64,000 nucleotides of DNA from NCBI GenBank assembly GCA_002269645.1, contig NIVC01000082.1, positions 186,001 through 250,000 of the forward strand, written 5' to 3'. Below, one piece after another: positions 1 through 64,000 of the stretch (positions within the stretch are counted from its first letter, which is position 1; each line of letters opens with the position of its first letter). The notes under the pieces were generated by a model. That model was not told where the DNA came from. It searched no databases and saw nothing but the letters and a program-made list of their open reading frames with translations. Both the position numbers and the translations under genes were made by a program. Source of the DNA: Macrostomum lignano. Its lineage: Eukaryota.

Positions 1-76
1 TAAAACAGATCAATGAAGTTTCGAGCTTGTAAAAATTGCTTCAGCTCAAACAGTCAAACCGTCCAAACCCCCTCAG

Positions 77-3000
77 GTGCCGAAGTTCCTCCAGCACGGC
101 ACGCCCGTCAACAACCGTCGCATGACGAAACGCGACGCCAGAATTCACATCCGGGAGATTTGGGACGCAAGAAAACGCGAGAAAGACGAACAAGTGGCCG
201 CGTACGAGACAGGCGACGCTAAACCGTTGACGCCAATGGGCGACTTTGTTGACAGCCTGTTTCGCCAAATCTACGGCATTGAGCAGATCCGGGTGGAGTG
301 GGCCTACAGCTTCTACGACGCCTTGCAACGCTACGCCCAGGACGAGCGCTGCCAGCAGTTCTTCTCGGTGCTGATGGGCACCATGTCCGAGGAGGTCTAC
401 TGGGACGACATGCGAACTCTCGGCCGACTGTTGGACGCCTTCAAAACCAAGGACCCAAGCGGGTCCGGTCTGCTGGACAAGACCGAGTTTGCCGAGGTGA
501 TGCGCGAGTTTTTCCCAGGCAGAAACGACGACAAGTTCCAGGAGTTGACGGACGTGGCCGCTCAGGAGCTGGACACTGACGGCTCTGCGAAACTGGAGTT
601 CGACAAGCTGTTTATGACTGTGAGACTGCGGAGCTGTGCAGTACAGACAATTTTACACCAATGCACGCTTTGAATTCCGCTTGATAAGATTTACTATTGA
701 GCTTCCTTGCTAGCTTAGCCGTCTCTGTGGATTGAAACGGTCCCAGATCCTCAGTTGCTGGGCCAGCCTCTCAGAGTGTCGGTTGCTGGGCCAGCCTCCC
801 AGATCCTCATTTGCTGGGCCAGCCTCCCAGAGTGTCAGTTGCTGGGCCAGCCTCCCAGAGTGTCAGTTGCTGGGCCAGCCTCCCAGATCCTCATTTGCTG
901 GGCCAGCCTCTCAGAGTGTCGGTTGCTGGGCCAGCCTCCCAGAGTGTCAGTTGCTGGGCCAGCCTCCCAGATCCTCATTTGCTGGGCCAGCCTCTCAGAG
1001 TGTCGGTTGCTGGGCCAGCCTCCCAGATCCTCATTTGCTGGGCCAGCCTCCCAGAGTGTCAGTTGCTGGGCCAGCCTCCCAGATCCTCATTTGCTGGGCC
1101 AGCCTCTCAGAGTGTCGGTTGCTGGGCCAGCCGCCCAGATCCTCAGTTGCTGGGCCAGCCTGCCAGATCCTCAGTTTCTGGGCCAGCCGCCCAGATCCTC
1201 AGTTGCTGGGCCAGCCTCCCAGATCCTCAGTTGCTGGGCCAGCCTGCCAGATCCTCAGTTTCTGGGCCAGCCGCCCAGATCCTCAGTTGCTGGGCCAGCC
1301 TCCCAGATCCTCAGTTGCTGGGCCAGCCTCCCAGATCCCCAGTTGCTGGGCCAGCCTCCCAGATCCCAAGTTGCTGGGCCAGCCTCCCAGAGTGTCAGTT
1401 GCTGGGCCAGCATCCCAGATCCTCAGTTGCTGGGCCAGCCTCCCAGAGTGTCAGTTGCTGGGCCAGCCTCCCAGAGTGTCAGTTGCCAGCTCCCTCCAGT
1501 AGTCCCATGTAAGCCTAATGCCGCATTCAATTCTCACCTGTCCAGGATGACGAAGGCGAATTTGGGGCCTTCCTCAAAGACGTCAAAAAGCTGCTGCACG
1601 ACGAGAAGGAAAAGTACATCGCCGAGATGCGCAAAGAACTGGTCGATATTTCGTAAGTATGAACACATTTTGCTACTTAAAAACTGTGCGTTTTACTATG
1701 AGTAGAGTTGAATGAATTTCTGATGCTAAGTTTTGCTTATTTGCGCTATTTCTGGTACAACTTCAGCCATAAGAGACGAAGAGAGTTCAGGTAATAAGTT
1801 GCGGTGAACACGAAACGCTTTATCCAGAAATCAAAAAATTAATTTTATAAATGTTAATTCGACCTTTTTTGTTTGCTTGAAGGCATGTCCGATTTTAAAC
1901 CTACAGAATAATTTGCATGTACTCGTAAAAAAAAACTATGCAAGTAAAATACTGTGCTGCTTGAATTCAATTGCGGTCAACCCTCATTATGAAATTCTCT
2001 TTTTTAAAAATTGTGTTGTCATTCAGTGAAAAAGATGCTGCTTGCAACCAAATTGACTGATTTTGTTATTGTTTGTAGCAACAGTTATTCAAGTGCCGGA
2101 GGAGGCGGCAATACCAGCGACAATGACGAGGAGTCCTTATCCGAGCCCAGAGCTGTCGGCAGTCCTCGGTTTGTTAATTCCTCATTGTCCCACCTCATTG
2201 TCGTTATTTTTTGCCCTGGTGTAGGACAACGCATGCCGAACGTCTCAGCCTGAACTGCGGCACAAAATTAGCCCCTAAATGCATACCTTTTCCTTGTAGC
2301 CCAGCACTCCGCCACCCACCCCACTCCGCCAACCACCTCACTACGCCAACCACCCCACTCCGCCAACTATCTCACTCCTCCGCCAAACACCTCATTCCGC
2401 CAACCACCTCACTCCGCCAACTACCTCACTCCGCAAACCACTTCACTCCTCCGCCAATCACCTCACTCCGCCAACTACCTCACTCCGCAAACCACTTCAC
2501 TCCTCCGCCAACCACCTCACTTCGCCAACTACCTCACTCCGCAAACCACTTCACTCCTCCGCCAACCACCTCACTTCGCCAACTACCTCACTCCGCCAAC
2601 CACCTCACTCCGCCAACTACCTCACTCCTCCGCCAAACACCTCATTCCGCCAACCACCTCACTCCGCCAACTACCTCACTCCGCAAACCACTTCACTCCT
2701 CCGCCAACCACCTCACTTCGCCAACTACCTCACTCCGCAAACCACTTCACTCCTCCGCCAACCACCTCACTCCGCCAACCGCCAATAAGTCAATACTTAT
2801 AGACATGGATAAATGAAGTATTTAAAAATGTTTTACAAATAAGCATCAATATTTTAATGGCAATGCTGTCTCAATTAATATTGCATGTTTCTTGTCCTTT
2901 TGATACTGTTGCTCCTGCTGCTGCATCACGATCTAAATGTATATTTGGTGTCATCTTGGTGTTCCTGTGTCGTTTTGTAATTTATTCCATATCCTTTAAA

Positions 3001-3497
3001 GCAAGCAAGTGCACACATCTATACCCCGATTGCCTATTTTTGTGCATGTGTCTGCATGTGTACTTTAAGTGTCCTAATTTTTCGAGTTCGACCGGTGTAA
3101 GCTTGCGTACTCCTATCTATACCTGCATCCCTTGCACCAGTACCAGTACCGGGTTTGTGCACGGTTGTAAATCTCCGGTCGATCTTACTCTGTATGAGTA
3201 CGTAATTGTGATGCACTGTCACTAAGACAGTGCTTTGTAAAAATTATTACAAGAAAGCATTAAAACGTGATTCTCTGCGTTCACAGGGCCGACAAGCTGA
3301 CACCCGACGATTGCATCCGTGCCTTCGGCATTGTGGACCCGTCGCTGGACCCGACTAAGCAGGAGGAATATCTGCGATGGATTTTCAACGTGCCCAACAA
3401 GGAGGAAGATTATCGCAAAGCTGGCCCGCTAGATGTTGACACAGTGTGCGACAGAATGCTCAATGGGCCCATCAAGCGCATGGGGAAGCGATTGTAA
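77..3497 (+). CDS. TSNAXIP1: Translin-associated factor X-interacting protein 1-like, 3' exons (5' end outside the window)
   Basis: Exons 77-619 (cag|GTG CCG AAG..ACT|gtgaga), 1546-1652 (cag|GAT GAC..TC|gtaagt) and 3287-3497 (cag|G GCC GAC..TAA) join in phase. Peptide VPKFLQHGTPVNNRRMTKRD...IW..., EWAYSFYDALQRY, EEVYWD and an EF-hand-like DPSGSGLLDKTEF match my recollection of the TSNAXIP1 C-terminal half. Possible extra in-frame exons at 1767-1790 and 2079-2168. Confidence 0.72.
742..1490 (+). repeat. 28-bp intronic minisatellite, GTTGCTGGGCCAGCCTCCCAG + ATCCTCA or AGTGTCA
   Basis: Tandem 28-mers with a constant 21-nt part and two alternating 7-nt variants, inside intron 620-1545. Confidence 0.95.
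2310..2785 (+). repeat. C-rich degenerate minisatellite (CCAACCACCTCACTCCG-like units)
   Basis: Repeated ccaaccacctcactccg / ccaactacctcactcc units in a TSNAXIP1-like intron. Confidence 0.9.
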
Positions 3498-4358
3498 AGA
3501 AAAAACAATTAGATTTTAGGCACTGATGTTTTCTTATTGTTTCTTGTTTTAAGTGGCTCCTGTGATCTTTTTAGAAGCTGCGAGGTAGAAATTGTTCGCG
3601 CGAGAATTCTTATTGGCTGAGGATTCCCCCACCCCGTACGCAAAAAATCGAACAGCCCCACCTCACTCCGCGTGTACATTGCCTTTTAGACAAGCCCTAG
3701 CCCTCTACACCACCAGAAGCATTCTGATTGGCTGGTGTGAAATAGAAACCGCTGCCCCCTTGCCCTACCTCCAAACTTTTACGATCACATCGTTAATTGA
3801 CTGACGGAACTTTATTTTTTTCTGATGAAACTTTCACATGTAATAAAAACTATAAACAATAACTTTACTGCTGCTACTACAACTGCATATGCATATTATG
3901 GATTAGCAATGCTTCTATGGGATTTCACAATTACAAAAAATACTCTCACAGATGCAAGAATTAATCATACGTAAAAAACCTTATTGATGAGTTATTTTAG
4001 TCGAACCAAGTACTTTAAATATATATAAAATTTCTGAACTGTTTCCGAAATAAAAAATGAAATAATGTTTTTTCGAATAATCGCAATGTTTTGCTTTTGC
4101 AAACTTCAGCTGTACTAAAGTTGTGACTGTTTTTTACTTATATTCAAGTGATAGTTAAATAGTCAAATATGTTAAAAACAATTTTAAATTTAACTATAAA
4201 CCGATGCTTTTGTTATACCAAATATGTTTTTAATACCAAAAGGAAGCTTCAAACGCGCATTTATTTGAATAGAGTAAATTTGCATTAGGGATGGACAAAT
4301 TTTTGCTGAGGTTGCACCAGGGGCTTTAGCACCAGAGGCAAAGACTTAAGATTTTATC

Positions 4359-5975
4359 AGTGTGCTATGGCATCAGTGTGAGTGTGCTATGGCATCAGTG
4401 AATGTGCTATGGCATCAGTGTGAGTGTGCTATGGCATCAGTGAATGTGCTATGGCATCAGTGAATGTGCTATGGCATCAGTGTGAGTGTGCTATGGCATC
4501 AGTGAATGTGCTATGGCATCAGTGAATGTGCTATGGCATCAGTGTGAGTGCTATGGTATCAGTGAATGTGCTATGGCATCAGTGAATGTGCTATGGCATC
4601 AGTGTGAGTGTGCTATGGCATCAGTGAATGTGCTATGGCATCAGTGAATGTGCTATGGCATCAGTGAATGTGCTATGGCATCAGTGAATGTGCTATGGCA
4701 TCAGTGTGAGTGTGCTATGGCATCAGTGAATGTGCTATGGCATCAGTGTGAGTGTGCTATGGCATCAGTGAATGTGCTATGGCATCAGTGAATGTGCTAT
4801 GGCATCAGTGTGAGTGTGCTATGGCATCAGTGAATGTGCTATGGCATCAGTGAATGTGCTATGGCATCAGTGAATGTGCTATGGCATCAGTGAATGTGCT
4901 ATGGCATCAGTGTGAGTGTGCTATGGCATCAGTGAATGTGCTATGGCATCAGTGTGAGTGTGCTATGGCATCAGTGAATGTGCTATGGCATCAGTGAATG
5001 TGCTATGGCATCAGTGTGAGTGTGCTATGGCATCAGTGAATGTGCTATGGCATCAGTGAATGTGCTATGGCATCAGTGAATGTGCTATGGCATCAGTGAA
5101 TGTGCTATGGCATCAGTGTGAGTGTGCTATGGCATCAGTGAATGTGCTATGGCATCAGTGAATGTGCTATGGCATCAGTGTGAGTGTGCTATGGCATCAG
5201 TGAATGTGCTATGGCATCAGTGAATGTGCTATGGCATCAGTGTGAGTGTGCTATGGCATCAGTGAATGTGCTATGGCATCAGTGTGAGTGTGCTATGGCA
5301 TCAGTGAATGTGCTATGGCATCAGTGAATGTGCTATGGCATCAGTGTGAGTGTGCTATGGCATCAGTGAATGTGCTATGGCATCAGTGAATGTGCTATGG
5401 CATCAGTGTGAGTGTGCTATGGCATCAGTGAATGTGCTATGGCATCAGTGAATGTGCTATGGCATCAGTGAATGTGCTATGGTATCAGTGTGAGTGTGCT
5501 ATGGCATCAGTGAATGTGCTATGGCATCAGTGTGAGTGTGCTATGGCATCAGTGAATGTGCTATGGCATCAGTGAATGTGCTATGGCATCAGTGAATGTG
5601 CTATGGCATCAGTGAATGTGCTATGGTATCAGTGTGAGTGTGCTATGGCATCAGTGAATGTGCTATGGCATCAGTGTGAGTGTGCTATGGCATCAGTGAA
5701 TGTGCTATGGTATCAGTGAGTGTGCTATGGCATCAGTGAATGTGCTATGGTATCAGTGTGAGTGTGCTATGGCATCAGTGAATGTGCTATGGCATCAGTG
5801 AATGTGCTATGGCATCAGTGAATGTGCTATGGCATCAGTGAATGTGCTATGGCATCAGTGAATGTGCTATGGCATCAGTGAATGTGCTATGGCATCAGTG
5901 AATGTGCTATGGCATCAGTGTGAGTGTGCTATGGCATCAGTGAATGTGCTATGGTATCAGTGAGCGTGCTATGGT
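4359..5975 (+). repeat. 20/22-bp minisatellite TGTGCTATGGCATCAGTG(AA|TGAG)
   Basis: Highly homogeneous array of two length variants. Confidence 0.95.
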
Positions 5976-6285
5976 ACTCATGTGGTAATTTTTGAACGAT
6001 GCAAAAGTTAAGTTAGTGCAATGTGCACATAGTGTTAGTGCAATTTTACAATATATTTCATGGATTTTTGTGAGTAGTTTCTTTCTGCCATATATGAGAA
6101 CTACAAAAAGCAACTTATTTTTTTAGTAGGAGAATTATAGAGAATGTTTAAATAGAGTTACAACAGATTGCGAAACTGCGAAAATTTGTGAAGACATGAA
6201 CGAAATATTGATAAAATAGTTTTCATCAGGTATAAAAATCTATAAAAATGATGTAAATCAAAAGTTAGCTAATATTTAGCTAATA

Positions 6286-8285
6286 ATGTGTACACATCTG
6301 CTATTCGATTTCGCAATTATTTTCGATTTCGACTGATTCAACAGTACAAAATGTACATTCACATGCATGTAATGACTGCATCGGTCTAACGGTCTCTGAC
6401 TGTTTTTACCCTGGCTGCCTCTCTGGTGGCTTGTCTAAGGGTTGTGCGCAATCCGATTGGCCTGGCTTCGGCCAGCCCAATTTTCTAAGGGTCCGCCCCG
6501 GAGGGGCTGTGCCTATTCTAAAAATAACCCAATTCTTTTTTCGTACATTCCAATAATTTGGCCATCGGCCTTGGGTTAGGGGGGTGTACATGGAGTGAGT
6601 TGGAGATCTGGACTGCAGCGTGGCTAGAACGAGACTTGAGCCCCCGGTCGCACCCGCCCTGCAGGAAAGACGACCATTCACAAAAGTGTACGGTAGAGCC
6701 CAGTTGATGCCAGCCCTGAGGCTGTGCCCCGGGTTAGGGTTCAGGTGCTCCTCCTTTCTGCCAATCTTTTTTTTCTGGGCTGGCATCCCAGCGCGGTTTT
6801 ATCCCCTTGCTTTTATGCTTTTATTCTTTTATCTGGCCATTAGAAGCCTTCCAATTCTCGGAGTTATGAGCTCTGCCCTACCTGCCCGGTCCACCTTGCC
6901 TGCCTTGGTCCATCTGCTGGCTCCTCTGGTTGTCTCCCTGCCTATTGTGTCTTGGCTCTCATCTCTGACAGGAATTGGAGTCCTGGGTTGGAAGTTCGTC
7001 CCGAATCGGGGAAAACCGGCTGAGTCCGGTTTCCTCTTGCCCCTTGTGCCCCTCCCCCTTGGCCTGGCCCCCAATATTGAGCTGGATTGGCGATGCCCTT
7101 GTGGCTTGCAGCCCTATAGGAGGGTTTTTGTCTACTTTTACCTCTTGATAGGAGACTCGCCCTCGGATACAAGCCTTCCAGACTCGCTCCAATAGTCAAG
7201 CCCTATTCCAAGACTTCTGGGTTTCCCCGCTCTTGGACGGCTTTCAGTAGTATACCCAACATTTTCATTTCCAATTCTGTTTTTCGCGCACTCCCGAGGA
7301 CTTGTCTGCTGGGTGGGTGGCCTGGGTGGACTCGGTCTCAGCACCGTCCCTGATTCCACTTTTGGGTTGGCGGTGTCTTGTATCATAGGTTTGGGTTAGT
7401 AGCCCCAAAATTCCCCTGGCCTAGACGTCGGGGCCCAACCATGTGGGTATCTCGGGCTTAGGCCCCTGGAAGTGCCCCTCAGCGGCAGAGCCCAATTCAG
7501 GGCTGATCCGCGGGTTGCCCCCGGCCCATATTGCGGAAGGTGTAGTATACGCCGGAAAATTCCGGCGTACAAATGCTTTAGCTGGCGTACATCTGGCGTA
7601 CAAACGCTTTAAGTGGCTTACATCTGGCGTACAAATTCTTTGGCTGGCGTAAATCTATCGTAACCGGAGGAAATACAACCTCCAAGCACAATCATCTGCT
7701 TACAATTCTTAACTATACTTGTTCAAGCTTTCAGCGCAGCATACAAAAGCATTGATGTACGACACCATTACGTAAATTACGCTAAATAGTCAATGAAGTT
7801 ACTTTGCTAAGTTATGACAATAAATTGAATATTCAAGCAATATATTAAAGTTCTTTTTTAAAAATGTACGTTAAATAGTAGTAAACGTAAAAACTTTGTT
7901 TTACTAATTATTTTTGTTTTTTAAACGATGCATGTACGTTTTCTATTTTACTTTTTTTACGGTAATTTTTTGTGATGCGCGCCTCGGCATGCTTCTTTCA
8001 TAGTTTTTGTGCTTGTTAATCATGCATTTTTTATTGGCGTACAATTTACTAGAACCCTTAATTTGCGTACTTTATTGGCGTACACTTTACTATATAGCCA
8101 GATACTTTCCGGCGTACATATAACACGATCCGCAATATGGCCCCCGGCTTCCCACCCTCGTTTAACAACAACAAACAAACTGCTTTAACTTGCATGTGTA
8201 CACATCTGCTATTTGATTTCGCAATTATTTTCGATTTTGACTGATTCAACAGTACAAAATGCACATGCATGTAATGACTGCATCG
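6286..8285 (-). mobile_element. Degenerate GC-rich insert bounded by ~95-bp direct repeats; possible gag/protease remnant of an LTR element
   Basis: Direct repeats 6286-6383 and 8194-8285 (ATGTGTACACATCTGCTATT...GACTGCATCG). Minus-strand TFVNGR..ACC GGG (G)GCT CAA GTC TCG resembles a frameshifted xTGAQVS aspartic-protease motif. No intact ORF. Confidence 0.3.
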
Positions 8286-8489
8286 ACCAAGAATCAATTT
8301 TAGCTACCCCGAGTGTACATTGTACACTGTACGCTGATATACACCAAAGTCTACATTGATGCACGCATCGAGTGAAAAGGAAATTGTAAAGCAGTTGCCG
8401 GTGTGAAAATTAGCAAATCACCCCCGGGCGTGCACTCCCTTCTAGCCCTGATGCTCAAGCTCCAACCGATTTAGAATAAAAGAAGCACC

Positions 8490-8800
8490 AATCAACAGAT
8501 GCAACAGAACTTCTGAAATTAACAGAGCTTAGCAGAAGCAACAGAGGAAACAGAAAGAGAAGCAGCAAAAGCAAGCATCAGAAGCAACAGAAAGAGCGGA
8601 AAGATGTACATGTAATAGAAGCAACAGAAGCAACAGAAGCAGCAGAAGCAACAGAAGAAAATGAAAGAAGCAGCAGAAGCAGAAGCAACAGAAGCAGCAG
8701 AAGCAGCAGAAGCAACAAAAGCAACAGAGCCAGCAGAAAGATCAGAAGCAGAAAAGCAGCAGAAGCAACAGTAGCATCAAAAGCAACACAACAACGTTGT
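8490..8800 (+). repeat. Low-complexity (AGAAGCAAC/AGAAGCAGC)n tract
   Basis: Repeated agaagcaac/agaagcagc units just beyond the stop codon of the minus-strand gene ending at 8821. Confidence 0.8.
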
Positions 8801-8820
8801 TATTAACAACGCAAGCATCG

Positions 8821-9544
8821 TCATTCCGAAAGCAGCAGCCGCCGCCCGGCCTCAGCCAGGCGCTCACCCGCCTCGGTCCCCAGCCTCTCAAATCCGCCCA
8901 GCTGCTCGTCTACTCTCCTCAGTCGGACAAAATTTGCACTGAAAGCGTTCGACTCAGAGTTAAGCGACGCAACTAGCAAATCGCGCCTGAATGTCTCCTC
9001 TTCCTGCGTTGTCATGGCAACCGTTCCCCTTAGCGGCGGAGTCTTGGAACGCAGTTCCCAGGCGTAGCGGCCGAGCTGATTGTAGAGATTTAGGAAGCTG
9101 ATTTGGTCGTATTGGAGATGGCGAGAGTCAAAGAGGGCCTCATTCCAGTGCTTGGCGTGCTCCTTCAGCTTCACCGATACAGGGTTCTCTGTGTCAGCTG
9201 CATTTTGATGGGGTTTACTCATTAGGATTACTCGTTTACAACTTGTTCATCTTGAGTCCATTTTGAGTCGCTAGTCCATCTAGCAATTATGCAGCCCCTT
9301 GAAATTAAAATTGCAAAAGGAACAAACTGCCACGTGCATAAATAAAAATACACTTACCAGTCTGTACCATCTGTCGAGCAAAGCAGGAAAATGCACTACA
9401 AATGGGGTCCTCATTGCCAGATCCAACGTCAAAATGCGAATAAGACTTGGCGCACAACTCTTTGGCGATTTGATCCAGCTGGATTAAACCAGTTTTTAGA
9501 TTTGAATAGCGCTCCAGTAGATTGTTGTATAGGGTTGATATGTC
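8821..9544 (-). CDS. Two terminal exons of an uncharacterised all-helical protein (weak BAR-domain-like pattern)
   Basis: Exon 9544-9358 (cag|GAC ATA..ACT G|gtaagt) joins in phase 1 to exon 9197-8821 (cag|CT GAC..TGA), giving DISTLYNNLLERYSNLKTGLIQLDQIAKEL...ICSAFSCFARQMVQTADTENPVSVKLKEHAKHWNEAL... Upstream connection unresolved (candidate exons ~10414-10240 and ~12945-12885). Confidence 0.65.
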
Positions 9545-9614
9545 CTGAAGCAATAATTCAGTGGGATAGCTTTCGTATTCGGGTTGTACTTTAGTTTGTG
9601 GCGTTTTTGGTCAG

Positions 9615-9960
9615 CCTGGGAAGCAAGTCTACATAGATTGAATGGGGTGGTGGTTTTAATTGGCTTGGCGGGATTTAGTCAAAGGAGAGGAAGTGTACAT
9701 TGATACAGTGTTTATGGGTTTTAAATCGGTTCAGAGGGAACGGCCTGGAAAGCCAGTGTACATAGATTGAATGGGGTAGTGGTTTTAATTGGCCTGGCGG
9801 GATTCAGCCAAAGGAGAGGAAGTGTACGTCGTATATTGATATAGTGTTAATGAGTTTTAATCGGTTCAGAGGGAACGGCCTGGAAAGCCAGTATACATCT
9901 AGATTGAATGGGGTGGTGGTTTTAATTGGCCTGGCGGTGTCGGCCTGTGGAGCAAGTGTA
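9615..9960 (+). repeat. ~130-bp unit, ~2.5-3 tandem copies
   Basis: Recurrent GGAAAGCCAGTGTACATAGATTGAATGGGGTGGTGGTTTTAATTGGC and AATCGGTTCAGAGGGAACGGCC. Confidence 0.8.
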
Positions 9961-10239
9961 CATGGATTGTGTGTTGGGTGTGTGTTTAATTGCCCAGAGG
10001 AAAAGGCCCCGAGGAGCCAGTGTACATTGACATAGAATTTAGCCCATGCTAATATTTCTTAACAAAAGACAATTAACATATCCACACCACACCTCACATG
10101 CACTTACATTTAACCGTTTGTCCAAATTCTCCAATCCGATTCTTGAAAAATTCAAATCTGAGTCTTCTGAAAAATTATGTCCAGTTTGAAATTAAAATGT
10201 TTTGCAAGATTTCAAGAAACTTGAGCTGCATTCTCTTAC

Positions 10240-10414
10240 CTGAAATCTTTGACCTACGGTTATCAATGGATTTAGCGGTGTAGTGGTGCTCACTGGGATC
10301 TCTCTGCCTAGCCGGGACTTGATAAGTCTGATGATCCCTCGGTTGCTGGGGTCTGATCGGAGCGGAGTGCTGGTTGGCAATCAGACCGCTGCGCTCTGTG
10401 GGACCAGAGCTGGG
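10240..10414 (-). CDS. Candidate internal exon of the 8.8-15.5 kb locus (frame ambiguous)
   Basis: Strong acceptor ttttacattccag| at 10415 and donor CAG|gtaaga at 10239. One frame is fully open from 10414; another (TSTPLRSDP..GQRFQ) fits phase 0 into 9544. Confidence 0.45.
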
Positions 10415-10524
10415 CTGGAATGTAAAACAATAATTTTCGACAGTTCATTAAATTATGATATAAATATAGTTCATTATCTCATTACTATCTTAGTGTAGGC
10501 TCGATTTCATACCCCACGACACTA

Positions 10525-10792
10525 GTTTCATACCTACATGTACAGTGTCACAGTGTTATCTCATACCTATCTCACAGTGGTATCTCATACCCATCTCACA
10601 GTGGTATATCATACCTATCTCACAGTGGTATCTCATACCCATCTCACAGTGTTATCTCATACCCATCTCACAGTGGTATCTCATACCCATCTCACAGTGG
10701 TATCTCATACCCATCTCACAGTGGTATCTCATACCCATCTCACAGTGTTATCTCATACCTATCTCACAGTGTTATCTCATACCCATCTCACA
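10525..10792 (+). repeat. 24-bp minisatellite CAGTGGTATCTCATACCCATCTCA
   Basis: Tandem 24-mers; explains the VSHTHLTV ORFs. Confidence 0.95.
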
Positions 10793-11286
10793 ACCCCCTG
10801 AAGGTTAGATTCTCAAAACAATGTCTCATATTCGTCTCTTTAGTAAAACCAAGGCGCTAAAATTAATTAAGAAAACTCACCGGACTCAAAGTGGGGCAAA
10901 TGTTGCCCATTTAATATGTTAAATTATTTTTTAAAGCAAATCTACAAATTAATAGAGTTGAACTGAAAGTGCCTGAAAGTTGTGGTTCACACTGGGTGAC
11001 AGGCCCACATCGCAAACCAAATATAATTATATTTCAAAAGGACAGGCTGACAATGTACATATATTCGGCTCCCGCTGTCTTGTCATATCTGCGCGTGACT
11101 GGCTGAAATGTGCATATTCTTATCATCTACGCTCCTCTTGTTGCCTGCGTACTTAATCTGGCTCACCAGTGCGAACTTACGTATGCGCAGGGCTACTGAA
11201 GTAGGCAGAGTGTGTGTGAGAGAGATAGCCACACAGCAGAGTAACGCGCCGTAATTCAGATTTCACGTTCAAAAATATTGCTTATA

Positions 11287-12868
11287 TTGTCAAACTCTAT
11301 AGTGCAAACTGTGTCAGATTCTATAGTGCAAACTGTGTCAGATTCTATAGTGCAAACTGTGTCAGATTCTATAGTGCACACTGTGTCAGATTCTATAGTG
11401 CAAACTGTGTCAGATTCTAAAGTGCAAACTGTGTCAGATTCTATAGTGCAAACTGTGTCAGATTCTAAAGTGCAAACTGTGTCAGATTCTATAGTGCAAA
11501 CTGTGTCAGATTCTATAGTGCAAACTGTGTCAGATTCTATAGTGCAAACTGTGTCAGATTCTATAGTGCAAACTGTGTCAGATTCTAAAGTGCAAACTGT
11601 GTCAGATTCTATAGTGCAAATTGTGTCAGATTCTATAGTGCAAACTGTGTCAGATTCTATAGTGCAAACTGTGTCAGATTCTAAAGTGCAAACTGTGTCA
11701 GATTCTATAGTGCAAACTGTGTCAGATTCTATAGTGCAAACTGTGTCAGATTCTATAGTGCACACTGTGTCAGATTCTATAGTGCAAACTGTGTCAGATT
11801 CTATAGTGCAAACTGTGTCAGATTCTAAAGTGCAAACTGTGTCAGATTCTATAGTGCAAACTGTGTCAGATTCTATAGTGCAAACTGTGTCAGATTCTAT
11901 AGTGCACACTGTGTCAGATTCTATAGTGCAAACTGTGTCAGATTCTATAGTGCAAACTGTGTCAGATTCTAAAGTGCAAACTGTGTCAGATTCTATAGTG
12001 CAAACTGTGTCAGATTCTATAGTGCAAACTGTGTCAGATTCTATAGTGCAAACTGTGTCAGATTCTATAGTGCAAACTGTGTCAGATTCTATAGTGCAAA
12101 CTGTGTCAGATTCTATAGTGCAAACTGTGTCAGATTCTATAGTGCAAACTGTGTCAGATTCTAAAGTGCAAACTGTGTCAGATTCTATAGTGCAAACTGT
12201 GTCAGATTCTAAAGTGCAAACTGTGTCAGATTCTATAGTGCAAACTGTGTCAGATTCTATAGTGCAAACTGTGTCAGATTCTATAGTGCAAACTGTGTCA
12301 GATTCTATAGTGCAAATTGTGTCAGATTCTATAGTGCAAGCTGTGTCAGATTCTATAGTTCAAACTGTGTCAGATTCTATAGTGCAAACTGTGTCAGATT
12401 CTATAGTGCAAACTGTGTCAGATTCTATAGTGCAAATTGTGTCAGATTCTATAGTGCAAACTGTGTCAGATTCTATAGTGCAAACTGTGTCAGATTCTAT
12501 AGTGCAAGCTGTGTCAGATTCTATAGTGCAAACTGTGTCAGATTCTATAGTGCAAACTGTGTCAGATTCTATAGTGCAAATTGTGTCAGATTCTATAGTG
12601 CAAGCTGTGTCAGATTCTATAGTGCAAACTGTGTCAGATTCTATAGTGCAAGCTGTGTCAGATTCTATAGTGCAAACTGTGTCAGATTCTATAGTGCAAA
12701 CTGTGTCAGATTCTATAGTGCACACTGTGTCAGATTCTATAGTGCACACTGTGTCAGATTCTATAGTGCAAACTGTGTCAGATTCTATAGTGCAAACTGT
12801 CAGATTCTATAGTGCAAACTGTGTCAGATTCTATAGTGCAAACTGTCAGATTCTATAGTGCAAACTGT
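11287..12868 (+). repeat. 24-bp minisatellite ATAGTGCAAACTGTGTCAGATTCT
   Basis: Near-perfect tandem array; explains the 526-aa SDSIVQTV ORF. Confidence 0.97.
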
Positions 12869-13244
12869 AAAAAGAACAAACCCGAAGCAGTCCCAGCAGT
12901 TTGCTAATTCGATGTTGTCTGCTTCTCTGTAAAGCAGTCCTGCCTGAGGTGTATCCATTTATTTGAAAGCTACGAGTATAAGGCTCAGGTGCTTAAGCTC
13001 AGGTTAGAAACCAGACTATTTAATAAGAGTATATTATCATTCCATTCTCAAAATCCTTCTCAATGACCCGATTGACCCAGACAGAGCTTACAGTTGTAAT
13101 CAGCGCTTTAACCTCTTTAAGCTCCAGCGAATAACCCAGATAAGCATTTCTTATAGCTATAATAATCCTCACCCTTTAAAACTTTATTAATATACCATTT
13201 AATCCTTGCTTTAAATTTACTAATTCATCTATAATCATACCTTG

Positions 13245-14015
13245 AACTTTCCAGATCCTAATTGGATCCCTAAGAAATTCACTAATCCTCAGATAATCCC
13301 TCACCAAAACTTTCCTAATCTCCAGATTATCCCTCACCGAAACTTCCCTAATCCCCAGATAATCCCTCACCGAAACTTCCCTAATCCCCAGATAATCCCT
13401 CACCGAAACTTCCCTAATCCCCAGATAATCCCTCACCAAAGCTTCCCTAATCCCCAGATAATCCCACACCAAAACTTCCCTAATCTCCAGATAATTCCTC
13501 ACCGAAACTTCCCTAATCCCCAGATAATCCCACACCGAAACTTCCCTAATCCCCAGATAATTCCTCACCGAAACTTCCCTAATCCCCAGATATTTCCTCA
13601 CCGAAACTTCCCTAATCCCTAGATAATCCCTCACCAAAACTTCCCTAATCCCCAGATAATCCCTCACCAAAACTTCCCTAATCCCCAGATAATCCCTCAC
13701 CAAAACTTCCCTAATCCCCAGATAATCCCACACCAAAACTTCCCTAATCTCCAGATAATTCCTCACCGAAACTTCCCTAATCCCCAGATAATCCCACACC
13801 AAAACTTCCCTAATCCCCAGATAATCCCACACCAAAACTTCCCTAATCCCCAGATAATCCCACACCAAAACTTCCCTAATCCCCAGATAATCCCTCACCA
13901 AAACTTCCCTAATCCCCAGATAATCCCTCACCAAAACTTCCCTAATCCCCAGATAATCCCACACCAGAGCTTCCCAATCCCCAGATAATCCCTCACTAAA
14001 AATTCCCTAATCCTC
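13245..14015 (+). repeat. 33-bp minisatellite CCCCAGATAATCCCTCACCAAAACTTCCCTAAT
   Basis: Tandem 33-mers, each containing CCCTAA (TTAGGG on the minus strand). Confidence 0.95.
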
Positions 14016-14039
14016 ATATTTATCCCAACCCTCTTGTCG

Positions 14040-15462
14040 TTAATCCCTCCGCAGCCGCCGCAGACTCTTGGCTGACGCAACTGCTGACGCCGCCCGACTG
14101 CGCAGACGGTCATTCTCCTCGCGCAGCGCCGCCAGCTCGCGCCTGGCCGACACGAAGTCCCGAAAACTGACCGACAATTCATCCCCGTCGGCGTCGGCGT
14201 CAGGGTCGTTTCCTTCGCCAAGAGTGTCGGGACGACTTCGTCCTGATTTCAGCGAGCGCAGAGTCAGCAGCAGGTCGGTCTTGGCAGCCTCGAGCGCCGC
14301 GGCAGCCGAGCGCGCCTCTCTCAGCTCGGCGCCATCGCAGCGCGCCAGTCGGGACTCGAGTTGAGTCGCGCGTTCCCGCGCCGATGCCAGCTCGGCAAGG
14401 CGGCTGTCCAGCTCGACTTGTCGCTCGGCGTCAAATGCGTCGGCGGCTGCTCGCTCCGACTCGAGCTGCTCCACCTGAGTCTGTTTAAGATGGAGAGACG
14501 GCGGTTGGGGTCGGGAGCCTTAGCTGAGTATTGGTAGGTTGGCAGGCTCCATTTACAGGTAGCATGCACTCATTTTAGCGCCGCAGGCACTCATTTTAGC
14601 GCCGCAGGCACTCATTTTGGCGCCGCAGTCACTCATTTTGGCGCCGCAGGCACTCATTTTGGCGCCGCAGGCACTCATTTTGGCGCCGCAGGCACTCATT
14701 TTGGCACCGCAGGCACTCATTTTGGCGCCGCAGGCACTCATTTTGGCGCCGCAGGCACTCATTTTGGCGCCGCAGGCACTCATTTTAGCGCCCTGAGGAA
14801 AAATTTTTGTTCTCCATACCGGGTCACAATTGGTGGAGTGAGATCAAGGGACAAAGAATGGCATGCCCCCCATTATATCTTTGTGTCCCCCCTTGTCCCC
14901 TCGGTGGCGACGCCTCTGGTACTGTATATGCACCTGGAGCCATGCAACTCCCATAAAGTTCAAGCAGGCGCACCTGCAGCTTCTCCCGTCTCGCCGACGC
15001 TGCCGCCAGCGCCGCCTCCGTGTCCTTCAACGAGTCGTTCTCAGATCTTCCCGAACTGCTGTCCGTTCGATCGTCTCGACCGTCGGCTGTCGACTGCAGC
15101 GTCGTCATCGTCGCTAATTGACGCCTGGCGCCGTCTCGCTCGGCGCTAATCACCGTCAGCGCCGATGCCAGCTTGACCGATCGTTGGCGCGCACCCGCCA
15201 GCGCCTCGGCGCCGCGCCTGGCAGCCTCGGCGAGCTGCTCAATCGACGCCTCGCGTTGGCGCGCTTTCCGACAGATCGTGGCGACAGCTTCATCCGATTT
15301 GGCGCGCTCCTCTGCGCGCTGGCGCTCGGCTAGCTCGCTCTCGGCTACCAGGCGCGCCATTTGTTGCTCGTGCAGCCGGGCGAACCTGCGCGTTGTTTCC
15401 TGCGCGCATTGGCGCAGTTTCTCAGAGATCTCCAGATCGTCTGCCCTGCTACTGCTGTTCAT
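14040..15462 (-). CDS. Uncharacterised coiled-coil protein (two exons; may continue into the 8.8-13 kb exons)
   Basis: Exon 15462-14974 (ATG AAC..CTG CAG|gtgcgc) and exon from 14474 (cag|GTG GAG) join in phase 0. Ala/Glu/Arg/Leu-rich heptad pattern. First in-frame stop is TAA at 14040. Confidence 0.7.
14565..14792 (+). repeat. 21-bp minisatellite GGCGCCGCAGGCACTCATTTT
   Basis: Intronic tandem array (MSACGAK ORF artefact). Confidence 0.95.
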
Positions 15463-16014
15463 GGTCCAGGCAGCTTTCAGCAGCGGCAGTAGGAGCAGAA
15501 ATTCTGGGGATCGTTTTTTACTGTAATTGGCACTACTGTGGCTGGGTCGATCTGCACACTGTACACTGACTGGATGGCTTGCTGTATCTGTCATTGCAAA
15601 CCGCCTGCCAGCTGTGTACAGTTTGCATTAAGCTGCATATCCCCGAGGCTCAATGCTCAGCATCATCCCTTCCCATCGCTCTCTCTCTCCCCCAAAGCTC
15701 TTCCCAGGGCTATTGTTTTCTTCTTCAGTTCCGGCAAACAATGCAACAGGCTTGCAGAGAAAAAATTTTCCCTTCACAATTGTATTTCAGCCGTGGGATA
15801 CAGTCGGGAGGGTAAAAACCTGTACTTTGACTTGCTGGTACTGTACTACTAGAGAGCCACTGGCTCATATGCGGTGCCTTACTTGATCGAAGATCGTTAA
15901 GACTGAAATTCTCATTAATTATCGCGGGTATTACATTCGTTCGTACAAGATTTTTAATCAGGTTACTTAGAAATAGTTATAGCTTTGTGTTCTTTCTGGT
16001 TGCTTTCATTTTGT

Positions 16015-16790
16015 CATGCGATTTGGCTTTGAGAGATGTACATGCAGTTGCTCCATCGCCTTATCTGCCCTGTGATGTACATTTAGTTGCGTCATAGTAT
16101 TATCAGCCCAGTGATGTACATTTTGTTGCGTCATAGTCTTATCAGCCATGTGATGTACATGTAGTTGCTCCATCGCCTTATCTGCCCTGTGATGTACATT
16201 TAGTTGCGTCATAGTATTATCAGCCCTGTGATGTACATTTAGTTGCGCCATAGTCTTATCAGCCATGTGATGTACATGTAGTTGCTCCATCGCCTTATCT
16301 GCCCTGTGATGTACATTTAGTTGCGTCATAGTATTATCAGCCCTGTGATGTACATTTAGTTGCGCCATAGTCTTATCAGCCATGTGATGTACATGTAGTT
16401 GCTCTATCGCCTTACCTGCCTTGTGATGTACATTTAGTTGCGTCATAGTATTATCAGCCCAGTGATGTACATTTAGTTGCGTCATAGTCTAATCAGCCAT
16501 GTGATGTACATGTAGTTGCTCCATCGCCTTATCTGCCCTGTGATGTACATTTAGTTGCGTCATAGTATTATCAGCCCAGTGATGTACATTTAGTTGCGTC
16601 ATAGTCTAATCAGCCATGTGATGTACATGTAGTTGCTCCATCGCCTTATCTGCCCTGTGATGTACATTTAGTTGCGTCATAGTATTATCAGCCCTGTGAT
16701 GTACATTTAGTTGCGCCATAGTCTTATCAGCCATGTGATGTACATTTGATTGCGTCATAGCCTTATCTGTCCTGTGATGTATATTTACTC
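16015..16790 (+). repeat. 39-bp minisatellite with higher-order (A-B-C) periodicity
   Basis: TGATGTACAT(T/G)TAGTTGC.. units with three recurring variants (CGCCTTATCTGCCCTG, AGTATTATCAGCCC, AGTCTTATCAGCCATG). Confidence 0.93.
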
Positions 16791-17487
16791 GTAGTTGCAT
16801 CATCGCCTCTATTTTTGCCTTCTATTTTCTAGTTTCACTTTCATTCTTTTTTCTTATAAATGTAAATAGCTAGATTTAGACTGTCACATTCTATGCAATA
16901 CTACCGATGATACATGAATTAAGTAGCTTAAATAGACAGCATCATAGACAGCAAATAGACAGCTCGACTCTAAAAGGCTGTTAAACTGTAACTGACCGCA
17001 AGTACAAATGTACAGCTTGAAGAATAGAAAAGGAAGGTTGAAATACACTACTGAGTATCACTTTATATTGATTTAATCTAAATTAGCATTAGATTATAAA
17101 TTAATCTCCAAATAAGGCAATACGTTCGCAAGTGATCCAGCAGAATGTAAACAGAACTTAGAGGCGATTCTATTTATAGCACTCGACTTTGACTGCAATT
17201 CTAAAATATGAAAATGACGGCCCACAGAGGTTATAACTGACTTTTCACAGCAACACAGCAAAGTTAAGCATTGTCATGTGATAAATACGACATTGGCATG
17301 CATATATGATCAGTGATGATGATAACAATAAAATGCAAAATACTTTCATACACGGGATATGAGGATGGCATGACACATAATGATATGAGTAACTCAAAAT
17401 TAATTGAGCTAAAAACTCAGTCTGGATAAATTGTAAATCTTGCGTTTAACAAAAGTTTTGTTATAAGCTTTGATTAATAAGTTTATG

Positions 17488-18470
17488 TTTCAGGGCGATT
17501 GTTGAGGGTGTTTCAGGGCAATTGTTGAGGGTGTTTCAGGGCGATTGTTGAGAATATTGAAACAGTGATTGTTTAGGGTGTTCAGGGCGATTGTTGAGGG
17601 TGTTTCAGGGCGATTGTTGAGGGTGTTTCAGGGCGATTGTTGAGGGTGTTGAAACAGTGATTGTTGAGGGTGTTTCAGGGCGATTGTTGAGGGTGTTGAA
17701 ACAGTTATTGTTGAGGGTGTTTCAGGGCGATTGTTGAGGGTGTTTCAGGGCGATTGTTGAGGGTGTTGAAACAGTTATTGTTGAGGGTGTTTCAGGGCGA
17801 TTGTTGAGGGTGTTTCAGGGCGATTGTTGAGGGTGTTTCAGAGCGATTGTTGAGGGTGTTTCAGGGCGATTGTTGAGGGTGTTTCAGGGCGATTGTTGAG
17901 GGTGTTTCAGGGCGATTGTTGAGGGTGTTTCAGGGCAATTGTTGAGGATGTTTCAGGGCGATTGTTGAGGGTGTTTCAGGGCGATTGTTGAGGGTGTTTC
18001 AGGGCGATTGTTGAGGGGTCTTAAGGCAGTGATTGTTGAGGGGTGTTTAAGCAGCGATTGTTGAGGGGTGTTTAAGCAGCGATTGTTGAGGGTGTTTAAG
18101 CAGCGATTGTTGAGGGGTCTTAAGGCAGTGATTGTTGAGGGGTGTTTAAGCAGCGATTGTTGAGGGGTGTTTAAGCAGCGATTGTTGAGGGGTGTTTAAG
18201 CAGTGATTGTTGAGGGGTGTTTAAGCAGCGATTGTTGAGGGGTGTTTAAGCAGCGATTGTTGAGGGTGTTTAAACAGCGATTGTTGAGGGGTCTTAAGGC
18301 AGTGATTGTTGAGGGGTGTTTAAGCAGCGATTGTTGAGGGGTCTTAAGGCAGTGATTGTTGAGGGGTGTTTAAGCAGCGATTGTTGAGGGGTGTTTAAGC
18401 AGTGATTGTTGAGGGGTGTTTAAGCAGTGATTGTTGAGGGGTGTTTAAGCAGCGATCGTTGAGGGTGTTT
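17488..18470 (+). repeat. ~23-bp minisatellite with a polar gradient of variants
   Basis: CAGGGCGATTGTTGAGGGTGTTT on the left changes to AAGCAGCGATTGTTGAGGGGTGTTT on the right at about 18020. Confidence 0.93.
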
Positions 18471-18707
18471 ACAGACGACTTTAATGGGTCTTGAAAGCTG
18501 ATTCATGTGACAATTGAAGGGCCATCCTGGAAGGTAATCACGGAGACTTTTGAAGTAATTCAGAACCCATTTCACAGAGCTGGATACCTGGAAGATGGCG
18601 TTAGTTACAGAAATGATTCTATGAATAATGACAGGGTTCATTCTGAACTTGGGCCTCCAATCTAATCTAACAGATTTATTCAATGCAGTTCTCAAGTTTC
18701 AACCAAA

Positions 18708-19364
18708 CTAGGACCGGAACCAAGAGCCAAGGCCCTTCATAGACGGCCTGTCGCTTTCCTGCTGCTGGTCCAACAGCCACTGATCGTCTCTACGCGTCAA
18801 AGCTGATCTGGGGTCGCCATCGCGCTCCCCGTCAGTAGTCGAAGTCGTCACCCGACCGTCGGGAGTTTCAACCGTGGTGACGCTACTCCGCCGTCCGTCT
18901 GGACCGACCGTGGTGACAGTTCGACGAACTGTGCCGTCTGATTCTCGAACCGAGTGCTCCATCCGGCCGCTGAACCAGCTGCCGCCGCCGCCGCTGTTGA
19001 AGTCTCTTGACGGCAGCACTGGCTCGTCGGCATCCTCTCTGAACGGCTCGTCCCCCAGGCGCCAGCGAGGCTCGCTGTCCAAGTCGACGTCTCTTCGATC
19101 AGCTGGCAACGGAACCGGCGGCAGCGTCGATTTCGGCTCCGGTGTCGACTTCAACAGGCGATCTCGAGGATTGGTTGAAGAGCCCGACGATTCGTTGGGA
19201 TTGTTCAGAGGCGGCTGCTCCGAGCGAGGAAACAGAGGCCACTGCCAGCCGTTGTCGTGCCTGGCGTCGTCCATGCCCGGTCCAAGCAGGAACGAATCCA
19301 GCTGGCGCATCATCTCGTCCATTTGTTGGAAAAGCGACTCAAAATTCGGCGGACCACCGTTCAT
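18708..19364 (-). CDS. HAX1: HCLS1-associated protein X-1 (HAX1)-like, single coding exon, 218 aa
   Basis: FESLFQQMDEMMRQL, RDRLLK, DRRDVDLDS and FSGRMEHSVRESDGTVRRTVTTVGPDGRRSSVTT parallel HAX1 ([46 protein letters not shown]). Acceptor ctgcag| at 19388 lies 23 nt before the ATG. AATAAA on the minus strand at ~18680-18675. Confidence 0.75.
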   Translation of the reverse strand: MNGGPPNFESLFQQMDEMMRQLDSFLLGPGMDDARHDNGWQWPLFPRSEQPPLNNPNESSGSSTNPRDRLLKSTPEPKSTLPPVPLPADRRDVDLDSEPRWRLGDEPFREDADEPVLPSRDFNSGGGGSWFSGRMEHSVRESDGTVRRTVTTVGPDGRRSSVTTVETPDGRVTTSTTDGERDGDPRSALTRRDDQWLLDQQQESDRPSMKGLGSWFRS

Positions 19365-19439
19365 AGCGAATCTCTGCTTGAGCTGAGCTGCAGGAATGCG
19401 ATTGAGATCCACGATTTGGGATTGGGGTTAGGCTTGTAA

Positions 19440-20110
19440 TGATTTGGAATTATTGGATTCGGACTATGGGATTTGGGACTATGGGATTTTGGACTATGGG
19501 ATTTTTTATTTGGGACTATGGGATTTGGGACTATGGGATTTGTGATTTGGGACTATGGGATTTGAGACTATGGGATTTGGGACTATGGGATTTGTGATTT
19601 GGGACTATGGGATTTGAGACTATGGGATTTGGGACTATGGGATTTGTGATTTGGGACTATGGGATTTGGGACTATGGGATTTGTGATTTGGGACTATGGG
19701 ATTTGGGACTATGGGATTTGTGACTATTGGATTTGGGACTATGGGATTTGTGACTATGGGATTTGTGACTATTGGATTTCGGACTTGGGATTTGGGACTG
19801 TGGGATTTGGGACTGTGGGATTTGTGACTATTGGATTTGAAACTATGGGATTTGGGACTTGAGATTTGGGACTGTGGGATTGGTGATTATTGGATTTGTG
19901 ACTACGAGTCACGAGGACTATGGGACTTGGGACCATAGGATTTGGGACTATTGGGATTTGAGACCATTGGGATTTGAGACCATGGGATTTGGGACTATGG
20001 GATTCAAAATTATGGGATTTGGAACTATAGGGTTCGAAACAATGGGATTTGAGACTGTGAGATGTGGGACGATTGGATTTGGGAGAATGGGATTTGAGAA
20101 CATGGATTTA
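19440..20110 (+). repeat. ~15-bp G-rich minisatellite GGGATTTGGGACTAT (degenerating)
   Basis: Tandem units directly upstream of the HAX1-like acceptor. Confidence 0.9.
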
Positions 20111-20809
20111 GGACTCCAGAATTGGGAATTATCAGAACTATTTCTAATTCAGTTTAAAAAACTAAACAAAATGTTCTCAACTAAATTTAAAAACAATAAA
20201 AGAATCAATCAGCATTATGAAAATATAATAGCAATTAACAAAATTACTCCTTAATAATAAATTTACATAAACTTTGCTATTTACTAGCTAATGCCGATAA
20301 CAGCGCATTATTTAGACTTGCTTGAATAATTAGCAAAATTAGAAGATTCTTTGAATTGTATCTGAAATATAATTAGTTTAATATCAGACTCTGAATTTAA
20401 AAAAGATTTTTATTTAAATATCAAACATAAAAAAAATCAAAGTTAACAAAAGATTTCATCAACATTATTGATGCTATATCCCTAGCACCAATATGAGTAC
20501 CACCCGCTCCTTCAAGGATTACTGGATGTTGAAATTCTGACTATGAAGTTTTATAGAAAGTTTAAAAGTACAATATTAGTATCGACTGTATAATATAATT
20601 TTTAGTGATAAAAATTTGCTGGTTAGGTTACTATAAAACAGGGCATTATGGACAGAATATATGTACAGTAATTACTACGTTAATTAGAAAACTGCAGGTG
20701 AATCAGTGCTGAACATAAGTTGAAAGTACTTTCATTTATGGTGATTTACTAAAAAATCAAAATGAGGCTTCTGCGAATTTTGTTTGGGATTTGCGAATAT
20801 GGATATCCT

Positions 20810-21720
20810 GATTGGGGATTGGGATTCTTAGAATGGGGATTGGGATTCTTAGAATCGGGATTGGGATTCTTAGAATCGGGCTTGGGATTCTTAGAATCGG
20901 GATTGGGATTCTTAGAATCGGGATTGGGATTCTTAGAATCGGGATTGGGATTCTTAGAATCGGGCTTGGGATTCTTAGAGTCGGGATTGGGATTCTTAAA
21001 ATCGGGATTGGGATTCTTAGAGTCGGGATTGGAATTCTTAGAGTCGGGATTGGGATTCTTATAATCGGGATTGGGATTCTTGGAGTCGGGATTGGGATTC
21101 TTAGAGTCGGGATTGGGATTCTTATAATCGGGATTGGGATTCTTGGAGTCGGGATTGGGATTCTTAGAGTCGGAATTGGGATCCTTAAAATCGGGATTGG
21201 GATTATTAGAGTCGGGATTGGGATTCTCAGAGTCGGAATTGGGATCCTTAAAATCGGGATTGGGATTCTTAGAGTCGGGATTGGAATTCTTAGAGTCGGG
21301 ATTGGGATCCTTAGAGTCGGAATTGGGATCCTTAAAATCGGGATTGGGATTCTTAGAGTCGGGATTGGGATTCTCAGAGTCGGAATTGAGATCCTTAAAA
21401 TCGGGATTGGGATTCTTAGAGTCGGGATTGGGATCCTTAGAGTCGGGATTGGGATCCTTAGAGTCGGGATTGGGATCCTTAAAATCGGGATTGGGATTAT
21501 TAGAGTCGGGATTGGGATTCTTAGAGTCGGAATTGGGATCCTTAAAATCGGGATTGGGATTATTAGAGTCGGGATTGGGATTCTTAGAGTCGGGATTGGG
21601 ATTCTTAGAGTCGGGATTGGGATCCTTAGAATCGGGATTGGGATCTTTGAGTCGGGATTGGGATCCTTAGAATCGGGATTGGGATCTTTGAGTCGGGATT
21701 GGGATTCCTGGAATCGGGAC
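20810..21720 (+). repeat. 21-bp minisatellite GGGATTGGGATTCTTAGAGTC
   Basis: Tandem array; explains the IGIGILR and GLGFLES ORFs. Confidence 0.95.
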
Positions 21721-22417
21721 CGGACAGCTCAATAAGACAGACGTGCCATGATTTACTCTATTTTTCCTATTCAATTACTATAAACTCGAAAAAGAACACA
21801 AAAGGCAGAAAAGGTCTGGGCAATCAAAAGTTTAAATCAGACAATCAAAAACAAATTTCAGAAAATTTATTACAAAATAAAAAATGTATTACTAAAGGGA
21901 CACTGGCTTTAAATCATAGTTTAAAGCGATTAACAAATGAAACAATTTTTATTGGTTTAAAATTTTTAATTGTATTGACTAACAGTGAGAAGTTGAAAAT
22001 CACAAAAATATTCGATATAGATTTATGGTAGGGCTAGCAGGAGAGATAATTTGTTTATTTATAGACTGCAAAATGAAGAGCACAGTGGAGAACAGCACAA
22101 GATTGCAAGGGCAGACGAGAGGATAGGTAAGCAATCCCACTTAGCTAGAATACAAAACAACTAGCAAACAGGAAAATCATGCCTGCTACATGTTATAACA
22201 TTAAAATGGAAACCTCTCTTTATAAATAGCTTTAACCATAAAAACATGTAGACACACCTGCCTACAGATGGAAATACAAAATATTACTCGGGGTTTAAAA
22301 ATAAATATCAGGTGAAGAGTGTCACTGCCTTCCTAAATATCTTCTGATTAGTAGAAGCATAGGACAAAAGAGAAGTAAAATGAGAAACATCTGCACAGAG
22401 AGTACATAGACTCGGGG

Positions 22418-22865
22418 ATCTGGGAGGCTAGCCCAGCAACTGACACTCTGGGAGGCTGGCCCAGCAACTGACACTCTGGGAGGCTGGCCCAGCAACTGAC
22501 ACTCTGGGAGGCTGGCCCAGCAATTGAGGATCTGGGAGGCTGGCCCAGCAACTGAGGATCTGGGAGGCTGGCCCAGCAACTGACACTCTGGGAGGCTGGC
22601 CCAGCAACTGACACTCTGGGAGGCTGGCCCAGCAACTGACACTCTGGGAGGCTGGCCCAGCAACTGACACTCTGGGAGGCTGGCCCAGCAATTGAGGATC
22701 TGGGAGGCTGGCCCAGCAACTGAGGATCTGGGAGGCTGGCCCAGCAACTGACACTCTGGGAGGCTGGCCCAGCAACTGACACTCTGGGAGGCTGGCCCAG
22801 CAACTGACACTCTGGGAGGCTGGCCCAGCAACTGACACTCTGGGAGGCTGGCCCAGCAACTGACG
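22418..22865 (-). repeat. 28-bp minisatellite, same family as 742-1490, inverted
   Basis: Reverse complement reads GTTGCTGGGCCAGCCTCCCAG+AGTGTCA/ATCCTCA. Confidence 0.95.
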
Positions 22866-23161
22866 ATCTGCCATGATAACTGCAGAACGGTAGATACAAC
22901 AGATAGCCGCATCTTTAAAGGGATTATAAAACACTTTAACTAATAACGGTTACCAAGCCCAGAAAAACAGGGGTAAAATATCGAGCATTCAATCAATATC
23001 TTTATGTGCGTGCAATAGAGATAAATAGATACACTTAAGAAAATAAACATATTTAATTAAGTACAATATGAGAAATTATTTGGTATATACCTTAAGACAC
23101 AACGCGTTAAGGAAAGAGTCACGGGTAATACAGAAGAATATACAGCCAGACTACCCAGACA

Positions 23162-23163
23162 CG

Positions 23164-23209
<46 letters not shown>

Positions 23210-23210
23210 A

Positions 23211-23255
<45 letters not shown>

Positions 23256-23256
23256 C

Positions 23257-23293
<37 letters not shown>

Positions 23294-23296
23294 GAC

Positions 23297-23381
<85 letters not shown>

Positions 23382-23428
23382 GACACAGACAGACAGACAG
23401 AGACACAGACAGACAGACAGACAGAGAC

Positions 23429-23525
<97 letters not shown>
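23162..23525 (+). repeat. (GACA)n microsatellite
   Basis: Long GACA tetranucleotide run with rare GACACA interruptions. Confidence 0.97.
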
Positions 23526-23669
23526 TCTATAGTATTTCACTAAGCTACGAAGCGCAGAACAAGCGATCAATCAGGTAATTTATGTATAAAAAACTGCCAC
23601 AATAGGATAGAAATTCTGTTTCTAGCAACTCAGCAAAATCTCTAATGCCAATGAGGAACATAATTATTA

Positions 23670-26600
23670 TCAATATTTCCCGTGGCCACCGCCAGCAGCC
23701 GTGGACTTCACCAGCTGGGCAGCCAAATCGCCTGCTTCGTGCAGCCGGCGCTGCAGCTCCGAGGCCAGCGCTGGGGCGTCTTTTAACTGCTGATCAAGCT
23801 GAGTCACCGTGTCCTCTAGTTGCTATGGCAACGGTAGGGGTGAAGAGGGGTCTTGGCAGAGACAAGTAATATATATTGGTAATAATATTACGTTGTTAGG
23901 AAAGTGGTCATTCTAACCAAGTCATTTGCTTTTCAGCACCCACTTATGGCCAGATATTTTGAACTAAACAGTATCACCCTTAGGTTGCCATGGGCAAGAA
24001 AAGCAAGCTTCCTTCACGACAACGCGCGGCCGCACACCGCTAATTTGACCCGGCAAAAGCTGCTAGATCTGGGCTGGGAAGTGCTGCCCCACCCACCATA
24101 CAGCCCCGATCTGGCCCCTACAGACTATCATCTGTTTCGAGCGCTGCACCATCATTTGAAGGAAAAAACTTTCAAAGATGACAAAGATTTTGATGAGAAA
24201 ATGGAAATCTCAATAAGAGATTTGATAGTAAAAGAGATTTGATCGGAAAACAGGAAATGTCACCCTGGGAGCAAAGTATCAAGGGAAATCTAAGCCTGAG
24301 AATAAAACCTAATTGAAAGCAACATCGCGGCAAACACGATAAAATACAGTACGATAAATATGAGCAGTAATAATAACACATGCTCACCTTTATCCTAGTC
24401 TTGAGCATAAAGTTCTCCTTTTCTAACTGGGCCACTCTGGCATCGGATTCTGGCTGAAATTATTTTAATTAAAGCAAATTGTCCGAGTTAAACCTTTCTT
24501 TCACAGGAAAATCAATTACTCGTACTTTAAAAAACATTAATTAGGACGATTTAAATGTGAACAAGGAGAAGACAGGCGACAGGGGAGGAGAGGCAGACAG
24601 GGGTGGAGAAAAGAGGGAGACAGGGAGGGAGAAGAGAGGGAGACAGGGAGGGAGAAGAGAGGGAGACAGGGAGGGAGAAGAGAGGGAGACAGGGAGGGAG
24701 AAGAGAGGGAGACAGGGAGGGAGAAGAGAGGGAGACAAGGAGGGAGAAGAGAGGGAGACAGGGTAGGAGAAGAGAGGGAGACAGGGAGAGAGAAGAGAGG
24801 GAGACAGGGAGGGAGAAGAGAGGGAGACAGGGAGAGAGAAGAGAGGGAGACAGGGAGAGAGAAGAGAGGGAGACAGGGGGGGAGAAGAGAGGGAGACAGG
24901 GAGGGAGAAGAGAGGGAGACAGGGAGGGAGAAGAGAGGGAGACAGGGAGAGAGAAGAGAGGAGACAGGAAGGGAGAAGAGGGAGACAGGGAGGGAGAAGA
25001 GAGGGAGACAGGGGGGAGAAGAGAGGGAGACAGGGAGGGAGAAGAGAGGGAGACAGGGAGGGAGAAGAGAGGGAGACAGGGTGGGAGAAGAGAGGGAGAC
25101 AGGGAGGGAGAAGAGGGAGACAAGGAGGGAGAAGAGAGGGAGACAGGGAGGGAGAAGAGAGGGAGACAGGGAGGGAGAAGAGAGGGAGACAGGGAGGGAG
25201 AAGAGAGGGAGACAGGGAGGGAGAAGAGAGGGAGACAGGGTGGGAGAAGAGAGGGAGACAGGGAGGGAGAAGAGGGAGACAGGGAGGGAGAAGAGAGGGA
25301 GACAGGGTGGGAGAAGAGAGGGAGACAGGGAGGGAGAAGAGGGAGACAGGGAGGGAGAAGAGAGGGAGACAGGGTGGGAGAAGAGAGGGAGACAGGGAGG
25401 GAGAAGAGGGAGACAGGGAGGGAGAAGAGAGGGAGACAGGGTGGGAGAAGAGAGGGAGACAGGGAGGGAGAAGAGGGAGACAGGGAGGGAGAAGAGAGGG
25501 AGACAGGGTGGGAGAAGAGAGGGAGACAGGGAGGGAGAAGAGGGAGACAAGGAGGGAGAAGAGAGGGAGACAGGGAGGGAGAAGAGAGGGAGACAGGGAG
25601 GGAGAAGAGAGGGAGACAGGGAGGGAGAAGAGAGGGAGACAGGGAGGGAGAAGAGAGGGAGACAGGAAGGGAGAAGAGGGAGACAGGGAGGGAGAAGAGA
25701 GGGAGACAGGGGGGAGAAGAGAGGGAGACAGGGAGGGAGAAGAGAGGGAGACAGGGAGGGAGAAGAGAGGGAGACAGGGAGGGAGAAGAGAGGGAGACAG
25801 GGGGGAGAAGAGAGGGAGACAGGGAGGGAGAAGAGAGGGAGACAGGGTGGGAGAAGAGAGAGACAGGGAGGGAGAAGAGAGGGAGACAGGGAGGGAGAAG
25901 AGCGAGACAGGGAGGGAGAAGAGGGAGACAGGGAGGGAGAAGAGGAAGACAGGGAGGGAGAAGAGGGAGACAGGGAGGGAGAAGAGGGAGACAGGGAGGG
26001 AGAAGAGAGGGAGAAGAGGGAGACAGGGAGGGAGAAGAGAGGGAGACAGGGAGGGAGAAGAGGGTGACAGGGAGGGAGAAGAGGGACAGGGACAGGGAGG
26101 GGAAGAGAGGGAGACAGGGAGGGAGAAGAGGGTGACAGGGAGGGAGAAGAGAGGGAGAAGAGGGAGACAGGGAGGGAGAAGAGAGGCAGACAGGGAGGGA
26201 GAAGAGAGGGAGACAGGGGGGGGGGGGGCGAGAGGCAGACAGGGGAGAAGAGACAAGAAGAGAATAGAGGCACTAGATAAACCAAACACTCACAGCCCTG
26301 GCCCCAGCCCGCAGTGCCTGGTTCTCTCGCTCTAATTTCTGCATATTCAAATTAGCCTGCTGAAGCTGGGCAGCCAACCGCTCGACATCATCACTGCTGC
26401 CCAGAGAGTTTTCACCTCCACTCTGCGAGTGCTGCTGTTGCATTGGCTGCTCGTATTCTGCTGACAAACTTCCTCCGCCGCCGCCACCGAAAACTTGATG
26501 CGACGGCTGCGGCTGTTGCTTACGCAGACGGCGCGTGTGATCCAGAGCTTGACAGAACTGCTCCACGAATCTGGGGAAGAGGGCGGGTGAGAGAAATCCC

Positions 26601-29600
26601 TATTCTTGGGGATAGGATAAAATCCCTAAATATGAAGATGGGATAAAATCTAATTATGAAGATGGGATAAAACCGCAAAATATGAAGATGGGATAAAAAT
26701 CCCTACATATGAAAATAAGATAAAATTCCAACATATCAAGATGGGATTAAAGCTCTAAATATGAAGATGGGATAAAAACTCCAAATATAAAGGTGGGATA
26801 AACTCACCTGTCCAATTCAGCCTCATTAGTGAAGCCCAGGCCATAGACTGTACCAGAGTTCGTGTCGGCCCATTGGCCAAATTTTTGAGAAGTCTTTTTA
26901 AACGACATCTTCTCAGTCATGATGCTGTTGATAGGCATCTTGCGAGTTGGATCCTGGGCTGTGTCATCTATGCTGAGTATGCGATACTGTTCACGAGATT
27001 TGTCAAAGAAAAATGACACTTTAATACCCTGATTGCTGGCCGGTAGCCAAGTTTTCTTAGTCTTGGGGTCGATTGTGAAAACGTGAGCGGTGCATGTGTA
27101 AATTGGCGACTCCCTGGACAGGTTTGAGGATAAGAGATATGTTATGTATGATGTCATATGCATGGCGCATAACTACATTTTTAATATATAACTAAACTAT
27201 TAAAATTTTACATAATTATAAAAGCACAAATTTTCCTAGCATTGCTATCTGGGGGATGCTTTCTATCTGTGGGGATACTTGCTGTCTTGGGGATGTCTTC
27301 TATTTAGGGGGAATGCCTGCTATCTTTGTGAAGGCTTTATTTTGTTGTATTTTTGTTACTTTTAGAAAAAAAGAGATTTTTAGCAAACATCTTTGTCTGT
27401 GACATTTTACTCAAATAATGTGATTTAAATAAATGAAGCAGGAATAGATTTTTAAGAAAATGTGCTTTTTATTGGATTTGCATGAATAATTTTTATGCGC
27501 CCCAAAGGGGGGCACTAGATTGCTAGTCTGTTTGTAAAATGCTAATGGGGAAATTAGGCAACTATCTAAATATTCAATCTTAGTAAATATAAATGATTGG
27601 TTATACATTAATTTCATTTAAATTAAAGATACTATAAGTAAAAATATAAGAATTTTTTTTAACATTTAAAAACTAATTATGTGCAAACAATGTAAAGATA
27701 GCAGATTTAGATAATTAAAGAAAACCTAGTCATTTTTCAGCTACAATATCAACCATACATGCATAACACCCAGCTGACCCAGCTGATCTGGCTAGCTGGC
27801 AAGGGGCCCAACCAATAGAAAATATACTTTGTTAGCCTAATTAAATATTTTTGATAGATAATAATTGTATTACATGTCTATACCTAGAAAAATAAAAACT
27901 ATATGTCTGTCTCTTATACAAATTTTCTCACTGTAGACTACCAAACCATTTTATCAAATAATACCATTTTTATCCACCTAAAACTCATTATGTAAAATAT
28001 CTTAAGTGACCTTCAAATTTTCTAAATCTAAGTTTTTGTACCTAAAAATGCAAAAAACTGATAACAAGGACTTTTATTCACTGAATACTTTATAGCAGCA
28101 TTCTTTTTTACCAATCCTATTCAAATTTGACATAATATTTAACTATTTTGGAAATCATCTAAAATTTCAAGACTCAAACCAAAGGGTCAGGTGATAGGGC
28201 TCAGTTTACATAGCAATGTTCTAGAATAACTATATTTTGTCCTTTTATAGAAAAGCTATAGATAGCAATAGTACTTTAGTGAAAATTCTAATCTATAATC
28301 TTAGGCCTAACATTGCAAGTTTAATAAGGAATCAAGAAAATGACAATTAATATTATTAGCAGATGAGACATAGTTTATGAATTGTTTTTTTAAAAGTAAT
28401 ATAGTATAAACCAATTAAATTAGACAAACCATAGAAATTTTAACCCTTTAATTAAAAGATTAAAGCAGCTAAAGGATATACACTATATTAGCTAGCTAAT
28501 AGGTGATATCACCTAGCTACTTTTTGAGACTTTAGACTTGAGGTTGGCAAACCTTTAAATCTTGAAGGCTAGGTAAAGAATCTAGCTTATTGGTATAGAC
28601 TAGATAAAAGACAAAAATGAAAGAAAATAAGAGATAAGAAAGATAAAAGAGCAAAGAAGAGATGTAAAAACAAGCAATTGTTATTTGTCCAGTGGCTAGA
28701 CAAATAGCAATGTGGTTATTTGTCCAGTTATTAGATAAATAGACATTTCACTATTTATCCGGTTATTATACCAGACAAATAGCCAATTTGTTATTTGTCT
28801 AAGGCAAAATCCAAAAATGTGGGATAAAATGGTAAAACAAATCTGCGGACATTCGATGGAAAGTAATGTATCTAAAAAGGTTTTTGAAAGATAGATAGGT
28901 CTTTAGAAAATAGTTCTGGATAAAAACTATTGTTTTCATGCTTTATATTGTTGAATAAATAAGAAAAAACCACAAAAAAGCATTTTGAAAGTCCGAGTTG
29001 ACCGATTTGCAATTTTTTATTTCACTTTTTTCATTATAAAACAATTAATTTTAAGACTTGTAGACCTTAGAGAAGGCTAATTTTTTTAATACTTACAAAA
29101 CAGAAAGTAATCTGTGTTTTACTTTTTATTCAATTCAAAAAGATGAAGTATTTGTAAGGATTTCAAAGTTTTTCTAAAACCATATAAACTTGCGAAAATT
29201 CATACTAATATAAAGTGCAAAGTTTGCCAGCAAACATCTTTCTCTAAAAGTAAATATATCGCTAACTCCTTGTTGCAAAATAATCTTTAAGTTGTTTTCT
29301 TTCATTTAAATATCAACTTGTATAGTATTAGTATTTGTAATATGCCTATATTTAGACTTCAAAATTTTGGGTAAAAAATGGTACCACAAAATGTGAACCC
29401 GGCATCCAAATCAGATGCTTACTGTATGCTCATTAAGCGATGAAGAACAATGAATTTACACTAAAACATGTATCATCGCGGCGTGTATGCAGGAAAAAAA
29501 GAATTTTCCAAATCGCTTCAGTAGAAGCTAAGTAAAATGCAATTTTCCAATCCTTATGGGAATTCCAATGTGTTACCCGGCTTCCAAATCAGATGCTTAT

Positions 29601-30715
29601 TGTATGCTCATTAAGCGACGAAGAACAATGAATTTAAACTAAAACATGTATCATCGCGGCGTGTATGCAGGAAAAAAAGATTTTTCCAAATCGCTTCAGT
29701 AGAAGCTGAGTAAAATGCAATTTTCCAATCCTTATGGGAATTCCAATGTGTTACCCGGCTTCCAAATCAGATGCTTACTGTATGCTCATTAAGCGACGAA
29801 GAACAATGAATTTAAACTAAGACATGTATCATCGCGGCGTGTATGCAGGAAAAAAGAATTTTCCAAATTGCTTCAGTAGAAGCTGAGTAAAATGCAATTT
29901 TCTAATCCTTATGGGAATTCCAATGTGTTACCCGGCTTCCAAATTAGATGCTTACTGTATGCTCATTAAGCAACGAAGAACAATGAATTTACACTAAAAC
30001 ATGTATCATCGCGGCGTGTATGCAGGAAAAAAGAATTTTCCAAATCGCTTTAGTAGAAGCTGAGTAAAATGAAATTTTCCGATCCTTACAGGAATTTGTA
30101 TGTTTAAATAATAAACTTACGTTGAATACAATTTATTGCAAACGAACTCTACAAAACACACGTTGTCAAGAGTAATGAAAGTGATAAACAAATAAACCCT
30201 TGAAAATAATGTTAAATATGTTGTAGAATTATAGAGTGTAACATTATAAGATAGTTAAAGTTAATAAAATATATTATTATAGCTTTTTTATCATTTTCAT
30301 TCAACTCATTTTAGGTCGTAATTAAACTTACCATTTGAACAAATCATTTTATTAAAAATAAAGCTATACAAAAATAATTTGTGCTTTAATAGACTTTTTT
30401 ACCTTTTAAAAACTTGAAAAAATTTATTTTATAGCTTTATTGCTTTCAAATTGCCAAATAACGAATTTTCATAAAACTTGCCCCCGATTTTTGGATTTCA
30501 CCCTAATTAAATAGATATTACTACTTATATATGTATTTATTTATATTAATATGGTGTTTCTGGATTTTAAAGGCTAGTCTTCATGTCAAAGGATAAAAGC
30601 TGGAAATGTCTTATATCAAGAATTAAATAATAATAGTTATCATATTGTCCATTAATATTGATATATCTTTAACAAGAATCACAAGATAATATTAATAAAT
30701 ATTCACTTACCCCAT
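23670..30715 (-). CDS. homer: Homer scaffold protein (EVH1 + coiled coil), 5 coding exons, ~268 aa
   Basis: Exons 30715-30711 (ATG GG|gtaagt), 27113-26808, 26570-26294, 24453-24388 and 23822-23670 total 807 nt, all phases consistent. EVH1: MGESPIYTCTAHVFTIDPKTKKTW...FKKTSQKFGQWADTNSGTVYGLGF. C-terminal coiled coil LERENQAL, QLEKENFML, LASELQRRL. Confidence 0.9.
23950..24240 (+). mobile_element. Mariner (Tc1/mariner) transposase C-terminal fragment, antisense in a Homer intron
   Basis: FLHDNARPH and WEVLPHPPYSPDLAPTDYHLF are hallmark mariner DDD-domain motifs. Truncated; no TIRs recognised. Confidence 0.88.
24560..26270 (+). repeat. 23-bp purine-rich minisatellite GGGAGACAGGGAGGGAGAAGAGA
   Basis: Polypurine array in Homer intron 3; source of several 300-580 aa artefact ORFs. 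Confidence 0.95.
26615..26800 (+). repeat. ~29-bp degenerate repeat AAATATGAAGATGGGATAAAA..
   Basis: About six degenerate copies filling Homer intron 2. Confidence 0.8.
29397..30090 (+). repeat. ~178-bp tandem repeat, ~3.9 copies
   Basis: Units start at ~29398, 29576, 29754 and 29931 (CCCGGCTTCCAAATCAGATGCTTACTGTATG...). Confidence 0.92.
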
Positions 30716-31949
30716 TTTATTTTAAGTAAGTAGGATAAAATTAACTGGATTAGTAACTTGTGTCCTTAGGAAACAGGAAATGTTTTGCTTTAGATGGAAT
30801 TGGGAGCTTTAATTTTATAAATTGATATTGTTTCTTTGGTATTATTGGATTTAAAGTGCAAATTTAGGATTTTGGATCTTCTTTGGATATAGAACTTTTC
30901 TGCAAAAAAGCAGTAAAAAAACAAAAACTGACAACAGTCAGCGTCTGCGTTGAGGTGGCGATGGTACGTATTTTTGGTTTAAATCTTGGTTTGCGCTTTC
31001 ACTCCTTGATCTTGAATCAAGACTGTTGACTTCAAAACAGCTGAGTTGAGCTAGGGCCCAGTATTTATTTGAACTCCCAGACACGTAAAACAAAAGAATA
31101 TTGACTTAGACACTGAAAACAGAAGATATCAATCCTGTGTTTCGACTTACTCGGCCGGTCGGCCCAATTTCTCTTCGTTACTTTCTGCTACTACTGCTCG
31201 TAAATCGTAATTCTCCCTTTTAAACTACTTTCGATGAATATTATATATTTAAAATTGCCGCTTACGACTTTTTTCCAAGACGTAAATTAAGACAGCTTCT
31301 GATGAAACAAAATATACAAACTAGGGGCATTTTTTGCCATAAATTTTTAAGAAACAAGAGTGTTTTAAAACTTTCTTTTGTTACCATATTTCTGGTTTAC
31401 AGTGCCTTTCAGACGCGATAATTATTTATCAATTGTCGTTACGTTTACATAATTTGACAACAGCATCTAGGAGACGTTCTAGGAGGAATACAATTCACAA
31501 TCTTACTTTTTAATTGTCGTCTTCGGTGTGGTAGCTGGGGCTAACTACAGTAATTGCGCCACTGATTTTGTGCAAGGGAATTAGCGCTAGAAAAAATAAT
31601 TTGGCTGCGTCCACAGCAATTCTTTTACCCCTGGCTCTGAATTTAGCATCCGATACGATGAAATTTTGCCTTTCTACAATGAAATCAATCTCCAAAGACA
31701 TGGCCTTAAAATTAAAAGTTCTACTGGCGACATCCTTTGAAGGGTGGCGGCCGACCACTTCTTGATAGGTTTTTTAATTTATTTTTTTACTATATAATTA
31801 CTTTTTATTATTTTAAAATGTTTATGTACGCTGGAATAAAATAAGCAAAACATAAGTTTCAAAGCCAAAAAACGATAAAAAAATAAGAAAAGTGCATATT
31901 TTGCATCATATGTACATGTACATGCATTCTGTATGTTGCAGTCTATTGC

Positions 31950-34520
31950 AGTTTATATTTAAACGCTGAGCGTTTAAATAGCTAGCGCTGCCGCCGCCAA
32001 ACATGCTAGCAGTGCGTTCCAAGGCCTCAACGGAGAGCCGCGCTTCTGCTGCGGCTGCCAAGAGCGGCACACCATCCACTTGGCGGGGCCGCCGAAGTGA
32101 GCGTCGTCGCAAAGAACGGCGCCGTGAGCAAAATCGCCGTGGCCGACTTCGGGGACGCGAGCGACGAGCCACAGGCAGCCGGCCCCTGCCAAATGGTGGT
32201 GCGGATCTGCTGGGTGGCGCCATGGACCGTAGGGTTCAAAATCACCGGACCCCAGCCGAACCAAAATGCGCACAGCAACAGCTCATAATTATTACCTGGA
32301 ACTACCGAACTTTGCGAGCAAAGTGGAGACAACATCTTTTGGCCCAGCTAGCAGGCGACCTACAACTTGATATAATTATTCTGCAGGAGCTCCCCATCAC
32401 GGCCGAGCCTGGGCTTCGTCTTCACCAGGAGCACATAGGCGGCGGCTGGCTCCTGCAATACACATCAGCAGACTCGAAAGGTTCGGGGATACTTACCAGG
32501 CCGAGGCTTCAGCAAAGTACACGCTGTGAGAGCCTCTCGCCGCGGCTTCTGCGCGTTGACATCCGACTCCGCAAGCGTAACATGCGTCTCTTCGATCTGT
32601 GCCTATGCGCCCACGGCTGCTCGCCCTGAGGAGCACCGGCAGTTTCTGGAGTTCCTGTCAGCGCAGCTGGAGAAGACCGCTCAACGCGACACTGTACTGG
32701 TACTCGGAGGCCGAGCGCGCTCGCTTTGTAACGCCACGCGAAAACAACAATACTAATGCCCAAATGGACTTCATGGACCGCCACGACCTGGTCTCAGCAA
32801 ACGCACTGTTCAGGAAGCCGCTTCACAGATTGGCAACATTTGCTGGCTGCATGTAAACGGCCACGTCGGAAAGACACTCGCACAGCTCGACCACGTGCTG
32901 CTTCGCCAGCGAGAACGATGACGAGTGACTAACTGCGATACGGTGGCTCCGTTGGTAATGCGGTCAGGCCATCTAGGCTGCTCTACTGCGACCTGCACTT
33001 GAAGGACCCGTTATATCGACCACCGAAAAAACAGCCAAAACTTCAACGCGAACTTCCGCGCCATACGCGACCCGCGGTTACAAGTGGCCGCTTCTGTCTG
33101 GCATTTGCCTAGGCGCTCGAAGAACGGCCAGATACAACAACCCCAGCCGAGTATCCGGACATCAGTGCAGGCAATCCAAGCCGCCGCTACCAAAACTCTA
33201 CCGCTGGTGAAGCCAGCAGAAAGGAGTCGGCCAGTGTGGCAGAACGACGAAGTGCTGCGGCAGGATCGGCTGACAGTGGAGGGACTGCGGAGTAGCGGAC
33301 AGCCCACGGAGAAGGAAGAGGAGACTCTAGCGGAGACATTTGAAGCCCGGCAACGCGCCGCGGTAAAGACCGCTATTCAAGAGATCACGGACGCCGATCC
33401 CGACAAGAAACCGCGTGCCGTCTGGTCGGTTGTCAATCAGCTGACAGGCCGCAAGAGACGCAACGCTCTGAACCTGGAGGGTGACACGCCCGAAGAGAGG
33501 CAGTTGTGACACCGGATGGCCTTTCCGACCTCTTCGACACGTCTTCCGGCGTTCTCCAAGGGTCCTTGACTCCTTTTTTGTTCATCCTGGTCCTGGACTG
33601 GGTACTGCGCACTGGCCTCCCTCCTGACAACTCCAAAGGAATCTTGCTCTGCCGCAGAACAAGCAGGCGGCACCCGAGAAGCGACTCTCCATCCTAGCGT
33701 AGGCGGACGATCTAGCGCTGCTTGTCTAGCACAGCTGAAGGAGCTCAGCGCCTGCTAGACCAGCTGACGGCGGCGGCCGCTGCGATCGGACTGTCCGTGA
33801 ATACCAAAAAGACAATGGTGCTGACCGTGCCGACGGACCTCCCAGCTGAGGTCTACTGCCGCTGCACGAACGGGCAGGTGGCGTTGCTGCCCCGCTGCAA
33901 AGAGTTCGTCTACCTCGGTGGTCTGGTGCCAAGCATCACGGAGGATATGGCACGGCGCAGGGCGCTTGCCTGGGGCGCATTCCGCACCGTGCGGACTGTC
34001 CTGCAGAGCCCGGCGCTGCCGGATCGGCTGAGAGGGCGGCTGTTCCAGGCCGTCATTGAAACCGTCCTCCTTTACAACGCTGAAACGTGGACACTGAACG
34101 GCCCGCAGGAGCGGCAACTCGACGCCGCTCACGCTGGACTCCTGAGAGCCGCCTTCGGTGTCCACTACTCGCCGATCGCCACCACCAACACCAGCAATGA
34201 CGAGTTATACCGACGGGCCCAGCTCTCCCGACCCAGCCAGCTGCTGCGCATCCGGCGCCTACAGCTGGCCGGCCACGTCATCCGGGCAGAGCAGTACTGC
34301 CCTGAGCCGCTTCAAGACGTACTGCTGGTATCCCTTCAAGGGCCGCGGCGGCTTTGTCAGTCGAGAAGTCTGCGTTTTGTCGACCTGCTTTTAAGAGACG
34401 CTGAAATCTCCGACCCCCGCGGACTTGCTGCGCAAATCCGCGCTTGCGCGCGCATTTTGACAGCAACCCAACTTAATTGGCTTGCCCAGGGTTGCTGCAG
34501 TTTGTTGTTGTTGTTGTGAA
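31950..34520 (+). mobile_element. Degenerate non-LTR retrotransposon (RTE-like): APE endonuclease + RT
   Basis: Endonuclease motifs ITWNYRTL, LDIIILQE, LDHVL. RT motifs GVLQG..PFLFILVLDWVL, (Y)ADDLALL, GLSVNTKKT, EFVYLGG, LLYNAETWTL. Multiple frameshifts and stops, internal deletion, (TTG)n tail at ~34500-34517. Confidence 0.88.
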
Positions 34521-36189
34521 CAATGAACATGTTGTGTATTAGTGATCGAATTATCACAAACCAATCTTCGTAACCATTTAATTCAATCTAAAATAAAAAA
34601 ATCGGTAACGAATTTGTTGCAACTCTTATTATTTTATACTTTGCAAAATACAGAAGCAAAAAATTAATTAGCGCGCAGTATATAGCCGACTCAAGCAAGG
34701 CAGAATTACACGCATACGTATCTCACTACAGACTGCAGTCATATGATGTGGAAAACTGAGAAAATGAGCATGGCCGGGCGTCGTCCTCCCTAAGCCCTCC
34801 CTGCAGGATGTGGCCCCTAGCTGCCCTGGATCAATAAAACTCTTGGGGCCTAACCTAGAATTTTACGTTGTCCACACCAGACAAGATCGGAAATTGGATT
34901 ATCTTGGCACAGGCGTCTTGCAGTCCAGCATCAACAATGCACTTTAGGAAGAGATTAGTCTTCATGCACTCTTCGAAAGTTTCAATTTCCCGTTCCCATC
35001 CAACGTGAATGTTCTTTCTGAAGTCCCGTGATCGTCTGACGCTACTGTGGATAAAAGTACACATATATGTACATATCATGCATCATGCATGCAGGGGTTT
35101 ATAGCCAAGAATATTTATTCGAGAGCCGCGCGTATTTATTAAGGCGGCGCCAGCATCGAGGAGCGCCAACATCGAGGGGCGCCAGTCCACAGTACTTCTG
35201 GGGTGCCACCCTGTGGTGAATTGGGGCGCCACAGCGGCTGAAATCGAGGGCGCCATGCGAGCTTTTTTATGCGAGAAGTATGCGAGCCCCTAGTTTAACA
35301 AGAATTAGCATACTTTAAGTTTCACCCACAGTACACACTAGTTAATTAAAACTGTTAAATTGGATATAATTGCTTTTAACTGGCTGTGGCAGCTGGTATT
35401 ATCCATGTAGTGTAAGAGCGATTAAAGTGAAAAAAACGAGAGACGAGGTTTTTGCCTGGCTGTCCTTAGGCTTAAAGGCACAAGGCAATATAAAAACGGC
35501 AGCAGCCGACCGAGCCTTCCTATCTGCTCTAGAAGGCCGCGTGGAAATTTCCATCGCCTGATTTTAGTTTTCTTCTCTCCCTCGCGCTCTCTCGCTCTCA
35601 TAATACATATCATCCAGTCACTATCAGAGTTGGAGTGGAATTTTCCATTTAGTTCGCTTTAGATTTTCTCTGTATACTGTACGGGCCTACGGACCCTCCC
35701 CCCGGGGCGGCCCCGATGCTACATTACGTTAGAGCAGACAGCGCTAATAAAACATTGTTAATTGATGACTCGTAAATTAATATACTATTCAGAATAAATT
35801 GCTGGAGCGTATTCGTAAGTGAAGAGGCGTCCGTTCAACTTCAAATAGGGCAATATGGTCAGCAGCTTGGATCCATTACAGGGGCATACCAAATGAGGTG
35901 AATTGTGAGATAAATTCGGGCTGAGAGGTACATGTACATGCAGGTAAGGACGAGAGCTGCACGTGTACAAGTACATGTAAATGCTTCAGAGACAAGATTG
36001 GCTTAAATGGGCCAACGCCAAGTCGATCAGTATGGGGAAAATGTAACTGTTTACAGTACAGTTTCAGTTTTAGCTTTAGAGATGCTACTAGAGTAGGTAG
36101 CTCTAGCTCGTAACAACTACTGAGTTACCTACACATACACGTTCTAAACTTCAAGGGCGAGATGAATTCTACACATGTAGGCCATGGAT

Positions 36190-37600
36190 GAGTGCTGAAA
36201 CTCTGTAAACTTTTCCTCTGTTGCGAAAGTCGTCGTCGCTGTCGTCACATACACATTGAGCCACTTTAAGTAGGAGTCGACGATCACCAGCAGCAGCATT
36301 CAACCTTGGACGGGACCGGCGAAATCGACGTGGACAGCGCTATTAGCAGCCATGGCTGCAGCGGAGCTTCTGGTCCGGCTCGCTGGTAGTCCGGGCAGCT
36401 CTATTGGCCTTAATGTCACGATCCAGGCCAGGCCACCATATGTAGCTTCTGGCAAGCGACTTCATCCGGGATGCTCCAGGGTGTCCGACATGCAGGCAGT
36501 CGAGCAAGCGGCTTTGGCCGACTTCAGAAATGACGACACGACTACCCCAGAGAACGCAGCCGCTTCCCGAAGGGTACCAGATCGGAAGTCCAGGAATCTC
36601 GGTCCGGCCAGGCCGAGAGACAGTACCGAACTACGCGTGTCAATGTATAGAGTCGCGGCGTGACCAGGTGCGCACGTCTAATGAAGTCACCGGCCCGGCG
36701 TCCAGGCAGTCCATCACTTGCACGACATCTGGAGGCACCGGAACTTCCTTAGGCCCCGCTGATGCAGGAAGCTGGCGGTTTAAAGCGTCTGCTCGGAGCA
36801 TGGAGACACCGCTCCGATGTACAAGACGGTACCGGTACGCGGTCAGCAGCGACGCCCATCGTTGGACTCGGTCGGAAGCCAGGGCTGGAAGCGGTCGCTC
36901 TTGTCCTAGAAGGCCGAGAAACAGCGGGTGGTCAGTCAACAGGTTGAACTCCGGACCAAACAGATAGTGATGGAATTTTTTGACACTGAAAACCAGCGCC
37001 AAGGCCTCCTTCTCCAGCTGGCAGTATTTTTCTCTGCTGAGCTGAGACAGCGCGAAGCGTACGCGATCGGCTTGTCCATGCCGTCCCGACAGTGGAATAT
37101 AACGGCGCCGAGCCCGTACTGCTATGCGTTGCACTCCAGGTAGAGCTCTTCTGCAGCGTTATAATCCACTAAGAAGCTGTGCTGTGTGAGCAGCTGCTTT
37201 GCCGCGCTGAAGGCGCCCGCCTCGCTGCGATCTCAATGCCCACCTTGAGTTCTTCTCCAACAGTCTGTGCAGCGGGGCCAGGATACTGGAAAGATTGGAC
37301 AAAAACTGGCCGTAGTAGTTGATGAGGCCCAAGAAGCTCCGCAGTTGAGTCGTGTTAGTCGGGGCAGGCGCGTCCAGCACAGCTCGAACCTTATCGTCCA
37401 GCGGGTGCAGCCCTTCGGCGTCGATGCGGTGGCCTAGGTACGTGCATGACTTCATCGCTGAAAAAGATGCATTTCTCAAGCTTGCAGTTCAGCCTGGACT
37501 CCTTGAAGACCTTCAGAACTGCTCTCAGGTTGCGGAGGTGACTGGCGTCGTCTTCTCCACACTCCTATCTCCGCAGTGTAAAAGTTTCGACGTACGATCG
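36190..37600 (-). mobile_element. Ty3/Gypsy LTR-retrotransposon pol fragment (RT thumb, RNase H, integrase start)
   Basis: YLGHRIDAEGLHP..KVRAV..APAPTNTTQLRSFLGLINYY and YCQLEKEALALVFSVKKFHHYLFG..F.LLTDH..RVQRW. Frameshifted; no LTRs recognised. Confidence 0.9.
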
Positions 37601-39075
37601 AACTTACGCTACGACAGCTTTATAGTACGACCCCGTTGTCTTTGCCTCTCATGACTCGCCTGACTGGCTGACAACGTATTTTGTTGTTGTCTTTGTATTC
37701 TGAACAACATTGAAAAGACGCCACCCTTTGCCCAAGTGAGCATGTTTTTCGACAGCGTCAATCTACTGGCCAACAATGCTTGAAAAAACAATGAAAACCG
37801 GGCGGAAGCTTCAATCCATCCATTCTTCACCCTCCGCTCTTCCCAATCCCTCCTCACCCAGCCCAACTTTGCGTCGCATGGCGCAAGTTGCGTCACTCAA
37901 AAGTCAATACTGCTGTCAAATGTTGCTGAGTATATACACGTAATGCAAGATTTCACTAATAAACAATGCAAAGAATTGCCGATAACGAATAGAAATTTTG
38001 AATGAACTCAATGACGCATCGCCAAAAGCACGTGGCAGAAATTGTATATTATTAAAAATGATTGATTAAAATTAATATGTGACGCGCTACACCGTCACAA
38101 CAATTAGTGCCAATTGTGTACTTCAACTTCAGCTATGCTAACATAATAAAACTTAGGAAATTACACTATATGACGCAAAGAAAAATAGCCTGCAAAATTT
38201 TCGTCTTCCGTAAATAAATTCCAGAAGGTGATGTGCATGTAATAGAATGAAAATTAAAACAAAAAATATAATTAACGAATGAACGGATGACGCAACCGCG
38301 CTTTGCTCTGAATTCAATTATTGCAGAATTAGGCCAACAAGAGTTTCAGGTTAAAACAAAGGATTGATTTGAACTTTTTTATTAAATAAAAATAGAAATG
38401 TAACAAAAAATAAAGTAACGTAAAAAAACTAAAATGAAACTCCGGCATGCTTCGCTTAAAGATTTAAAACCCGAACTGCGTTTTGTTCTTTGCAACAACT
38501 GGTTAAAGCAAACTATGAGCTTTCTAAAACCAAATTTAATTAATCTCGTACACAGGTAAAGACAAGCGAGCCTTTACGCCCACATATCTTTACAGATCTG
38601 ATAACGATCAAAGCAGCCCGAGAGCTCCGCGTCCCACCCTCTGGGTTGTTGCAAGTTAAAGCAAAAATACAACATAATACACAGCGCGTACCTACAAAGT
38701 GAAAAATGTTAAAATTAATAAGTTAAAATTAAACGCAAAAAGAAACGTACAGTTTAATTTTTTGAGTAGAAATGTTTTGTTTTAATCGTTGTTTGTTTTA
38801 CTTCGTATTCGCTAAGTTTTGTTGATTATTGATTTTTTAAGTTAAACGCACTTTGAAAAAAATACACTTACGCTCTTACTTCGTAAAAGATGCATAAATA
38901 GAAATAAAAAGGGATGAGAGAGGAAAATGTTAAATATTAGTCGGACACTACAGAGCACAACACACAATTAAAGAAAAATTCTAACCAAAACATGGCGATT
39001 TTTTCCTCACACTCTTACAGCCAAACTTCTATTCGTTCTTTACTCAGTCTTCTGCGAGCGGGATGTTCAGCAAAA

Positions 39076-40988
39076 TCAATCGGAAATGGCGTAGGCCATG
39101 TAAGCGAAGCCGTCTGTGTCCAGACAGGTCAGATGGTCAGCGCAACCGGAGCGAGGCTCGTAGCAGGCAAAGCCAAGAAAAGGCAACGTCCTCATCAGGG
39201 TGTCTGAGAAAGTTAAATGTGCAGACAATTTTTGCAACTAAATTGGAATTCGTAAATAAATGAGTTTGGTAATTAAATAAGAATTGTTCAGCGACCATCT
39301 TAGAGGGCTGCTCAGCGATCATCTTAGAGGGCTGCTCAGCGATCATCTTAGAGGGCTGCTCAGCGACCATCTTAGAGGGCTGCTCAGCGACCATCTTAGA
39401 GGGCTGCTCAGCGACCATCTTAGAGGGCTGCTCAGCGATCATCTTAGAGGGCTGCTCAGCGATCATCTTAGAGGGCTGCTCAGCGATCATCTTAGAGGGC
39501 TGCTCAGCGATCATCTTAGAGGGCTGCTCAGCGATCATCTTAGAGGGCTGCTCAGCGATCATCTTAGAGGACTGCTCAGCGATCATCTTAGAGGGCTGCT
39601 CAGTGATCATCTTAGAGGACTGCTTAGCGACCATCAGAGGACTGCTCAGCGACCATCTTAGAAAATGATCAGTGACCATCGTAGAAGAGCTCAGAGATTA
39701 GCAACCAATCTTAGATAGCCGCCTAGCAACAAGCTTCAGACGGATGTTCAACCAAAATTTTAGTGCGTTTAATCAGCGTCAATTGAAAAAACTGTAAGCT
39801 GATCAAAAGTATTGTGAAATTAATAGTGTACTATTCGCTCCGCTCACCTTTGTCCTGCCTCTGCCGGCTAATGCCAAGCAGCACGCGTCGGCATTCCAGT
39901 TCTTCTTCGGCAAACTCCAACATATCGGTCAGTTCTCGCTTGAGACTTTCGCCAATCAGCTCAGTCTCGCCAAGGTGGAGCACCATGGCTCGGCCGGAGC
40001 CGTCCGGACTGTCGCTAACTAGATTGTAAGGCAGAGTAGGCTGTTGGTTGCTGCTTTGCTGCTCAACCGCCGACTCTGCAGCTTCCCAATCGTCATCATC
40101 GAAGGTGTTCTCATTCTCGTAATAGTCTCCAACATCGTTGTAGCCGAAATTGTCGCTGCCGATGACGAAATGAGCCAACTTATTCTGCTTCTTCTGGTCT
40201 TCTGGTCTGGTCTCCACAGTCTCATCTCGCTGCTGCTGCTGCTGCTGACTGCCCGATCTTCTGGCAGCAAACGACTGTCCGCTAACATGGGTGACAGGGG
40301 GCTGTTTTGATTCCCCCAGGCCGCTGCCCTCTGTCAACAACTCCGCGCTGTCAACTAAGGCGGCCCGGGGAGCATCAAAAACGCCACCCAGGCCCGGCAG
40401 ACGTTCGCGAGCAGAAGTTCTCTAACTCCGTGCTCCTGATGGGAGGGGGAGATTAGAATAAATAATATACCAACCATCTAATATGCAAAAAATTAACATT
40501 TGTTAGACTTTGTCGATTCATCTAAAAATGCAAAGTTATTACACTCGACTTAATAGAAATAGATCACAGCTGAATAACCGACATATGTCCCTGAATTTTT
40601 CTCCACAGCTGCAAGTCTTTGGAGTGAAGTTTAAAGTAAAAAAGCTTATTTCATTTAAGTTCGGCTATCGAAGCCATGCCCATTGGTTTTATAATTATTA
40701 ATTACTAATTAGATTTAAAGAACCAAAAGCCGAAGCCTCATAAAAATATTATTTTTGGGGAAAGAAAGCGATAAAAAATCTGAAGAAATTTTATTCTACA
40801 GTACCAATGAAGCGGCAGCAAAATTTATAATCGTAATCATAATTTAATTTATAATTAAATTCAGAGTCCAGACACTGGCAAATAATATAATTTTGGGATG
40901 TCTGATTGCAACCAACATTTACACAAGACAAAAGGTAGTGTGGCCATCTCGTTCAAAGAGTATTTTACCTTAAAGAAAGCTTCGCCAT
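39076..40988 (-). CDS. oaz: Ornithine decarboxylase antizyme, expressed through +1 programmed ribosomal frameshifting (~244 aa)
   Basis: Exon 1 40988-40969 (ATG GCG AAG CTT TCT TTA AG|gtaaaa), exon 2 40435-39848, exon 3 39203-39076. ORF1 MAKLSLRSTELENFCSRTSAGPGWRF* ends TTT TGA T at 40380-40374. The +1 ORF2 starts GAT at 40376 and contains LTDMLEFAEEELECRRVLLGISRQRQDKDTLMRTLPFLGF..FAYMAY, matching antizyme LLEFAEEQL..NREDRAALLRTFSFLGF..FMAY. Confidence 0.93.
39285..39665 (+). repeat. 24-bp minisatellite GGGCTGCTCAGCGATCATCTTAGA in antizyme intron 2
   Basis: Tandem array; explains the LLSDHLRG ORF. Confidence 0.95.
40292..40380 (-). promoter_or_regulatory. Antizyme +1 frameshift site (UUU-UGA-U) with 3' H-type RNA pseudoknot
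   Basis: Stem 1 40371-40360 UCCCCGGGCCGC pairs with 40324-40313 GCGGCCUGGGGG (12 bp, 2 G-U). Stem 2 40336-40326 UGACAGAGGGC pairs with 40302-40292 GCCCCCUGUCA (10 of 11). Loop 1 23 nt, hinge 1 nt, loop 3 10 nt. Starts 3 nt after the UGA. Confidence 0.85.
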
Positions 40989-41553
40989 GTTTGGTTCCCG
41001 TAGAGGCTACAACGCGACTGCCTTGAGGTCGGCTGGTTTTGAGAAAATTGCATACCCAGAGGGTAAACAAATTATTATGACGAAAATGTCTAATTTGATT
41101 TCATATATATAGACTCTGGATACAGGTGGTAAAACAAAAAAGAACACAAACATTTATTAAAAAAGAGGTAAATTGTTTACTCTTTTAATTCTGACATGTA
41201 ATTAAAAAATGTGTTAGAAACTTATTGCTTAAAGTGATAAACACAACATGTTTAGCTTTTTTTAAAAGATAGGACATTTCCTGCAAAAATATTTCGTAAT
41301 ATAAACGGCGAGACTGACTAAATTTCGAGACTCGCAACTAACTCACTATCAGAAAATTATAATACATGTTTAAAATAAATAGCTGGGCCTAATGTATAGT
41401 AAAATTTGTAGACTGTTTTTTGATCAAAAGTCTTTATGGCAATGTGCAAATAGTATTCTGTAAACATTAACAATTCTGTGCATTTTTTATCCATTCTTGT
41501 TTTCAGCATTCTTGTTTTTTAGCCATGTTTTACCTTTTATTTCAGCTTTTTCC

Positions 41554-42924
41554 CAAGGACTTCTAGACTAACAGGACGTAAAACTCAAAGATCGTGCAAT
41601 TTTTTAGAGGCCACGATTTCCTGGAAAAAATACACTGCGGAGATAGGAAAAAATCAGTTTTTTGTCACAAAAACAGTGATTGTATTTGATCTGGGGCAGT
41701 GAAGACTACCATTCTTTTAATTTAACATGCACAACATGTTACTCTAATATATTTTCATATAGCTGTGTATTGAAGTTTTCATTTTCATGTTGTTTTTACT
41801 TCATTTCATAAGCCCAAAGTTGCAAATACTCACAAGTGGCATTAGCCAAACTTTTTGTGCTGTTCCTTTTTTGAATCAAGTATATTTGTAATAAAACTGT
41901 GCATATAGGTACTCTTAATCTTTTATTGTATGGTTAGTAACTATACTAGGCCTACTAGTATTAGTTATACCTGTCTACTATTACTACTAGGTATAATGTC
42001 TAAGAGTTATGAGTCTAAGACCTATCAAAGATTCTTGAAAATTAGGCTTTATATATGGAATCACACATCCTTTTATTGGTAAAATAGGCCCTAACTAAAA
42101 TGACTGAATACAAGGCATGTTTGTCTTATTCATTTTCTTGCCTAATGAATAATGATATTTGATCTATGGATTCCAAAATCTTCTTAATAAGTGGGGCATA
42201 CTTACATTTACAATTTATAGGCCTAATTTATTTCAGTTTTTCAATTCTTTTAAACATGATTCTAGCTAAAGAGAAGAAAGAAGAGAGAGAAATAAAAATG
42301 GTAGTATCTATCTGTCTAAACTCTAAATCATTCATATAATAATAATATGCAATTATGATTTTTATAAATGAAGGACTTTTATTGACCTTATAGTTTAACT
42401 TATTAAATCTATACCTCCTATAGTAAATAAAAACTAATTGAGCTATTAACTATAATAGTAACTCTTATATCATATTATATATTGGAATGTATATCTAGGA
42501 ATTAAATAGTTACTAGGCCTTATATATGCATTGAAATGGAACTATATCTACAATAAAAGATTAAGAGTACCTACATGCACAGTTTTCATTACAAATATAC
42601 TTGATTCAAAAAAGGAACAGCACAAAAAGTTTGGCTAATGCCACTTGTGAGTATTTGCAACTTTGGGCTTATGAAATGAAGTAAAAACAACATGAAAATG
42701 AAAACTTCAATACACAGCTATATGAAAATATAAGAGTAACATGTTGTGCATGTTAAATTAAAAGAATGGTAGTCTTCACTGCCCCAGATCAAATAAAATC
42801 ACTGTTTTTGTGACAAAAAACTGATTTTTTCCTATCTCCACAGTGTATTTTTTCCAGGAAATCGTGGCCTCTAAAAAATTGCACGATCTTTGAGTTTTAC
42901 GTCCTGTTAGTCTAGAAGTCCTTG
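41554..42924. mobile_element. Non-autonomous DNA transposon (MITE/foldback), 1371 bp, ~376-bp TIRs, 8-bp TSD
   Basis: TIRs 41554-41930 and 42549-42924 (ends CAAGGACTTCTAGAC...GTCTAGAAGTCCTTG). Identical flanking CTTTTTCC at 41546-41553 and 42925-42932. AT-rich non-coding centre. Confidence 0.93.
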
Positions 42925-45233
42925 CTTTTTCCTTCAGCAAGCTTTGACTTGAGAGTAGAATCCAATCTTTTTAATAATTTAATTTTAATATTTTATCATT
43001 CTGTAATACAGGGACTTGGTGTACACTTATAAAAATAGTGCTATTAATAGGGCCTATGCTAGGCAATAAAACATCTAATTATTCTAGAGAAGGTATCCCA
43101 TATCTGTGCTATCAAGTACCCTAGTTTGCTTTTTAGTGCCTTAGTTATAAATTATAATTAGACATTAAAAACAGAAATGAGGTTTTAATCTAAACAGTAA
43201 AATACTCCAGGTCATAGGGCCTAGCCTAGTATATTTATTTTATAAGAATAAGCAAATTGAATATTATTTTTTTTGTTAAGCTGATGTGCCTTTAAAAATA
43301 TGAAAATACCTTTTTGTTTTAGTAGTTCAACCAGCAATTTTGAGGGGGGGATAGGTTCTAGAGAGTAGGCCTAAAGTCCCAGGAGGCCATAGTATAGATC
43401 ATGCTGGGTGCATGCTCAAACAAAAATTGAATAATCACAAATGCACACCAAAAAAAATTAAGTGCATGCCCATTCTCAAAAAGACGCTGGTATTGCAACA
43501 ATAAATGGTCTTTTTTATGTTGTGACAATAAAATGCATAATAAAGCCTTATTACCAAATAATTTGGTTGCTTTTTATGCTCTTTCAACGATATTATTTAC
43601 AGCAGAAAATTTATACACACAGAGATTTGTTTAAATGCTCTTTTACAAGCTTGAAAAAATCGGAATGCTTGAAATTTGCACTTGAAATTGAACTTTGTTA
43701 TTCTTTTTTCAACTTTACAATAACTCTTACGCGTGGTTCTATAAAGTGCATGCCAGGTGTGCATGCATACTATTTTCTCAGGAGTGATGCATGCCAACTG
43801 TGCACGCCTAATTTTGGCGTGCAAGGCCAATGCACACCTGAATTTTTGGGCATATACTACATGATCCAGAGTGTGGCCAGGAGGGGGCAAAGGGATGGTT
43901 CTTTCTCAGGCTCTGTTATTGGCAAAAATTTGCTTGGTCCCTCTTTGATTTTTTTAAGTTTCTCCACCTAAAGGGAGGGCAACTGCCCCCCTACCCCGCC
44001 CCCTGGTTGTGCCACTATTTGATTTATTAACATAAATTTTAGTGCAAAAGGATTGTTTTTATTTTTTCTTGATATTTATATCAATTTTTTCTTTTAATGT
44101 CTTTTAACCTACCATAGTCAGGAAGGTGTCCTATATGCCAGAATTTTGTGACATACATGAGCCTTTTATAATTTATTGACATGCATATTTGGCATGCTTG
44201 AATTTAAAAAGTTCTATTTGGCATACAAAAAATGATATTCAAATCTATTTGAAAATAGGTGCAAGTCCATAGTTTGAATTGTATAATTAATATATGCTAG
44301 GTCTGTTGGGGGAAAAAATTATAGGTCACAGGACTAGGTTTGTATTCTGGGACTAAATAAAGTTTTTTCAACTATGTATGTTAAAGTTATATACTTTATC
44401 ATTTTTGAATTTATTTTTCATATAGAATAACAAACTTATAAATTATGCACTTTTGCAATATGCAATAAGAAAATACAATTATATAAGATGTACTTTAAAT
44501 ACTTTTATTATATAAGTATATGATAAAAGGCTTACTGTTAATAGATTTCATCTTCATTTATCTTTGCTGACTAAGCCTTATTAGCATGTTTGTTTTATAA
44601 AACCCCTTGTACACAGTTAATGAAACTTAATGAACTAGGCTTAATATTTTCTAAAATTTTAAGTGTGCCAATTTAAAAAAATGAATAATGCTTTCATTAG
44701 ATTAAGAAAAAGTATAAGCCTAAATATACTTTCTAAATCCTTAAGTCTAGATAAAAGGTAGATAGCTCTAGTTAAATGGTCTATAAGAGTAAGGCCTATA
44801 GATATGAATATATATAGGCAGCAACTGGCTAACCTAGCGAAGCTTATAAGTTTAAATTTTAATGCAATCAACATGATGTGTATAGTTTAATTTTTGACAA
44901 TATTGAATGACAAAGAAAATAAAAACATATTTTCTTTGGTATGTTAGTTAATATGTATCTAGAGTAGGCATTTGAAAGAAACATGTTTCTATGCGCAATA
45001 GTATAAATTTTATACTTTGTTAATGTAAATTAATGTAAATGTTATAGTTATTTGTTATACTCTGTTTATTAAAACTATTTTTGACAAAAATAATCCAAGT
45101 AAAATCTTGTTTAAAATTGTGCTTGGTTTCTCTATTCTACAAAAGCAAAATGATGCATTCAATGTTAAGGTATTTTTAATCTATATAATGCCTTCACACT
45201 TGCAGCCAAACTACTCAACCAGTTGGATCAGTC

Positions 45234-48200
45234 ATGCCTGCTGTAAAAGACTCCATGCGCGGACTTGCAGTCTTCATTTCTGATATCAGAAATTGTAAGA
45301 TTACACTATTCTTTTACTAATTTATTCTGTTAACTGCTTCTTAAAGTTCTCTTTTCAAAGACACAAATGATGCATAACTTAAATTTGGCAGGCAAAAGCA
45401 AGGAAGCCGAAGAGAAACGAATCAACAAAGAGCTAGCCAATATACGGTCCAAATTCAAAGGCGACAAAGCTCTAGATGGCTACCAGAAGAAGAAATATGT
45501 TTGCAAACTGCTGTTTATTTTTCTTCTGGGCAATGACATCGATTTTGGTCACATGGAGGCCGTTAATCTGCTGAATTCGAACAAGTACACTGAGAAACAG
45601 ATTGTAAGTACTGTTGGCTTGTTGTCTGTTTTATATCTAGACTATAAGTTCCTTACGTTCATCATTTATTGTCATACACTGTTCCTATGCAAGTACATTG
45701 CATTCCTAGCAACAGTTCTCGTAGGTGCTGACATGGCTAGTAGTTATTGCAACACTCTGAAATTAGGAAGTCTTTCGTAGCCATAGAAACCTCTTGGTAG
45801 CCATAGCCAAATTCGGTATAACCATAGAAACCTCTTGGTAGCCATAGCAACGCCTGGCAACCATAGAAACCTCTTCGTAGCCATATCAACATCCGGTAAC
45901 CATAGAAACCTAGTAGTAAGCAACGTCTTGTTGCCATAGAAACCTAGTAGCAGCACCGGTAACCATAGAAACCTCTTGGTAGCCATAACAACACCTGGTA
46001 ACCATTGAAACCTCTTCGTAGCCATAACAACACCTGGTAACCATAGAAACCTCTTGGCAGCCATAGTAACACCTGGTAACCATAGAAATCTCTTGGTAGC
46101 CATATCAACACCCGGTAACCGTAGAAACCTCTTGGTAGCCATAACAACACCTAGTAACCATAGAAACCTCTTGGTAGCCATAGCAACAACCATGTGGTTA
46201 TATAAGCACTTGGCAGTCATAGCGACACTTTCAATAGCAATAGCATCGCATTCTGTTAGCCATAGATAGAAGTAATGTTTGTCATGGAACACCTTGGTAG
46301 CTACGCGTATCGAGTTGCAGATAAACCGTACTCCTCACTTCCCCGACAGGGCTACCTATTCATCTCGGTACTAATCAGCGAGAACAACGAGCTCATGCGC
46401 CTGGTCCAGCAGAATCTAAAGAACGACCTGGCCTCCCGCAATCCGGTGCACGTCAACCTCGCTCTGGAGTGCATCGCCAATATTGGCAGCAAAGAGATGG
46501 CGGAAATGTTCGCCCCAGAGATTCCCAAGCTCCTAGTGATGGGAGACGCTGGCGATACTGTTAAACAGAGCGCCGCTCTGTGCCTGTTGAAGCTCTTCAG
46601 GACAGCTCCGGAGATGGTGCCGATTGGCGACTGGACATCGCGTGTTATCCACCTGCTCAACGATCAGCACATGGGCGTTGTGACCGCCGCCGTGTCTCTG
46701 ATTGAAGCTCTGGTTAAACGGAATCCGGACGATTTCAAAGGCTGCGTGTCGCTTAGTATCTCCAGGCTGGCTCGGATTGTCACTTCGTCCTATACTGACC
46801 TGCAGGTGAGACTGACTGACTGACTGACTGACTGACTGACTGACTGACTGACTGACTGACTGACTGACTGACTGACTGACTGACTGACTGACTGACTGAC
46901 TGACTGACTGACTGACTGACTGACTGACTGACTGACTGACTGACTGACTGACTGACTGACTGACTGACTGACTGACTGACTGACTGACTGACTGACTGAC
47001 TGACTGACTGACTGACTGACTGACTGACTGACTGACTGACTGACTGACTGACTGACTGACTCACTGACTGACTGACTGACTGACTGACTGACTGACTGAC
47101 TGACTGACTGACTGACTAGTAGATAGAGCGTTGGACTCATGACTGGAAGGTCGGTGGTTCGATTCTCTACCCAACTTGCAACAATTTGTGTCCTTGAGCA
47201 AGACACTTAACTCTGCACTGCTTCAGTTCAGCCAAGTATAAAAATGGGTGCCAGCATTAGCTGGGGTAGATGAGGGTGTGTGGCGCCCTCCTCCCCTGGT
47301 CCATGGACTATATAATCAATTTATAAACCAATAATAAACCCAATGCAAACCCTCAGGACTACACCTACTACTTTGTGCCGGCGCCGTGGCTATCAGTGAA
47401 GCTGCTCCGGCTGCTGCAGAACTACCCGCCGCCAGAGGACACTACGGTGCGAAATCGCCTAGCAGAGTGCCTGGAGACCATTCTTAACAAAGCGGTTGAG
47501 CCGCCTAAATCTAAGAAAGTGCAGCATTCGAACGCTAAAAATGCCGTATTATTCGAAGCGATCAGCTTGATCATTCATATGGACAGCGATCCGAGCCTTC
47601 TGGTGAGGGCCTGCAGCCAACTGGGCCAGTTTCTATCCAATAGGGAGACTAACCTGCGCTACCTGGCATTGGAGAGCATGTGCCTACTGGCCACGTCTGA
47701 GTTCTCTCACGATGCGGTTAAGAGGCACCAGGAGACTGTTGTCACGGCGCTGAAGGTGAGGCATTAACCCACAGCTTCCTGGGATTCTAATCCTAAATTT
47801 AGCATCCTAAATTGTTCGCGTTCTAAGCACTTATTAAGCCTCAATTTTGAAGTGTAAACCGTATCTCTTGTTGATTAATTATTGTAAAAACTGTATTTTA
47901 CAAATAATCAGCAAATGTTAAACAAATTAAGAAATATATATTTCGTTCTACTTACTTTGAATGGGATAAGTAGTCTGGTGCGGATACGTCAGCAAGCATC
48001 TAATAATTAATAAATTTTGCTACCATTGCCGCAATCAGAGCGAGCGCGACGTGTCAGTTCGCCAGCGCGCTGTCGATCTGCTCTACGCAATGTGCGATCG
48101 CAGCAACGCCGAAGAGATCGTCGGCGAGATGCTCACCTATTTGGAGACGGCCGATTATTCTATTCGCGGCGAATTAGTGCTCAAAATTGCCATCCTAGCC

Positions 48201-51200
48201 GAGAAATACGCCAGCGATTATACCTGGTATGTGGACACCATACTCAATCTCATTCGACTGGCTGGTGATTTCGTCTCCGAGGAGGTTTGGTACCGAGTTA
48301 TCCAGATTGTTATTAATCGCGAAGATGTGCAGGTAAGTGTTGCTTACTCGGGGTTACGTAAAGTTGGTTGCTAAGGCTCAGGTAGTTTGTTGCTAAGGCT
48401 CAGATAGTTAGTTGCTAAGGCTCAGGTAAGTGGTTGCTAGGGTCAGGTAGGCAGTTTCTAAGGCTCAGGTACTTGGTTGCTAAATGCTAAGGTCAGGTAG
48501 TTAGTTGCTAAGGCTCAGGTAGTTAGTTGCTAAGGCTCAGGTAGCTAGTTGCTAAGGCTCGGGTAGTTGGTTGCTAAGGCTTAGTGGTTGCTAAGGATCA
48601 GATAGTTGGTTGCTGAGAGTTAGGTAAATGGTTGCTAAGGTTTAGATAGTTGGTTGCTAAGGGTAAGGTAAAAGTGGTTGCTAAGGCTCAGATAGTTGGT
48701 TGCTAAGGCTCAGGTAAGTGGTTGCTAAGGCTCAGGTAAGTGGTTGCTAAGGCTCAGGTAGGCGGTTGCTAAGGGTCAGTTAGGTGGTTGGCGTGGTTGC
48801 TACGGGTCATCTAGTGGTAGTTGCTAAGGCTCAGTTAGTGTCAAATTATGACTCATGCTTCTTGATTGCAAAAGGTAATCAAGCCTAGTTGCTTGGTTGC
48901 TATGGTCTATTAGCTCTAGAATTGTGTTGCTTTGTGCCACATGGGTTTTGTTTATCCTGATCTATATTGTTACGGTTGTGAAGGTCACAGAGATTTAAGC
49001 TGGTATATGATCTTCAGTCTTCGTTGCTATGAATACGTGGCGTCTTACCCAAATCCACCAGGCGTACGCGGCCAAGACGGTATTCGAAGCGCTGGAAGCT
49101 CCGGCCTGCCACGAGAATATGGTGAAGGTTGGCGGCTACATTCTGGGCGAGTTTGGCAACCTCATTGCCGGAGATGCCCGCAGCTCGCCTTCAACTCAAT
49201 TCCAATTGCTGCACGGCAAGTTTCACCTGTGCAGTCCGCCAACCCGCGCCCTGCTGTTGAGCGCCTACATCAAATTAGTGAACCTGTTCCCGGAGATTCG
49301 CGAGGACATTATCGCTGTGCTTGAGTCTGACGCTAATCTGCGCAATTCCAATGTGGAAATTCAGCAGCGCGCTAGCGAGTATCTTAGCTTGGCTCGGAAT
49401 TCCACTCAGGTAGGTGTGGATTGATTGATTTATTAATAGATAGGTAGATAGATAATTACAAAAACGTTAACGTGTGAGCGAAGCGAGCGCGTCAACGTAA
49501 AAAGCGCTCACCCAGAGTCAGCAAACACCAAAGATTATATTAACAGATTAAATTCGAAGGTGACCAATATTTCGGCCTATTGCCTGGCCTTTGTCAGGAT
49601 TGAAAAGTAAAGTTTATAATTCGATTTAATTTAAATTGTACAGAGAAAAAATTCGAGAAAGCTAATAAATGCGAGAGATAAAAATCAGTTTGATTAGGTT
49701 TAAAAGTCCGATGGGTGCCTTGCCGCACGTCGTGCTCCTAATTGAGCAGGGTGTACAATGTAGTTGCAGTTTATTGATCTGAAAATGGGTTACGGCGTGG
49801 CAATGCTGAGTGTGCAGCTTAGACGGACAGAGAATGTCTTGAATCAAGCGCAATCTGGTGTACGCCGCCACAGTGTCAAGCTCACGTGCACGGTCTGCGA
49901 TCACCTGCGGACTCCGTGTACAAAGCGGGCAGAGTGGTCAGTGTGCGGAATCACTATGGGAATGCAAGCATGATTGGTCGTTTCAACCGTGTTTAGGCCA
50001 CTTGGGAAACGGGTGCAAAGCAGGCCGATCAATTTTTGTTCCATGTTCCTTCTACGGCGCTGGGCTCCTTTCTTGTCGGCTTTGCACTCAGTGCTCAGGT
50101 ACCATAGGCCCATGAAGCGAAGGTCATGAAGGCTGTGGTTAGCAGAGTTAAAATGTCTCGACACTGGCGTGTCTTTTCCAACCTAATGTCGCTCAGGTGG
50201 GCTTGTATTCTGACCTTGAGAGCACCACCTGTCTCCCCAATGTAGACGCAGTGGCCATTACAAGTCCTACAGAGAATCGCATAGACCACGTCTCTGGAGT
50301 CACAGCGGACTTTTTGATTGATTATGTAGACCATTTTAGTGGCATTGGAGCCTGGGCAGACCTGGCCAAACTGACCATGCTATTCACACAGGCGGCAGCT
50401 CGAATTTTTGCATCTAATAAAGCCAAATTCCCACCGGCAGTCCATGTAGTAACCCAGTTGAGTGAGAGCAGAGGTTTTTGCGTCTCGAATAGTTCGGACA
50501 GAATACCCCTGTCTTTTGAGGATGCCCAGCAGACCGCGGCGGGCATAGCGAAGGAACTGAGATTTGACAATGCCTTTAAAAGTATGCGTAGGATGAAAAG
50601 AGTCTGGGTTTAACAGTTGGCAAGAGTCTGTGGGTTTGAAGTAGATAGAGCAAGTTGGCCTCTTTTTATTGCCTTCCACTGTAAGCGATATGCAGCAGTC
50701 CAGAAAGTGAATGTTTTCTCTGCTATACTCCATCGAGATACGAATGTTGCTGTCAAAGCTGTTGAGATGGAAGTGTAACTCTTAGCTGTGCCTCCGTACC
50801 AGTAAAAATCATAAAGATGTCGTCAATGTAACGCTTGTAGAGGTGAGGGGCGAAAGGAGCGACTCTTAGGGCTCTGGACTCCCACTCAGCCATAAATATG
50901 TTGGCATAGGCGGGCGCAAAGGCCTTTCCCATACTGGTGCCTTTCACCTGTAAGAATCGGTGCTCCTCAAAGATGAAGTCATTCTGGTTCAGGTTGATGT
51001 CCAAGAGTCTCAGCTGAGTGTCAGGTCTTGATGGTTCAGGAAAATTAATAAAGGCCTTCTTCACGGCGTTCATCCCCTGGTCAGTTGGGATGTTTGTGTA
51101 CAAAGATTTGACATCCATTGTTACTAGAAAGACCTCGTTGTCCTTGTCATTAAAGCTTGTTGAATTAAAGCTTGAAAATGATCGGTGTCACGGATAAAGG

Positions 51201-54200
51201 AATCTTGTTCCTGCGCTATCGGTTGTAGAAAACAGTCAATGAATTTGTCGCTCATGTAGCTCTCTGAGCTGCAGTCGGAGACTATTGGTCTCTGGAGGCA
51301 CTCCTGGAATAGGCCACGTGTCCCTATTATTGTTGCGAAGATTTTGGAGCGCATCCTGTTGGTGTTGCTGAAGATTTGATTTGTTGTAAATGAAATTCGG
51401 AGTGCTGATACCGTCAAGAGCTTCGAAAAGATCCTCATGTGTTCTTCACTTTTCCAAGCTGAAATTGGGCAATGATGAGCGGCGAGAGAAGAACTTTCGC
51501 GGTGTGAACGCGCACGTGCGGCGTTGCAGAAGCGAATTGAGAGCGATTCTCTGCTTGAGACTAGTGATGGAATCGGTCAGGATTTGGGAGCTCATAATAG
51601 TTGGCGCGGGAACGAAATTCTTTCCCTTCTCGATCACTTTAATTTCGCTTTTTGAAAGAGTGAGGTTGACAGGTTAATCACCGGGCTGCTCTCCGCAGTT
51701 CCGGCACTGTTTAGTTTTTTGTTAGTTTAGCGAGTGCTAATTGGAGAACCCTCCTAGAGGACTCCTCAGTGAAGGAGACCAGGTTCTGTTGGAATGACAG
51801 TTCCCGAGGTGACAGAGCAACGTGTTCTTTTAGGTTGAGTCTTCGAAGATGTCGGCTAACCTTCTCAGCAGTTGTTCGGACGTCCTCTGGTTCCCCAATG
51901 TTCACCAACGAGTCAAAGGTGTAGATTTTAGCCTACGGAAAGGCTTTGCGGCAATGATTGAAGATAGTTGTCAGCTGTTTGTCGATGGCACCCTCGAACT
52001 TTCTTGATAGGTCCTGTCCCCAAGGGAACAGAATGACCGCTTTTACCCCTGTAGAGGGATCGTCGGTCTTCTCACGTAATACCTTGATCAAATTCCCTGC
52101 CCTCAAGTTCGGGAAGATCTCAAAATGGATGTCCGTATACTCCGCTTCAGTTTGAGGTAAACTCTCATCACCAATTATCACTGTCTCCTTCTCGATAGCC
52201 GAAAACTTCCAGTTCTTTTTCGGCTAATTGTGAATGTAAGACCTAGTAGTCGAGGCATTTGTTTGAGCGAGATCCGACCCAACCGCGAGAAAATTAAAAA
52301 ATATGTTGGCAAGGAGTTGGCCGTCGTCTTCGGTGTCCAGATCAGCTGCAGGTGGGGATGTCTGATCACAGACCCCCTTCGTGTCTGACACCTGAGCACA
52401 GGCAGTCAGACACCGTATTTGAGCCTTCGGCTCGCAAGATTCAGTGGTGGATCTTGGGGACGTGGAAACATCTCTGCGCCTCTCTTCGGTATGACTGAAC
52501 ATGCTTGGCTCCTCATAAAGTGTCGGTGTCGCCCAAACGGAAGACGCATCCATAGACACTGGCTCAACGGGTCCAGCCCCTTCATCAATAATCATAACAG
52601 AATTGTTAGCGTCGCGCTCAAAGGCCCCCGGAGGCTCCTCGGGGATTGAAACGAGCTCGGAAACACGGATGTCTCTGGAGTTTCTAGGTGGAAGGCTGTT
52701 CGTGGAGAAAGAACCTACCCGAAGATTCGATGAAGTCGGGGACCTCCACAGAAATTCTCAATTTGTACAGCCGGTTGCGTAGTAGGGCCGCCGAGCAGTT
52801 AAAGCGCCTTCCAGCGTCCTTCGCCGCCTAGCGCAAGCCCACCTTCCAGCCTGTGCGCAGGTCATCCGGAGCGACGTCCTGTGCCGCTTCTTCCAGCTCT
52901 TCCGACAACCTGATGATGCAAGTCTCGTAATGACTTAGCATGGTGTCCTGAGTGCTGATTTCCCAGGTTTCGGCGTTCTCCTCGATGCGCTCTGTGGTGC
53001 TTCTCGAGGGCGTCGCTATCATCGACTTTAGCTGATTGGTCTTGCTTTGAATAGATTTTGGTACTACGTCCCAACTCCCCAGGTGGCGGGCGGAGCGGAA
53101 GAGCTGCTTAGCTTGTCGAGCAACTCGGGCGGTCTCGGCTGACATAGCACCTTCAGAATTTGTAGGTTTTTGTGAGCCTTCAAAGTTTTTCAATGTTGTC
53201 TTTCTCCTGCTTTGGATCTTGTCACGGAGATCACTTCGCGACCTGTCACGATCAGAGTCCCGTCTGAAGTCAGACTGGCGGTGATCCGCATGAAACCGGA
53301 GACGCTGACGGGACCTGTCATAGATGCTGCTCGGAAGGCAGCACCGTTGTTGACCGGGGCGGTTGGCTGGTTTATATTTTGGGTATAAAAACTGTTATTT
53401 TAGCAGTAAACTTATTTTATCATAAATTTAATATTTATACACGAGCTTTGGAGGGTTGCGCTGAGCAGCGTTGAGTAAAATTTGTACATAAAATAAAAAG
53501 TTGGATTGAAGCACGCTGATTGGTTGCGGCTTTAAAGCCTTGTATGATAACAAAAATTAATGTGAGGAGCAGCTATAGAAAAACTGATTTAAATAAAAAG
53601 TGAATGACTAAGCATCTTGACTAGTACGACAAAAAGTTTTTACGAAAACACGACTGAACTTAATTTGCTAAAGAGCACTAAGAACTTTGATTGCTTAAAT
53701 AATTGTAAATAATTAAATTTAAATACATAAACAGTAGATAGATAGATAGATAGATTGAGTGATTGATTGATTAATCCGCACCTCTCATTCGTCCTTCATT
53801 TATTACCAAGGATGTACTAGCAACAGTGCTAGAAGAGATGCCGCCGTTTCCCGAACGGGAGAGCTCCATATTGGCTCAGCTGCGCAAAAAGAAGCCGGCG
53901 GTTGAAGACGCGATTCGAGCTCGCGGCGAAAAGCAGCAGCAGAGGCCGGCGTCTGGGGCCGCTGATGGGGCAGCTGCTTCCGGTAAACTATTGTTGGAAC
54001 AATAAAACTAAAATTAATTCGAAGGGGGTATGAAATGAAAAGAGGGGATCTCAAATGAGCAAATGGGATCTCAAATGAGCAAAGGGGATCTGAAATGAAG
54101 AGAGGGGATCTGAAATGAAGAGAGGGGATCTGAAATGAAGAGAGGGGATCTGAAATGAAGAGAGGGGATCTGAAATGAAGAGAGGGGATCTGAAATGAAG

Positions 54201-56583
54201 AGAGGGGATCTGAAATGAAGAGAGGGGATCTGAAATGAAGAGAGGGGATCTGAAATGAAGAGAGGGGATCTGAAATGAAGAGAGGGGATCTGAAATGAAG
54301 AGAGGGGATCTGAAATGAAGAGAGGGGATCTGAAATGAAGAGAGGGGATCTGAAATGAAGAGAGGGGATCTGATATGAAGAGAGGGGATCTGAGATGAAA
54401 AGAAGGGATCCGAAATGAAAAGAAGGGATCCGAAATGAAGAGAAGGGATCCGAAATGAAGAGAAGGTGTTCCAAATGAATTTTTCACTTTACATCCTGAT
54501 CTTCTAGCAGCGCCAACTGCGGCCACACCTACCTCTGGCGGTGGCGGCGGCGTGAAGCTTCAGGGCGACATCGCTGGCGCCGAGAGCAACACTGACTCGG
54601 ACCTGCTGGGACTCGACTTCGGTGGCAGCGCCCCGGCTGCTGCTGCGGGCGGAGGCGGCGCAGGCGGCGGCAGTGTCGACCTTCTGTCGTCGATTCTCGA
54701 CGTCGGCGTGTCGTCGTCGTCGTCATCGTCAGCAGCGCCGTCGGCGGCGTCGGGTGCGTCGGCTCAACGGAAAACGGTGGTCGTTGGAGCCGGCGCCTCT
54801 GGGTCCATTGTTGGCGAAGAGAACTGGCACAAGTTCGTGTGCAAGAATTCCGGCGTGTTGTACGAGAATGACATCCTGCAGGTTGGTTCTATGAGAATCA
54901 TGTCTGATCTAACAGCATCTCCAATCTAACAGAATCATTTCCAATCTTTCAGAATCATCTCCGATCTATCAGAATCATCTCCGATCTTTCAGACTCATCT
55001 CCGATCTTTCAGAATCATCTCCGATCTTTCAGAATCATTTCCAATCTATCAGAATCATTTCCAATCTATCAGAATCATGTCCGATCTATCAGAAGCATCT
55101 CTGATCTATCAGAATCATCTCTGATCTTTCAGAATCATTTCCAATCTATCAGAATCATTTCCAATCTATCAGAATCATTTCCAATCTATCAGAATCATTT
55201 CCAATCTATCAGAATCATGTCCGATCTATCAGAATCATTTCCAATCTATCAGAATCATTTCCAATCTATCAGAATCATGTCCGATCTATCAGAAGCATCT
55301 CTGATCTATCAGAATCATCTCCGATCTTTCAGAATCATCTCCGATCTTTCAGAATCATCTCCGATCTTTCAGAATCATCTCCAATCTATCAGAATCATTT
55401 CCAATCTATCAGAATCATTTCCAATCTATCAGAATCATTTCCAATCTATCAGAATCATTTCCAATCTATCAGAATCATTTCCAATCTATCAGAATCATTT
55501 CCAATCTATCAGAATCATTTCCAATCTATCAGAATCATTTCCAATCTATCAGAATCATGTCCGATCTATCAGAAGCATCTCTGATCTATCAGAATCATCT
55601 CCGATCTTTCAGAATCATCTCCGATCTATCAGAATCATCTCCAATCTATCAGAATCATCTCCAATCTATCAGAATCATCTCCAATCTATCAGAATCATCT
55701 CCAATCTATCAGAATCATTTCCTATCTATCAGAATCATCTCCGATCTATCAGAATCATCTCCAATCTATCAGAATCATTTCCTATCTATCAGAATCATCT
55801 CCGATCTATCAGAATCATCTCCAATCTATCATAATCATCTCCGATCTTTCAGAATCATCTCCGATCTATCAAAATCATTTCCAATCTATCATAATCATTT
55901 CCAATCTATCATAATCATTTCCAATCTATCATAATCATTTCCAATCTATCATAATCATCTCTGATCTATCAGAATCATCTCCGATCTATCAGAATCATCT
56001 CCAATCTATCAGAATCTTTTCCAATCTATCAGAATCTTTTCCAATCTATCATAATCATTTCCAATCTATCATAATCATTTCCAATCTATCAGAATCATCT
56101 CCGATCTATCAGAATCATCTCCGATCTATCAGAATCATCTCTGATTAAAGAAGATCATTTTTAAGTTTTGCGAATGACTCCCGTCTTTTAGAGTCACAGC
56201 CGATGTTAGAGTCATTTTAATACTTTTATTTTTGTCGAATGTGTTTAAATCACTTTTTTGTCGAATTCGGCCTTCGCTCCCAAGCAATGCCCGCCCATCT
56301 CCTGCCTGCCCAGGTTGGCGTCAAATGCGACTACCAGCAGAGCAGTGGTCGCATTGTGGTTTACTACGGCAACAAGACACCGGCACCGCTGGCCCAGTTT
56401 GCCAGCGTCATCAACCTGCCCGACTCCAGCCTCACCAATCAGCTGGGCATCCAGGTGAAGCCAGTCGGCGATCGGGTTGGCGCCTCCGAGCAAGTCAACG
56501 AAGTCATCACCGTCGACTGCATGGCCGAGTTCTCCGCCTGTCCGCTGCTCAACATCCGCTTTGTGTGAGTGCCAGACAGACAC

Positions 56584-56682
<99 letters not shown>

Positions 56683-56683
56683 C

Positions 56684-56716
<33 letters not shown>

Positions 56717-56795
56717 AAGACACACGGACAGACACACAGACAGACACACAGACAGACAGACAGACACACAGACAGACAGACAGACAGACAGACAC

Positions 56796-56858
<63 letters not shown>

Positions 56859-57139
56859 CACAGACAGACAGACAGACACACGGACAGACAGACACACAGA
56901 CAGACAGACAGACACACGGACAGACACACAGACAGACACACAGACAGACAGACAGACAGACAGACACACAGACAGACAGAAAGACACACGGACAGACACA
57001 CAGACAGACACACAGACAGACAGACAGACAGACAGACACACAGACAGACAGACACACAGACAGACAGACACACAGACAGACAGACAGACAGACACACAGA
57101 CAGACAGACAGACACACGGACAGACACACAGACAGACAC

Positions 57140-57176
<37 letters not shown>

Positions 57177-57423
57177 AAGACACACGGACAGACACACAGG
57201 CAGACACACAGACAGACAGACAGACAGACAGACACACAGACAGACAGACAGACACACAGACAGACAGACAGACAGACAGACAAAAAGACACACGGACAGA
57301 CACACAGACAGACACACAGACACACAGACAGACACACAGACAGACAGACACACAGACAGACAGACAGACAGACAAAAAGACACACGGACAGACACACAGA
57401 CAGACACACAGACAGACAGACAC

Positions 57424-57464
<41 letters not shown>

Positions 57465-59026
57465 AAGACACACGGACAGACACACAGACAGGTAATCCAA
57501 GACAAGCAGAAAGGCAGGCTGATTGACAAACAGATCCTAAGATGTTAAAACACTAACACATCTGACAATGTGTGTTATTGAATTTCATCTTTCACTTTTA
57601 CTAACAGTAGCCTGTATTGCACATTCCCATCTGAAATATTTTTTCAACTTTCAGCTACTCCGGCGTTGCCCAATCGATTACGCTGAAGCTGCCGCTCACT
57701 ATTAATAAGTTTATGCAGAGCAGCGAGATGGACAGCGCCACATTTTTCCAGCATTGGAAGCAGCTGTCTCAGTGAGTGCAATCTCTTTAGCCAATAAAAA
57801 ACACATGGAAATTCAAATTGTATCTATTTTATCTTCTATTTTTTAAGGCCGGAGCAAGAATGCCAGAAGATATTCCAAGCAAAGTTTCCAATGGACGCGG
57901 AGACTACTAAAACAAAGGTTTGCGATGTTTATTAAGTCTTTTTTCTTGCTTCTTGAAAGTTAAGCTAATGATATTTTACTGTCGTAAAATCCTCAGATAC
58001 TGGGATTCGGATTCAGCTTGCTGTCTAACATCGATTCGAATCCCGCTAATTTTGTTGGAGCCGGCATTGTGCAGACCAAATCTGGCAACATTGGCTCCCT
58101 GTTCAGGCTGGAGCCCAATCAGCAGGCTCAGGTGAGGGGGGGGTCGCCTGCGAATAATCTGTGATGAGTGATTCGGAGAGTGACTGAGTGATCGATTAAG
58201 TGACTGAGTGATCGAGAGAGTGACTGAGTGATCGATTAAGTGACTGAGTGATCGGTTGAGTGACTGAGTAATTCATTGAGTGACTGAGTGATTGATTTAG
58301 TGACTGAGTGATCGGTTGAGTGACTGAGTGATCGATTAAGTGACTGAGTGATCGATTGTGTGACTGAGTGATCGATTGTGTGACTGAGTGATCGAGAGAG
58401 TGACTGAGTGATCGATTGAGTAATTGAGTGATCGAGTGTGTGACTGAGTGATCGATTGAGTGACTGAGTGATCGAGAGAGTGACTGAGTGATCGATTAAG
58501 TGACTGAGTGATCGATTGTGTGACTGAGTGATCGATTGTGTGACTGAGTGATCGATTGTGTGACTGAGTGATCGAGAGAGTGACTCAGTGATCGATTGAG
58601 TAACTGAGTGATCGAGTGTGTGACTGAGTGATCGATTGAGTGACTGAGTGATCGAGAGAGTGACTGAGTGATCGATTGAGTGACTGAGTGATCGATTGAG
58701 TGACTGAGTGATCGAGAGAGTGACTGAGTGATCAATTGAGCGACTGGGTGATCGAGAGATAACTAAGTAATTAAGTCAGTGAATGATCGATCAAGTGGAT
58801 CAAGTGAGGGACTGAGTGATCAAGTAAGGCCCGGAGCGGAGTGATCGTGTGAGTCATTAAGCGATTGGGCGAGTTATTAATTCAGTATCGAGAATTCAGT
58901 ATTCAGATCGAGAATCGTTTTTATCCTTCACGGGATTTATCATTGCAGATGTACCGCCTCACGGTGCACAGCATCAAGCCTGGTGTGAGCAAGCGTCTGT
59001 GCGAACTGCTCGAGACTCAAATTTGA
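45234..59026 (+). CDS. AP2A: AP-2 complex subunit alpha (alpha-adaptin), 13 coding exons, 988 aa
   Basis: Exons 45234-45294, 45392-45603, 46350-46805, 47357-47755, 48039-48332, 49062-49409, 53811-53982, 54508-54881, 56314-56564, 57655-57771, 57848-57917, 57997-58131 and 58949-59026 total 2967 nt, all GT-AG and in phase. [27 protein letters not shown].., [28 protein letters not shown], ear domain to MYRLTV. AATAAA at ~59131. Confidence 0.97.
45765..46190 (+). repeat. ~39-bp degenerate minisatellite (CCATAGAAACCTCTTGGTAGCCATAACAACACCTGGTAA) in AP2A intron 2
   Basis: About ten degenerate copies. Confidence 0.88.
46812..47117 (+). repeat. (ACTG)n microsatellite immediately after the AP2A exon 3 donor
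   Basis: Almost uninterrupted tetranucleotide run. Confidence 0.97.
47117..47320 (+). mobile_element. tRNA-derived SINE with a CORE (MIR-like) central domain
   Basis: tRNA-like head AGTAGATAGAGCG-TTGGACTCATGACTGGA-AGGTC, B box GGTTCGATTC (47156-47165), then GTGTCCTTGAGCAAGACACTTAACTCTGCACTGCTTCAGTTCAGCCAAGTATAAAAATGGG. This resembles my recollection of the MIR CORE GTGACCTTGGGCAAGTCACTTAACCTCTCTGAGCCTCAGTTTCCTCATCTGTAAAATGGG. Confidence 0.75.
48365..48835 (+). repeat. ~23-bp degenerate minisatellite GTTGCTAAGGCTCAGGTAGTTG in AP2A intron 5
   Basis: Tandem degenerate units. Confidence 0.88.
49450..53730 (-). mobile_element. Penelope-like element (Neptune-type), degenerate, antisense in AP2A intron 6
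   Basis: RT motifs [45 protein letters not shown]. Cys-rich linker [15 protein letters not shown] endonuclease [37 protein letters not shown]. Upstream ORF with an SGNH-like segment. Several stops and frameshifts. Confidence 0.9.
49561..49605 (-). ncRNA. Degenerate minimal hammerhead-ribozyme-like motif at the PLE 3' end
   Basis: Minus strand: caatc CTGACAA A GGCC-aggcaata-GGCC GAAA TATT ggtca. Core order and helix II fit, but G8 is A and helix I is only ~3 bp. Confidence 0.45.
54030..54480 (+). repeat. 20-bp minisatellite GGGGATCTGAAATGAAGAGA in AP2A intron 7
   Basis: Near-perfect tandem array. Confidence 0.95.
54895..56145 (+). repeat. 20-bp minisatellite AGAATCAT(C/T)TCC(G/A)ATCT(A/T)TC in AP2A intron 8
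   Basis: Long variant-rich array starting ~15 nt after the donor. Confidence 0.95.
56572..57490 (+). repeat. Compound (GACA)n/(GACACA) microsatellite in AP2A intron 9
   Basis: Starts right after gtgagtgc; source of six artefact ORFs. Confidence 0.96.
58160..58760 (+). repeat. 20-bp minisatellite GTGACTGAGTGATCGATTGA in AP2A intron 12
   Basis: Tandem variant units. Confidence 0.93.
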
Positions 59027-59747
59027 GCTCCGTTTGACCTGATTGGAAAGGGCCAACTAGTTAAATGCCGTACTCTGTCTCCTCCTCACTGCATAATCGA
59101 CTACATTTGTGTTAATCCCTACCAGTTATCAATAAATGAACTGTTATTTTTGTTTATTTATTCGAATAGTTGATTTCTTTATATGTATAAAAAGCATGTT
59201 TATCAATTGTTGCGCCTATTATACTCCGATCACACAAATCCCTTTTTCTAATTATTTGGGAAGTTGAAAACCATTACAAAGTAAAAATTATATAAGTTTT
59301 CTGCATTCTCCTACTCAGAACTGGACAATAATGTGATATAACCCGCTTAATGCCGAATAAAAAAATTGCATTGATATCTCCTCCATAGACATGTATGTGC
59401 AATTAATTGAACATTTTCCCATTATTGAATAAATCTGAATAATATTGAGTACAAAAATATGGACGAGTTTGGTCATACTGCTCTGATGACCTATGTGTAC
59501 TGTTTACTCATGTAGCATAGCAATTCTGCTGTTATCAACAAGTCTAATGCCTACATCGACGATGTTGTTAATTGCGTACACGTGTGTAGATACATCAAAA
59601 TTATCGATTTTCAATTAGCGTCACTTTGGCTGTCTTGTTGACCTTTCATTTTATTATTTTCTAACACACTAGGCCGGTAATCTGAAGCCACCACCCCAAA
59701 GATGTACTTTAAGTTTTTCTACGCCTTTAGACCCTGGCTTGCTTTGA

Positions 59748-59749
<2 letters not shown>

Positions 59750-59784
<35 letters not shown>

Positions 59785-59904
59785 CAGGTTATTCCTTTCT
59801 TTGGCTAGCTTACTAGCTAGAACCAGTTGTACACTTAAAATGTACAGACAGTTTACGATCTATTTTTCTACCCTTCGCCCCACTTTCCGGCCACCTTTGA
59901 AGGA

Positions 59905-59955
<51 letters not shown>
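59750..59955 (+). repeat. Two (CT)n dinucleotide tracts
   Basis: (CT)n at ~59750-59781 and ~59909-59955. Confidence 0.9.
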
Positions 59956-59960
<5 letters not shown>

Positions 59961-62900
59961 CAGTCAGTGTTCACTTATCAGTTTACCGACTTTTCTACCC
60001 CTCTAAGCCATCCAGCCACCACCCCTACGGCCCTCCCCCGTTGCCGTTTGTTATCTTGCACACGTTTCGGTTTTTAACTTAAAACACATCCTTTGACTAG
60101 CTATTATTGGCAGACTTGCTATGCTACTAGTAGTGTATAGATAAAGATAATGAGCTAGTAGTAATCTTGCCGCGTGACCGTTGGATCGATCGTAAATTTT
60201 GTTTTGGCAAACGCTTTCCCTCTGTGAATAAATATGCTACACCCGTAAAAATCAATCTTTTGGGTGTTAGGATCGCAATCTATGTAAATTGTTGCCCGAT
60301 AGACCTTAATTTTGACAGGCTACAATTATAAAAAAGTAATGAATGGTTAATGTTTTTGATTACGTGTCTCAAGCTAGCCCTCTTTTCTGTTATGTGTTGT
60401 CTTCTTCCGCTTATTATCAAGCTAAAATTCTTATTAAATTTTCAATATTAATTCTCCACTTGTTTTAAAGCGTTAAATTGAATAATAATTTTTGCTGTTA
60501 GTCAAGTCCGCTTCGGTTAAATCTGATGATCGTACGTTTTTTGTTATAATTTTGCGTAGCTAATTTTTGCGTATTGATTTTTTCATTCTTAATCTTAACT
60601 TTTAAATGTTCGTTTTTCTTTTTTCTGCCCTATACTAAGAATTCCGTAATGATTGAGATAACTTGCTAGGTCTTTGTTGATTAGCGAAGCTAACTACTGC
60701 TCTTAGTAGTTTAGCCATAGTTTCAATTTTAAATAATTTGTTTAAACTAGAATGATTAATTTATATAATTTAAAATATAGAAATATCAACATATTCAAAT
60801 TTCTTCGTTTTATTGTAGTGGCATTCAGATAATTTGCAAATTAACTGATGCTTGATTGCTCTCTCTCTCCTTGGACCACTTGGTTTTGTACTATATAATT
60901 TTTAAAGACTGCATTACATAAAGTCACAAGTAAGAAGTGTCTTATCGTTTTGTTTAACCCCAAAAAATCTGGCAGTAAGCAAAAAATTAAACTGCCGTAA
61001 AGATATATTTACGTTGAAATTAAATATTTAGAATAACACAAAAATTACTAAAAATAGTTTTGTTATTAACCGCTCTGTATAATAAGAAGGTGATTTCAAT
61101 AGTGTGTTAAGCATGGGGTAATAATCATTAACACGTTACCCTGCAGCGCAATGGTAGTAAAATTACAGAACAACAGAAGTCGCGTCTCTAAACAAAATGA
61201 TTACACTAGTCTAACTACTCTACTGACTGCAAGTAGGGTGCACAGCAAATTGTTTAAAAAAGTACTGCAGTCAATATAACACTGATGAGTAGCATATGGA
61301 TACACAAGCGTTAAAAAATTGGTTACACAAGAAAAAATCGCGCTGGTTAAAATAACTTTCTCGAGTCAATCCGTATTATAAAAAGTTACGAGGTACATTG
61401 GAATAGCTAAACTATCACGATTAGCACAAGTGACAAAAACCTAATAATAGTTATTAAAGCCAACAAGAGAATAATCAGAGCCTCATATAGGCATGTTTTA
61501 TTATTAGTAGAAAGGTGAAATGCAGATGGCGGATGGCACGAACAAGCATGTTGCTTTGAAGACGAAGACCGACTTCAAAATGCTCAGTAAATGCACGATA
61601 TTGAGAGAGCGAGAGAAAGAAAGAAATTTTAAATCGAATGCCGATACGTTAATAAGTTTGTCGAAGGAATTTTTATGATCCAAAATTATCCGGTGATAGA
61701 GTTATTGGAAATAGAGACAGAAAAGGTTATAAGGAGGTTGAGAACCGACAAAACTGTATAGTAAACGCACAACAAGGCCTCATAAAGTAAATAATTAGAA
61801 AGCTATGTAAATCGAGAATCTTTTCTTTTGTTTTCATAAGGATGAGTGAGTTTCCTTTGTCAAAATCTACAGGTTGCACCTTAAAATTTTGGATATTAAA
61901 AAACCTGTTTTACAAAGAAAAAACTATACGACCGTAAAATGGTAAAGCCGGTCGATATTTCCTAGAATCAAATGAAGCATTAAAACAAAAACCTAAAAAA
62001 TTAATTTAGCTTCTAGAAATTTACAATGCACAAAAATATAAATATTGACTATGGGAGAACAAAACACTGCAGTTTAGTGAATAAAATATAGGTTTCAATA
62101 CTGCCCTGGGGAATGCTTGTCTTAATAACAAAAAAATTAACCCTGCATTCGACACTTAGCTAAGTAACAATTGTTTCCAAAAACGATGCATACGGTACAT
62201 AAATTTTATTACAATTTATGCGCCAGAATGATAATTGACGAGTAGCCCAGAGTGCTTGACGAAAGATTGTATTTTAAAGAGAAAAAAATTAAACCGAAAG
62301 TATATTATATAATAGCCGAGACCGAGCGTAGTATTAAATTACATTAAATTTTGTAATTATAATGCAACAAATAAAAAAGTTAGAATTACATAGTTACATG
62401 TATATTGAATCCATGCAAACCCATAAAAATCCACTTATACGCTTGTAATTTTACGAAACAAGCATTGTTATAAACAGTTTTTACAAGTGAATGTTTGTGC
62501 AAATCAGTTGAGTTGGAGAACTAAAGTGCGTAAGGGGTGGTCTAACGTGTCTAACATTATTTTTTGTCTGCATTTAATATTTGGGCTGGTGTTTTTTTAG
62601 AATAATTTGCCTAGCTATATACTCGTTCATTGTGAAACATTCTACCATAATATTTTGCGATTTGTGGTTGACTAAAGTACATCAGTGACTATTTGTATTT
62701 TCATAATACCATCGATAGAGGATTAATAGTTGTCACATATTACATTGGAATTCGATAGTCCAAAACTGCAAAATTTTTAATTAGAAAAGCTATTGTTAGT
62801 TTTAAAAACGTAAACTATAATTACGTTAGTTTAATTTTATGGCCACCAAACGATGAGACGAGTTAATAAACAGGGTAGTTATAATAACGACATTACAAAT

Positions 62901-63820
62901 TTCTTTGTCCCAAATTTTTCATATTAACGGTAAAGACAGAATACACCTATAATATTCATTGATGTACAAAAAATCTGAATAAATTGTAACGCTACGCAAA
63001 AAAACAAAAAGGCTAGCAAAACACGCAGATCAGAACGACACCGCTGCTACATGAAATATCTTAAAAAATATGAATCTAAACAAACAAAAATGTTTTTTTC
63101 TGCGTCATGCCACCACCGAAAGTTATTTATTTTTATACTGAAAATTTTCTTTGGCATTTAATTATTTATTCTGTTTATCTAAATTCCGGGTTTAACCACA
63201 AGTTTGTTAAAAATCTATAAATCTACGGATTTTGAAAACGCATAAGTGAATTAATAAATATGGCTATCTAATATATTTGCCAAGTGCTACTTTAAAAAAT
63301 GTCACGCGTTTAAAAAGAATATACTGCTACAAGCAAGCTGTCAATGATGCCTGCAAATTAAAACAAAGATTGGCGTCTGGATATAACAAAATATTTTCTT
63401 TGCTCTACAAAAAACTATGTACAATTGAAAATTGATAAAAAACTAAACTATAACCAAGAAACTAACAAACTAATTTTAATAATACGTGCTATAAATATAT
63501 TGAAAACGAGCTATGTCACGCTAAATCAGTGTTTAAAATGGTTGACATCACCGCAAAACGGAGAAAAACAAAAAAAAACGCCGAACCGCGAGATTAACAA
63601 CAGTTAGAATTTAAAGACGAATAAACATTGCAAACTATTCTTCGAAAGAAATAAATATGCTATAAAATATAGCATTAATTTGCGGTTTATAAAATAAAAC
63701 GCTAACCAAGAATAATCAACGAATTTGTTAAAAAATAGGCCTTGCACATCACTAATTTGTTTTTCTATCCATTGCACGGTGTCGCTGTTCATACGCGCGC
63801 ATGTAGAAATCGTGATTAAA

Positions 63821-64000
63821 TTAGGAAATTTCCAACTGCTCGCTCTGCTCAGCCTTGGCCTTGTCCTGCTGTTCGACTTTGTCTGACTGGACAGACTGTT
63901 GATTAATCTGCTGCTCTTTCATCTGCAGAGAATCGCGACTGAACACGAATCGATTATTCACGCTATTGTTGAGACTGGCGCTCTCGCTGGCGCCTGGATT
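63821..64000 (-). CDS. Terminal coding segment of an unidentified gene extending beyond the window
   Basis: Open frame from the window edge, NPGASESASLNNSVNNRFVFSRDSLQMKEQQINQQ...EQLEIS*, stop at 63823-63821. GC-rich relative to its AT-rich flank. Confidence 0.55.
   Translation of the reverse strand, partial: NPGASESASLNNSVNNRFVFSRDSLQMKEQQINQQSVQSDKVEQQDKAKAEQSEQLEIS

What the first reader, a model, noticed from the sequence alone, without database searches (positions are those of the whole stretch)
39076..40988. Hidden antizyme gene with a UUU-UGA-U +1 programmed frameshift
Seen: a 20-nt first coding exon spliced to exon 2 gives a 26-codon ORF1 ending GGG CCT GGG TGG CGT TTT TGA T. The +1 frame (GAT GCT CCC...) stays open through the intron into exon 3 and encodes the antizyme core. 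Established: antizymes are made by polyamine-stimulated +1 frameshifting, at UCC-UGA in vertebrates and UUU-UGA in many invertebrates. Inference: this is a polyamine-sensing recoding gene that ORF-based annotation would truncate or split. The frame break is a functional signal, not an assembly error.
Basis: partly seen in the sequence, partly recalled or inferred. Interest (0 to 1): 0.8.

Follow-up and report, generated by a model that had tools for sequence, protein, structure and literature searches.

The report
Flatworm antizyme gene with +1 frameshift
This is the ornithine decarboxylase antizyme gene of the flatworm Macrostomum lignano, which needs a programmed +1 ribosomal frameshift at UUU-UGA; the reading is correct, but this species' UUU-UGA site was already published in 2007, so only the database gene models need correcting.

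Summary
On the minus strand, ATG 40988 opens a 20-nt exon with a GT donor. Exon 2 (40435-39848) carries a 26-codon ORF1 that ends TTT TGA T at 40380-40374. The +1 frame runs on through exon 3 (39203-39076). The joined 244-aa product hits Pfam ODC_AZ (51 bits, cut-off 24.2) and human and rat antizyme 1 structures.

The window is 100% identical to Macrostomum lignano scaffold NIVC01000082.1. Two further genomic copies keep the same TTTTTGAT. Exons differ about five times less than introns between copies.

The site sits between a conserved 5' motif and a two-stem 3' pseudoknot. Its architecture fits the published invertebrate "class II" type. All 20 pairs hold in four sequences, and four pairs show compensatory changes.

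Ivanov & Atkins (2007, PMC1874602) already name M. lignano as a flatworm with a UUU-UGA antizyme site, so the biology is known.

Public gene models are indeed truncated: GenBank has an 88-aa "hypothetical protein", and UniProt a 233-aa ORF2-frame fragment.

Exon 1 and its junction have no cDNA support here; it is only the best of 89 mechanical candidates.

Side note: related transcripts from an unidentified species use CUU-UGA, which the 2007 review said no natural antizyme used.

The parts
40969..40988 (-). Proposed coding exon 1: ATG plus 17 nt (MAKLSL + 2 nt), donor AAG|GTAAAA, Kozak-like CCAAACATGG. This is a prediction only.
   Evidence: Sequence. It ranks first of 89 mechanically possible ATG-plus-GT-donor exons in the 5.5 kb upstream, by a crude donor and Kozak score. 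It is identical in all three genomic copies, but 20 nt is too short to be informative. No cDNA evidence was obtained.
40436..40968 (-). Intron 1 (533 nt, GT...AG)
   Evidence: It differs from copy L009 at 19 of 533 aligned bases plus 23 gap columns, against 0 differences in the first 278 nt of exon 2.
39848..40435 (-). Exon 2: end of ORF1, the frameshift cassette, and most of ORF2
   Evidence: The zero frame has no ATG in this exon. Read contiguously into the intron, it meets a TAA at 40455-40453, so an upstream exon must supply the start codon.
40381..40398 (-). 5' conserved motif GCCGGGCCUGGGUGGCGU directly upstream of the shift codon. It corresponds to the 5' stimulatory modules A/B described for antizyme mRNAs.
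   Evidence: The alignment with four related transcript types shows invariant G..GGGCC...G..G.GU. The 2007 review describes UGG-UGC-UCC-UGA as the deeply conserved core. Assigning this motif to modules A/B is an inference.
40374..40380 (-). Shift site UUU-UGA-U. P-site Phe codon UUU is 40380-40378, ORF1 stop UGA is 40377-40375, and the new-frame codon GAU starts at 40376.
   Evidence: The run of five T lets tRNA-Phe re-pair perfectly on UUU after a +1 slip (read directly from the sequence). The same heptamer is in copies L007 and L009.
40293..40370 (-). 3' pseudoknot. Stem 1 is CCCCGGGCCGC (40370-40360) with GCGGCCUGGGG (40324-40314). Loop 1 is 24 nt. Stem 2 is GACAG-A-GGGC (40335-40326) with GCCC-C-CUGUC (40302-40293). 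The hinge is a single A (40325). Loop 3 is A-rich, GAAUCAAAACA (40313-40303).
   Evidence: All 20 pairs are standard pairs in all 4 distinct sequences. Four pairs show changes on both sides. Slid controls give 39-58% paired. A nested fold of the region gives -49.5 kcal/mol, z = -4.3. The architecture (long loop 1, one-nucleotide hinge, start 4 nt after UGA) fits the class IIa description in PMC1874602.
39204..39847 (-). Intron 2 (644 nt, GTGAGC...CTCAG). It contains a 24-nt minisatellite at 39288-39662.
   Evidence: The junction is used by both public protein models (P0003, P0005). It falls inside an uninterrupted alignment to human and rat antizyme 1.
39076..39203 (-). Exon 3: C-terminal 42 codons of the antizyme plus stop TGA (39078-39076)

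Best explanation
This is one of three near-identical genomic copies of the Macrostomum lignano ornithine decarboxylase antizyme gene.

Proposed mechanism:
- Ribosomes start at a short ORF1, most likely the ATG at 40988 in a 20-nt exon.
- They reach UUU-UGA-U at 40380-40374.
- There they either terminate, giving a 26-residue peptide, or slip +1. In the slip, P-site tRNA-Phe re-pairs on the overlapping UUU, GAU is read next, and ORF2 is translated. The full product is 244 aa with a C-terminal ODC_AZ domain.
- A conserved 5' motif and a two-stem 3' pseudoknot starting 4 nt after UGA promote the slip.

By analogy with studied antizymes, free polyamines raise the shift frequency. The product then binds ornithine decarboxylase monomers and sends them to the proteasome, closing a negative feedback loop.

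Shown here: the gene structure for exons 2 and 3, family membership, the frame break and its conservation, and pairing and covariation in the pseudoknot.

Inferred: exon 1, polyamine dependence, and ODC targeting.
For: - Pfam ODC_AZ 51 bits against a cut-off of 24.2, covering residues 152-241 across the exon 2/3 junction.
- Match to rat (1ZO0) and human (4ZGY, 5BWA) antizyme 1, with LEFAEE.L conserved.
- ORF2 is identical to UniProt A0A1I8HV15, 'Ornithine decarboxylase antizyme', M. lignano.
- The window is 100% identical over 12.9 kb to NIVC01000082.1 of GCA_002269645.1.
- All three genomic copies keep TTTTTGAT.
- Exons carry 5 differences in 736 nt against 38 in 1177 nt for introns (Fisher p = 1e-4).
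- RNA-derived contigs of relatives have an ORF1 stop at the homologous position, with ORF2 in +1.
- Pseudoknot pairing is 100%, with four compensatory pairs.
- Ivanov & Atkins 2007 list M. lignano with UUU-UGA and place class II pseudoknots in Platyhelminthes.
Against: - No M. lignano cDNA or ribosome-profiling data were reachable, so retention of the five T in mRNA and the exon 1/2 junction are not shown directly for this locus.
- The covariation test rests on only four distinct sequences, three of them close in this region. The structure was also derived from one of them, which inflates the slid-control contrast.
- The Pfam match misses the first 23 model positions, and the domain is shorter than in relatives.
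- No Rfam family matches. I saw no invertebrate pseudoknot family among the hits, so this result does not bear on class II.
Confidence: 0.93

Rival explanations
1. The frameshift gene is real, but ORF1 starts elsewhere. The true first exon would be a different upstream exon, or exon 1 would carry additional 5' exons or a trans-spliced leader, rather than the mRNA simply beginning near 40988.
For: No transcript evidence was obtained for exon 1. There are 89 mechanically possible ATG-plus-donor exons in the 5.5 kb upstream. About 30% of M. lignano genes are SL trans-spliced (PMC8629364). ORF1 N-termini of relatives (MSISIIGNN...) do not resemble MAKLSL.
Against: The proposed exon has the best combined donor (AAG|GTAAAA) and Kozak (A at -3, G at +4) score of all 89 candidates, and it is the closest good one. 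Joining the published SL (which ends ...TTGCATG) directly to the exon 2 acceptor puts its AUG in the third frame. That frame stops at TAG after 27 codons and never reaches UUU-UGA in frame, so an SL-donated AUG at this acceptor cannot serve (worked out).
Confidence: 0.3
2. There is no recoding. The protein is made from the internal ATG at 39986, the 88-aa product in GenBank, and the upstream ORF2-frame sequence is untranslated.
For: GenBank models PAA65606.1, PAA91652.1 and PAA91617.1 are annotated this way. The 88 aa contain most of the Pfam-matching segment.
Against: The ORF2 frame is open for about 146 codons upstream of that ATG without any ATG. That stretch carries only 5 substitutions between copies, against about 3% divergence in introns. 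ORF1 ending in X-UGA with ORF2 in +1 is conserved in relatives that differ strongly in protein sequence. The model looks like an artefact of an ATG-to-stop gene caller.
Confidence: 0.03
3. The frame break is an assembly error in a T homopolymer of a long-read assembly, or a pseudogene lesion.
For: The break lies in a run of five T, the kind of place where long-read assemblies make indel errors (general knowledge).
Against: Three separately assembled copies agree, one of them 3-4% diverged in its introns. Removing or adding a T would not give a plausible single ORF with a conserved N-terminus. Relatives' RNA contigs from at least six runs show the same two-ORF layout. The 2007 review reported UUU-UGA for this species ten years before this assembly. 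Exons are under purifying selection.
Confidence: 0.02

Closest known systems
Macrostomum lignano antizyme as catalogued by Ivanov & Atkins, Nucleic Acids Res 2007 (PMC1874602)
   Same: Same species, same gene family and same UUU-UGA shift site. The phylum is listed among those with a class II 3' pseudoknot.
   Different: The published ORF1 could therefore not be compared with the exon 1 proposed here. The genomic exon-intron structure and the three-copy state come from this analysis.
Invertebrate class IIa antizyme pseudoknot (oyster Crassostrea gigas type; Ivanov et al., J Mol Biol 2004, as summarised in PMC1874602)
   Same: Two stems, a long loop 1 (24 nt here, over 35 nt in L012), and a single-nucleotide hinge between stems. 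A GC-rich stem 1 starts a few nucleotides after UGA, and the 5' modules co-occur with it.
   Different: The oyster has UCC-UGA; here the P-site codon is UUU. The oyster sequence itself was not available (PMC7125782 not held). Identity of stem 1 sequence with the class II consensus could therefore not be checked directly. It was checked only against an unidentified UCC-UGA relative (L012).
Mammalian antizyme 1 (OAZ1; PDB 4ZGY, 5BWA, 1ZO0)
   Same: The C-terminal ODC-binding domain is alignable, including LEFAEE.L. Both have the two-ORF +1 design with a UGA stop.
   Different: The mammalian site is UCC-UGA with a compact class I pseudoknot. There is no significant match to any Rfam family here. 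The N-terminal half of the flatworm protein (Q-rich and acidic) is unrelated.
C. elegans-clade nematode antizymes (UUU-UGA)
   Same: Same P-site codon and stop.
   Different: According to PMC1874602 these lack module B and carry a distinct module E. The flatworm cassette instead resembles the class II / module A+B type. UUU-UGA was judged there to have arisen independently in several lineages.

Membership tests
Ornithine decarboxylase antizyme (Pfam PF02100, ODC_AZ) | Protein domain scores above the curated family threshold | tested here: met
   51 bits against a cut-off of 24.2, E = 1.6e-13, residues 152-241 on model positions 24-113 of 114. PDB antizyme 1 hits at E about 3e-5.
Ornithine decarboxylase antizyme (recoded gene architecture) | A short ORF1 with the initiator; ORF2 in the +1 frame, overlapping ORF1, without its own upstream initiator and encoding the conserved domain | tested here: met
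   ORF1 has 26 codons. The ORF2 frame is open from TAG 40424-40422 and has no ATG before 39986. The ORF1 initiator exon is predicted, not verified.
Ornithine decarboxylase antizyme (recoded gene architecture) | Shift site is the last sense codon of ORF1 plus a UGA stop, with a P-site codon from the known natural set | tested here: met
   UUU-UGA-U at 40380-40374. UUU is listed for Platyhelminthes, naming M. lignano.
Ornithine decarboxylase antizyme (recoded gene architecture) | Frame break conserved in relatives and in paralogous copies, not a lesion | tested here: met
   Three genomic copies are identical in the cassette. Relatives have CUU-UGA, AUU-UGA or UCC-UGA at the homologous position.
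Ornithine decarboxylase antizyme (function) | Frameshift efficiency rises with polyamine concentration | not testable with these tools
   Needs a reporter assay or ribosome profiling with and without spermidine.
Ornithine decarboxylase antizyme (function) | Binds ODC and targets it for ubiquitin-independent degradation | not testable with these tools
   Only indirect evidence: the acidic helix LEFAEEEL aligns with LEFAEEQL of human and rat antizyme 1. That this helix contacts ODC is recalled from the literature, not tested.
Class II (IIa) invertebrate antizyme 3' pseudoknot | Two-stem H-type pseudoknot 3' of UGA with a long loop 1 and a one-nucleotide hinge | tested here: met
   Stem 1 has 11 bp and stem 2 has 5+4 bp around an A.C mismatch. 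Loop 1 is 24 nt and the hinge is a single A. 100% of 80 cells are paired. The description is from PMC1874602.
Class II (IIa) invertebrate antizyme 3' pseudoknot | Both stems supported by compensatory changes | tested here: inconclusive
   Two pairs in each stem change on both sides, and 10 of 500 shuffles reach this. There are only four distinct sequences, and the structure was drawn from one of them.
Class II (IIa) invertebrate antizyme 3' pseudoknot | Stem 1 sequence close to the published class II consensus | not tested
   The reference sequences (J Mol Biol 2004; 2007 supplement) were not held.
Class I vertebrate antizyme pseudoknot | Match to a curated Rfam antizyme frameshift-element model | tested here: not met
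   No Rfam family at gathering score in the window. Only chance-level hits (E above 4) in 40150-40500.

The most novel reading that the evidence does not exclude
Two readings go beyond what is known, and neither is excluded.

(1) In M. lignano the shift site UUUUGAU can pair over 7 bp with AUCAAAA in pseudoknot loop 3. This would extend stem 1 into a long nested hairpin that competes with stem 2, giving a possible conformational switch that tunes shifting.

(2) The flatworm-like relatives show turnover of the P-site codon (UUU, CUU, AUU, UCC) on an otherwise fixed 5'-motif and pseudoknot chassis. This includes a natural CUU-UGA site, which is the bacterial RF2 shift site.

The probability below refers to reading (1) being functional.
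Probability: 0.07. Interest if true: 0.4.

Novelty: already known. Interest (0 to 1): 0.12.

Why it matters
Biologically this adds nothing new. Antizyme +1 frameshifting is a textbook recoding case, and this species' UUU-UGA site was catalogued in 2007.

The practical value is in annotation. All three M. lignano copies in GCA_002269645.1 are recorded as 88-aa 'hypothetical proteins', and UniProt holds ORF2-frame fragments. The gene models should be replaced by a joined, frameshifted CDS of 244 aa.

The analysis also gives window-level coordinates for the shift site, the 5' motif and the pseudoknot in a genetically tractable flatworm model. These could serve as a polyamine-responsive reporter cassette.

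Tried and rejected
1. Rfam scans of the whole window (gathering threshold) and of 40150-40500 (E up to 10) gave no antizyme element, only chance hits.
2. Looking for M. lignano cDNA. Look-ups of the genomic exon 2 ORF, with two start variants, found nothing. The 90% cluster of the protein holds only UniProt and GenBank models.
3. The 2007 review's supplement and the 2004 pseudoknot paper are not held. The published M. lignano ORF1 and the oyster reference pseudoknot could not be compared.
4. Using paralogue conservation to validate exon 1 failed. The copies are too similar, and exon 1 at 20 nt has 0 differences, which is uninformative.
5. An SL-donated AUG at the exon 2 acceptor gives the wrong frame and was rejected.
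6. Identifying the species behind L001-L006, L010 and L011 failed. No paper in the library cites the run accessions, and no named relatives were found.
7. The long ORFs elsewhere in the window are mostly translations of minisatellites, not genes.

Full report
**1. The observation**

- ATG at 40988 opens a 20-nt exon, ATGGCGAAGCTTTCTTTAAG, followed by GTAAAA.
- Intron 1 ends CCCATCAG at 40436.
- Exon 2 runs 40435-39848 and is followed by GTGAGC.
- Intron 2 ends TTCTCAG at 39204.
- Exon 3 runs 39203-39076 and ends in TGA.

Spliced this way, ORF1 has 26 codons (MAKLSLRSTELENFCSRTSAGPGWRF) and stops in ...TGG CGT TTT TGA T. TTTTGAT lies at 40380-40374.

The +1 frame is open from a TAG at 40424-40422 through the rest of exon 2, about 191 codons, and stays in phase into exon 3. 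It has no ATG before 39986.

The zero frame has no ATG in exon 2. Read contiguously into intron 1, it meets a TAA at 40455-40453. An upstream exon must therefore supply the initiator.

**2. What the protein is**

Joining ORF1 to ORF2 by skipping the U of UGA gives a 244-aa protein.
- It hits Pfam ODC_AZ (PF02100) at 51 bits against a curated cut-off of 24.2. E is 1.6e-13, over residues 152-241.
- It matches rat and human antizyme 1 chains 1ZO0, 4ZGY, 4ZGZ and 5BWA (E about 3e-5). The alignment runs without a break across the exon 2/3 junction and keeps LEFAEE.L.

**3. Where the window comes from and what is annotated**

The nearest database protein is 'Ornithine decarboxylase antizyme' of Macrostomum lignano.

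Its cluster contains:
- UniProt A0A1I8HV15, 233 aa. It starts RTSARERLPG..., which is the ORF2 frame taken from just after the TAG stop, with no Met. It is identical to the window's ORF2, including the exon 2/3 junction.
- GenBank PAA65606.1/PAA91652.1 and PAA91617.1. These are 88-aa 'hypothetical proteins' that start at the internal ATG at 39986.

Fetching their loci and comparing them shows that the window is 100% identical over 12,911 bases to NIVC01000082.1 of assembly GCA_002269645.1. Two further copies exist: NIVC01001635.1 at 99.2% identity and NIVC01000083.1 at about 96-97%. This fits the polyploid genome described for this species (PMC10468722 abstract).

**4. Is the frame break real?**

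- All three genomic copies carry the same TTTTTGAT, and the whole cassette is identical.
- Between the window copy and the most diverged copy, exons differ at 5 of 736 positions (2 synonymous, 3 not). Introns differ at 38 of 1177 aligned positions, plus large indels. Fisher p is 1e-4. The reading frames are thus under constraint.
- RNA-derived contigs of relatives show the same layout: a short ORF1 from an ATG, a UGA stop, and the antizyme frame in +1.
  - L001-L006 and L011: ...UGG UGU CUU UGA G
  - L010: ...CUG UGU AUU UGA A
  - L012/L013: ...UGG UGU UCC UGA U
[quoted passage not shown] That report predates this assembly by ten years and is independent of it.

Assembly error and pseudogene readings are therefore very unlikely.

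**5. Signals around the site**

5' side. The 18 nt before UUU (GCCGGGCCUGGGUGGCGU, 40398-40381) align with GC(U/C)GGGCC...(G/C)UG(G/U)G. in all relatives. They contain the UGG-NGN core that the review calls deeply conserved (UGG-UGC-UCC-UGA in human and S. pombe).

3' side. Four nucleotides after UGA a two-stem pseudoknot can form.
- Stem 1: CCCCGGGCCGC (40370-40360) with GCGGCCUGGGG (40324-40314).
- Loop 1: 24 nt.
- Stem 2: GACAG-A-GGGC (40335-40326) with GCCC-C-CUGUC (40302-40293).
- Hinge: a single A.
- Loop 3: 11 nt, A-rich.

On an alignment of the four distinct sequences, all 80 cells of the 20 pairs are standard pairs. Two pairs in each stem change on both sides (for example G-C to A-U in stem 1; A-U to G-C and C-G to A-U in stem 2). 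Sliding the partners by 1-3 columns drops pairing to 39-58%.

Caveats: there are only four sequences, three of them similar here, and the structure was read off one of them.

The long loop 1 and the one-nucleotide hinge fit the 'class IIa' invertebrate pseudoknot. The review says this type occurs in Platyhelminthes and co-occurs with 5' modules A and B. No Rfam family matches.

**6. Mechanism**

Zero-frame codons are CGU UUU UGA. With tRNA-Phe on UUU in the P site and the slowly decoded UGA in the A site, a +1 slip puts the tRNA on the overlapping UUU with perfect pairing. GAU (Asp) is then read, giving ...GWRF-DAPRA... This follows directly from the sequence.

Three further steps are inferred from what is established for antizymes and were not tested here. 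They are that polyamines raise the slip frequency, that the 5' motif and the pseudoknot stimulate it, and that the product inactivates ODC.

**7. Exon 1**

This is the weakest part of the finding. No M. lignano transcript could be reached.

A mechanical enumeration of every ATG followed in the right phase by a GT, without an intervening stop, in the 5.5 kb upstream gives 89 candidates.

M. lignano trans-splices about 30% of its genes to a leader that ends ...TTGCATG (PMC8629364). Joined to the exon 2 acceptor, that AUG falls in the third frame and stops after 27 codons. It cannot start ORF1 there.

I put about 0.6-0.7 on exon 1 being as proposed. The frameshift conclusion does not depend on it.

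**8. Comparison and novelty**

The gene passes every membership test for the antizyme family that could be run here: domain, two-ORF layout, shift site, and conservation of the break. Polyamine response and ODC targeting are untestable with these tools.

It works like other antizymes with class II pseudoknots, and it is the very case listed in the 2007 survey. Novelty is therefore 'already known'. The useful output is a corrected gene model and coordinates for the signals.

**9. Seen in passing**

- CUU-UGA-G in the antizyme transcripts L001-L006 and L011. [quoted passage not shown] A full-text search found no later mention.
- A 7-bp complementarity between the shift site and loop 3 in M. lignano, poorly conserved in relatives.
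- The window's neighbours and its very high minisatellite load.

Noticed in passing
L001:52-175 (also L002-L006 and L011:50-173): Antizyme transcripts of an unidentified relative have a 39-codon ORF1 (MSISIIGNN...GAGPLWCL) ending CUU-UGA-G. The sources are Logan runs SRR3745356, SRR3745347, SRR26183987/90/93 and SRR26184003, plus ENA ERZ3792527. The 5' motif and pseudoknot match those of M. lignano. The 2007 antizyme survey states that CUU-UGA, the bacterial RF2 shift site, occurs in no known natural antizyme. No later mention was found in the paper library.
   Followed up: partly
L010:51-174; L012:1-184: Two more relatives share the same cassette but have other P-site codons. L010 (SRR14039982) has AUU-UGA-A, the site reported for planarians and trematodes. 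L012/L013 (JGI 3300030852 and 3300031128) have UCC-UGA-U with a loop 1 longer than 35 nt. The P-site codon therefore turns over on a conserved stimulator chassis.
   Followed up: partly
window 40305-40380 (- strand): The shift site UUUUGAU (40380-40374) is complementary over 7 bp to AUCAAAA (40311-40305) in pseudoknot loop 3. The minimum-energy nested fold therefore sequesters the shift site (-49.5 kcal/mol, z = -4.3). Relatives keep only 0-4 of these pairs, so this is probably incidental to an A-rich loop facing a U-rich site.
   Followed up: partly
window 39288-39662 (intron 2): A 24-nt minisatellite (about 15.7 copies, 95% matches) fills most of intron 2. The copy on NIVC01000083.1 has an intron 389 nt longer at this array.
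   Followed up: partly
window 41554-41930 and 42549-42924: A pair of inverted repeats about 375 bp long and 98-99% complementary, whose innermost reported arm ends (41896 and 42584) lie 687 bp apart. It lies about 0.6 kb upstream of the proposed exon 1. It looks like a foldback or MITE-like element and is present in copies L007 and L008.
   Followed up: no
window 45367-47767 and onward (+ strand): Exons of an adaptin gene with Pfam Adaptin_N, annotated in GenBank as a 985-aa product with alpha-adaptin C-terminal domains. It is transcribed divergently from the antizyme gene, about 4.4 kb away. The same neighbour flanks all three antizyme copies.
   Followed up: partly
window 36640-37134 (- strand): An ORF with a reverse-transcriptase RNase H-like domain (PF17917, E = 4e-13). 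It is probably a retroelement remnant downstream of the antizyme gene.
   Followed up: no
window 741-26222, 45777-58755: The window has an exceptionally dense set of minisatellite arrays with periods of 12-39 nt and lengths up to 1.6 kb. Examples are 4361-5974, 11288-12868 and the purine-rich 24581-26222. They create most of the long mechanical ORFs and the extreme GC and AT skews.
   Followed up: no

Follow-up and report, generated by a model that had tools for sequence, protein, structure and literature searches.

A probable class IIa frameshift-stimulating pseudoknot downstream of the +1 shift site in an antizyme gene of Macrostomum lignano

Antizyme frameshifting, by which cells sense polyamines, is the classic cellular case of programmed +1 recoding. 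The locus described here raises the question of whether the RNA structure predicted directly behind an antizyme shift site of the flatworm Macrostomum lignano belongs to a known family of frameshift stimulators or represents a kind of its own. We analyzed a window of 64,000 nt, the whole stretch of DNA under study, which contains a three-exon ornithine decarboxylase antizyme gene of M. lignano on the minus strand (40988-39076; all features given below are on this strand). The assignment of this region as coding for the flatworm antizyme is supported at the protein level: the predicted ORF2 product matches the Pfam family ODC_AZ (1.5e-13, domain search), is 99% identical to the UniProt M. lignano antizyme entry P0001 (protein search) and is identical to a further such entry of the same cluster, P0004. 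While a word-indexed protein search reached only this M. lignano cluster, other species were found by an exhaustive HMMER search.

The coding part of exon 1 (40969..40988) consists of ATGGCGAAGCTTTCTTTAAG, corresponding to M A K L S L and two nucleotides of an Arg codon, and is directly followed by GTAAAA with the GT donor at 40968-40967. In support of this exon, the 5' end of L006, a related transcript contig with the ORF1 MAKLSIRNNELSNFCSRPPAGPGWSF*, matches it over 21 nt (95%). Behind an acceptor AG at 40437-40436, ORF1 continues in exon 2 (40375..40435) as (R)STELENFCSRTSAGPGWRF up to its stop, resulting in a whole length of 26 codons that terminate as ...GPGWRF-UGA in the shift site CGU-UUU-UGA-U; ORF2 occupies the open +1 frame. 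L006 and the paralog L009 share the phase of this ORF1 part, and the peptide is similar in both. ORF2 runs through exon 2 from GAU (D) to ...RQRQDK (39848..40376; GT donor 39847-39846) and ends in exon 3 (39076..39203; acceptor AG 39205-39204), which encodes DTLMRTLPFLGF...AYAISD followed by the stop TGA at 39078-39076. Joining exons 2 and 3 at these splice sites reproduces the entries P0002 and P0004. Intron 2 (39847-39204) contains a 24-nt minisatellite. The public gene models are wrong for all copies: some are fragments of 88 aa, the others a product of 233 aa begun in the wrong frame. The 88-aa GenBank fragments served as queries to locate the M. lignano antizyme loci, and a search for contigs encoding the UniProt-style 233-aa protein returned none. 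The value of confirming the frameshift cassette in the M. lignano genome lies mainly in annotation.

The +1 shift site UUU-UGA (40375..40380), with the P-site codon UUU at 40380-40378 and the ORF1 stop UGA at 40377-40375, was found exactly where a previous interpretation of this DNA, hereafter the sequence-only reading, had placed it. M. lignano is in fact named for its UUU-UGA shift site by Ivanov & Atkins 2007 (PMC1874602). Immediately 5' of the shift site, the conserved sequence GGGCCUGGGUGGCGU (40381..40395) is in register with the consensus GGGCCUC-G--GUG- of a set of 49 antizyme frameshift cassettes. Here, the blocks GGGCCU and GGUGG-G align with the consensus of this set, and the stretch may represent modules A and B of the 5' region, which are described as kept in class II-bearing mRNAs (PMC1874602).

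Separated from the stop codon by the spacer UGC (40372..40374), an H-type pseudoknot with a total length of 80 nt can be formed by the minus-strand RNA, in agreement with the proposal that it starts 3 nt downstream of the antizyme shift site. Stem 1 (S1) is built from the 5' arm UCCCCGGGCCGC (40360..40371) and the 3' arm GCGGCCUGGGGG (40313..40324), with 12 standard pairs, two of which are G·U (U40371·G40313 and G40366·U40318). Stem 2 (S2) connects the 5' arm UGACAGAGGGC (40326..40336) to the 3' arm GCCCCCUGUCA (40292..40302), with 10/11 positions paired and a single A·C mismatch (A40330/C40298). The arms are linked by a loop 1 of 23 nt (CUUAGUUGACAGCGCGGAGUUGU, 40337..40359), a 1-nt hinge (A, 40325..40325) and a loop 3 of 10 nt (AAUCAAAACA, 40303..40312), so that every S1 and S2 pair and all loop and hinge lengths listed in the sequence-only reading were borne out. 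As to its description of the element as compact, 80 nt is in the middle of the family range of 71-92 nt and thus not particularly small. The GUUGACAG repeat that had been assigned to loop 1 does exist in two copies (40355-40348 and 40338-40331), but only the first is located wholly inside the loop; 6/8 bases of the second belong to the S2 5' arm.

The potential of this region to form a pseudoknot clearly exceeds chance expectation. Using a simple H-type pseudoknot finder, we obtained a summed stem energy of -43.7 kcal/mol, a value reached by none of 1000 dinucleotide shuffles (0/1000; mean -10.6, sd 8.5, best -33.0). Among 8,522 overlapping 90-nt windows covering both strands of the 64 kb, the antizyme pseudoknot ranked first, and the second rank was taken by its own reverse complement. 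An Rfam scan of 38000-42000 (E <= 10) revealed no antizyme family and only two chance snoRNA-like matches, and there is consequently no curated model with which the region could be tested.

Evolutionary conservation was assessed in the set of 49 distinct cassettes. Nine of these, including the one of the window, were found via protein similarity and are therefore independent of any DNA pattern, while most of the others were retrieved by a pattern in which the S2 5' arm and the position of the hinge were fixed, as was part of the S1 3' arm, so that the constancy of these columns in the pattern-retrieved set is given by construction. About half of the pattern matches from metagenomes had arisen by chance in bacterial genes and were left out. 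All 49 cassettes share the 3-nt spacer, 12-nt S1 arms, a 1-nt hinge, 11-nt S2 arms, a 10-nt loop 3 and the A·C mismatch of S2, and the length of loop 1 ranges from 14 to 35 nt. The hinge nucleotide is A in 48/49 cassettes and G in the remaining one, and its length of 1 nt is found in all nine protein-similarity sequences. S1 contains the invariant core CCCC......CG / CG......GGGG, and the outermost pairs (U·G of S1, U-A of S2) are not conserved across the family.

The compensatory changes for which the sequence-only reading had suggested to search are present in both stems. Considering 45 sequences, 89.9% of the cells pair, in comparison to 40-57% with the partners slid; seven pairs are changed on both sides (39 cells), and the covariation score was reached by 0/500 shuffles. 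The nine pattern-independent sequences gave the same picture, with 92.8% pairing (40-55% when slid), six doubly changed pairs and again 0/500 shuffles reaching the score. Within M. lignano, the three A-type copies do not differ within the cassette and thus contribute no covariation. The divergent second paralog L009 is identical at 47/47 stem and hinge bases, with a loop 1 of 17 nt instead of 23 and a loop 3 that matches at only 3/10 bases. Both paralog types have hence kept every base of their stems, with the loops drifting apart.

As the region is coding, and as the encoded peptide motif (DAPRA...TEGSGLG...QPPV) recurs in many antizymes in the protein search, conservation could in principle reflect selection on the peptide, with complementarity as a by-product. 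We consider this hardly credible. Synonymous third positions within the arms are invariant, as exemplified by the Pro codon CCU in the S2 3' arm, whose fourfold-degenerate third base does not vary although it was left free by the DNA pattern. Amino acids, on the other hand, do change when paired bases change jointly: a change from C-G to U-A at the top of S1 replaces Ala by Val and, at the same time, Ser by Asn, and the second pair of S2 is switched from G-C to C-G in seven sequences. Loops 1 and 3 are translated just as the stems are, yet they are free to vary in sequence, and loop 1 also in length. Pairing is halved by sliding the partners by 1-3 nt. Mutagenesis of the corresponding oyster element is, moreover, described in the published work (PMC1874602).

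The sequence-only reading had further suggested a lineage-specific subtype characterized by the 1-nt hinge and a long S2. A flatworm-like subgroup of sequences (the window, L009, L006-L008, L004, L098, L005 and L011) indeed shows features of its own: it has the S1 sequence CCCCGG(G/A)CCG(C/U), where cassettes outside the subgroup continue after CCCC with A(C/U) or GC, it uses UUU-UGA or AUU-UGA and not UCC-UGA as shift site, and in a rough ORF2 tree it is placed outside the single cluster comprising all sequences with UCC or GUU sites. However, these differences are base substitutions that preserve pairing. Stem lengths, hinge, loop 3, spacer, the A·C mismatch and the range of loop 1 are the same as in the UCC-UGA sequences, with which both S2 arms and the hinge also agree completely or nearly so, and the 23 nt of loop 1 fall inside the family range. 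Since the 1-nt hinge and the S2, as well as loop 3 and spacer, are common to 49/49 cassettes, a flatworm-specific subtype is refuted on architecture, and a single-nucleotide hinge is already the defining feature of class IIa in the literature (PMC1874602). A new subtype defined in this way is therefore very improbable.

In this paralog, predicted energies give the pseudoknot no advantage over a nested fold. The ordinary nested minimum-energy fold of the same 80 nt reaches -39.7 kcal/mol (z = -3.6), which is comparable to a crude sum of S1 (-24.1 kcal/mol) and S2 (-14.4 kcal/mol); as the nested fold is very stable too, thermodynamics alone is no proof of pseudoknot formation. An alternative would be that a nested stem-loop, consisting of S1 and a hairpin of the two GUUGAC copies in or beside loop 1, is the active form in this paralog, with S2 being rare or absent. 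The possible competing hairpin in the S1 loop (40333..40355) pairs GUUGACAGC (40355-40347) with GUUGUUGAC (40341-40333) over 9 bp, three of which are G·U, and takes up the first 4 nt of the S2 5' arm. Its predicted energy is -11.0 kcal/mol (z = -2.7 in comparison to shuffled loop 1), and S1 together with this hairpin alone yields -34.4 kcal/mol, compared to -24.1 kcal/mol for S1 by itself. A stem 1 homolog without stem 2 is also described for some species (PMC1874602), and antizyme mRNAs with stem 1 only are reported for Priapulus and Rhodnius. Nevertheless, we regard the nested form as an improbable explanation. The S2 3' arm is fully kept in both the window copy and L009 despite the diverged loop 3 next to it, which would be unexpected if S2 were unused, and S2 covaries in the family by the switch of its second pair. 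Furthermore, the strong nested hairpin requires two codon insertions that are unique to this paralog type, and L009 and L006 can form only a 6-bp version (-7.6 to -7.9 kcal/mol). The notion that the repeat allows alternative pairing, with the first GUUGACAG copy replacing the second as S2 partner, was rejected: this helix comprises 6 bp and -3.0 kcal/mol (isolated helix), compared to -14.4 kcal/mol for the full S2, and the copy is also missing from L009 and L006. A stronger alternative is a helix formed between the two copies.

The same hairpin could also play a role beside the pseudoknot. Class IIa pseudoknots, including the one of M. lignano, might be two-state elements in which a loop-1 hairpin competes with the outer half of S2, and the balance between hairpin and pseudoknot could tune frameshift efficiency or help to sense polyamines for it. 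Loop 1 carries a motif whose complement is found in the 4-5 nt that open the S2 5' arm, namely GUUGACAGC in the window and GUGUCA, GUCU, GUCG or GCCA in other species. In 33/49 cassettes, loop 1 and the S2 arm can form a helix of this kind with 4 bp or more, while 12% would be expected from shuffled loop 1 and 28% from swapped S2 arms. The closing pair occurs as U-A, A-U and G-C, with the states interleaved on the rough tree. Fixed-register covariation over all five pairs, in contrast, was not significant (58% vs 56% in the shuffle control), and the helix is absent from one clade. Altogether, we consider such a two-state behaviour rather unlikely. A possible conserved loop-1 hairpin competing with S2 is nonetheless the only lead of research value here, and perhaps a new one; if true, it bears on how class IIa pseudoknots modulate shifting.

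A possible mechanism for the M. lignano gene can be outlined as follows. Ribosomes would translate the 26-codon ORF1 and arrive with UUU in the P site and UGA in the A site, where termination at UGA-U would be slow. Because the pseudoknot starts only 3 nt past the stop, it would be positioned at or inside the mRNA entrance and, together with the conserved 5' sequence, would favour the +1 shift. In this step, the peptidyl-tRNA-Phe could slip from UUU onto the overlapping UUU at 40379-40377 with perfect re-pairing; GAU (40376-40374) would be read next, leading into ORF2 and to the production of functional antizyme. By analogy with the known antizyme systems, the M. lignano structure would be expected to stimulate frameshifting. 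The shift would presumably also respond to polyamines, which would raise its efficiency and thereby feed back negatively on polyamine synthesis.

Among the known systems, the class I pseudoknots of vertebrate antizyme 1 and 2 (Rfam Antizyme_FSE) resemble the element in their start 3 nt after the stop, H-type topology, 1-nt hinge and stimulation of +1 shifting. However, they are contained within ~60 nt, differ in sequence and are considered to be of separate origin, and the class I covariance model gave no match in 38000-42000 at E <= 10. Class IIb, known from aphids, fleas and psyllids, lies at the same place and resembles the element in stem 1 (PMC1874602), but it alone has a hinge of 4-14 nt and its stem 2 is divergent, whereas a 1-nt hinge and a class IIa stem 2 are found here. 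Of the invertebrate features named in the sequence-only reading, the long loop 1 agrees with class IIa, while the longer hinge fits class IIb only, because the class IIa hinge is a single nucleotide. Class IIa is described as widespread in invertebrates, with a long loop 1 and a size that can exceed 90 nt, and class II pseudoknots are reported in Platyhelminthes (PMC1874602). The M. lignano element shares with class IIa the H-type topology and the start 3 nt after the ORF1 stop, an S1 core of ~11 bp opening with a pyrimidine run (UCCCC here, consensus UCCCU), the 1-nt hinge, a long loop 1 (23 nt; 14-35 nt in the set), a covarying S2 and the conserved 5' sequence upstream. The class IIa antizyme pseudoknot was reportedly described by Ivanov et al. 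2004 (J Mol Biol 339:495) with Crassostrea gigas as type example. The oyster element, to which we compare ours by its published description, stimulates +1 frameshifting and requires both stems (PMC1874602). Differences from class IIa concern the shift codon, which is UUU instead of UCC and as such already recorded for M. lignano (PMC1874602), and S1 positions 6-8, which read GGG with matching partners here and A(C/U)G in most members. The second M. lignano paralog differs by lacking two loop 1 codons, the presence of which creates the GUUGACAG repeat in the window copy. The 48 other cassettes, from diverse organisms, carry nearly the same core ACAGAGGGC-A-GCGG..UGGGG and nearly the same S2 3' arm GCCCCCUGU, and this conservation of the stem 1 sequence across phyla argues for homology and not just analogy. 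Judged by sequence and architecture, we therefore assign a probability of roughly 90% to the element being the 3' frameshift-stimulating pseudoknot of M. lignano antizyme mRNA and a member of the invertebrate class IIa family, and hence an element of an already described kind and not a new one.

The pseudoknot lies within an antizyme gene encoded on the minus strand. The minus-strand translation of ORF2 contains the Pfam ODC_AZ domain (1.5e-13), shares 99% identity with P0001 and is identical to the cluster member P0004, both listed in UniProt as Macrostomum lignano ornithine decarboxylase antizyme. This locus (L002; GCA_002269645.1, NIVC01000082.1) is located inside the window in reverse orientation, and its frameshift cassette is identical in all three near-identical M. 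lignano copies (L001–L003). The gene consists of three minus-strand coding exons: exon 1 (40988, ATG, to 40969), recognised from 21 nt that match the 5' terminus of a related transcript contig, and flanked downstream by GTAAAA; exon 2 (40435–39848); and exon 3 (39203–39076), whose splice join reproduces the database proteins. ORF1 encodes the peptide MAKLSLRSTELENFCSRTSAGPGWRF and ends at a UGA (40377–40375, minus strand). At this site, CGU-UUU-UGA-U is read in the +1 frame as GUU-UUU-GAU, and ORF2 therefore begins DAPRAAL. The UUU-UGA antizyme shift site of this flatworm, M. lignano, is named in Ivanov & Atkins 2007 (PMC1874602). The true antizyme product should comprise 26 aa of ORF1 and 218 aa of ORF2. 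The frameshift breaks the public annotations of the gene (window 40988–39076, minus strand; L001–L003): in GenBank, PAA65606.1, PAA91652.1 and PAA91617.1 are 88-aa 'hypothetical proteins' starting at an internal Met, whereas the 233-aa UniProt entries A0A1I8HZZ7 and A0A1I8HV15 lack a starting Met and are read in the +1 frame from a point upstream of the shift site.

A 24-nt minisatellite (39288–39662; 15.7 copies, 95% matches) occupies a large part of antizyme intron 2, and its copy number varies among the paralogous loci (locus of 8911 bases in L001/L002 and 9300 in L003). Minisatellites with periods of 12–62 nt occur throughout the window (48 Tandem Repeats Finder rows), for example at 4361–5974, 11288–12868, 24581–26222, 54916–56141 and 56573–57491, and account for its G+C swings, its strand skew and most of its long 'ORFs'. 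On the plus strand, an exon-like ORF at 46275–46823 carries an Adaptin_N domain (Pfam 5.5e-38) and another ORF at 77–673 an EF-hand pair (7e-06, 26.7 bits, below the Pfam cut-off of 30); both represent neighbouring host genes unrelated to the pseudoknot.

All base pairs listed in the sequence-only reading are present in the minus-strand RNA. Stem 1 (S1) joins 40371–40360 with 40324–40313 in 12 pairs, two of them G·U, and stem 2 (S2) joins 40336–40326 with 40302–40292, with 10 of 11 positions paired and one A·C mismatch; a 3-nt spacer precedes S1, A40325 forms the hinge, and loops 1 and 3 measure 23 and 10 nt. With a simple H-type pseudoknot finder the summed stem energy is −43.7 kcal/mol, and in 1000 dinucleotide shuffles no value came as low (mean −10.6, sd 8.5, best −33.0). 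The element is also the strongest candidate when both strands of the complete 64 kb are cut into 8,522 overlapping 90-nt segments. Folded with nested pairs alone, these 80 nt likewise reach high stability (−39.7 kcal/mol, z = −3.6).

With ORF2 as query, exhaustive HMMER searching found 49 antizymes, many of which share the +1-frame peptide footprint D(A/V)P(R/H)A...(T/A)EGSG(L/V)G...(Q/E)PPV, the translation of the four pseudoknot arms. Retrieving the DNA of eight HMMER-found antizymes yielded eight distinct cassettes. In addition, metagenome contigs were scanned for the pattern CCCC, a 20–50 nt gap and CAGAGGGCRRCGRNNNGGGG; approximately half of the resulting 120 stretches are antizyme cassettes and the remainder are chance bacterial matches. 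Hits such as L044, L059, L078 and L081 (metagenome contigs) were discarded as bacterial genes encoding ...TEGSGLGL...; these seemingly carry kinase-type ATPase motifs and represent chance convergence at the peptide level. Parsing resulted in 49 distinct cassettes. In all of them the spacer is 3 nt, the arms measure 12 nt in S1 and 11 nt in S2, loop 3 is always 10 nt long and the hinge is one nucleotide (48 have A, one has G). Loop 1 measures 14, 17, 20, 23, 26, 29 or 35 nt, placing the window element (loop 1 of 23, hinge of 1, loop 3 of 10; 80 nt in total) in the mid-range. Although the scan pattern fixed the hinge and some of the core, it left loop 3 and the S2 3' arm free, and the same architecture values were found in nine sequences obtained by protein similarity alone, the window included.

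Compensatory changes support both stems. In an arms-only alignment of 45 distinct sequences, 89.9% of cells are standard pairs, compared with 40–57% when the 3' partners are slid by 1–3 columns. Both sides changed at seven pairs (39 cells), and the covariation score was reached by 0/500 shuffles. For example, S1 pair 7 occurs as G-C, C-G and U-G, S1 pairs 9 and 12 as C-G and U-A, and S2 pair 2 as G-C and C-G; conservation does not extend to the outermost pair of either stem. The nine pattern-independent sequences gave a congruent picture (92.8% paired versus 40–55% slid; six pairs doubly changed; 0/500 shuffles). Protein coding cannot account for this conservation, since synonymous third positions within the arms are invariant, including the final U of CCU, a Pro codon in the S2 3' arm, at a position that the scan pattern left free, and since paired substitutions alter amino acids together. 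The A·C position of S2 (40330/40298, minus strand) is the family norm, being unpaired in 38/45 sequences and A-U in 7/45; speculatively, this conserved non-standard position may serve the structure, e.g. as an intended weak point or a protonated A·C wobble.

A contrast within the species comes from a divergent second antizyme paralog of M. lignano, L009 (NIVC01000808.1, GCA_002269645.1; L009 2302–2420), which has a UUU-UGA shift site and a C-terminal product (P0006) with 66% identity to the window antizyme. It matches the window at each of the 47 stem and hinge bases, whereas loop 1 is 17 rather than 23 nt long and loop 3 agrees at only 3/10 bases.

The GUUGACAG repeat, earlier assigned to loop 1, lies there only in part: its second copy (40338–40331) is mostly S2 5' arm. 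GUUGAC is self-complementary if G·U is allowed, and its two copies can therefore pair together, forming a 9-bp helix (40355–40333, minus strand; three G·U; −11.0 kcal/mol; z = −2.7 versus shuffled loop 1) in which the first four S2 5'-arm bases are tied up. The alternative proposed earlier, in which the first GUUGAC copy replaces the second as partner of CUGUCA, was rejected as weak pairing that is not conserved. Shorter hairpins that pair loop 1 with the S2 5' arm are present in L009, in L006 (a related transcript contig) and in 33/49 cassettes, compared with an expected 12% for shuffled loop 1 and 28% for swapped S2 arms; in the corresponding alignment, these 33 carry a loop-1 motif complementary to the first 4–5 nt of the S2 5' arm. 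The closing pair is seen as U-A, A-U and G-C, the states being interleaved on a rough tree. A fixed-register count of all five hairpin pairs was not above the shuffle control. Judged from sequence, the hairpin could be a conformer competing with S2, which we treat only as a lead.

What the sequences show directly is both reading frames, the shift site, where the structure lies and that it is conserved. By analogy with the family, a polyamine-sensitive +1 shift would be promoted jointly by termination that is slow at UGA-U, by a pseudoknot positioned at the mRNA entrance and by conserved sequence on the 5' side. Upstream of the shift site, the 5' sequence GGGCCU...GGUGG aligns with the family consensus of the 49 cassettes, and U-UUU-UGA would, judging by its sequence, allow perfect +1-frame re-pairing of tRNA-Phe.

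Class II invertebrate antizyme pseudoknots span up to 90 nt or more, chiefly owing to loop 1, which is long and may measure over 35 nt (PMC1874602). The widespread class IIa, exemplified by oyster, has a single-nucleotide hinge, whereas class IIb (aphids, fleas, psyllids) has a hinge of 4–14 nt and a different stem 2; in the oyster element, disruption of stem 2 equals deletion of the pseudoknot (PMC1874602). The longer hinge ascribed earlier to invertebrate versions thus fits class IIb only. A lineage-specific subtype marked by the 1-nt hinge and long S2, as suggested earlier, is unsupported, because the window element matches every testable class IIa feature, differs from class IIb in its 1-nt hinge and its stem 2, and does not fit class I, whose antizyme Rfam model gave no hit to it in an Rfam scan of 38000–42000 at E ≤ 10; moreover, this architecture is common to the 49 cassettes. 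Particular to the flatworm-like subgroup are a UUU or AUU shift codon and pair-preserving S1 substitutions, while its architecture is no different from that of the other cassettes. Altogether, the element is real, conserved and functionally well understood as a class, one already described, including for this phylum, in 2004–2007.
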